DNA of 64,000 nt from Balanoglossus misakiensis (Eukaryota; Animalia; Hemichordata), in NCBI GenBank assembly GCA_040954595.2, contig CM082592.2:7179677-7243676 (forward strand). The letters are read 5' to 3'. Both the position numbers and the translations under genes were made by a program. Under the pieces are notes generated by a model. The model searched no databases and was not told where the DNA came from. It saw nothing but the letters and a program-made list of their open reading frames with translations. Below are positions 1 through 64,000 of this stretch, piece by piece. Position 1 is the first letter of the stretch, and every line of letters starts with the position of its first letter.

Positions 1-154
1 CAATTGAGTTCCGGTTGGGGGGAGTAGCGTCTACAACCTATCCAATTTTCCAGCGGTTTTGTCAGATTTTCTTCAAGTAACGTTAGTAGTAGTAGTTACA
101 TGAAGAAACATGAGCGACCTCTAGTAGCCTGCCATAGAGAAATGCTGTGATTAC

Positions 155-7576
<7,422 letters not shown>

Positions 7577-9342
7577 CGTCCGTACTGACCACTGGTCTTC
7601 AAGAAGTCAATTGAATAGAATGCCCACCCGACAAAAGCACACTCAAGCGAATGGCCTCGATGGTCCGATTTCCATTTTCCTTTCACTCGGTACCATTTAA
7701 AAAGAATTATGGATGAGATGGTACCAGCTGGCACAATCACTGTTGCGTGACAAATTTAGCCTACGTAAAGACTATTCAAGCTGATAATGATGATGATGAT
7801 GACATCGAGAACGTTCAACTCTCGAGAAGAGAAATTAGCGAAAACAATCCTCCGATGACTGGATCCGGATGCGAGAAGAAGAAAAAAGATTCACCGTGAT
7901 GGTGTTGGTTTGACTTAACCATCGTGCGTCCAGTCAAAAGTGAAGATTACCTGTCACAGTCACCGATTTAGAATGCTTCGTCCGCACCCCACCCCAACAC
8001 CATCAGAAACGATCTCGACATTCTTTTGCCATTACCGGTAGGCCTGCATTTGGTTTGCCGTCAGTGCGGGCTAAATGCACTCGGCCGAAACTGGCCCCGA
8101 CAGTTTAGAAGACCCGGACAAAAACCAACCCGGACGAAGAGTGACCAGGCCAAAAATGGGTCGGCTAAAGATCATTGCCATATAAAGCAAACCCAACCTT
8201 TCCTGCCCTTCCGAGTCAAAAAACATTTGAAGTTCACAAAACAGTTACAGCATATAGACACAGAGATAAACATAACCATTTATCATGTCACATAAAGGGC
8301 TTGTTGTCGAACATGACAAATGTTTGTCAAATGTGACAGGGGCTAATGATTTTATTCAATGACGCGCAATTGTTGTTACCCTAGTAAATGTATTGGCTTG
8401 TAACGTCAGATTCCATGCATGGAGGTACCATGGACTTGCCACTCACAATCTGGAATATCAGGTTGGCAGTTTCATAACAGAGGTAAGAATGTTGGGTTAC
8501 CAGAAACACATAACAATCAAATTTGTGCACAAAATGAATATTGATATATATATTTTTCCTGATATTTGTCTGGATACTAAAGACAGACTAGGCACCATAC
8601 CGCATTAATTTTAGCATAAATGTATTTTTTATTAGTTGTTTTTGTTTCTTTGCTCAAGTGCAACGTTATAACTTCAAATGTTGCTCAAATTGGCAAAAAC
8701 AAACAAAATATCACAACAGTATACAACATTTGTTTAAATAATTCCATTCAAATTTACAAGAAGGGGCTACCATACCATTATACAAAATAACAGCTTTTAC
8801 AAATATGGCAAATATGCAAATTAATTCCCAGAAACCCAGGTCACGACCTTGCACGCCTGAGATCAAGAAAAGCCACAAAACACCATTTGTTCTTTGCTTT
8901 GCTGTGAAAAAATTGAAAATTGACCGACTCTTGTTAGGTATACATTTCCAGAGGTAATATTGAATTTTGGCAGACTTGATATCTTGTGATATTTCTCTTG
9001 ATGAGGTGTTTTTCTTCTTCTCTTAATTAATTTGTATCTAATTAAAACGGTAATGGTGAACATTTGTAGGAGGAAATGAAACAGACCTTGTTAATGTACT
9101 TTATATGAAAAATGACTTTTAAGATGACATGGCAGTCACATATTATTCTGAGAATATGGCCTCCGTCACCCTTGGTGTCATTTGTCTCGTCTGCACCGTT
9201 TCTCTCACCCAAACCAAAATAAAAATGTAAAAAAAAAAGAGAAAACCATTTGCCAATAGCAAATAATTTGAAGGGGGCCACATGGATAAAGTTTGGTAAC
9301 ACTTAATACTTAGTTCTGTCTGTTGTGACCTTGATTGTTCAT

Positions 9343-9396
9343 GTTGCCACAGCAACAACATCAGTTGCCATAGTAATAACGCACTGCCATAGCAAC
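9343..9396. promoter_or_regulatory. Three tandem RFX X-box-like palindromes
   Basis: GTTGCCACAGCAAC 9343-9356, GTTGCCATAGTAAT 9364-9377 and ACTGCCATAGCAAC 9383-9396, compared with the X-box consensus GTTNCCATRGNAAC. Confidence 0.5.
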
Positions 9397-10642
9397 AACT
9401 CTATGGATGAAATTTAACTCAAAGTACCAACAAACGCCCACAGTTTGAAAGACGTCAACAATCCAATAATTGACAAATGTGGAGTATATAACTTTGAGAT
9501 ATATACATGCGCTTACACACACACTCAGACACGCTCATCTAACATATATACAAGGGGCATAATGGGATGCATATATTCTGCCCCCAAATATTTGACTTCC
9601 TCAGCAGGCCAGTTTATTAAACTGGAACACAGTCCAAATCCACTGTTTACTATGGTAAGGTTGGACCTCTAAAGAGGGAACTGGGGGTGAAAGGCTTAAC
9701 TTGGCCATTCTGAGTGCTATCACAGTCCCTCTGTTGTGGGACTGTGGTGTTCTCAAAACAGAAGACGGAGATAGAGGCTGACCATTACATACTTCTCTCG
9801 CTTTGCTGACGACGCGGCCACTCCCAAAGTCTACAAACGTTAAACTTGGTTTTCAGAGAGGAAAAAGCGACACCACTACACATACATACACATACAATGT
9901 ATCTATTATTCTGCTACATGGTGATAATTAAATTTGTTTATATAGTATCATTCAGAGTCTCCGTCGAAATGTGCAATCTTACGCTGATCAACAGCTTCAC
10001 TACCATCAGTGTATTTACAAATGAAAGAAAAAAAATGCTCACATACAAAACTGCACACTAACTTTTCAAGTCATGTACCACAAACAACCGGGACCATATT
10101 TCTGTGTTAAAACACTTGTTTGCCTTAATATCTATATTACTTTAACGATATAATGACCACGTTTCTAAAAAAGTCAACTATTTGAGGGAACTGGGTCAAA
10201 GGGCAAACGGTTTCAACATCAACCTCTGCAGAGATGTAATTCAAACTCTGGTTTATATGAATAGAATACGTTGCAAGAACCTCCAAGCACTACACCGTGA
10301 ATCTTTGGGACAGAATACTGTATATCATACATGATTTACACCGGTATTAGAAAAAAAAAATGTGTTGGTTAAATTATCTATTTTTCTCCTTGTGTTTGCA
10401 CATATACGAGCACACGTAGATATTGTCAATATTAAATATAAAGCAAAACATATTCAAATCAATCTTAGAACACTGAATGCCTGTTAGTTTGGGAATTGAT
10501 TTATTGGCAGTGATGCGCCTTCCAGAGGGGGAGGGGTGATGGTGAACAAAAGAACTGTAATTCTGATCACCAGAGGGCGAGCTAACGAGTACAAATCGTG
10601 AATTGCGGGGTTCTTGGAAGGTATTCAAATGACGTGTGTTAA

Positions 10643-13600
10643 TCATATGTACTCTTCGACACTAACAGCACTGTCAGGTGATTCGTCGTGGTTCTTGGAA
10701 GTCGGCGAGTCGGGAGAGTCCCTCTTGGCGCTGATTTTGATGTTAAAATCGTCGCTGAAAATGTGGTCTGATATCGACTTGTCCTTGTCCTCATCAGAAA
10801 TGCTTCCTCGGGTTCTGGGCGTGCTGTCTATGTCAGAGTATCTGCTTGAGTACCTGGAGTGAACGAAACGAGAAGGATTTATTTTTTCATCAGACATGGA
10901 CATTGTGCAGGAGAGAAATTGCTTTCTCCTAAAATGAAAATTCTTCAAAAGATTTCCATACTTTTCAACATCAAAAATTGTCTGGTTCGAATTATTAAGA
11001 CAAACGAGAACGTACACTCTTGTTGCAAAAGTGTGGCGGCCATTTTGGATATCCATCAATATACATGTATAACTAAATCTGACATTATTCTCAATGCAAA
11101 ATAATTCTGTAATGACCAATATTTAAAAAAGAAAACAGAACAATGTCCAGTGACAATTTAACACTGTTTTTAATGTGAATTTCAAATCTGACTTTTTGGA
11201 CAGTACCTGCTGCTAACTGTCGTATTTGGCAACAAATCAGTGTCTCCCTCTGACCCGGATGTAAATGTTCTTGTTCTGGTACTGCTGCTGTATTTGGGCG
11301 TCTCTATACTACTGTAGCTATCGTCCACTCCCTCTGGCGATCGCCGCCTGGAGTACCTCAGCGAGGAGTCGGTGGAGCCTACACTGTCGCCCCGCTCTCT
11401 TGATAAGGGTGTTCGTTTGTGTTTCCGCAGCCATGTGTCAATGTCTCCGTCGCTGTCGGAACCGCTGTGAAAAAGAACAGAGACAGTTCTTTTTTGTCAA
11501 GATAAGTTCTCCCTTGCACTCCCACCTTCATATTATCAAATAAAAAAATAAATAAAAATAAAATAAACATTCAGGGGGAACCAAAGAAATTCGGCATGTG
11601 CTACCTGTCGTCCAAATCGCTGTCTTCCTCCAGCTGATCTTCAACAGCATTTTGTAAATCGTTAATTCTCCTGAATGCCAGTTTCAGATCGGCTTGAAGC
11701 GTCGACTGGGCCCCTTCCAACTCTTCAACTTGGCTCTCCTGCGGGTTGGATGAAAGTGAAATTAATGTAACAGCACACACAACAAACTCTGCTGACACCA
11801 AGACAGAGAAAATCATAAAGCTTCCCTAGGCTAGCACTTATTGAGATCAGTACCCCTTAACTTACCAGTTCATGCTTCTTACGGTTGGCATCGTCTTCTT
11901 TGATCTGCAACTCTAAGAATTCTTCCCTGAGATCTCGTAATTGCTTCTGTAGTTTTCTGTTCAACTCTTGCGCTTGTTGCTCTGAGCTTTTGACGGAGTC
12001 TTTCTCATTACTCAGTTTTTCTTGGCTCTCTTTCAATCTAAAAACTTGTGCCTGCAATACGAATGACCAAGATTATAATGTACAATGCTGCATATATAGT
12101 GAGGAGTGTGCATGCTGGTGTGATACAGACAGTGATTCTCTCTCTCTCCCTCTCTCTCTTTCTGTCACTCTCATGCATACCAGATTCATACACCACCCAA
12201 CATTTATATACACATTCTTGCTCTTACCTCTAATCTCTGTTTATGTGTTTGTTCTAGATCGAGTCTGGAATCCAAATCTCGGATCTTTCCTTCCAGTCTT
12301 GTCACATTACTCCTGTCAACTGTGGTCTCCACTAAATTATTGACCTTCAAATTCAGTTCTGCTACCTGCAAACATCAAACACAAACTTGTTCAAGTCCTT
12401 TCAAACATTTCTCAATCAAAATTCGCTTGTTGAAACTGCACACTTTTTTTTACCATGGTTTTATACAAAGAATGAACATTTCAGTATATTTTTGTCTACA
12501 ATACATGAAGGAATTTATGACCACTGACAACAATTTGGTATTAAAGTATTCGTGGTCTTACCCTCTCCTGGTAACTCTGCTTTTCACCGGTAAGCTCTGC
12601 AATGGTTGTGAGGTGATCATTGATTTCTTGTTGAGCCATGGACGCCTGTGACAGGAAAAAACACACAATGAACACGATTTCATATCTCTTACATGCCTGT
12701 ACAAATATCCCTGTAGCACCCAAATATCCAAAGCCAAATGAATCCAAGTCACTCCACTGACATTTCCCCTTTTGAACTCTGACCTGCACGTCAAACTAGT
12801 GACCTTTGACCTCCCCCTAGAGAACTGCCTGACACCTACTTGATGCACAATTGATTTGTGTTTTCTCATCAGTTCAGCGAAATCTTCTTCCTCATCATCC
12901 AGCTTGCTCTGTAAATCATTATTCTCCCTGGTCAGAGTCATCATTTTATGTTCGGCCTGTAAAATAAAAAAAGTTGTTTCTATAAAATCTTCCACACAAA
13001 ATATAAATTGCAAAAATTGGAGTTAAATCATAAGTACACAATTTGAGTGGATATGTCACAGTTTTAGACAGGTCGACTGTGAGGTAATAGGAGTGTTACC
13101 CCCTGGACACACTCAGATAGCTCTGACCCGATCCAGCTAAAGGGTTAGTGTAAGTCTTTAGTGGGTATATGTCCAGGGGGTAACCACCCTAGAACAATCT
13201 CTTATGTCTGCATTTCCCACTTACTTCTGCTTTTGTTCTAGACACGATGTCCAACTGCTGCTGCAGATCAGCAATTTCCTCTTCCATGCTTTTCCTGGAC
13301 TTCGTGGCAGCCTGGGACATGTACTGGGCTTCCTCCAGCTGCAACGGAAACACAGGTGTTGTGTCGATTCAAACCTGCACACTTTTCAACTCTAGTATAC
13401 CATCGTAACATTATCTTATGCCAAACACCAGATCCATGCTAACATCACATAATAATTGCAGTATAGGGGTATTTCTTTTGTTCCAATGTTCCTACTTTTC
13501 TCACCAGAAATCACCTGACGAATACTACCTGAGCTCTTTCTGGACACAAACACCTTGCCCTATCATCGTTTTCTCACCTCGTGCTGCAGTTGTTTGACGG

Positions 13601-16600
13601 TGGTTTTGCTGATGGCCGACTCCTTCTGTTTATCCAACATGAGCTGGGCGTCGTGCAGCAAGGCTTTGGTTTTCCTCAGGTCCTTCCGCAGCCTCTTCTC
13701 CGTATCCTTGTCGGCCGTCGTCACGACTTCCTGCTTCTCCTTCAACTTTCTCTCCAGTTCCTTCTTCTCCTTCTGGATGCTCTGTTTCTCCATGTACTCA
13801 TCATCCAGCTGTGCTTCCAAGTATTTCACCTGAAATCAAGAATCGTAATGCAGAATCCTCAGAAACCTGCCTCAAACCTTTCCATTCTTCTTAGTTCTAG
13901 TGAATTCATTCAAGCAGACAAATATTCTTTCTGAAATTTAGACGTTTCTGACCCTAACGGCCAGGGCAGCCACACAAAAAAGTGCACCACCAAATGACCA
14001 CCACATATGACCTTTTCACACCATATATGGGCATATGTAAAGAAGTGATTGTACTGCTTCAAGTCTGAAATTCGACAAATGTTAATTTACCCTCTTCTGA
14101 CTGTTAGTCCTGATTTCTTCCACATCCTCTTCCTTGCTGTCCAACTCTTTTTGATAATCCTGTTTCACGTTCTGTAGCTGCATTTCCAGTCGTAACTTGG
14201 CCTGGATGACACCCAAGAAAGAAATCAGATTATAAGCTGGTCCCAAGAAGATATCACAGACGTTAACTCAGCTATTAAAACAAGAATATGGCTTATATTT
14301 TGTGTTAAACACGAAATAAAATTCTCACTACCAGGAAAATCTGCAGCTTGGGGTCATATTTTTGCATCCAATTCCAAGAACAGGACAATGTCACACTCAC
14401 AGAAGGCATGTACCTGTGCTTGCATCAGAACGACTAGTTTGCTCTCACTCATAATTGTAACTGAACAACCAAAACTCACTTGCTCCAACATTTGCACGGT
14501 CCCAGCCTGGTCGTCTAGTTCCTCTTCCTGATCCCTGCACTTCGACTGCAGCTCTCGTATCGTTCTCTTCAAGTCCAGGATCTCGTTCTCGTCCTTGCCA
14601 CCCCTCGACGTCAGGTCCCTCAACTCGGTCTGCAACTGTTCCACTTTGTCCTCCAGTTGGTACACTTCTCCTTTCTTGTCCTGTCGACATACAGAAAGAT
14701 TTTTTTTTTTAAATACTTGCATCGGTTCTCAAGTTTTTGTGGTGGATGGACATACAATGATACATACAATGATACATACATACAATGATACATACAATGA
14801 TACATACATACATACAATGATACATACATACATACATACATACATACATACATACATACATACATACATACATACATACATACATACATACATACATACA
14901 TACATACATACAGACATACATACATACATACCCGGTACATACAGACATACAGACAGCTCCATTGCCATACCATATATAGCAAAGGGGATCTAAAAATAAA
15001 GATTCAATACAACTCAATGCCTATAATAATTTTTAAAAGGGACACAGTAGCTGTAACTTTTCATTATTTTATTATTTTGGTCTCTGCTTGGATAGATGAG
15101 ATGACCAGTAGATACTCACATCAAGCTGACTTGTGAGCTGATAGAGTTCTGTCTCAACGTGTTCCTTCTCGCGTTGCATCTTCTCCTTGGCATGTTTCTC
15201 GGTTTTGGCTTCTTCGTGCGCCCTGGCTAGTTCCGCATCAAACCTGAGGTCGGAAAGACCAAGGACAGATTCAGCACTGACGGTAAAGGGTTGAATGTCA
15301 CACTGTGGGCCTTGAAAATGAACCGCAATACTTACTTTCTTTGTTTTTTCTCTAAGCCTGAATTTCTGGCCTGTTGTGATTCCTGGTGTAGTTTCATGTC
15401 TTGCAGTTCACTCGTCTGTTTCTGGTATTTTCTCTTCAGACTGGCGATTAACCGGCGATCTTCTTCAATTTCTTCAAGTGCTTCAGCCAGCTACACATCA
15501 AGCAAAAATAACATACAGTGTCAGTTGGTGACAGCAGCGAGTCTATACCTTGCAATGCAGTACTAATGAAACTTTCTGTAGTAGGGACTCTAGGGAGGTA
15601 GGTAATGTATGTTGTTGGCAACAGACATCTTATTTCTCTACTCCAGCAAAAACACCCTTACCTTCCGGTCCACGGCTTTCTTGGTCGCCTGAACTTTCTC
15701 AACTTCTTCCTCCTGTTCATTCTGCATTTTCTTCTTGATGAATTCAATCTCTCGCCGGGCTCTCTCGTACTTCTGCCGATAAATCGAGTCCGTCCCTGTC
15801 AAGTTGGTGGAAAGATCATGAGTTATGGGTTCGAAGTGACGCACCAAACACAAACAAAACCAGACGTGCCTACATTTTTTTGGCGAAATAAGAATATATC
15901 CCCTGTAAGAGTTACACACCCCACTCTGATGATTAACCTGCATATGAAATGATCCTATGGCCTCACATGACGGGGGGAAAGTTTACTGAAATGTATGACG
16001 GATCCGGATTCTGTATAATACAGAGTGGGCTTTGCACCAGCAAGCACATGCAAGACCCCTTGCACGGACACACAGACGAGTACTTTTTCAGGGGGTCATG
16101 TCCACAGTATGGCGACCAACCAAAAGGAAAAAAAATATCAGACAGATGCAGAAATATCTACTCTAGAATCTACCAGATGAAAGATGGAATTAGTAAGTGG
16201 AGGTTAGATAATTCAACCATAAAATGTCACCCAAAACTTTTCACATCATGAGAGCAAAAATCCGAGGGAATATGAAATGGACCAGAAACTAGTGGATAAA
16301 ATGCAAGTAAAAAAAGCACCAGGTGTATTGCGATGACACAAGTAAGGTACGTCTTTTTTTTTGCATGAAGCAGTGTTTATTTTCAGCAGCCCAGCCAGCC
16401 AGCCAGACAAACCCGAGATTTAGGTTTTTGGTTTCTACCTCTCTTTATCCTTAGCAGCTGACGAACTACAGGTTTTCCTGGATTTGGAGAATACGGGTTA
16501 CAAACGGAAAAAAGATACATACACGAGTAGGGAGAGAGAATATATGAGCGTGGAAGAGAATATGATCGAGAGAGAGAGAGTGTGAGTTAAAGGAGAAACG

Positions 16601-19600
16601 ATTCCTAAGATTTGCTACTTTGTGTGTTAGGGTTGAAATCTACTGTGGAAATGGTATCATATGTAGTTGTGAAGTTAGAGGTTTTACACTTAGCAATTTG
16701 TTTCAGAAGGAATGGCTAATAGAAAAAGCTCAAAGAATGCATTGGAGAGATTCCAAATTACATTTATAAAATGCTCATTGTATTGCTACTCATAATTTCA
16801 ATTGCTCTATTTTTTTAAATAAATCATAAATTTTCTGAGAGCAAACCAACGATGTTTCTAGTATGTATACTAACCATCAGTTTCTTCATCACTGTCCATG
16901 TCTCCATCAATACTTGACGCTCTGAGTCTCGCCTCCATCACTTCCATCTCCATCTTCTCGTTCTTTCTCTGCAGAGTGTTGTACGAAGTCTGCAAGAACA
17001 AAAAGCACGATTTTTGACAAACTCTTAATAAAAACCCAGCATATCACATATACATTCCTTCAATAAAAACCACACAAGTTATACTCATCTCACATCACTG
17101 CTTATAAAATATGATAATTATCCAGTGTGTATTTATTTTCTTGCCTTGAGATCTTTCAGTTCCTTTTCCAGTCTCATTCTTTCCGCAGTTTCTGCTTCCA
17201 GTACTTCCGAGGCGTGCGTGGCTGTTCCGTGTTCCTCCTGTAGATCCGTGGTCATTTCACTCAGCTGCAAAGGGTGACAGACATATTGAAAATCCTGGCA
17301 TGTAAAACATTTCTCAGAAATCTGATCCAACACTTCAAAGGTATTGAAAACACTGCTTTTCTTCAAAAGATTCAAAACTCCGCCATTTGAAACTGAAATT
17401 CATTAATCTGTAGAGAACTCACCTTTGATTCCATGCGCTCATAGTTCTGTTTCAGCTCGTTTCTCTCTTTCTCCAACTTTTGGAATTTAACTTTCAGCTG
17501 TTCAAGTTCCACCTGCAGATAAAATATAAGTGATCGATCATATTTAATACACGATATCTCAAAACGTTGTTCGCGGTCGTCTATATCACATGAACACATT
17601 CAGTTTTTTAAATAATTCAACTGCTGTCACAAACTATTTTATCAATCCATGTAAAAATAATTCAAAACTGTAAACTTGTGACTTACATCCTTGACTCGAA
17701 GTTCTTCCTCCGTACGATGGACATCTAGCAACGGGGTTACCTTGGTCAGCAGACGCCACCACGACCAATTACGAACTTGAATGTATTTCCGTACGTTGCG
17801 TTGTATACACGTAATTGCTATGGTTTGAATCTGTACAGGCAAGAACAGAATGGAAAAAATACAGGGTCAGACTAAATTTTGGCGCTGGACAGGGTTCAAA
17901 GGTTAATGATACTTGCAGAAATCCAAGTTTGACAGAAATCTAGAAATTTGTGGCCATGATTTTGGACCAAGGTGTAATGTATCCTGATTTTCCAGAAAAA
18001 TCTCACCTTCATTCGTTTGAGTTTCTTCCTACCAAGGAAACCCCTGCAATAGGCCTGAAGGCCTACGATAACATCTGTCAGCTTTTCATCTCTGGCATCT
18101 TCCAACTGACCTAGTGAGCCTGACCTGAAAAATACCTGTTAAGCGGAAAACACAAGTTTTTGTTAATTTCTAGCTGACCAGTCAAGTGACCAGTCAAGTA
18201 TCTTCACCCACACACTCATGACAAGCCACATATAATGACGCATTTCAGAATGATAAAGTCAATATTTCAAATATGACAAAAAGAACTCAACCCGTACCCT
18301 GATATGTTCAAGGTCACACGCCCAATCACCCTATTATCAATCATCATTGGATAAAACCTCAAAACAAATAAAAGACAAATCTCAAATAGCCCTCGGGTAG
18401 AAATAAAGCTGACAAGGTAAGTACACAAAAACGCAAGGTTCCGTGTGGTACAACGAATTGACTGAACAGCGAAGTGAGTAGGAGTGACCTAGATATATTG
18501 AGGTCACACCAGGTAATGCACAGAGAGTTGTCAGGATTATCCAATTCTGTGGAATGAAATGTTTTGGAACAGATTTGACCCTGATGTCAATCATGTGTAA
18601 AGGTCAACTGAGGATATAGGATAAAAAAGAAAACAAAAGAACAACTGTCGCATCTATTCATACAATTGAAAGCATGTCTTTTTGCACTATCACACAAACT
18701 TTCATGTATAAATCATTTGCTTCATCTTTACTCCCATTGATTAAATTGGAAATCCGCTTTAAGCAATCTGTCATCGATATTGAAAGCACACAACATTTAC
18801 AATGGATCGGCTTTGAAATAACTGATTCAACTGTAAGAAACGTGATCCACGTTATTTTCTGAGTTGAGATGAGATGCCATGTGGGGAATCAAGAATCTCT
18901 TTCCAAAGCCTGTCAGCTTCACATAAATGTATGGGGCAAAACCAACCATGTTGACCTTGAACCGTGGAATAAGGTCACTATCATGGGTCATATCACAACC
19001 AGGTGATGTGTGGAGACCACTCCAACATATCAAACTCGAGATTACAACTTCATGAAGAACCACTTCAGGACACTGTGTGGACGCAGAGAGTAAACAAACA
19101 GACATAAAAGAAACAAGTAGAAAACAAATAGAACAGGAATCTTTGTCCTTTTATGTGATTAAAGTGCCATACCACTTCAGTTTGATATGCTATTGCGTGC
19201 CACTCAGATTTTCAACACGTAACTCTTTACTCTGTAAAATTCTCCCTCCACAGAAATTCAGATTTTTGACACACTTTTCTCTCCGAATCTGAGCGTAATT
19301 TAAAAATGAAAATGTACAACTACTCATGTCTGAATAAAGATTGTTGGCATTAAATATTGAATTTTCATCTGAATTTTTTGCTCCTAATATTTTGTTGTCG
19401 AACATCTGGTCCTGACAGATTCCATGGCCATAAATTGAAAATAATCTGGTGTTGAATTCATTGTGGTGTCGGTGATATTTTATAGCCAGTGGTGTAGTAT
19501 GGTGTTTCTATGGTAACAGCATCACCATAGATACGCCATATCTCCAGGTAATTGTGACGTCCTACAAAGGCAGTGTACCACAATAATGGTAATACCTACT

Positions 19601-22600
19601 GTTTATACCCCAGGGGACAACCTGCCAATTAATTCTCCACAAACTCCCTGGAACCGAAACCCCATCATTACATTTATGCCTTTGCTGAGGCAAATTACAA
19701 ATTTATCTACAGAGATTTACTACATTGGCGTGCTGTGTTGTCCTATTACACAATGGCTAATAACAATGGCTGGGATTACAGGTGATAGGGCATGCAGCTG
19801 GAATTATAGTTACATCGGTGGGCTTGACATTGTCTGCCTACAGCAAAGCAGCCACGCAAAACTACAGTTACAATCAATACATGTTATTCTCTGCTACAGC
19901 CACCTCATTAAATTTTCAGCAGGCGACAACTGTTTTGTCGTATACCAACACAAAAATACCGCAATACCTACATAATGTACCGGGGTGCAAATCAATTGTA
20001 AGATCAATACGGACAAACAGGGGAAGCGTGCTTTTTGTGAACATATAAACTGATGGCTACACTTTAAAAAAGTCAACGTGAGACCGCAGCATCTGAATAT
20101 TGTCAGGTGAGCATGGCAACAGGATGTCAACGGATTACTGCCATACTGTCCAGGTGGAAAATGTAGTGGGGGTTTCGTGAATCAATTTTTTATAAGGTTT
20201 TGAATGAAATCGAAGATTTGAGAAACCACGGAAATCCATCGGAAGTGAACGATGACCACCGCATCTGTATTGAAATTAAAATAAACACAGAAACTGACAA
20301 CAGGGAGTCTGACAAGGAGACGAGACGTTTAGCAGCAAGGTGTCGTTACCTCGTTGTGATCGCATCCAAAAGGCACATGAACCCAGCAGCGGTACTTGGA
20401 ATGTCCTTGGCAGTCACGCGACACAGAAGTCTCAGAGTGATAGACAACCGGCTCCGGAGTCACCATCATCATTAAGTAAAATAGCCATAGCAAAACATCC
20501 ACGCAAAGAAAAATATTAAGTACAACTGCCCCTGTGCATAGCGTTAGCCTGTTAGCTAGCTAAGCAGAGTGGCGCGTTTACGAGTGTCATAGTCACTGAT
20601 GCATCCATCTGCACAAAAGATAAACATGTAACGCTGTCAACCTAGAAAACTGAAGTGTATCTTTTCAGCGCAGGCGTACTGGCCTCAAGAGTAATTCATA
20701 TGCAAATCGCTTGTGCATCAAGTGATGATTATACCGAGGGATTTGGCAAACAGCAAGCAACGACAATCTCAAGGAGATTTAAAAAACCATGGAGCAAGAC
20801 AGTTACGTAACACTCGTCTCTGCTGACGCATCTGAAAAATGCATCAAATTGATGATTATCAATGCTGTATCAAATTCTCACCATATGCTAGAGTACAACT
20901 GAATTTCATTCATAGATTCTAGCAAGTCATAAGAGGGAAATATCATTCTGGTTTGTGTAAAACTCACAAGATATGTCTATCAACACTGATTACGTTGTTT
21001 AGTCATAATACCAGGTTTGATCAAATTATTTCCCTATTAATGAGGTTGTGAATGAAGTGGTATGAATTTTGAAATTCAAGATAACGAGGTTGGATTTCAA
21101 AGAAGGCTTCAAGGAATTTCTTCGGATCTCACATTGGTGGTGGTGGTGGTGGTAGGCTGCGAATCTTGTCTTTTAGATGAGATAATAATCATGTTTTTTT
21201 TAACCATAAAGAGTTATACAAGCACAAAAAACAACATGAAGGCAAGGTTTCTGTTTTTGATTAACAGGTGGTTCTACAGAGGGCACTACAGAGGACCACC
21301 TTAAACACCGAGTTCAACTTGGGGTCAAAAGTGTTTAACGCAGCTCTCTCCAGAAAAAAAACATGCATATAAAAGACAATGTCTTTTTTTTACCATCGGC
21401 AAACATTAGAAGCTGAAAAAGCCTTTGAAGATCAATTTTGGCGCCGCACAACCTTGATGATCATTGAGAAAATAGGCGTGTACAAATTGCAATGTGTGCG
21501 GGGGTCTTTGTCCGAGCTTAGAATCTGAACCCATTAGCTGACCTGTGACCTGACCTTCTGACCTTTCTATGTCTTGAGGTGCAGCACATAATGCGGGTTC
21601 CATTATAGAAGTGTGCAATCTGTCAGACTGTCTGAACACCCGTCCAGAGATGTAAGACAAAGTCTAGCTCCGGGGGAATCATAGAATGCCTCTTTGTACC
21701 AAAAATAGGTATTAGTTGTTTGCTATTACTCCGAGCTAAAAGTGGGACCACATGATTGGTCCACGCTACAAAGACCGGATTAAAATTCAAGTGATTCTGG
21801 GGTCATGGAGAGCACAGTGTTGCCATGGTTATAGGAGTGAGCTGCATTACAATGATACTGAATTTTGTAAACAGTCAGCCATGCAACGGAAGTTGAGGGC
21901 AGAAGAAAAACAGGGATTTGGCAATCTCAAATAATTTATGGTTTGTTGTCAAAACATAAACTTTGATGTGGTAAAAACCGTTCCACTAATTCACTGTCCT
22001 TCAGTGATAATCTATCTTGCCAAACAACTTAAACAGAGAGAGATGGGTTGGTTAAGTTTCCAAAGGCCAACTGGAAATATACCACTACCAAACTTTCCCC
22101 ACCGTACAACTCTATCTGTACCAGAAAGACATAGTCTTGGCTAATACCTGCAACACTCAACAAAAGCCCCACATGACATGAACGGGACATGCCAACACAA
22201 AACATGCACTGGAATTGTTGGAATTTACAGAGGAAACCGTCTGCAGTCGAAAAAAAAAAGTGACCCAGACTAGAAACTTTCAGAGAGGACTTGCGTTCAA
22301 AACCACCCTGGTGTTTGTCACTTTGCTTGCATTTTCAGATTCAGAATGAGTGATTTTGCAACCACATTTCCAATTTCTGAGATCACTAACTCTTTGTAAC
22401 GGAGAGAGAGAGACGCGTCTGCTAATTCCACAGGGACTGCATTGACAGGTGACCGGGGTATTGTCATGTGCCGCAATGCCCCTGAACTGGCAACAATACT
22501 GAAGAATTTCTGATATGTCGCCTAAAAAAGGACAGATTATTTCTAATTGAATTAGTGTAAATAAAATATGCAAGTGCTACTCCTGTACATGGAATAATTT

Positions 22601-25600
22601 TTTTGAGTGCTGACAGTGTTGTTAAATCACCATGATAAAACAAAATTGTAAAATTCGGTCTGCCGTGCTTGTGATCCATCCCTTTTCCACAGTACGTGCT
22701 CAGACGTAGAAACGAAACGAATTACCCGACACAAAAGACCAAACGACCTGCGCCAAGAGTAAAAAGGCAACTCACGCTGTCGAGACGGCAGCGATCCTCC
22801 TCTTCGAACGACTGCAAACTCACCAGACGAACAACTCGGCATTTCCACGCGAAACCGTTCGGAGAAAGTCCACTTTTCAGGGTCATTGAGACGCTACCGC
22901 CGACTCCACATAGCAGACGAAACAAGAACGACGACGCAAAACTGGATGCTGACTCTCAGTGTTGGTGAATGAATGAATGAATGAGGGGGAGATTTCACCT
23001 TGCGCTAATTTGATTTCAGGACAAATAATGCTGTCACTCACGTGGAAAATGCATACGTAAGCCGGCCAGCGGTGTCCTTAGTGAAGAACATGACACTGCC
23101 TGTGCATAAACTACAATGCGCAATCCATTGTTCTGTCATCTGTGGACACGCTTGCGGGTCTTGATCTAATCTTTTTTTTTCTCCGTTCCGATAATTAACG
23201 CCAATACAAGTAGATTAATTAGAGTGGGTTGGTTCGAAGCCAAGGAGGCCCTCATTCCTCACGTAACAATCTGAGATACAGCACGCAATTTTTTTACTGA
23301 ATTCCAACAGCGGAAACTCAAATGCGTGGGCTCGCTTTGCGAACAGAACAAATGAACATACCAGAACTGGTCCCCAATTGAGGTATTTTTAGGACTATTT
23401 TTTCCACAAACAGAGGATGTTTTGAAATCAATCATTCACATGCCCCCAGCACTGTTAGTGTCAACCGATATAACCTTGTAAAGCTGGAGGGATTTACAGT
23501 TGAAGGGATGTTTTCATCGGAACTCTTTAACAGAAGATAAATCTTTACACGGCTTTTCATTTCTATCGCGGACTTAAACAAATAAGGTCTTGCACATTTA
23601 GAAATAAATGAGCAGCTGAATACGGACGGCCTCATCGGAAATCAATCTTCAAAATCTGTCACGGAAGCACTAGGTGTAGTAATCCCGAACGTGCCAAACC
23701 AAGCGTTCAACTTAGATTTTTTTAACACCTCAATGACACCAACTGTCAATGTTCTTGAGTTATATATCTTTAGCTGGAAAACTAGTTCACAGGTCAGAGT
23801 GAGAAAAATTGGCTGTCTATTTTGAAAGATTACTAGGTTACATTCCTGTGTTTTTCTAGGTGATGTGATGGAGCAGAGTAGGAGATAAGCCCCTGCCTTT
23901 GCAGGTGCAAACGCAGGTCACAGAACTATGCAAGTGGTGTTTACCTGTCAGATGACATGTGCGTGGTCCCTGAAACGTGTGTGCATGTACAAATGAGAAG
24001 ACGATGTAAATAAAAAATGCGTATGATCTATATTGGGCAAAAGCAAGTCATCAGAAACTTTAACGACAAAAGAACAGAAAGGATGGGTGTGAGTGTCAAA
24101 TGAACCTTGTCGTAATTTATATCAACTGTCATTGAAACAGTTTGGATAGTAACAGAGGAGCCCAACAGAGGGCGCTCTTCTTATCCACCAAATTCTCACG
24201 GAATCTGACAAAGGAAGGACGGAGGGATTGTGTACGGATTAAGTGAATTAATTTGTCAGAACATGTTTTCTGCCGGGATAAATTCACCCGCAAATTCTTC
24301 AGAGATGGTTCCAGAATACCACTCATTGTTTCTTCTTTTCAAAAGTGGAAGAAGAGTTTTTTTGGTAATGATTGAAACAGGAATTGCTTTGTTCACAGCG
24401 CCTTAAAGCTGTCAACCCGAGGTATAGTGTTAAACCATTTGGAGGTGAAAACCAATTATGAAACAAAAGCTTGGGGTGGGAGTCCTCACAGCTTGGATAG
24501 ACTCCCTCACAATTTCTATTAATCCCCCCAAAACCCCCATTGTCATACTTCACATCCTGCGACAGTTGTTCAGAGTAAATAACGTTGAGGCAAAATAAAA
24601 ATAAAATGTCAAAATTCACCCTTGGCATTCCACTCGTCACCATTTGTCAATGCAAAACTAATCGGTTGTTGATCAACTTTTTCTGAGTTTATGCTTCAGA
24701 GAAACAATTACATGTTCTTCAGCTAATCCATGCCGTGTGCATGCAGGGGTTCAGCTGTGATGACACAAAGTATTGAAAATTCATGCTGTCTTTCACTAAT
24801 TAAGTTAACAGCTATCTTCTTCTAAACCAACACATAACCATGACAACAAATCGTTTCAGACCCTAGACAACACAGTGGCTTTCTCTTTGTGTCTGGACCA
24901 ATCAGTGTGCTTCAACCCTCCTGGGGGAAACGGGATGACGATTTACCTTTTGTCAGAGGTCAAACGGCAGACATCCTAATTGCCAAAGCGAGCCACTTGG
25001 AGTAGTAAACAAACAATTGTGCAAAACAAGCTAGAGGTCAATCACCCCGCGGGAAGGCGTTGTGCCACCACCTTTAGTGAGGCACATTGATTTCACTTCA
25101 AGGATGGAATTCCTTCAGATTAAGACATCGTCGGGAACAATGAACGGTTAGCAGACATCGATGACGTGACATGATTGATATTAGATTTATAGCCGGACTT
25201 GCCAATGACAGCTGAAGAACTGAATCGTCAAATAGCTGCCTCACGGCGATATGGCAGTGAGCAGTCCCTTCTCATGCAAAGGAAGGCCTGACGTCAGTAG
25301 CTGCAAATTCTCTTTAATTGCATTGAGATTGAAACATTACAAAAGCCAGGGCCAATTTCATAAATATCACAAAATCCAATCTTAAGAAGGAAATCTCTTT
25401 GTATACACCACCATGCAACTGATTTCAACATATCCCAAAAAGCACAGAATATTACCAGTTATGCAATCTAACATGCCAGACCACCAAATCAACATCATGT
25501 ACATCAGCAGAAAATGTACTTTTCAAGTAAAAGATACGTTTGATGATTTATGTCAGCAGGTACTATACTAGTTGTTAGCCATCTTCCAACATGTCATTAA

Positions 25601-28600
25601 ACATGGTGGTTTAATCGACCAAAGTCAATTATTTTCAGCTATAAATGTCACACATAAAAGTCAAAAATCTGGAGAACACCTGCAAACCTAACAGAACATT
25701 CTCACTCGGTGAAAAACACACATTCTGGGCAGCACTATTGTCTACTGTGGAGTGCTAATCCTTTTTGAAAGTCTGTGTTGACATTGTATAATTATTGTCA
25801 AACTACTGGAATCAAATCTCCATGTGCAACTCAATGGGTGTGTTTTTTAGCACGAAACCGTGAAAACTAATACAGTAATCTTAAACATGGAAATGCAGGC
25901 CAGATAAAGGAATGCTACTATTAATGGATCTTTTTCTGAAACGTTATTTCTTGTGTGAATATACACCTGAGTTTAGTTACACCTCCCCCTCCAATAGACT
26001 GATTACATTTGGTTTTAATTTTACATGGTTCTTGTAGCAATTGGTTATGATTAATCTTTGTATCTCAGTTAGAGTCAGACTTGCTCGGCCATAGGCCCAC
26101 TATGATTAGTTTTTGGTCCAAAGGATCAGGTAGGACCATAAAAATGTGTTGACACAAATGTTGCAAATTCTCAGATGTACACAGAACAGTCCTGTTTCGT
26201 CAATGCATTCCCCTACATAGTATGATCTTTTTTTTTACGTCAATTGGTATAACACACGAGTTATATAACTCAGGGTTTTTAAAAAACACCATTGTCCAGA
26301 ATCGGGCACACAGCTAGCTATTGTCACCACAGCGAGGTGTTTGTCACACCGGAATAGATGAAAACATCCCGGATAATCCAAATCTGTCTTACATTCCAAC
26401 AACGAAAAAGAATAAACCTACGGAATGACGGATGGCATACGGCGAGACTAGACAGACATTCGAGTTACCAACCTTAGGTTCATTATTGTTGTTGAACGAC
26501 TTCAACACGACCAGTTTCCTCTTGGTCGCCGGAATGAAATTGATCGCTGGTGGTGGTGTGGTCATGTTCTCCGGAGGCGACCTCCACCGTACGTCCGTGA
26601 AATCTCACATCAATAAAACAAAATTTCCAGCGGATCTTAGCTGTATTGATCTTCGCAGACAAAGTGCAACGGACAGGCTGTTCTGCTCAGTCTGACATTA
26701 AATGATTGTTTTTTTCCTCCGAGTATTCGAATCCACTCGGTTGTCTAGTGTCCACGCGTCTCCTCAGGCTAACTGGAATCCCCACAATACAAGCCTCAGA
26801 TCTCCTTTTCCGATGCATACATCAACAACAGGGAGACAAAATAACGGGAGGTGTCGCTGTCCGCTGGACGTGGGCCCAATCAATGAATGGAAACACGGCT
26901 GCCTATTGTTAGCGGCGACTAAAAGCGAGGGGGGGGGGGGGGTGGCCTTTTTTTTGTCGCTGGCAAATTATTGCATATTAACTGTAATCCTATTGTTCTG
27001 TACCCCATTCACAGCCTCCAAGAGTCATCGCAACGACGTCGCCCCTTCAGAACCTGAACAAGCACAACCTCAGTGCATCACCTCCTTGTCGCGTTTGTGG
27101 GAAAAACCTAGCAGATGACCACTTTATTTTCTGCTCCACAACGTGCTATCAGGGGGACTCTATCTCTCGTTACATAACAGCCTGACAGAAATGAACCTCC
27201 AGGGAAATGATAGCAACATCTGATTTGATTAGCCACACCACTAGACATATTTACAATGTACACTTCCGAGTGTCAACACTAAACACTGGCAAGTGTCTGA
27301 GCCACTGTTTTGTCATCAAACATACCTGTACTGATCAAAATAATTATAACAGCCTTCCCCACCCCCCAAAAAATGAAATTTACATCGGCACCACTTGTCT
27401 CAAAATAAGCCTAATTTTGAACACTCGCTCTTCCCAGCTGCCAAAACTGTGGAATCTGATTTGAAAGAATTTGCTAAATCGGATTTCTGGTATCACCTGA
27501 TCAATCTTGAAATGGATTTGTTTGCGTACATGAAGTTGGAGGCCAGTCAAGTATGTGTTTGTACCTTGTCTATAAACAAGATTCATACCAATTATTCCAA
27601 TCCTGGTTATGTTACTGGGTGATTCAAAAATATCTTCAGGGGAGAAAATGATCGTTTTCATGATCCTTGTAATGTTTAGTTTAAATAATTTTCACAATAA
27701 AGTAACACAACAGATGGCCAGGAAAATGATATTAGATTAAAATTCACAGCTGTGTAGTGTGTAATCACTAATCCAAGGATATACGATATTCAAAAAAATA
27801 TGAATAACTGTAATGGAATCATGGCAAAGATTGTTCCACAAGAGGCTGCTTGTTTGTTAACCTAACACCTCTTTAAGGAGATATGCCCCTCCCCCTCAGA
27901 GGGGGTTGTTTTCACAGCCAATCTGTTGATAAAGAGGAGGGGGGGGGGGTAACATGACTGTCTGCTTATTAGCATGCAAATGGCAGGCTCTTATAACTGT
28001 CTGGAGAGAACAGCTGTAAATCATATCTGTAGACAAGAGGCATGCAGAGTACAATCTCCAGTGATGACAGTCTTGACTTCAGGTCAGTCATCTTGAGACG
28101 TGAGACGCAAATATACAATCACATGTATAAACAATCCCAGCTAATCAACTTCTAACATTTAAACCATTTCATGGGGCCAAGCACAGAACAGACAGAATAC
28201 ATGTACCCCAAAAATCCATAACAGGCCTCTCCCTAACTTTTCATCAATACTTATTTTGAATATGAACCCTGGAAAGATCAATATCATGATAACTGTTACA
28301 ATACAGCTAATTGATTTATTTTGATCCTTGCATGGACAAAACCATAGTCAGTGAAAGGGGTAACATGAAAAGTAATATAATGGTATACTGGTACTACTGC
28401 TGTACGCAGCTAGCAAACTTCCCATTTGGTCCAAGCTCAACAACCACACATATGCAACACAACGACTTTATACAACATACAAACACCACCAGTAAAAGAT
28501 CACACACATACACATACCAATACTCTCACTCTGCAGATTAATTAATTAAAGGCAGTATCATTACCTGGCTTAGGCCCAGTCTGTAATTCAAGGCATCAAT

Positions 28601-31600
28601 GTCCAAATTATCCAACAGCTCAGCTGTGGCCTGCAATGGAAAACCAAACACACTCACTGAAAAATATACCAAGATTTTATTGTGACTTCAACACTCAATT
28701 TTTTTAACACGTCGATCTCTTAACATTTAAGACTTTTCTTATCTCAGGAATTAAAAATCTGTTGTTTTTACCTTCTTTTCATCCAGTACAGGGCTGTTTG
28801 ATTTGTTCTCTGCCGGTGCCAGGATTTCAAATCGACGACGAAACTCCGTAAACAACATACTGTCCGGGTAACCTGCAAAAGACAACACAATTCCATTGAG
28901 ACATTTTTGATCTGTTGATCCGTTCATGGTGGCAACATCTCCAGTACCAGTTTCAGACTTGTACAGACTCTTTTCTTTTTTTTTTCACGCGTACAAGTCA
29001 AGTTTGTCTGAAAAGAAACGATTTGCATAATCACATTGTTTTCATTGCTTGCTGTGTTTTAACACTAACCAGTTACTTAGGGTCTTCACAGCCTTTGTCA
29101 GTTTCTTTTTTTTCTGTCAATTTTATAAGCTGTTTTGTCAATGGAATTTTAGCCAACATTAAGAACATACACCAATTTTGTCCTAATTTTGAATTGAAAA
29201 CAGCTGTGTTGCCAATGCAATTTAAAACTAAATTAGGGAAAGATACCAATTTTGAATTTGAAACAAACTACTTGCTGGGGTCATGCAAACCCCATACTTA
29301 CAAATCTCACCCTTTTGACATCTTGAACAGACACTCATCGAGTGAAACATACTGAAGAAAAGTTTACAAAGAAGCTAATTGCACCTCCAGAATCCAAGAC
29401 CACCCCCACAACCCCCCGGAATACCCACCTTGTCTGTATATCCGAACCGCTTCCAACAGCTCGGCACCGCGGACTTGGGATCGGAGAAGCGGCACGCTCA
29501 GGATCTCTCCGGACTTCAGAGTGGGACTTTTGGGATCGCTCAATCCGGCACTGGATTGCGGAAGAAGACAGTGGACAAAGTGCAGCTTGGTGCGTCTCAG
29601 TTGATCCAGCAAACCGTCCTGGAAGGCAAGATTCAGAGGCAGTCAGAGAGACGATTCCAAAGAAAGAAGTCTGCCACGTTCAAATAATGCATTACGTGAT
29701 TGAATCCTAGCAACAAGTGATGAGATGTTGATGAGAAAATTAGGGGTTACAAATACAGTCAGACTTACGAGTTGGAACTTGACTTGCAAGCAGAGCGACT
29801 TTCTCTTGATGCCGGCAGCCCCACTGGTGTAAGACCTTCTGAGACTGGAGGCTCTTCTCAGGGAGGAGCTGCCCTCCATGCCAACCACCGATCCCGTCAT
29901 TATGCTTGGAAGGCTGCCTCGCATACTAAGGAACAAACTGCTGATGTTACTCCTGCAGATAAACACAAGAATAAACCATGCAGTTTAATCATTTTTATTA
30001 TGAATTACATTTATCTGTTTAATATTAATGCATTGATGTTCAACCTTTTCATAACATGAACTGCTGGGCAACGATCAGATTTCCCAGCATGCCTTTCAGT
30101 GTGCCAATGGTCAGATCCTAAACCACAAGCACATAAAATCTACCCCAACATTCCTTGTCTTGTTTCTTGCTAGCCACTGAACTTTGATGTGTGAAACACA
30201 GCAAATTGTCACTTACTTGCCAGAATCTTGCAGGACAGTGGCTGCCACTCTGCTGACAGGATTCTCACGGGACAGGCCCAGCCATCCCGTGGCATTGTAT
30301 TCTACTGGTTTTGTGCCTTGGAAGTGGTTCAACACAAAACAGTTTTTGTTGGGACTGATGCTCACCAATCCCTCACCTGTCAATGGAGAAACAATGTATT
30401 TTTTTAAATTGGAAACTAAATTAAATTTGAAAAATTTCACACAATTATTCATTATTCATGCAATTCTTTTTATCCAAAATACATTTCTAGCTAGGCATGA
30501 CCTTTGAACCTACTTTTCTGAGAGTCCTCCCCATAATGAATGAAAAATCTCTCCATGAAGCTTTCGTCATTTGCCCCTGGGAATATGGACTCCTCGTCCA
30601 GTAACCACAGCAACCCTTTCTTCTCGACATTCTTGGAGTCAAAGCCAGGTCTCACCTGCGGATGATAATTAGAGTGAGTGAGTGAGTAAGTGAATGAATG
30701 AATGAATGAATGAATGAATGAATGAATGAATGAATGAATAGATGAAAGAAAGAAAGAACGACAAATATACTCACTATTGCCTGTTGTGATACTTTGTCAA
30801 TCAAATTGACCATGGGTGCTGGCGAGGACACCACAGTGTCAAAATCACAGTCTATGTTCTCCTGTACAGATGAGAAAAAACAGTCACGTCAGGATAAATA
30901 TTATGTGGATCAATATTATGTGAATTTGTCTCTTCCCGAACAGGATCAGATCCCAGTGGAAAAACTCACCTGTGCATACTTGTCCTGTTGCGAGGTGAAG
31001 ACCGTGTCATGGAACAGAAGCTGTAGTCTCTCCTGGGCGTAGTTGTCGCACAGATCCTGGAAACTGGCCCCGCCTTGCCGGCTGACGGAAGGATCCTGGA
31101 AGCCCGGCATATCCAGGATGAACAGGGAGGACATGATCCGGTAGTTACTGGTCAAGGCTCTGTGGGACACAAACGGATAAGGAGTTATGAATCGACATGA
31201 ATTTCGGGGGCTGAAGGGTTAAACATGTGTCCATTGATAATCATGCGTGATTCAGTACAATCAAAGACTTCAATACTGCAGGGTTAACTGGGTACCCACT
31301 GAGCAGACGCAAAAACTGGCGAGCTGAGTCACACGCATCATCACCACCCACCTGTTAATGAGACCGACGACAGCACTGACCACTTCACCGTACAGACCCA
31401 TCACCATGCCTTCCAGGGACTCCACAGCATTCAGCGACTGGTCGCCCTTCTCGGCCGGCGACCCCGTCCGGAACGGCGTCCTGGTGGGCGTGCCGGTCAG
31501 GCTGGATGGGTGGAAGATGGCCCTGGCCAGCTCCTCCTGGGTGGTTCCCAGCAGAGTGGCGGCCTTCTGAGCTTCCGACGGGTTGGCAAACTGAGCTTTT

Positions 31601-34600
31601 GTGCTGCCGCCGCCTGCAAGAAACAGAGAGATGACAATATATCAAGATCACACCTCAACGCAAATTTTGACGTATATTCGATCTGATCAAATCTTCACTT
31701 ACCCTTTACCGCCCCGGCAGCACCAAGGTGAATGATGGCGGCCAACACAGCCCACAATGCCCTGCATTCTTCATCCCGGATTCCTAACACTTTACAGGCA
31801 CTCAGCAGTAGCGCCCAGTTGGAGGAGTGTTTCTGTTTGGTTTCAGGCTGTTGGGGGAGAAATAGGGAATGTCTCAGTACCTGGTTATTACTGAAAGTGA
31901 GATTTACACAATTTCCTCATTGCCATCTTAATGCTGTGAACATATCTCCCACCAGTCGTATTGAAACTCCTCTAAACTGTTACCTCAGTGTTTATCGTGT
32001 ATTTAATGTGTATGGGAATCTAAAATCTGGATTGATAACAATCAATTAATCCTACATTCAGCGGTTGATACTTACTGATAACCTTGGTTTTAGGAATAAA
32101 TTGGCATCTGTTAAGTTGTTCAAGTGAAGCTCATTCCTGCAAAGGATATGATGGAAGGATGGTGTTAATGCTGGTATGACTAAATATTTTATTTTTTAAT
32201 ATTACCAGGAATTTCTTGAAATGCTTCAGATTTCAAACTTTGTACATTGGCACACACACCCATACATACATACACACACACGCACATACAGTGACATACT
32301 GTGTCAACACTTACTTCAGTGGCTGATCAGCACCGGCTAGTAAATCATAGAAAATGTTAAAATTGGGTTCTCCTGGAGGTCGCTTCACAACTCTCAGTTT
32401 ATCTAGTAACAGGACCTGAGAAAAAACAGAGAAGGTGTTAAATTAATATCAGTCAACTCTCCAAAATTACCGATGTTTACTTTATTAAATGCTTGTCACC
32501 ATTTTCAACTAAAACCACATCTTAATATTACACAACTTAAAATGTTACTGATAAACCATCTTGCACTCTTTATTCCAAGAGTACAGCGCCACCATGTGAC
32601 ATATTCAGCTTGAAGGGCGAATAGTAAAGACGATGTACCACATGACGAGGGCGTGCTTTATGAAAAACTCAGAGGACCCACTCACCTGTAAGGACATAGC
32701 AGCTACTTGTCCCGCGTGGTCAAAATCTAACGAGTACAGCTGAGTACACCTTGTGGCGTTGACATTCTGAATGGTTTTGCTCTGGCCGAAGGCTTGTATC
32801 AGAACATTGATGGAGCTGATTTTGTCAACTGTTGGGATTCAGAGCGAGAGTTCTGTCAGATGGAATATAATTTCTATAGTACCGGGATTTAGGTCTATGT
32901 ACAGTCACTTTTGATGACAGCATAGTACCATCAGAAAAGCTAGTCAACTTTTACTGAGTGATGTTATCAATCCCGAGCCTGGGTGCGCCCTCCATGCCAG
33001 GAAAAACAAGTTACTTTTGTTTAAGCCCACTGACTCGCACGAAATACCCTCACACATCTCAAGAGAAGTATCGGCTTCTCACCTGTTATCTTAGCACTAG
33101 CAGAGCCGGCAACATGAGCCAAGTAATTCAACACGTGTCTGACACTGGTCGTCTTGCCGCTGCCGCTCGGCCCGGTTATGACCACTGAGTGATCGGTTCT
33201 GGACGACAGCATTCCCCTGTAGGCAGTCTGAGCTATGGCGTAGATGTGGGGCGGCATGTCTTCTTGTTTACATCCTTTGAACATGTTCATCACCTGTCAA
33301 AATCAAACAATGTCACTTCAAGTTCTCTCTTGTACGTTGTGTCTAGCATTACATACTAGTATCCTTTTCATTTTGCTCTGGTCCAAAAGGGTTAATATTG
33401 TATGTATTACACTGAATGATTTATGATGTCATACATCTATCAACAATCTTCAGGATGTAAGGTCATGTATGCGTCATGAAAGTGGATATACCAGATATAC
33501 ATTTCCTGTAATCACAAGTTATCTCACTTCACTAATCTAGGGTCTTCTGATTCTCGTGAAAACAAAGAACACTAATCAAACATGTGTCCAGACAGGACCT
33601 AATATAGACTGACATCAAGACTGTTTAGTATGAGAGAAAGAAAATCTGCAGACAATTTTTTTTATTTCTTACCTTCTCAGCATAAATCGACAGTTGACTC
33701 ATGGGGTTGATGATGACCAAACTCGCCCCGGCGTAGGTGTGGATCAGGTTGCTGCCGTAGCGCTGGCGTAGCGTATGCAGCACGCCCGATTCATTGAGGT
33801 AGCGCAGCGTTGCGATGTCTTCCACTCGGTCAAAGTGTGGTGGATTAGACTGCAATGGCAAGCGACAAGAAAGTTCTTAGAGAACACATCACAATGATTA
33901 AAAGTCACAGATGAAAAATCAGGTGATTTTATCTCAGCAGAGCTTGTGAAATGACAAACAAGATTCCGTGATGAAAATACTGGGAACATTCCCACCTTTT
34001 CCACATATTCCTCGTCCACTTCCAGGACTTCTTCTCCGGCTCCATGCTCCAGCTTGACCTTGACTTTGCCTTCCGGTAGTGCTGGATCGTTCAATAACTT
34101 GGCAGCGGTGAATCCACCTTTATGGACCAACCATACCTTCTCCGCTTTCAACCAGGCTTTCTCCGACGCTAGCTGGTCTTCTGTCTTGGCCTGCAAAGAA
34201 GTGAAAAAAAATAGACTGACTTAGACTGTGTTTCATTTGACGCAGTCGCAATAAGAAGGTTTCTTGACCACGTCAATGACTGAAATTTGGCACGGCTCAG
34301 TCCAATACCAAGTCCATCACTTCTTTGGTGGACTGGTGGATATTTTGGTGAGAAAAAGCTCATGACTCTACTGAGTATAGCTTCATGAATCATATCATGA
34401 AGAACTTGACTACAAGATGAAATACTGGTCCATTCAATACTCCTGGTTGGAGATTAAGCGACAGAGATAACCTGTGATCATGAACTCACACGGATTTTTC
34501 CCCTCTGCACAAAACCAGACACCCTCTCCGTCCCAAACGAGCCCACCACTTGGGTGACACTCATAATGGATCACAGACTCAAGGGTTGCCTGTGCCAAGC

Positions 34601-37600
34601 GAAGCCGAGCCCTCGAATTTCACACTGGGGTGGTGGACTGCGTAATTCGGCCAGCCACACCAGCGATCGGCCACTTCGCCTTGACCAACCCCAACGCATG
34701 TCGGAACATCTAGGGGGGATTGCCTTGTACAACACAACGGTGTTAGGATTCCCCTTTGTGGAGTTCTTTCTTCCCGAGTCAAAGAAACCAGAACCACAAG
34801 TCCGTGCGACAGAGGAACTGCGACAAAACACAAAGACGCCTTTTGTCCTTTTTTCAAGGATACCGTTCACTGGTTGTGATTCGTCTTAAAACATCCATTG
34901 TCAAACAACTGTGGGCTGGAGTATTACTATATAATGCCTCCAAGAAACTGTATACCTTGGGAAAATCCTACTGTTGTACATTGTGCGTCAAGCTTAACTC
35001 TTGCTTTTGGAGTTAATTTCATTGCGGATGGAGTATTTTCTCACGTCATCAGGTGGATTTCACACTAAGCTGTGTCAAGCACAGGTATGTGTATTTCTGG
35101 TAATACCGGTTATCCTTACATACGTGACTTACGTAATTACAAGGTCAATTTTCTTTCAAACCACTACCATTATTACCACCACCACCACCATCATCATCAC
35201 CATCACCATCATCAACATGACCATCATCTATGCTATGCTATCTCATGTGCATATTTTGACAACCATGGATCATAGTTGCACATTAACAGACACATTTCAA
35301 AACTCAGTGATGAACTCTAAAACAATGCCATGATACTGTTGATCACATTCCATCCACTAGTGCATCTGCCACAATAAAAGTACCGGTATTCTGATTTAAG
35401 CACAGAGATATGACCAGCCCAGGAGACATTACATATTTTTGTCTACCACATAGTCATGTCACATATTTCGGATTTTCATAACTCAATCAAAACCAATTAA
35501 AATAATTACTCCGATTGGTCAAGCAACTCATTTGTTCACACAGATTATGATGACATCATATAACTATGTCACAGCTTGCTATTTAGGCAACCTTCTCTCA
35601 ATTAAATATTTCAGATATCTTGAATTGTTAATTTTTTTAATGTGTTCTCATATTAGATCAACAAATGGAAACAAGGGTTCAAATATCAAATAACCTGTTC
35701 AGAGTTAAACTTTAACAAAAAAATTAAACATGAATGATCAGATGAACAGTTTTTTCCTGAAGGAGAGTGAAAAAGGGTGCCTCAATATTTGTTAATATTT
35801 CACCGATTTTGTAAAATTTGGACAATGGGCGGTTGAAATTAGAACAGACTGTATTGCGAGACCATATTAATAATTCAGTGAAACTGTGTATTACCTAATA
35901 TTATAACTGTCCCTGGGAGGCCATTTTGAATATAAAATATGACTCAGACAGAGACAATAGATGTGTAATTTTGCAAACGACTACCAGGACATCTATTTCT
36001 GAAATTTTGTTGATAACTGCACGCAGAAGTATGCAGCAAAATCTGTTTAGGTGAACTGTTATCACATTAGTTTCTGATGATGTAACTTTTGAAATCTGTA
36101 CACTGTACAAAGCTGTGATTGGTTTATGTTTTATCAGATTGCAGTCTACAGGTGATGTGTATATTCTATGGGTAAACTATTAATAAGGAGGGGTCTTGAG
36201 AAATAAAAGTAGGTCAAAAAGTGAGTAGTAATGAACACTAAGGAAGTGTATATACTGTTACGTGAAATCCAACGTGATCAAATCGTTACATATCACTGGT
36301 TCCCTTTTCCGCAGAATACAACACTTGAACTACAATATATTATATAATATGTACTTGTACCCAGATATAGACACTGAGAAATACTATCTATGATTGCCAA
36401 AAATTCCCATTGCAACATCAAGCCAAACCTTTGCAATACCCTTATCCACCTCGGGGCTAAACATATTTGTTTGCTGTGAGTGTGTTTGACGTACCGCTTT
36501 CAAAAGTTGCTGCAAATCGACGAGTTCTGAGTCTTCCATGTCCAGCTGTGGTACAGACACGCCGAATCGTCCCGGTCTGCGTTCGGTTGTTGATCTCTCT
36601 AATTAGAACTGACATTCAGACTCGCCATGGCGGTATTGTGTCAGACAAAGCTCGTTCTTAATGACCGGCCTATGCACAACCCAGCGAAGGTAAACACACG
36701 GTGGAATGTGAACTCCTAGGTGAGCTGGTCAAAATCAAGTTTGCAGGGTTTTGTCCACCAGCAAGAACGGGGTAAATCCGTTCATCAAATATCCTCCTCC
36801 CCTCACAGGCCGGATTAACTCTAACACTCACAATGCAGCCACATCACCAGGGCACTCTTAGCGTTTTAAAACCACACTGCCTTGAATTAAGTTATATTGC
36901 ACCTGCCTAATGGGGGCAATTTAATGGGGTGCCAGAATCTATCCCTCATTTCAGTGCCACCCACCCCTCTAACGAAGTAGTCCAGCCCAAATATCAATTC
37001 AGGATTGCTGAATTATCTGATTTCATGGGGTTTCATATTTGGTTTGGCACTGAGGGTCCCTCCCTATCTTCATTGGGAGCCTATAATTTAGTTCTGCCTG
37101 CAGTAGCTAAGAAGTGCTTGAGTGACTGATCGACTTCAATCATGTAAATGCTACATATGATACATCAAGTGTACCGCAAGGGGCGATCCCACCTCCCCAG
37201 CTTTTTAATAGATGCCGGCTGCAACCAGTAACTTTGCTTTCTCGTTATTTGGATTGATATGGCCAGGAACTAGGTAAGTTGAATGTATAGTTTTGAAACG
37301 TCCTTCAAAACTCCACTTCAACCCTTGGGATTTTTTTTAGAGGGAGGAGGGGGTCATAAACTTGACAGGAAGCTATAAAATAGACAAACACAAATATCCG
37401 ATGACTACTTGAAACTGAAACCAAACATTGGACAGCAGAATATTTCACCTGTTGATGAACAACAGAAAATACTGCATTTGAAACCTTGATTTGATGCCGT
37501 CATTTATGCAGATGTTTTTTTGCTGGTATTTCTTATAGTAAATTTCAGCATGCGAGGGCAAGGGAGAAAACTCCACTAGTCGTGTTCTGGTAAAATTATC

Positions 37601-40600
37601 ACATTTATCAATCATACCCAGACCCCCCTTGTGCACATATTAAACTGACTTAATTATAGACTCATTAACATTATTTATGATTGTTCCATACTAATTAGTG
37701 CGTGTTTACCTTGGCCAATTCGGGGATGGATTCCCACTGTTACAGCATTCAAAATTTGTTTATTCTGTCAGCATGTGGAACATCCCCCAGGGGTATTCAC
37801 AAGCTTATCCTTCTCAGGACAGATGCAGGCTTTGCAGATAATGCACCCAGCACTAAGCTTAAAAAGTGGAGGGTCACTTTGCAGACTCCCACTTGAATTG
37901 TAAAATTGACATGCACACAATATGTCCATGTCCAGGTTTATGATAATTTACTGCAGCTCAAGTACTCCGCAAACACATACGCTTGAAGTTGCTGGGTTTG
38001 TAGTTGAAGGAGTGGCCCTACTGACAGAGCCACTGTTTGCGATGGCAGATACAAGTCTAAACTTGACACACTTTTGGCGGACACTTTGCAAGGACACTGT
38101 GAATGGGGAGAGCTGCGGTTTAAACCCCCCGGTTGTTTAAAGTCATGAGTTTGGATGAACACATAGAAATGAGGCACCAAAGTCCAGAGGGTTCAACTAT
38201 ACTCCGTGTACAAGCAGAGATTGTTGATTCACTCTATCAATATTATCATCACCAAACTTCCAAACATTTCATACGGTAATTGGTAACACCGGAGGCCAAT
38301 CGCATCAAACAGATGAACTCACTAATAAATATGATCCTGACAATTCAACTATTTTAACGAGATTAAAATTCACAAAAATGGATCAAGATATAGTTTTCAA
38401 AGCCCACACTACTCTCTGTGGTGAATTAAAAATAGTTATCAATCTCAATGAAATGAGGAAGGACTGGGCTCATGACATGATCTCTCTGACCCGAGTTTTG
38501 TTTTTCATAACATCACAAAAGTTCATCACATAATGGTGGTCATTAAAGTGGCTAGAGCTTCTTAAATTACTCAGACGCTAAACACAATTTCTCCTCAGGT
38601 CCTCAGTAAACTGTTGATAGCTGCCAAAGTGTTAAACTATTTGTATCAAATTTTTCTTTCTCCTGTTCTTAAACCTTCACAGAATCATACCAACATCGTA
38701 TTCTAATATCATGTACGTTGCATCTTTTTTCTCTAACTTTTGATTATAAGTATTTGAGAACAGCCTTGAATCAATATCTTTATTAAAAATTGCAGATAAC
38801 TTCAACAGCCTCAGGCTGAGAAAAATAGTTTTGTTCAAGATTGCATGCACACAGATGATATCCATACAGTCTGCGTAGCATTCCATTGTCTTATCTGTGG
38901 ACATGCTGCCAACAGTTGGATAAACTATCCAGCAAAACACATTTTTGCTGCAGACTATATTCTGAAATGTACATGTATAGAGGGAAATGAACAGATTGGC
39001 AAGTGAAATGAAACTCATGATGTCACAGGTCACTGGGGTCAGGGGTCAAAGGGTCAAGCACCAGTGACAGTTGTCATTTCCCTGGTTTGTGTCTGATATC
39101 ATACTCACCGATCCCAAAAGGAATGGTAATTTAATATTTATAGGCTCTCCGAAAAAACCTACTCATGCATAAGATATGAAACTATGGCTTTATAGTCCTC
39201 TGGTTCTTTGTCATACAAGAGACACATCAGTCAAACCTATATCTGCAATTGTCTTTTGGAGTTTTCAACTGTGTACAGACACCAAGGTGTACAACATACA
39301 TGTACATGTACATGATGACATGACGCACTTAAGAATAACGTCCCCTAGATGACCAGCTCGGTGCCAACATAAAACTGTCCACCGACTGACAGACAATGAT
39401 GATCATGTTTCCTGATGACCATCAATAGAGAGGACAATACCCTCCCAAAGATTTAACGGGTGGTTTAAGTGTTTCGTGTCCGAACATGACAATGGCGATA
39501 ATCTCATCGCTTACCGGTCTCAGTCGGATCTCGAAGTAGCTTCTTTTGGGGTACATGATGCCGGGCCACGGTCTTGGGAGTCGCTGGAGTTTTCTGGAGT
39601 CTGTAACGCGAGGAGGCGTGGCAAGCACCTTAAAGAAACTGGTCAGTCATGGGATAGACACAGCAGCTACTGCATCAACGAAAGGAAACGCAGCTCACGT
39701 CGTCGTCGGGAGAGAGTGGGAATCTACGGTTATCAACCACCATAGCTCAGACTGATATTGAGAGAGACCGCGATGATAATCGCCCGACAAATGAGCGGTC
39801 AGCGTGTGATATTACCATCCTTGTATGGAATGAATGGTATGAAACGCACCCTGCCTGGGGAGATTGGCCTCCGGTGTCGGATTACACTCTGGCCGACCAC
39901 TAAACAGACCCCATGTATGTTGGATGTGTGTACATACACACATACACATACACATAAAGAAGACACTCTACATGTGATGAGAAACTCGCAAATATTATGA
40001 TGCATCTTCCATCCTTCCGTGCCGTGGTAAGTCTCCGTTTTCAATTATCAATACGATACTGCAGAAAGCATCAACTCTTGCAAACAAGTCGCAGGAGAAA
40101 ACTTGAGGCATGATGCTGGAACAATGCCCCGCCATTGTTTAATGCGTAAATGGAAGCAGTACGCTCTTTACTTGATACAGTCCACACATTGCACGTCTGT
40201 CCCTGACACACTTTCCCACGGGGGGAATGGGGACATGACATTGCTAATACACCACACAGACCACAATCATGAAAACCTGTAACACATATTGCACTTCTTG
40301 ATGTGTGTGCCAATCCAATATCATCTTCTTCAGGAAGTTCCCCTGCTGAGAAAGTCGCACGCACGGATTACGACTTCTCTGTGATGTAACTCGCGTTTGA
40401 GCGTGCAGGCAGCTCGCTCCACTGTGAGGGTATAGGCATGAGCAGGGCTTGACTGTAAGTCATGTAGGCCTGTTATGAGTGACTGGTTTCAAAGGCTGCG
40501 TGACATGGAGGTTAGCTGTCTGCAAGGTATACTGTATCTGTTGGACATCGACATCATAAAGAAGGCATTTAGAGACTTTAACAAGTAAGATCAAGTGTTG

Positions 40601-43600
40601 GCTTTCTGTCATGGGTTGGAAATTTCTTTACTTTTTTGTGTGAAAACCTACGCACCTACGAATGTTCAATTCTGTTCTGGTTCATTGCTGCCTTTAGTTC
40701 TGTACTGATTGTAATAATTTGGATCTTTGGCATTGTGCATTCTGCATGACTTGGCTTGGTCAGCTTATTTTGAGAGAGGCCTCGGGTCTCAGCCTGAATA
40801 AATGCACTTTAGCTAGCACAGATGGATCTTTGGATTAACTGTAGTAATCCACCCCAGTGCCCCACTGAAACAATAATGAGTTTTCTCGAACCAGTTCAAG
40901 TCAAGTTCAAAATAGGGTCAGTTAGGCACTTGCTATATCCAGTTCGGAAGCTACGGGAATCATCGGGAAAGCATGCAATAACTAAGTGATTTGTTTGCAT
41001 TTAGACCATGGTTGACGTGTGGACTGTAATCATGGCAGAGTTTAGATATAGCGTCCTGAGTACCACATTATCTGTGATGTACAACCGACTTATCAGATAA
41101 CTGGAAAGCTATGCCGCACCATATCTAGCTATTTATGGTGTTAAAGTTTCAGTTAGACAGACGGTACTTCAACATTCTCGAAGAAATCAACTGATTAAAG
41201 TCAGCCAAGATGACGAAAAACACACAAATCCATTCTACTAAATGTCTCCATTTGAACCACAAATGGTTGTTACACTGAGCCGTGAATGAAGCCACCAAGG
41301 AATTCAACAGAATGGCTTTTCGACACTCCCTGCCAATGAGGTACAACCAACGCCTCTGTCATTAGCCTATTTATTCTGAGGGTGACCTCGTCATCACACC
41401 CAGTCTCTTGAGATTGCCCTGCCCATACAAATGTGTTAAAAGGCCAAATTAAATCATTTATCTGCCCACTTTGTTCATGAGCACACAGCAGCACAGGTAA
41501 AATGACCACATTTTAATAAAATTACACTTTACTTATAGTTAAAGGGAACTTAAAGACGTTTGGATAAACTCCACAATGTAAATGTAAGATTGATACACCA
41601 TTATGAGCCAAAGCCCACAGTGATTGTGTTTTATAGGCATATATCACTTCACATAGATTAGACTTTGACACTTTACCACAAGGTCACAGTTCCCTACAAG
41701 AACCTAAAATTCGCATAACTGCAGATCTTTTCAAACACAGCGGCCAATCATACGAGAAGAGGCAAGACTGATATTGTCCACCATACCTTTCTTCTTTTGG
41801 CCATATTCTTCCACGTCAGCCTCGGAAAAAAATATCCCTGAAATTCCAAGCCTACTTTTCCGGTTACCTTTTCTGCGCTACACTCACGGAACCGCTACTT
41901 GGCTTACAGACAGCCATGGAACTACTGCAGAGTACAGGTAACTTGACCAGTTAGACACCTCTCTCGTGACGTGTTTTTAATGCCATAAAATTGTTGAAAG
42001 GCTGAGCAAACAACTCTTAATTGAACATTGGAAATGCATGGTTTGAACTCGCTGAACACCAGTAACAATGCGTACAACAGAATGCTTCAAATATCTAATT
42101 ACATTCGTGGCCAAGGTAACGTGGTTGAAAAACAAAAGAGGGTACAAAAGATACCTAGTGAGGGCTCCCTTACTGTTAAAGCGCACAGGTCAATATATTA
42201 CGATTGTCAAACTCCGGGTGTGGAATATCTTTACCACTCGTTATTTATGTTTATACCAAAAGTAACATCAGTTTCTCAGACTGATCAAATTCTGGGAAGT
42301 TTATGGGTGGATGGGGAAACAAGGGCTGCATTAGCTCGATGGGTTGTTGATGGAAATATTAAACAACACAATGGGCAGCTGGCTGTGGAAAAGCGTAGAA
42401 TTTGTATCAGACCATACTTGGTGATTGACGAGGAAGGACCATGGTAGAACAGAGACCAAATCTGGCTGGCTCAAAAGGACAATTGTCAGATGTGCCTTGG
42501 GCATGCCTGATCTACACACATGACTTGTGGCAAATGACACATCCTGCATGCTGGCAAAGACAGATGACAGCATGATCCTAGCAATCACACTGCAGTTACA
42601 AGTACGGCTAAAGCAAATACATGTTGAGGCACTGTGAAGACTGTCCTCTAGTGGCCAGGCATAGCAGAGGGTGACCTAATGTCATTATGCTCAGCAACTG
42701 CAGGTGGCAGGCATCAAACTGACTCTGAAAGATTGTAAATTCAGACACAGTGTTCTCAACCAGCCCAATAAATAACTTGACAATTTCTTGCTCATAAAAA
42801 TTCCCAGTCCTATCTTTTTCAACAATGTGGCTGTGATTAATAAAATTCAGGCTGAAGATGACCCTACACAGGTGCGACCTTCCGCTATCAGACAAATCTC
42901 AAGAGGTCCTTGTCAAGGTATCAAAGTGTTTGGGCAAAATCACTGAATACATGCATACTAACGACCGTCGTGAAGACAGATTCTGTGATTTACACTCCCC
43001 AGCATACCGCAACACCATGGTAATGGCAGTTGAAGGATCTGTCAATGTAAAATTATTACGCAGAAACAATAACTAGACACGCCCACCCTTCAAATTGTCT
43101 GGGTCAAGGGTCACACGAAATAACCACAGCACAAAATGCATTACAAATGCTGTCACGAATTAAAACCCAATTTTTCACTGGTTTCTTCCTCGTAGTGGTC
43201 AAGCTACTAAATCAGTCCATGGGGCCTCCAACTCACCAACTTCCGCCTCCTTACACTGAACACACCTTTACCTGAAGCAAATAAATTTTCAACATCACAT
43301 GTTTATACTGTTTCTTTACATAATTAGCAGACTCACAGGAAAGTGGGAAAAAGACACAGAGATATATAACAGTCCAGCAGGAGCCAAACTTCACCACTCG
43401 CCGAGAAAAAAAAAAGAATACATTTTTCGCAACTTGTTGTTACACAACTGTTCCCTGTATTTAAATACTTGAACCAAGGTCACACACAGTGGAATGTATT
43501 CACTCCAACTGAAGCCCTTTTCTTATCAATTATTCTTACCTGTGCACAAGTACAGGCTGGTGCCAGGTCACATTGTTCTCCAATCAATCAATCAATCAAT

Positions 43601-46600
43601 CAATCAACCCTTTAGCCCCAAGTGGACAACCTGAGTTCTTCCTGGTCTTGTCAAGTCTAACCCACTCACACCCAGTACTAAATATAACACATCAATGCGA
43701 GGCTTTATTTTTTTCAAGCTTGGTTAGTCTGCAAAGCAATAAAAAATCCTCCGAGCGTACCACTGACAGATAACATTCCAACCCTTAGAGAATTCTCTGC
43801 CTTGTCTTCCTGTTGAAATAAACCAACCTTTGTTTATTTCCAGGCATGTGTATCGTGATATTTTCACTGAATATTGAAACTGACCTTTGTCTGAAATCTA
43901 GTCTGGATATCGAAACTGACCTATGTTTGAAATGTACATATAGTACATGAAATGTACATGTAGTCTGAAATCTACACATTTTGAATACATGACAATACCA
44001 ACCTCCGTCTGAAATCTACACAAAAGCCAAAACAGGCCTATAGCAGACATTTATACAATTTAAATATGAAATCCATCCACTCCTTCCAGAAGAACTACTG
44101 CACATGTAGTTCGTCAGGAAGTGTTTGATGAAATCATAAATCCTATTCTGTTTCGGATTATACAAGAACATGTGACACATCTGCTCCTCAAATTACAAGG
44201 CCAAATACGCGAAGACATGTGTGCACTATCAATCTATTCTATGGGCCATTAGAATGAAGATTGATTGTAATTTGAAATTTGCCATGTAGACTCATATGTT
44301 ATGTCTAGGTCGACTTTTAATGAGCTGAAAATAGCTGGCCGTATGCAATGGCTGAGTTCGCGTGCAGTAATTGAACGCAATGTTACTGGATCAAAACTTT
44401 AATCATGTGAAATGATATAGCTGGTGTGTCTATACTGATGTATTTCCAAACATGGAAATAAACATGTGTTGGAATTGAAAAAAATCTACAATTTGATGAT
44501 ATGACCTCAACTGGACAGATTTCTGTCTTTGTGTTTGACATTCATCAACAAGTGAAAGCAAGATATACCCCTGGTAAAATTCCACACTGTCAGCATAGAG
44601 GCCCTCCATCTTACTTTCAGGTCATGAAAGATTAGCTCTGTGTAGTCTAGACAACGAATGTCTTCCTGTGGTTGACAATTATTTATGATCACAGAGGTGG
44701 GATTTCAGGGTGAAAATTGATATGGGTGGAAATTGACTGTCAAATCAACAGGGTCTGACACATTCCCAGAGTAAATTTACAACCCCTTGTCAACACTCAT
44801 ATGAGGAATTCACTCTTCAGTGAAAGTGAGTGCCTGGTTTCCAGTGTGCTGTTGACCGTGCAAACAGTAACTGCTCTGTCATCAAATAACTGTGGGTGGG
44901 TGTGGCTTTATTTTTGAACTTAGGACATAAAACACCTTGTTTGAGCCACAGTTGTAATCAAACACGTTTAGTCAATATTGAATTTTTCACATATAAATGT
45001 GACAGGTTCCTGTTTGACCAAACTATCTGTCATGTTCTGTATCCATGCCTCTGGATGAATTTTTCCCATTTTAACATAAAAAGAGATTAATTCACAAAGA
45101 CAAAATATCTCTGAACTCTTGCAGTACGACAGTTGAAACAGCTTCATAATGAACCCCACAATTCAGGATAAAACCACCATTCCCAAACCATAATGAATAA
45201 ATACTGGATTACTCCCGCTCGCTTTCCGGAACTTCCAATAGGGAATTAATCACTGTCATGCTATAAAATGCACCCTGTGGATAATGGGTTTTTATTTCAA
45301 AAATTAATTTTTGATGTTTGGTTTCCAATCTCAGATGTTCCACCTGCAGCTGAACCCACTGAAGGCTGTCATGCCATTTCCTTCTCGTCTCAGTTTGCAT
45401 AGATGAAATATAATGTGGAAATAAATTATTCAATTTTAGGCACACACCAGTTTCCAACCAGACCCTATATTAGTAATATCCAGGTTTCTACATAGCTATG
45501 GTGTGGAGATGAATGATATTCCTGGGGGTAGCCAATGAACATAAGCTTGTCTCATCAAAGAAATCTACATTTCATGTTGTCCGTCTCCACGGTTTCTTTT
45601 TCTGGAGTTTTAATTGCTGAGCTGTTGTGACTCCTAAAACAATGACATGCAAAACCAAGCATTCGAATCCACTGTTCTTAAAACTCAACAAACCCTGAAC
45701 AACAATTTGAACCATTAAGCATCCTTCAATTCTTCTTTGTTACTTTGCAGCACCCGATTACCAGCCGAAAGCTGCTTTCCATAAATCCATAATGATTTCC
45801 GACTCGAAAGCCGCTTTCTCGTAAATCCACACATGAGAAAAAATCAGGCAAGGTTCGGTCTTCTGGTACTTAAAACACGATAAACTCGGCCCCCCTGATT
45901 GCATAACGTAATCTTCACCAGTTCTATCCCTGATCTGTATTGTTATTTTAAATGAATTGTCTTTATCCAGAACTACCTTTATGCAAACGAGGCGCAGTCG
46001 AATTATCTTCATGCTAATGAAGCGTGGTGTCCATTCAGAAACAGAGTACTTTCGGTATGCCAGTATTATGCAGTGAATAAGTCTGTCAGACTATTACAAT
46101 TTCAACTGATTGGAAGCCAGCCCTGTAATAGCATTGGAGTAAACCTGATGATCTTTTGCATGTTAAGCCTTCTATACTGGGTACAGTGGTTGGTGGACTT
46201 TGCTCGCGCTCCTATTGGCCATTAACTGTCATCTGTGAAATTCCTTCATTGGTTGGATACTTTGGAGAATCAGATGGAAAAACAGACAAATGTTTATCCA
46301 GGCCAAAGAATTCTCCAGTTTAATTAAATGAGTACTGCTTGCACAAGGGTAGTGACTATATTTTTTAAACACCTGTTTACTTTGCATGTCAATCAACTAA
46401 AACAATATTGTCCCACAGGGATGTGTGATGGTAGGATTCGTTTATTGACTTGGAAATCATAAATCAATCATTGGTTATGTTGGAACACATTGAAGTCCCC
46501 AAGGCCAGATGAGGATGGCCACTATTCTCTCTAAAATACCACAGTCCACTGAGTTTACCTTGTAAATTAGAAATAACACTCCCTGAGCTATCTCTGACAA

Positions 46601-49600
46601 TCACATATTACTTATTGGGGATTCATCATTTCTGTATGATAGTATTTCCTGGTGTTTAGTATTGCAGTCAGCTCACATACAATGCTCAAAACCAATTTCT
46701 GCCTGTTATAGTGTTTTTTCGATCAGATGTGTCAGGGGTTCAAGGTTCCCATCATTTGAACACATCTATCATTCTGAGTGTAATTTCAGACACTGAAATT
46801 TGTCTGGCGAAATACCCACAAGTAACATTATCTATGTGTCAGGATTGTTCTAATTTACAAACATACTGCTTCAGCACAGTTCTTCTTAATTAAACTCAGC
46901 TGATCTGCCTGAGTATGACCTCATTATTACTGTACACATCATTTTTGTACACCCACCCCAGGCTCGTCCATACTTTAAACCCCCAATGAGCTAACAATGG
47001 TCTTATTATATTGAAATCTTTCCAAGAGCAATTTTTGCCACCCTGGATACATGACAACAGGATTCATGGTCGCCACGTACGTCAGCCTCGTTACTTGCTG
47101 TCAAGTCAAACGGCCTCCCGCTACAGGTGATAAATCTACACACACACTCCCCCATGCCCTTGGGGCTGCTTTAAGGGTATGTGTTGTGGGAATAAGGACA
47201 GAGAACTTTGACATAACAGGGGGACAGTGGCAAGTGGCCAGTTTCAATTGTTTCTATTTGCAGCCACAGGGAAAACACCCACTCTTATGTGCCGAACTTA
47301 CAATAGGTTCACAATTGACCAGGAGAGCTATTCTTCAAATATACCAGTGCAGTACTACTGTAGACAGTCACACTATTAAGAATCACACTACCAAAACCTC
47401 ACCAGATGTGTGTTTCATATGTTTAGAATTCCGAAAAGTTTCACACTGGATGTACTGAAAAATCACTACTCCAGTAAATTTATATGTATATACCATCGGA
47501 TAGACAATTTACAAATTATTTTCTTGTAAAAAAAAGTTTCAAATCTCTTATGACAACAGTGAACCCTGAAAGCTACATTTATGAAAACCTACATGCAAGT
47601 GAGCACGATTAGATGGTGGATATACATTGTTCTGTGAGGAGGTTATCAGAGTGTCACCTTGGTGACCTCAGACAGGTCACAACCGCATTGCTATCACACT
47701 GTGGGGTCACAGGTCACAACTTTGCCTTCAAACAGGAAACGCCAACTTCACTCTTCGCATTTCATTTTCTACAGGCCACTGAGTGAAATCTTGCACCCGG
47801 ACGTTTGTAAATGGCACACGTGATTGGAATTTAGCGTAGAAGTGTTTATAGAGTATATGAAATCAAAGAGTGTGGCAGCCAGCAAATTCTATTTTCATGG
47901 TTAAACTTTGTACACTTTTGATAGATTATCGTAGGTACACACATCAGGAAATACTGGTGATTTGGCAGCGATATGCTGGGTTAATCCGACAAGGACAAAG
48001 AAAACACCCCCCAAAAAGTTTTTACAAGTCAGTGCAGTATGTGCTAGAAAGCCAGAAAGTCAGGGTGAAGGTATTCAAATTAGATCAAATAGTTTGGCGC
48101 CACTGTCTTTTGAGTGTAATCACTTGGCTTTCTTTCTTTTACTGGCGATAAAACCACAGACAGTAGAAGGAGAATACGGCCGATAAAACCAAACAGAATT
48201 GGGCTGTTTGTTTTCAGAAAAGAAACTCGATCAACTGTGAACTGCGATCACAAGGCCAAATGAGCAAATCCCTGGCCTAATGATTCGGTGCAGTTGAATC
48301 AGTGAATGAGGAGTGTTTTGTCAACACTGTTACTGCTCAACTGCCAAGTTCACGCCCGCGTTGTTTCTAGGTTTTTGACCTCGCCCATGAAGTCAAAACA
48401 CTTGTTCTCCCAACCGATGCATCTGTCAAACATGGGAACTGCTTAGAGTATAGTCAAATTGACATACTGAAGTGTTTTCCTCATGTTTGGACGATCAAGT
48501 GGATCAGAGAAGTTCTGAGGTTCTCAGGCAATCAGGGTTCATACACTCAAAGTCGGGCAAAATTCCAGAACTCTGAAGGATATTTTCCAGGAGATTTGAG
48601 GTCTAAATTACAATTTCCCAGAAGTGAATGACATGCAATATATTTGTTGAACTTCATTACCGAAATGAAGGTCGACAAAAATACTGCACATTCACTTCAC
48701 AATAATCAGTGTGTTCTGGAGTAACTTTAATTTTTCTCAGACTTCTCTCGTTGAAGTTGAAGTCTTAAATCCCATTATTTTTCAAGCATATATGAACCCT
48801 TTTTACTGAGAGAAATACAAACGACTTACAATGCTCTCCTTATAACGCCGACTGCCACTCCTCTGAAGACTTCCAGATTTCAGAGTCTCTGCATCCACGT
48901 GGACTTCGCCCCCATCCAGTCCAGATCTGATGCTCAGCTCACTTAATTCCGGTATGGGTTGCACTTTTAAGGTGACCGTCTGCCCGGACTTGCGGATCAT
49001 ACCGACGATTTGATCGCGCTGCATGTCTTCCACGTTGACTCCGTTTACTTCGACCAACCGATCGCCCGGAAGCAGGCCCGTCACATTTTCCTTGTTGGCC
49101 CCCGGCTCTGCAAAATGGACATATTTCTTAACCTCCCGGTTGTCTGCGGCAAAGCGCTCCACGATCAGCGAGCGACGAAGAGAGAAACCGTAATCGCCAG
49201 CTGGTTGGCGGTTCAGGATGACTTCTCGGGATCGCGGCGGCTTCGGCGGCGCCACCTCCGGCAATGATAATTCGACGTTGAACGATTTCTCATCGTGCGG
49301 TTGTGATTCTGGCATTGGTTGCGGGATGTTTCCATCTTCTATCAGCAGGCTCTTTCTGCCGGGTACTTCCTGGTTGAAGAGTGTGTTTTCCACCAGGACG
49401 GTGGTGTCGTCCACTTGATTGGATACAGTCTCATAAGGAGGGGCTTTATAGCTCGACTTCCCCTTTAGGATTCCCCTCGGTTTCGGCGGCGGGACTGGCC
49501 TCTGCGGCTTCACATCCATCAGGGGAGAGTGCCTGGCACTGTCCCCGGATTTTATGCGCCTCTTGTCGCCAACGGGTGAGGGGACAGGTGTGCTATGGGA

Positions 49601-49933
49601 ACTGCTCGTTCTGCTGGTGTTGTCACGTTCCAACGAGTTCAAACTTTGCTCGCTCCCGCTGTCAGCTCCCAAGTTGCTGTCACCCGGGGTTGACAGCAGA
49701 CTACTAGAATTTGAAGTGTCTGAATTCCCCCTAGGTGTGACGTCTACCTTCTTTTTCTTACCTCCTGGGAAAAGGCCCCTCTTTACACCAACCTCCTCCA
49801 GCCTTCCCAGCTCCTCCGCCGTGAGCGCTGGCTCACCTGCGAGTCTCAACCGTTTCGACTCTTTTTTCTTATCCTTCTTTTCCTTCTTCGCCTTCTCCTT
49901 CTCATCCTTATCCTTCTTCCGGAAGGAGAACAT
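10643..49933 (-). CDS. MYO18A: Unconventional myosin-XVIII (KE-rich N-terminus, PDZ, divergent motor, IQ, coiled coil, low-complexity tail), 36 exons, ~2111 aa
   Basis: Exons (minus): 48830-49933, 33996-34190, 33673-33849, 33083-33293, 32686-32828, 32315-32415, 32076-32136, 31703-31847, 31352-31613, 30970-31159, 30775-30861, 30514-30655, 30217-30376, 29769-29952, 29429-29618, 28772-28872, 28565-28630, 18007-18135, 17687-17830, 17423-17512, 17145-17264, 16875-16989, 15662-15795, 15336-15490, 15120-15243, 14480-14680, 14091-14201, 13578-13829, 13225-13338, 12840-12956, 12562-12645, 12228-12365, 11866-12051, 11605-11738, 11207-11464, 10643-10853. Total 6336 nt, phases consistent. Motifs: [17 protein letters not shown] ([21 protein letters not shown]), [46 protein letters not shown] ([20 protein letters not shown]), [16 protein letters not shown]. 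Confidence 0.96.
13095..13184. mobile_element. Small MITE-like remnant or hairpin with 15-bp perfect inverted repeats
   Basis: GTTACCCCCTGGACA (13095-13109) is the exact reverse complement of TGTCCAGGGGGTAAC (13170-13184). Intronic; no clear target-site duplication. Confidence 0.45.
14749..14954. repeat. (TACA)n tetranucleotide microsatellite with TACAATGA variants (MYO18 intron)
   Basis: Directly visible. Confidence 0.95.
16439..16477 (-). CDS. MYO18A: Candidate 39-nt cassette exon of myosin-18 ([13 protein letters not shown])
   Basis: Pyrimidine-rich ...ttctccaaatccag|GAAAACC...AAGAGAG|gtagaa. Phase 1-1, matching the flanking intron phase, and stop-free. Confidence 0.4.
16990..17144 (-). 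other. MYO18A: Non-canonical GC-AG intron in myosin-18
   Basis: CTCAAG|GCAAGA donor. The reading frame stops 3 codons later without it, and the phase-0 join gives continuous coiled-coil sequence [16 protein letters not shown]. Confidence 0.85.
20350..20472 (-). CDS. MYO18A: Candidate alternative first exon, headless myosin-18 ([41 protein letters not shown])
   Basis: 41 stop-free codons from ATG to GAG|gtaacg, phase 0, in frame with exon 18007-18135 (VFFRSG). Confidence 0.55.
21133..21192 (-). CDS. MYO18A: Candidate alternative first exon, headless myosin-18 ([20 protein letters not shown])
   Basis: aaacATG, 20 codons, AAT|gtgaga, phase 0. Confidence 0.4.
22776..22886 (-). CDS. MYO18A: Candidate alternative first exon, headless myosin-18 ([21 protein letters not shown][[16 protein letters not shown]]) with two in-frame donors
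   Basis: CTG|gtgagt after 22824 and AGC|gtgagt after 22776, both phase 0. The region is locally CpG-rich. Confidence 0.55.
26473..26565 (-). CDS. MYO18A: Candidate alternative first exon, headless myosin-18 ([31 protein letters not shown])
   Basis: aacATG, 31 codons, AAG|gttggt, phase 0. CpG-rich patch around 26400-26950. Confidence 0.55.
30673..30738. repeat. (TGAG/TGAA)n microsatellite in a short MYO18 intron
   Basis: Directly visible. Confidence 0.9.
34547..34564 (-). CDS. MYO18A: Candidate alternative start exon, PDZ-less myosin-18 (MSVTQV)
   Basis: attATG, 6 codons, GTG|gtgggc, phase 0 into AKTEDQ. CpG-rich upstream region. The donor is weak and upstream ATGs are present. Confidence 0.3.
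35161..35228. repeat. Degenerate (CAC/CAT)n trinucleotide repeat
   Basis: Directly visible; gives the spurious poly-His and poly-Thr/Ile ORFs. Confidence 0.85.
36495..36539 (-). CDS. MYO18A: Candidate alternative first exon, PDZ-less myosin-18 ([15 protein letters not shown])
   Basis: gacATGG Kozak, 15 codons, GCG|gtacgt, phase 0. CpG-rich patch. Confidence 0.55.
39515..39628 (-). CDS. MYO18A: Candidate alternative exon of myosin-18: first exon [14 protein letters not shown] (ATG 39556) or 114-nt cassette VLATPP...RLRP
   Basis: CCG|gtaagc donor, phase 0. Upstream tttctttaag acceptor before 39628 is in the same frame. CpG-rich 39480-39900. Confidence 0.55.
41888..41917 (-). CDS. MYO18A: Candidate alternative first exon, PDZ-less myosin-18 ([10 protein letters not shown])
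   Basis: tccATGG, 10 codons, TCC|gtgagt, phase 0. Confidence 0.45.
43272..43295 (-). CDS. MYO18A: Candidate alternative first exon, PDZ-less myosin-18 (MLKIYLLQ)
   Basis: 8 codons, CAG|gtaaag, phase 0. Preceded by an overlapping ATG-TGA start-stop (ATGTGATG). Confidence 0.3.
47081..47155 (-). CDS. MYO18A: Candidate alternative first exon, PDZ-less myosin-18 ([25 protein letters not shown])
   Basis: ggcATGG, 25 codons, GAC|gtacgt, phase 0. Confidence 0.4.
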
Positions 49934-50737
49934 TTTTACGGAAACTGTTGCGTAATATCGGGAAAATATCTACTCACATAAAGAGATAACGCCAGTAGTT
50001 GGCCGTGGTGCTACATGCAGTACGCAGTGTTTTGAATGAAGTTGACTCAACGATCTTCCGGATTACACCGATTGTCCTCCCAACCACTTCCTGGGACACA
50101 CCCCTTTTCACGCACTTTCACCGACGCACTTGACCGGAATGTGGTGTGACGCTCTCATGGACTAGCCAGAGCCTCTGAACTCTGAAAACCACTTCAGCTT
50201 TTTCCCCTAATTATCGCGCAGCTCAGCCCTGACTTGGCTGTCAGACGAAGCTCGGCAAACATACACGACTTAAAATCTACAAAATGGCGCCCACATCCGG
50301 GGGAGCGGTTGGGGCTACAACATTGTGAAAACATGTATTGCTCGAGAAAGACTATGCATATCAAGCATTCTATGTAAAATGTATGCACTTTAATCAGTTC
50401 GTCCTAATCAGTGTACAAAAATCTCCAATGGCACACTGTTTTTATGATATTTCTGAGAATAACCGTTGTAATAAAGTTAAAAATTCCCCTCTACAAGTTG
50501 CAACCGCCCCTGCGGTTGGCACTGTTCATCACAGAAGGTTAATGACCTCAAAAGCAAAGTACACTGAAACATCTATCACCTGACACTGCAGAGGTCACTG
50601 GCGCGACGTGCAAGTTACAAGTGCAATGGACATTGTATTATCATGATCGCTGTCACTGCCAACTGGAACGATCATTATCCCATAACAGTGATAACAAACT
50701 GATCATCCATTTGTTTTTGCAACTAGATCGTTAAGAA
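49934..50737. promoter_or_regulatory. Probable bidirectional promoter region between myosin-18 (-) and the GH63-like gene (+)
   Basis: Divergent start codons 804 bp apart. CpG-enriched 49950-50310, with ETS-like CTTCCGG/ACTTCCTG and YY1-like AAAATGGCG (50281-50289). Confidence 0.6.
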
Positions 50738-50930
50738 ATGGCCAAACGAGCCGGAGCCCCGACTGATGAAGGACCCCAGCCAGTCAAGCGGAGCGCCATC
50801 ACGACCGTTGGGACAGGGGTGGAGAATGTTTCACTGGAAAATCGCGATTGGCAGCTATGGGGACCGTATCTATCGGAGAGACAATGGAGAACAGTGAGAG
50901 AAGATAACACCCACGGGTAATTATTGCGGA

Positions 50931-51022
<92 letters not shown>

Positions 51023-51051
51023 GGTGGTGGTGGTGGTGGTGGTGGTGGTGG

Positions 51052-51099
<48 letters not shown>

Positions 51100-54000
51100 G
51101 GAGGAGGAGGAGGAGGAGGAGGAGGAGGACAACTGCAGGATGGAGACAAACTATATTCAAGTTTCCACCCAACAGTGATTAGAACAATTTGAGTGACTGC
51201 AATTTTCTTTTTCAAATTCAGCCAGGCCTCAATGTACAGTAGCCGTCTCTAACTTTGTCTGTCTCTATCTCCCTTTCTGTCTGTCTGTCTTCCTCTCTTT
51301 TTCATTTCCCCTTTCTTCTGTCTCTCCCTTGTCTCTCCCATCTCCCTCACCTCTCTCTCTCTCTCTCCCTCTCTCTCTCCCCCTTGTCAGGAGGGAGCTT
51401 TGTCACAGCTTAGCACATCAGTTGGCATACAAGTGGGGAGAAGACGGCTTGTTTGGACTGAGTGACAATGAGGCCAGACTGTGCTGTGCTCTTTCACTGT
51501 GGAATGAAAAGGATTCCATACTCAAGGAAAGGATGTATGGATTGATGCCAGTAAGTACAGAAACTTGTATTTTAAAACAAATTATAACCATCAAAGTGTT
51601 TCATACGCACACATCTTTTTTTTTTCTTTGCTACAATTCTTCATAGAGGTTGACATGCAACTCCCAAATAAGTTTTTAAGTGGTAACAATGTTCCCCCAA
51701 TTTTCTCATGAAGGGTAACCATGGTGAGGACGTCAAAGAATGTTACTATTACCTTGACAACACTCCATCTCACTGCCACATGAGGGCGCTATACAAGTAT
51801 CCCCAGAATGCATTTCCATACCAAGATCTGGCGGACACAAACACCAATAGAACAGTTCAAGAGCCAGAGTATGAGCTGGAGGACACCGGTAATCTTATTT
51901 TAAAAAATTCTGACATTTTTCTTATTCCAGTTATGAGTAATGAGTATGCCAGCAGCAAATTGTTCCGTACCATATTTGCCAAGATATTGCTACCATTTAT
52001 GCTAGTCAGAAAAAAGTTAAACATCTTCAATTTTGCATATATTATTTAAATGAGTGTACTCTTACCACCCATGTGTCTTGATGATCAGTTCTGTGTTGAT
52101 TCTTTTCTTTAATGAAGGTATATTTGATAACAGTGAATACTGGGATGTTGAGGCGGAATTTGCCAAGATGGATCCATACACGTTGCTATGCCAATACACC
52201 ATCCACAACAGAGGTCCGGCAGAAAGCACCATTCATATCCTACCCACTGTTTGGTTCAGGTAAAGTTGTTGAAATTATTCAAATTTGAAATATTTTTGCC
52301 GGAGAGGTAGAATAAAAGAAAATTTTAGATAAAAATATCTAAATAATATCTTTTTATGTATTTGATTGCAGGAATACTTGGAGTTGGGGTGAAGATTTTG
52401 TTGATTATCCTCCATTGAAACCTTCCATGAAAAAGATGGATGATACTCTTGTGTTATGCAACCATGATAAACTAGGTACGGGTAGGTTTGTTTTTTTCAT
52501 TTTTAGAGATTTGATGGGTATGGTTAAAGGAACAGTCAGGAACTTTAACTTTTAATATCAAAATCACCATGTGTTATGTCAATGTTACCAGGAAGAAAAA
52601 TAAGGGCTGCAAAGCATTAAACATGTAGAAATCAAGATTTATTATTCTGTTTTGTTTACAGGAGACTACAAGTGGCTGGTTGATTCGGGGCCGAATGGAG
52701 AGTTACCCGAATTACTGTTCACGGAAAATGAATCCAATATGGCCGTCCTTGACTGTGATTCACAAATGCCAGGAACAGATGAACACAAGGCATTCCTCTA
52801 CACCAAAGATTCTTTTCACAGATTCATCATTAATGGTTTGTACATTTTTTATTTCCATTCAGATTTTTATATCGTAATGTCGTATTCTTTTGGGTACCCT
52901 CAACTAGCGAATGAAAGTGTACATTTTGGTGTAAAACTATGCAGTTTAGTTTTGTATGAATACTATAAATCTCATTCCATTCCAGGTGAAACGAATGCAG
53001 TGAACCCTAGCAACACAGGAACAAAGTGTGCATCTCATTATGTTTGTAGTGTTCAACCAGGACGGTCTGTTGTCATCAGAACGTGCCTCACGGCTCAGGG
53101 CAACAGGGCGGTTACCTCAGAGATTTTCAAGGAGCAGTTTGAACAGATTCTTCAAAGGAGAAGAAATGAAACAACTGCCTTTTATGAACAGGTAGCAAGA
53201 AGAGCACAGTGTAGATGAACAAAATACTGTTTCTTGAAACAGATCTACAATTGTTATTTTAAGACAAGTGAATTTTTTCCTTCAGTGGGTCAACTTGAAA
53301 TATGTTCTTCGTGATTTCTCTTGGCAGATTTTACCAAACACATTTTCACCACAAGAAGTTCAAATAGCAAGACAGGCATATGCTGGTCTTCTGTGGAGCA
53401 AGCAGTTCTACTTCTATGATGTAAAGCAGTGGCTCAGAGGTATGCTGGAAAACTTTAAGTTGTAGTATGGGCTGCTTGTCTTAGCTTTCTCCTGACCATC
53501 TCAAAGCAAATGGTCAGTCACTGACAACTGGGGCAGACAAGTTTGTTTACTTCAGTGGTTTAGGGTCTTGAAACAATCTGAAAGTGAATGCAGAAATATA
53601 GACACGTTTTGGGAAGTCCATTCTACTCATCAATCACATATTGCCATTTTTGAATTTACCTGGAAATATTGATCTTTCAGATGAAACAAGAACATCAAAT
53701 CCTGAGAAAATAGAGTCTGTGAGGAACTCAGAATGGACACATCTTATCAATAGACACGTCATTTTAATGCCAGATAAGTGGGAATTTCCGTGGGTGAGTC
53801 TGACCACTGGTGTCGGCTGGGTACACACTTCACCTAACAAATAAAGTATAACCTGTCTAAACCGAACACTGGCCAATCTGGAAACCTGTCTACACTGAAT
53901 ACAAATGCCAGTCCCTTTTCACATATGGAATTCATGACCTTCTACACATTACTTTCGTTTGACAGTATGCATCCTGGGATTTGGCATTTCATGTGATTCC

Positions 54001-56895
54001 ATTGGTGGATCTTGACCCGTGGTTCGCAAAGGAACAGCTTCTGCTCATGCTCAGTGATGGCTACATGCATCCCAATGGTCAGGTAGGTAGAGCGACAGTG
54101 AAAGTATTCTGTAATTCTCAGACCAATGGTTCTTGCGTTTCCATTTACCTCCATGAGGTTTAAAAACAGGAAAACAAAGAAACTGCACTTGACATTAAAG
54201 AAGAATTAAGAAAATGTTAATGTAAATTATTTTGGTTTGATTGGCAGCTTCCAGCTTATGAATATGCATTTAGTGACGTCAATCCACCAGTTCATGCGTG
54301 GGCATGTTTGTATGTCTATAAACAAACTGGTGACCGACAATTTCTGGCAAAATGCTTTCACAGACTTCTACTGAATTTTGGATGGTAAGTAAATCTGTTC
54401 TCTTGTCTTGCAGTAATTTTAACTTTTCCAGTTAAAACTGTCATTTCTTGCTTTCTACTTTTTATTTTTTACCAATATGACTCATGTTTTAGCCACACTA
54501 AACTCTTCTATCTCTGCCTAATTAAGGTGGGTCAACACCAAAGATCCCCATGGCAAGAACTTGTTCACAGGTGGTTTTCTTGGCCTGGATAACATTGCAC
54601 CAATCAACAGATCAGAGAAGCCACCAGGTGGAGGGGTAGTGATTCAGGTAAAAATCAGGACAATTTCAAACATCGATGAAACACTAAATCTTTTTTATGA
54701 ATGGTGAAAATATTTTTCAACAGAGAAAAAGTGATCCTTTTACACATTGACTTGCAATATTCTCTCATCTCTGCATAACCTATTCTTTTCTCGTCCACTC
54801 CAGGCAGATGCAACTGGTTGGATGGCTTTCTACTCTCTCCAGATGTTAGAAATATCACTGGAACTGGCGAAGCACGATTCTCTTTATTCGGACATGGCCG
54901 GCAAATTCCTGCAACACTTCCTGCTCATCAGTGGTGCTATTAATAATCCCGCCACAGGTATGATGTGGAAGAGTTCTATTTTATAGAATGATTAGACATT
55001 TGTAAAGTGAGATGAAGCTTCATTGAACTTTGACCTTTGCTTGACTTCCAGGTCTTTGGGATAGAACTGATGGATTTTATTACGATAAACTATACAAGCA
55101 TGCTGCTACTGCAGTTGATGACGGTGATGATGATGATGTCACACCTCTGAAGGTCCACTCTCTGGTTGGCATCGTGCCAATCTTTGCGTGCTGTGTGCTG
55201 GACAACCAGACGTTTAAATCTGTACCTGCATTTCAGGAGACGCTTCGGTGGTTCGAAAACCACCACAAGGAGCTGGTGTCAGAGGTAATTACATGTAGTG
55301 TGTAGTGTGATAAGATTTGTGTCATCAGGTAAGATTTCTCAGAGAGACAAATATCACGTTGGTCTAATGAATGCTTTACATCTCATGTTTCCTTCTCATC
55401 TGACAGATAGCAATTTCCAAAGAGGCTGATGAAACCAAACTGTTGCTATCGTTACCGGACAAAGATCAGCTGGAACAAATCTTGCAGTTTCTCTTCAGTG
55501 AGGAGGAATTCCTTTCTCCGTTTGGGGTCAGATCTCTGTCAAAGGTACTTATGAACCTCTGGGTGAACAGGTTTTAGTTTGGATGATGTAAAGCATTGTT
55601 ATAATCGGCAAGGAAATGTATAGTTGATATGACTTATTTGGCATACAGCTGCCTGTCTACGTAATTCTCGTTTTCGACTAGTCCAACTTTAACATGGCAT
55701 CAAATATCTTTCTCTAATATTCTGCTGTCAGGGGTTATCACTGCAGTAGAAAATACCAAAAACGAAGGAATAATGACAGAGAGATGTCATCTCTCAAAAT
55801 TGCTTCCAGGTTCACAAGACACGTCCATTTACACTGGACACAAAGAATGATTCAAGTTTCTCACACGACTCTCAAGATGGAGCTTGCCTCAGTAGGGGAA
55901 AAGACGACTCGGGAGATGGAGAAAATCACTTGCACAGCGTGTCGTACGCCCCAGGGGAGTCGGACAGTGGAATGTTTGGTGGGAATAGCAACTGGAGGGG
56001 TCCGGTTTGGTTCTGCAGTAAGTCTGAAATTCTATTTTGGAACATTCTGACTCTGAATGGTGTTTTTAGCTCACAGGTATTAGATTTCAGTTGTGAAAGT
56101 CAGTCTTGATAAGTTTATTTCCTTGGTTCACTTTCAAACTATTACCACAGCATGTGGTGAAGTAAAACACCATAGACAACTATCTCCCTCTCTCTCTCTC
56201 TCTCCAGTGAATTTCCTCATCATAGAGTCCCTCGTCTGCCTTGACCAATTCTACGGCGATAAAATCTTGGTGGAATTCCCGATAGGCAGTGGAAGAAAAC
56301 TGAGGCTGAAGGACATTGCCAGAGAAATAAGCAACAAGCTGGTGTCCATTTTTCTACCCGATGATCATGGCAGACGGCCATGTCATGGTGAGTCTGCATG
56401 TATGAGAGAATTGTAAAAACCCTGAACAGCAAATAAGTATTGGTAGTTTTAGGGGTAAAGCCTCTGGTCCTATTTCTCTGTACATTGGGGTCCAACCATG
56501 GGCTTGAACCAAATCATGGTGGAAAAGGGGATTCAATATAAGCATGATTACTACCTGTACATCACAGATTTGAAAGACAAGAGTCAGTCTGATGTGCATC
56601 ATTCTTGCATTTTCAGGAGATTCCAAGCGGTACTCTGAAGACCCCCACTGGAAGGAGCTGTTGTTGTTCCATGAGTTTTTCCATGGCGACACAGGCAGAG
56701 GGTGCGGAGCAAGGTATTCTTTGCCACAAAATTCCAGGCTTTTCCTTTCTAGTCGCCTGATGTAGTCAAATACCAGATAGAGATCATTTTTATGACAAGT
56801 TTAACAAAATCATCTCTATTTCTGTTTACAGTCATCAAACTGGATGGACAGCCCTGGTCATTAACTCCCTGAAGATGCTCCATGCTACGACTTAA
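50738..56895 (+). CDS. Glycoside hydrolase family 63 / MGH1-like glucosidase (yeast YMR196W-like), 19 exons, ~937 aa
   Basis: Exons: 50738-50916, 51391-51550, 51714-51888, 52118-52259, 52372-52475, 52662-52835, 52986-53191, 53328-53439, 53681-53793, 53966-54082, 54248-54384, 54527-54647, 54804-54957, 55052-55284, 55407-55544, 55810-56017, 56208-56387, 56617-56713, 56832-56895 (2814 nt, phases consistent). Family motifs: [139 protein letters not shown]. Confidence 0.92.
50931..51129. repeat. Compound trinucleotide microsatellite (GAT)n(GGT)n(GAT)n(GAG)n in intron 1 of the GH63-like gene
   Basis: Directly visible, lying between donor 50917 and acceptor 51390. Confidence 0.97.
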
Positions 56896-57113
56896 TTCAA
56901 CCTCTCTGACAACTTGTAAATATTTCTTCATTTGTCTGGCAAGGAGCCAGAAAAACCATCAACTTTCAATGCTTTTACCTGCTGCTATATTTATAGCCAA
57001 GGGAACTTGTAGTCTCTATTTTTGTAAAGTTTTTACTTCCATACAAAAATATACACAGAAAATGTTTTTTAACAAACTGTTTTTAAATAGTATATGTTTT
57101 CCCTAATAATAAC

Positions 57114-57119
57114 AATAAA
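57114..57119 (+). terminator. Putative polyadenylation signal of the GH63-like gene
   Basis: AATAAA ~220 nt after the stop, followed by T/GT-rich sequence. Confidence 0.6.
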
Positions 57120-57348
57120 ATGCATGAGGTACAGATATCAGTCTTTTGTCAAGTCTTGATCTTTTATATATTTCCCTTTGGATAGCAGTCACTCTCTGTC
57201 TTGATGAGTTTTAACAACTCTTCGCCAATACCAACATTTTCACCGTCGACTGCCTTTCAAAGCAGGGAAAACACGGGCACATTTACGTTTCCGTGGACAG
57301 AACGTTCACAAATAAAACTCTCAAGAAGAACAGGAACTACTTCCAGGG

Positions 57349-58305
57349 TCACCATCCCCATTCCGCAGTTTCAGAGAGTTCGTAACCCCCTGGTGGGGGA
57401 GGGAGCAACGATGGCGGAAGATTTGGAACTGTCTGCAGTGAGGGGGGAAGAGTGAACATTACTTCATCATCTTCTCTCGCTTTCTGAGCTGCTTTCTCGG
57501 GCTCGGTCTTCGGCCGTTTTTCTCTCTTCGCCAACCAGTCATCCAGTGAAAAATCTGTCTCTCCTCTCGGTCGTCTTCTTTTCTTGGCTGCACTGGCAAA
57601 TTTGTGGTGCTCAATTTCTGCAAAACAAAAAAATGAAATGATGTAATATGTGTTCAAATCCCTGCTACAATATACTAGACATCCTGTAGATGGAAATCAA
57701 CAGAATCTATTTTCTATGATTTGTTTTCATGAATAAAGCCAGTAAGCAAACAATAGAATGCCCTTACCTGCTCTCAAAGCATCAAAGTCTGCATGTGAAA
57801 AATGTGAGAATCTACAGTTGGATCCAAAATGGCAGTCTCCTGTGGAAATAAATGATAAAAAAATTTGTTAGACTGAATTAGCACATTAGTTCAAAGAGCT
57901 ATCAGATCAGCAGTACTGTGGCCTTGAAAGGTGTACATGTACTTCCATGTCAGAATAAATAGTGTTGGTGTAGATGACGCACTCCAGAATTGGTCTACAC
58001 TTACTTGTTCGTGCAAATCTTTTACATGGGGTCTTCTGCAACTCTTCCTCCAGTCTGGTGGCAGGGTCTGTCAAAATGAATGACATCATGCGTGAAAGGT
58101 CATTCCTGTACATCACAATATAAAAATGGTCATATTGAATTAGAATTTATGTGATTATACCAGCAATAGAATAATTACCTTTGAAATGGTCATAGTGTGA
58201 CTTGACAAGTATTTGATGCTGTATCCCATACAGGTGTTTCTTTCTGCTTGGGGGGTTATCCGGGAATGTCTTGTCGCAGAAATCACAGTAGTATCGCTTC
58301 CCCAT
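57349..58305 (-). CDS. ZMAT5: Zinc finger matrin-type protein 5 (U11/U12 snRNP 20K), ~176 aa
   Basis: Exons 58179-58305, 58005-58067, 57768-57839, 57349-57617. MGKRYYCDFCDKTFPDN..RKKHL.G.QH (U1-type ZnF), CKRF..C.FG.NCRFSH (CCCH), LPPSL.PPP.GG..EWG C-terminus. An acceptor at 58326-58327 implies a non-coding upstream exon. Confidence 0.95.
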
Positions 58306-58408
58306 TCTTATAGCGTCCTATCCAACTGCAAGAATCGATGACGATGGTGACAAAGTATGTATTGTCACTGTCAGATAATGATGCACAACTGTGTGTTACA
58401 GTTGTGTG

Positions 58409-58665
58409 TTGGCCCGCTCAAAGTGGGTTTACATCAGAAAGACCATTGATATACCAAGATTAATCTACCTTGGCCTGCTCAAAGTCAGGGTTTGTACCAG
58501 AAAGACCATTAATATATGAAGTGATATTCAGTTCAATCTTGGTCCGCTCAAAGTGGCTTTGCATCAGAAAAACCATTGATATATGAAGAGTGACATTACA
58601 GTTCAATCTTGGCCCGCTCAGAGTGGGTTTGTACCAGAAAGACCATTAATATATGAAGAGTGATC
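58409..58665. repeat. Four-copy ~61-70 bp minisatellite with ABAB higher-order structure, in the ZMAT5 5'-UTR intron
   Basis: Units start at 58409, 58470, 58539 and 58609 with TTGGYCYGCTCARAGT...CAGAAARACCATTRATATA. Confidence 0.9.
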
Positions 58666-58809
58666 AAATCGATCAACCCATGTGTCTGTCCCAGAAGTTG
58701 CAATAAATTTTCACTGATCAACACTGAGGGCGCTGTATCGCGTACTTTCATTGCGTGCATTGAGATCATAAAATAGGTTTAGTCTGATGTTATTCTGTGA
58801 TTACCTTAC

Positions 58810-59213
58810 CGTTCAAATCATGGGCCGCGCACCAAGTTTACCCACAGGGATTATTTCTTTTGAATACAGTAAATTCATGAAATTATAGCGCGGATATGTT
58901 GTTGGTACGCACGTACGTGACCTCTGATTACCTTCAGCCTCCTCACATCACTCATAAAAGTCCGCCGTTAGTAAGTAGTGCAGACGAATTCGTTTGATTG
59001 ATGAATAAAAGGAAGGACGCCAACAAGGTTAATCATAATATTTGGCTTACTTGTTATTATTTCTACAATTATTGGGTAAAACATTGTCATTTTACCCATT
59101 CTGTGTTTGGGTTACAATGCGTAGTGATAGTACTGTATGTTCAGAGCAAACTTCTTCCGGTTCATCGCTGGACGCCATCTTAGGTCACTGTACGAACGTG
59201 AGAAAAAGTCATC
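58810..59213. promoter_or_regulatory. Bidirectional promoter region ZMAT5/UQCR10
   Basis: Divergent genes. ETS-like CTTCCGG 59154-59160 and YY1-like CGCCATCTT 59173-59181 just upstream of the UQCR10 ATG. Minus-strand donors near 58810 and 58931 could end a ZMAT5 5'-UTR exon. Confidence 0.65.
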
Positions 59214-59668
59214 ATGCTAAGAAGCATTTATAACTCGCTGTTTAGGCGAACATCGACATTTGCTATGACGATTCTCGTCGGGGCTATTGTCTTTGAAAGG
59301 GTTTTCGATCAAGGAGGAGATGCACTCTTCGAATCCATGAACAGAGGGGTGAGTTTCAGTGTCAAGTATTCTTAGACCGGTACGGTGGTTTGTTCACGTA
59401 GACACGTACTCTTGCCGGTTCGACTTGTTCAGTAACACAACGAAAGGCCTTTAAGGGAATGAATGTGTTATGACTTCAGTACTGTACCCCGAAATCGTGC
59501 CCTTTGTTTTCGTCTAATCAGTGGATTAACCAGGATGTAAGGAGACACTACAGTTTGATTCCTTCACATGCATTAACTGAGTACACGTCTCTTTTTCACA
59601 AACAGAAACTCTGGAAGCACATCAAGGATGATGTTTCGATGGAAGGTGCCGGTGATGATGACGAGTAG
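59214..59668 (+). CDS. UQCR10: Cytochrome b-c1 complex subunit 9 (QCR9), 65 aa; missed by the ORF track
   Basis: Exons 59214-59348 and 59606-59668 encode MLRSIYNSLFRRTSTFAMTILVGAIVFERVFDQGGDALFESMNRG|KLWKHIKDDVSMEGAGDDDE*. The LFRRTSTF, FER.FD and N.GKLWKHIK motifs are diagnostic. Confidence 0.95.
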
Positions 59669-60099
59669 AGACTGTTTTAAGGAACCTTTGTATTGTGGTG
59701 ATAACTGTGTGATCCTGAAGTTCAACATGACATTGTACTGTACAGCACTGAAATCTTGACAGAAATCCGCCATCAGGCATACACTAGGATTTGATATTGG
59801 CCAGCATTCTACAGGATCTGCCCTGGTGACTTGATGTTCGACGCAATGGCCAGCTGGGTGAAGATATTTCCAAGGATATAGTCTTTTTAACAAGCAGAAC
59901 ACTGACCGAACACCTAAATTCCTGTCATCTTGGTGCTAGCGAGATTCTCCGATTTGCAATCCATCTAGTCTATATGAACATTTTGCCACTAGACTATCTC
60001 AATTCACTGTATGCCTGATTAAAAAGCTATCACTCTATCTCATCCTCTTGTGTGAATACAAAATGTAGCATTCTTCTTCTCCACATTGTCATGTATTTA

Positions 60100-60142
60100 A
60101 ATAAAACACCGAAATTCTGTTTTCAAATATTAAGAATTTATT
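60100..60142. terminator. Facing polyadenylation signals of UQCR10 (+) and SLX1 (-)
   Basis: AATAAA on + at 60100-60105; AATAAA on - (tttatt) at 60137-60142. Confidence 0.6.
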
Positions 60143-60278
60143 AAAAGTTTGTTCCGTATACAAAAACCTATGGTTTATGGTATTTTCTTTTCTTACCAAC
60201 ACTGTCACATAAATAAGCATTAGATCTGTATCTGTGATAAAGAGCTCTCTGATCCAGTCACACTATTCCACTGCTTTC

Positions 60279-61836
60279 TCAAACATGAAGCTCTTGAGTC
60301 CAGTGTTCATCATCTTCTGTTTCCTGTGACTCGCTCTGAAATGTTTAAAAAGGGCAATGTCAAAACTGTAAGGGTTTGGTGGAATTAAAAGAAAACTGTA
60401 CATCAGTCAAGTTTAGCTGGGGAAAAGAACAGAAAAAGCCATGGACAACTATTGAAAGAAAGTTTAAAGCAGTTAACAACACTTCACTAATCAGCCTACA
60501 AGAACCATTAACTTGCACTAAAATTGGTCTGGGGAACTATAGACAGTTACCAATAACTGGAGAAAAAAGGAAAGTATCTAACCTCCAGGTTGCCATAGCA
60601 ACCATGTTTCTTCCTGACGAGGTCTCCCCACAGTACAACATTCTTGCAAGATGGGCACTTCCCTTCCACTGGCACCAAGAAGTCGGAGTTCTTGAGGAAC
60701 TTCCTTGCCAGGCAGGTCATGTGACAGACCATGGTGCATTGTGGGTACACACAAGTCATGGCTTCATCTGTCGGCTGAAAAAGAATGAAACTTAGAATTC
60801 TAATAATTAGGACTTGGTCATTAGGAAATGACCAGTTCATCCCAAGCTGTGGGTTAACCTCATTCTCAGTGGCGAAATCCTAACACAAGGGAAAAGGTAC
60901 CTTCATCCTTTGCACACATGCTGCACACCGCTTGTTTGACCTCTGGGTCAGAGGTACAAGGTCGTCATCTTCCCCATCACCCGACTTCTCCGCCTGACTC
61001 AGTGACCCCTGATCCTTCTTGTTCTTGACCTTGACACTCTTGACAGGTCCATAGGCTATTGGCATATGCGTTGGCGGGGCCAACTCAAGTTCAAAGTCAA
61101 CTTTGTAGTCTTGCTTCAGCCACTGAATTGTCAGCGGTAGACGTTTCCACGGACCGACCCGCACCATGTTGCACATTATCCTGATGCAGTACTGAAACCG
61201 TGTTTCTTTCTTCTGCTTTCGAGGGAGGTGCCGCAGTCGCCTTGACTTGTCTGGGTGTTGCCAAGCCCACTCAAACTGTGAATTTTGAACAGAATGGTAT
61301 CTTCACAACAGCATGTAGGTATAGGTGGTTCAAAGTGATCTAGGCCAAGCCATTGCCTAATCAATATTGCCAATTAAAATGTTAACTGAAGAATGATGGA
61401 ATGGATTTTATCTTCCTACCCAGTCTCTTTGAACAGTTTACTTACCCTTAGGGCTGAAATATCATTTGGAAACCCATGGACAATCAAAACCATTTCCCTA
61501 CACAACAAAAAAACAAATGTTACAGTTGGTCTATTTTTCGGCGCATGGGGGCGTATGTTGCTTGGGAGGTTTTGCATCTCAGTCAAGCTACGGAAATCCT
61601 GGTAAAAACACAGAGCAACGCCACGCAGAGCTACGTCTATAATAAAGCTATATCAGGACTTACCATGGACCCTTCCCGCTGGTTCTGTACGCTCCTCCAT
61701 ATTTTGTTCCTTTGTTGTGTTGGGTGATACGTCTTGTCGGATTTACGGTGTAACCGATGTATGTACGACCCTTATACTTGGGATTTGTGCAGTACAACAG
61801 GTAACAACCATAAAAATGTTCGATTTCTACAACCAT
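60279..61836 (-). CDS. SLX1: Structure-specific endonuclease subunit SLX1 (GIY-YIG + RING/PHD-type zinc finger), ~282 aa
   Basis: Exons 61664-61836, 61446-61497, 60901-61275, 60583-60774, 60279-60335. Motifs [30 protein letters not shown]...VHGFP....[20 protein letters not shown] / C....C..VCH..CLA / [10 protein letters not shown]...WGDLVR. Confidence 0.96.
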
Positions 61837-62261
61837 CGCTGTCCATATATCCGCTGCTCGCAGCTACTTCTGTTGACTAGGAGGAGCACGTCAGCATCCC
61901 CAGGCCCAGGCCACTGATAGTGACACACACACACACACACTTGAAATTGAAAAGGGCGCCCTCGTAGTTATGACCACCTAGCTCATTCAAGATAAGCGCG
62001 TGGTTCCCTAGCATACAGTTTGTATGACATGCCCCGCCCATGTCATGTACATGTCAGAGACAGACTGTTTCAGTCCAGTTTAAAACCCCACTAAAAACCC
62101 AAGAACAGCAAAATAAATCACGTAAGTAGATATACACCGAGACATTTTACACGAATCCTTTTTTCACCCACGGCAAACACAAACCCGTTTTTTCACATAA
62201 AGCTTTCTCAGACTGGTTTACAGGCCAGAGGGACAGATGAGTCATTTTATGCACAAATGCG

Positions 62262-62267
62262 TTTATT
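62262..62267 (-). terminator. Putative polyadenylation signal of the BTB-BACK gene
   Basis: AATAAA on the minus strand ~565 nt after the stop at 62831. Confidence 0.45.
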
Positions 62268-62830
62268 CGATTCAAAAGGTGTATGCGTCATCTTCCACGT
62301 ATCATGGTATTTCATGACTGGGACAGAATAAAAAGCGTACAAATTATCAAGACATTCTTGAATTATATGATTAGCATTACAAACATGATAATTACAACTT
62401 GCACCTGATAGATATCACGGCATCACGTCTCTTGTAAATTTCATTGTCAAAAATGTTCCTCAAAGAAAAGTACTCACTCAGAGAAAACCCTAAGGACACA
62501 ATTTGCAAAAAGAGATTCTACGTGCCGATTATTACTACTTTACGATACTCATTACTAGTCACTATAGAAGCCAAGACAGACTGCCGAAAGTGTCGAATAA
62601 GATTGCGTGTAATTTAAACGTGTGCATTGTTCGAAACTGGCGAATTTCTTGATCCTTGTGGTGTGCTAAAACACTAGTAACTTGACGAATATGTGTGAAT
62701 ATTCTGAGAAAGGCAGTGGTCGGTTTAGGCGGCGTTGTTCTCGTTAAATTTTCAACACGGATTACTTCTCAAGAAATGGTCACTGAATTTGCTCTCTTGG
62801 AGAAAACGAAAAGATGACATTGTAGGCCTA

Positions 62831-64000
62831 TTATCGGACTTGAATGTCCATCAGAAACTGCAGTTCGTCTCTAAGGATGACGTCATCTATAGTAACGCTG
62901 ATCTGACTCTTCAAATACGGATAGTTCGTGCTTGATGAGTCTCCATCGAGGCAGCCGTCGAATATTTCGCATCTGTACGCTTGGTAACCGTCGTTTTGCC
63001 TCCCGTCGATCAAAACCACGCGAGTCTTGTAGCTTTTTGTCGCATGGGCTCGGTTGGGGTACAACAGAAAAGTGATGTTTCGCTTCGGAAATGAGTCGTC
63101 ACCCCCGGTTTTGGGCGGGCTCTGCTGGAAAACTTCAAGGCCCCACGATTCTGTCTTAGCCCCGTTTGCCGACAGAACGGCACAGTTGAATTTGGCCTGG
63201 CCACGTTCTCTCGACGGAAGGGCCTTCCATTTGACGATGCGAAGACCCGGTCCGTCCAGCTGAGCTATCTGATGGAGGTAGATGCGCGTTGAGAATTTCT
63301 CGGCGTTGAATATTCCTAGCTGTTTGTTCAGCAGGTGGTACTTGTATGCCTCGCTGATGTATTCCGTCAAATGCGATCCGGACCTTCCGACCAGATCCGA
63401 CGTTTCCACTTCGTGTAGCTGCAGAGGTGTCATCTGGGAGAACCGGACCAGGGGGCCGAGTTTTGCGATGTTTTCGTCCAATTGTTCGACGCGAGTCTCG
63501 TTCACCAGCCACTTTTCGAGCTGCTTGAAAAGCGCCAGTTCGTCGTTCACGCCCACGTTAGAATTCTGCAGGATTTGGAAAACGACGTCAAAGTCGAACG
63601 CCTCCCAGTCTTGGTGGAATTTGTCGAAAACCTCTTGCAGTTTCAGCCCTATGATGTCCAGGCACTGCGTGGACAGAGCGCCTAAACTGTAGTGTCGGGC
63701 CTTGCTTAACCATTTTATTGCGCTCGCCGTGTTTCCGCCCATTTTCACCCGCCTCTTGACGTAGTCCTCGCACGCCTTCTTCAACACCCTGACGTCGTAT
63801 TTATCGGCGAGGACGAGTATCGGCAGCGTGACGTCGGTCGTCAGCGTGATCGTTCCGGAGTACATGTATCTCAAAAACTCCCCAAAAACAGCCATGCAGT
63901 CGGCATCCTCCTCTAGGGTAATTTCGCACTTTTTGGAGTCGGTCCACTTTTCGTCCGTCAGCATCGTCTTGAAAACCTCGCTGTACATCGCCAGGAAAAA
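62831..64000 (-). CDS. BTB/POZ-BACK domain protein (BTBD17-like), 5'-partial, uninterrupted terminal exon
   Basis: The frame stays open to the window edge (..FLAMYSEVFKTML). BTB core (EITLEE..VF.EFLRYMYSG.I.L....LPILVLADKYDV..LK..C), BACK domain, VRF.QMTP.QL, EAYKYH. Confidence 0.9.
   Translation of the reverse strand, partial: FFLAMYSEVFKTMLTDEKWTDSKKCEITLEEDADCMAVFGEFLRYMYSGTITLTTDVTLPILVLADKYDVRVLKKACEDYVKRRVKMGGNTASAIKWLSKARHYSLGALSTQCLDIIGLKLQEVFDKFHQDWEAFDFDVVFQILQNSNVGVNDELALFKQLEKWLVNETRVEQLDENIAKLGPLVRFSQMTPLQLHEVETSDLVGRSGSHLTEYISEAYKYHLLNKQLGIFNAEKFSTRIYLHQIAQLDGPGLRIVKWKALPSRERGQAKFNCAVLSANGAKTESWGLEVFQQSPPKTGGDDSFPKRNITFLLYPNRAHATKSYKTRVVLIDGRQNDGYQAYRCEIFDGCLDGDSSSTNYPYLKSQISVTIDDVILRDELQFLMDIQVR

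What the first reader, a model, noticed from the sequence alone, without database searches (positions are those of the whole stretch)
18136..28564. Array of candidate alternative first exons for headless myosin-18 at the motor/lever-arm junction
Seen in sequence: most myosin-18 introns here are ~0.1-0.5 kb, but the one between ..YRLGLSQ and VFFRSG.. is 10.4 kb and phase 0. Inside it are four separate sense-strand segments that start at an ATG, contain no stop and end at a GT donor exactly in phase 0: 26473-26565 (31 aa), 22776/22824-22886 (37/21 aa, two gtgagt donors, both in frame), 21133-21192 (20 aa) and 20350-20472 (41 aa). Three lie in visibly CpG-richer patches. Inference: these are internal promoters producing ~940-aa motor-less IQ + coiled-coil + tail proteins with interchangeable N-terminal peptides. 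Established: headless myosin-10 arises from an internal promoter, and myosin-18A co-assembles with non-muscle myosin-2 filaments via its coiled coil. Tail-only forms could therefore act as tissue-specific filament adaptors or dominant negatives. Some candidates may be chance matches.
Basis: partly seen in the sequence, partly recalled or inferred. Interest (0 to 1): 0.85.

Follow-up and report, generated by a model that had tools for sequence, protein, structure and literature searches.

The report
Hidden starts for headless myosin-18
A very long intron in an acorn-worm-like myosin-18 gene likely hides one to three internal start exons that would make motor-less "neck plus tail" versions of the protein, an arrangement already on record at the same position in fruit flies and other insects.

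Summary
The 10,429-nt phase-0 intron and all five ATG-to-GT segments are real. The gene is myosin-18, closest to Ptychodera flava. Four such segments are what chance gives (shuffles 3.3±1.8, P(≥4)=0.43), and phase 0 is not clearly enriched. Three other lines support internal starts. (1) Motor-less myosin-18 joined at exactly this junction is annotated in many insects and a sea urchin, including Drosophila Mhcl isoform C. (2) The gene's other giant intron holds two short ATG-to-GT phase-0 exons in CpG-rich patches that match annotated first exons of relatives. (3) Three candidates sit in this intron's three most CpG-rich patches. Ranking: 22886 > 26565 > 20472; 21192 is probably chance. Against: no headless form turned up for Ptychodera or Glandiceps, and no peptide matched a relative's N-terminus. 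Expression is untested. The scan noted headless forms of other myosin classes on other DNA, none for myosin-18. Verdict: new member of a known kind.

The parts
18136..28564 (-). 10,429-nt phase-0 intron between the last motor-domain exon and the first lever-arm (IQ) exon of myosin-18
   Evidence: intron sizes; a myosin-18 intron at the same position in loci such as L001, L003, L022, L032, L055
18007..18135 (-). Shared acceptor exon starting VFFRSG, with an IQ motif; in-frame Met at its codon 42
   Evidence: Pfam PF00612 E 2.7e-4, above cut-off; Met positions
22824..22886 (-). Best candidate first exon (21 aa), strong donor, in the most CpG-rich patch of the intron; my estimate about 0.55 real
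   Evidence: donor score 6.7, as good as 67% of the gene's real donors; patch 22706-23205 has 35 CpG, 4 sense and 0 antisense good donors, p about 0.007 for the patch, 1 of 6 patches tested
22776..22886 (-). Longer form of the same exon through a second in-frame donor (37 aa); about 0.25
   Evidence: donor score 2.6
26473..26565 (-). Second candidate first exon (31 aa), moderate donor, second most CpG-rich patch; about 0.45
   Evidence: donor 3.7, CpG 98th percentile; patch p 0.077
20350..20472 (-). Third candidate (41 aa), weak donor, third CpG patch, six ATGs in the 150 nt upstream; about 0.25
   Evidence: donor 1.1; patch p 0.15; upstream ATGs
21133..21192 (-). Probably chance: CpG-poor, frame partly held open by an ACC repeat; about 0.1
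   Evidence: CpG 30th percentile, donor 4.4; sequence
39515..39556 (-). Positive control: conserved 14-aa phase-0 first exon for a PDZ-less isoform, in the first long intron
   Evidence: 87% identity over 15 columns to the N-terminus of Glandiceps isoform X3 (P0297), E 2.4e-7; also matches P. flava X3/X4; top of 296 units; top CpG patch of that intron
36495..36539 (-). Positive control: 15-aa phase-0 first exon matching the N-terminus of P. flava isoform X5 (P0292)
   Evidence: ungapped score 32 against 7 for the next of 296 units, same length; third CpG patch of that intron
48830..49933 (-). First coding exon of the full-length form (KE-rich and PDZ region)
   Evidence: 86% identity to P. flava P0175 residues 1-367
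10639..17830 (-). Remaining lever-arm, coiled-coil and tail exons shared by all predicted forms; last two exons placed by splice sites and frame, weakly supported by homology

Best explanation
The long intron likely carries one to three internal promoters whose short first exons would splice in frame to the VFFRSG exon and give predicted motor-less myosin-18 proteins of about 960-980 residues. Shown: the intron, its phase, the open ATG-to-GT segments, the CpG-rich patches, and the 938-aa open frame downstream. Inferred: that the CpG patches are promoters and that the segments at 22886 and 26565 (less so 20472) are transcribed and spliced. The gene would then work as a three-tier cassette: PDZ + head + rod from the 5' promoter, head + rod from the first long intron, lever arm + rod from this intron. 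The short protein would keep the IQ light-chain sites and the coiled coil that dimerises and enters non-muscle myosin-2 filaments, and would lack the actin-binding head and PDZ end. It would most likely act as a filament-riding spacer or scaffold that brings tail partners without tethering actin, and could dilute full-length myosin-18.
For: Annotated proteins with IQ + myosin tail, no Myosin_head and an unrelated N-terminus joined exactly at (I/V)(F/L)FR: D. melanogaster Mhcl isoform C NP_732110.2 / GH16009p, 920 aa; Tribolium madens X5 (13-aa leader) and X3; Homalodisca X3 and X5; Phlebotomus, Lucilia, Atheta; Schistocerca, Bemisia, Lasioglossum, Strongylocentrotus. 29 of 45 proteins of 450+ aa with a recognised IQ exon, among the 119 new hits, had a non-motor junction by pattern; 12 of the 29 are named isoforms, the rest are gene predictions and at least 5 look like partial or wrong models. 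Three species show two different N-termini at this junction (T. madens, Homalodisca, D. erecta). Locus L032 shows a 665-codon ATG-to-GT phase-0 exon 990 nt upstream of the IFFR exon, homologous to the Lasioglossum headless N-terminus. In the window's own gene both short first exons known from relatives map to CpG patches ranked 1 and 3 of 6 in the other long intron. PMC3122231 states that shorter fly isoforms lack the PDZ or motor domain (passages).
Against: Four segments are at chance level and phase 0 is not clearly enriched. Only 1 of 6 patches passes a shuffle test (p 0.007, about 0.04 after six tests). No headless isoform among the 5 members of the P. flava cluster or the 3 of the Glandiceps cluster, and no hemichordate headless protein among the 120 listed of 216 hits up to 1102 aa. 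No candidate peptide matches the N-terminus of a relative: 34 long and 42 short proteins by tblastn gave only weak stray hits away from the candidates, 15 by anchored scoring gave a top score of 14; all these relatives are distant. Most annotated headless N-termini are long (200-1500 aa), and this intron has no long ORF (output partly cut). The sea-urchin model could be a split gene (4 of 4 named members share one N-terminus). The pre-IQ intron is not the clear size outlier in L003 or L022.
Confidence: 0.65

Rival explanations
1. The ATG-to-GT segments are chance. The intron is long because it holds enhancers or other non-coding elements, and the CpG patches do not start any myosin-18 transcript.
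For: Chance-level count; no clear phase-0 excess; no headless isoform found for the two closest annotated relatives; no peptide conservation. Conserved blocks in the same intron of other animals keep no reading frame.
Against: The true first exons in the other long intron also fail the shuffle test (p 0.29 and 0.45; donors 0.2 and -0.9), so the test has little power. The junction is a documented entry point in many species. The top patch has 4 sense and 0 antisense good donors.
Confidence: 0.22
2. The promoters are real but the first exons are untranslated or use other donors, and translation starts at the Met at codon 42 of the acceptor exon. The product would lack the first IQ motif and all forms would be one protein.
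For: In-frame Met at codon 42. Headless Myo10 uses three start sites in one intron with a 5'-UTR-only exon (PMC5725431, passages). Wyeomyia isoforms X1, X4 and X6 begin at a Met near this point. Good sense donors out of phase exist, e.g. after 23042 and 26393. Sense units in CpG patches exceed antisense in all phases (6/4/5 against 2/0/2).
Against: Both control exons of this gene are coding and in phase. The best donor of the top patch is in phase 0 with an ATG.
Confidence: 0.1
3. The segments are internal cassette exons inserted between motor and lever arm of full-length myosin-18.
For: They are open and end in phase 0, so an in-frame insert is formally possible.
Against: No polypyrimidine-AG acceptor pattern within 250 nt upstream of any of the four ATGs; the P. 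flava isoform compared has no insert at the junction.
Confidence: 0.03

Closest known systems
Drosophila melanogaster Mhcl (myosin-18) isoform C, NP_732110.2 / UniProt Q8IH49 (GH16009p), and the motor-less isoforms noted in PMC3122231
   Same: Same gene class, same junction residue, short unique leader (61 aa) then IQ + myosin tail, no motor; 920 aa against about 960-980 predicted here. A second, 546-aa N-terminus is annotated at the same junction in D. simulans, mauritiana and erecta.
   Different: Leader sequences are unrelated. The fly form is a database record with a cDNA-style clone name; the forms here are predicted. This would be a deuterostome case with only short leaders.
Annotated headless myosin-18 isoforms of Tribolium, Homalodisca, Schistocerca, Bemisia, Lasioglossum and Strongylocentrotus
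   Same: Join at the same residue; several species have two N-termini.
   Different: Mostly long low-complexity N-termini; computed RefSeq models whose RNA support I did not see.
Drosophila myosin rod protein (Mrp) and molluscan catchin/myorod
   Same: Motor-less rod from an alternative start inside a myosin heavy-chain gene; Mrp N-termini are poorly conserved (PMC3912159, passages).
   Different: Class II muscle myosin; they start after the light-chain-binding domain, whereas these forms would keep the IQ region.
Headless Myo10 of mammals
   Same: Several alternative start sites in one intron feeding one acceptor; proposed dominant negative or scaffold (PMC5725431, passages).
   Different: Different class; first exon is 5' UTR; the full-length protein is an active motor, unlike myosin-18.

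Membership tests
Myosin class 18 (host gene) | PDZ region, motor domain, IQ, long coiled coil, collinear with named myosin-18 proteins | tested here: met
   32 tblastn segments cover P. flava myosin-XVIIIa-like P0175 in order, mostly 85-95% identity within exons; P0175 carries PDZ, Myosin_head and Myosin_tail_1
Headless myosin-18 isoform (Mhcl isoform C type) | Phase-0 intron directly before the (I/V)FFR exon | tested here: met
   junction identical to that
Headless myosin-18 isoform (Mhcl isoform C type) | ATG-started open exon inside that intron ending at a phase-0 donor | tested here: met
   present, but the number alone is at chance level
Headless myosin-18 isoform (Mhcl isoform C type) | Transcript starts in the intron and is spliced to the IQ exon | not testable with these tools
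   no sequencing run could be listed; no genome held
Headless myosin-18 isoform (Mhcl isoform C type) | Leader conserved, or isoform annotated, in close relatives | tested here: inconclusive
Myosin rod protein / catchin | Class II muscle myosin gene; start after the light-chain-binding domain | tested here: not met
   class 18 gene; acceptor exon carries an IQ motif; definition from PMC3912159 passages
Headless Myo10 | Class X gene; 5'-UTR-only first exon | tested here: not met
   class 18 gene; works-like resemblance only

The most novel reading that the evidence does not exclude
The motor/lever-arm intron of myosin-18 is an ancient entry point, kept in both protostomes and deuterostomes, for a headless, light-chain-binding myosin-18 rod with fast-evolving swappable N-termini. 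This acorn-worm gene uses two or three such promoters, so a largely unstudied motor-less class is a standard product of the gene and tunes myosin-2 filaments tissue by tissue.
Probability: 0.35. Interest if true: 0.62.

Novelty: new member of a known kind. Interest (0 to 1): 0.4.

Why it matters
Myosin-18 is a pseudo-motor whose function is debated. The review read (PMC7900500, passages) lists only head-bearing vertebrate isoforms. If headless forms from one conserved junction occur in insects, a sea urchin and an acorn worm, then rod and tail can work without the head, and tail antibodies or knock-outs aimed at 5' exons may miss or mix isoforms. The architecture itself is already in databases for insects, so this locus adds breadth rather than a new principle. 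Searches found no paper on the conservation or function of headless myosin-18 beyond one statement in PMC3122231; the library lacks most subscription papers, and Bonn 2013 and Cross 2004 (a 110-kDa Myo18A form) were seen only as citations.

Tried and rejected
RNA run search on 17500-27400: no RNA holder was listed, which is no evidence either way; no reads could be laid. No whole genome is held. Homologue search with the 43-aa IQ exon alone: 10 candidates, none significant. Rfam over 18000-49000: 0 matches. Self-blast of the intron against the window: no repeat printed, so the CpG patches are not repeated within the window. Pfam on the four peptides tested: 0 families. tblastx and blastn of the intron against the pre-IQ introns of 8 of 63 loci: none. 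Conserved blocks in the pre-IQ intron of L001/L003/L004/L012 were examined as possible coding first exons or a nested gene and rejected: no frame stays open. Intron size in other animals was inconclusive. My first guess of amphioxus was rejected: 47% identity against 77% for Ptychodera over all segments. A generic donor matrix and one trained on the gene's 33 GT donors gave the same picture. Look-ups of earlier scan notes by place and sequence showed nothing. Cross 2004 (PMC1224155) is not held. No supplements were read; those of PMC3122231 were not checked and its Figure 1A, which maps the fly isoforms, is not held.
Full report
Observation. The gene lies on the minus strand. 32 of 35 introns are 560 nt or less; the exceptions are 14,639, 10,429 and 1,079 nt (boundaries placed by hand and homology). 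From acceptor 18135 the frame is open for 938 aa, and the acceptor exon carries an IQ motif. The gene is myosin-18: it is collinear with Ptychodera flava XP_070572199 (P0175), mostly 85-95% identical within exons, and next closest to Glandiceps among 25 proteins compared. An acorn worm near Ptychodera is therefore inferred.

Chance. With a donor matrix trained on the gene's 33 GT donors, ATG-open-GT units of 8+ codons number 15/11/17 (phases 0/1/2) on the sense strand and 15/10/9 on the antisense strand at score ≥0, and 8/3/5 against 7/4/6 at ≥2. 300 block-wise dinucleotide shuffles give 3.27±1.79 phase-0 loci of 20+ codons; P(≥4)=0.43; the real intron has 7 ATGs at 6 places, P=0.04. Context separates the candidates. 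The three most CpG-rich of six 500-nt patches are 22706-23205 (35 CpG), 26436-26935 (30) and 20226-20725 (23), and each holds one candidate. Only the first passes a local shuffle test (best phase-0 donor p 0.007; 4 sense and 0 antisense good donors, p 0.006); the others give p 0.077 and 0.15. The 21192 segment is CpG-poor (30th percentile).

Positive control in the same gene. The other giant intron (48829-34191), between the PDZ exon and the motor, holds two short phase-0 ATG-to-GT segments that match annotated first exons of PDZ-less isoforms: 39556-39515 matches Glandiceps X3 (E 2.4e-7) and P. flava X3/X4, and 36539-36495 matches P. flava X5 (score 32 against 7 for the next of 296 units). 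They lie in CpG patches ranked 1 and 3 of 6, have weak donors (0.2 and -0.9) and fail the shuffle test (p 0.29, 0.45). So in this gene a long intron with CpG patches does mark short coding first exons, and the shuffle test has little power.

Relatives. A search of 1.84 billion representatives with a tail exon (150 of 216 hits listed) returned proteins with IQ and myosin tail but no Myosin_head whose unrelated N-terminus joins exactly at the IFFR residue. They are RefSeq isoforms of Strongylocentrotus, Schistocerca, Bemisia and Lasioglossum; a Diachasmimorpha isoform joins its PDZ part directly to IFFR. A search for proteins up to 1102 aa (120 of 216 listed) added more: of 45 proteins of 450+ aa with a recognised IQ exon, 29 had a non-motor junction by pattern, 12 of them named isoforms; the rest are predictions and at least 5 look partial or wrong. 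They include D. melanogaster Mhcl isoform C (920 aa, 61-aa leader, GH16009p) and Tribolium madens X5 (13-aa leader). T. madens, Homalodisca and D. erecta each show two N-termini at this junction. Locus L032 shows the genomic form: a 665-codon ATG-to-GT exon, phase 0, 990 nt upstream of the IFFR exon. Other motor-less representatives enter about 120 residues later; the matching intron in the window is only 158 nt.

Results against. The P. flava cluster has 5 members and the Glandiceps cluster 3; all are 1668 aa or longer, and the short ones begin just before the motor. No hemichordate headless protein was listed. A headless form longer than 1102 aa, or one clustered elsewhere, would have been missed. 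None of the candidate peptides matched a relative's N-terminus, though all those relatives are distant. The sea-urchin model may be a split gene; this was not tested. The pre-IQ intron is not the clear outlier in L003 or L022. Expression could not be examined.

Mechanism. Inferred: CpG-rich internal promoters start transcripts whose short first exon supplies an ATG and splices in phase 0 to 18135, giving about 960-980 aa of lever arm, coiled coil and tail. From papers: fly myosin-18 heads bind actin but have no ATPase activity (PMC3122231, passages); the IQ region binds light chains, and the coiled coil dimerises and enters non-muscle myosin-2 filaments (PMC7900500, passages). The short form would therefore ride in myosin-2 filaments or pair with full-length myosin-18, carry light chains and tail partners, and lack the actin tether and PDZ end. 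None of this was tested here. Overall confidence 0.65 that at least one coding first exon is real; my estimates per candidate are 22886 about 0.55, 26565 about 0.45, 20472 about 0.25, 21192 about 0.1. A variant with untranslated first exons and a start at Met 42, as in headless Myo10 (PMC5725431, passages), gets 0.10; pure chance 0.22.

Comparison. It works like Mhcl isoform C and meets the two sequence features that could be tested; transcription could not be tested. PMC3122231 states that shorter fly isoforms lack the PDZ or motor domain. It is not a myosin rod protein or catchin, which come from class II genes and start after the light-chain domain (PMC3912159, passages; PMC4410989 seen as search listing only). 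Searches found no paper on the conservation or function of headless myosin-18; Bonn 2013 and Cross 2004 were seen only as citations. Earlier scan notes describe headless forms of myosin VIIa and a muscle myosin in other genomes; they were not tested and do not bear on this locus.

Verdict. Real feature, plausible and well precedented, with the array overstated. New member of a known kind; interest 0.4.

Noticed in passing
window 34191-48829 (-): Second giant intron (14.6 kb) with two conserved short first exons for PDZ-less myosin-18 (39556-39515, 36539-36495); a further CpG patch at 34491-34990 with a phase-0 unit 34564-34490 has no match so far.
   Followed up: partly
proteins P0019, P0026, P0028, P0029, P0051, P0091, P0146, P0147: A second entry point for motor-less myosin-18 about 120 residues after the IQ exon, with long low-complexity N-termini and no IQ; the matching window intron (17422-17265) is short.
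   Followed up: partly
protein P0121 (Diachasmimorpha X7): Annotated isoform that joins the PDZ part directly to the IQ exon, skipping the whole motor domain.
   Followed up: no
L012:655-727 and 1423-1494; L003 about 8144-8216 and 8710-8781: Two conserved blocks (75-79% identity) in the pre-IQ intron of distant myosin-18 loci, with no frame kept open; possibly regulatory or untranslated first exons.
   Followed up: partly
window 17144 (-): One myosin-18 intron uses a GC donor.
   Followed up: no
window about 1260-5700: About 4.4 kb of CA-rich simple repeat with extreme skew, between minus-strand exon-like frames (7323-6838, 5916-5725) that look like an SLC22-type transporter; that label is recalled, and Pfam gave no hit for 7323-6838.
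   Followed up: no
window about 52050-56750 (+): Exon-like frames of a plus-strand gene facing away from myosin-18, resembling a glycoside hydrolase/glucosidase (recalled label; Pfam gave no hit for two pieces).
   Followed up: no
window 62831-64000 (-): Open frame of 389+ aa running off the window end; looks like a BTB/BACK-domain protein (recalled label, not tested).
   Followed up: no
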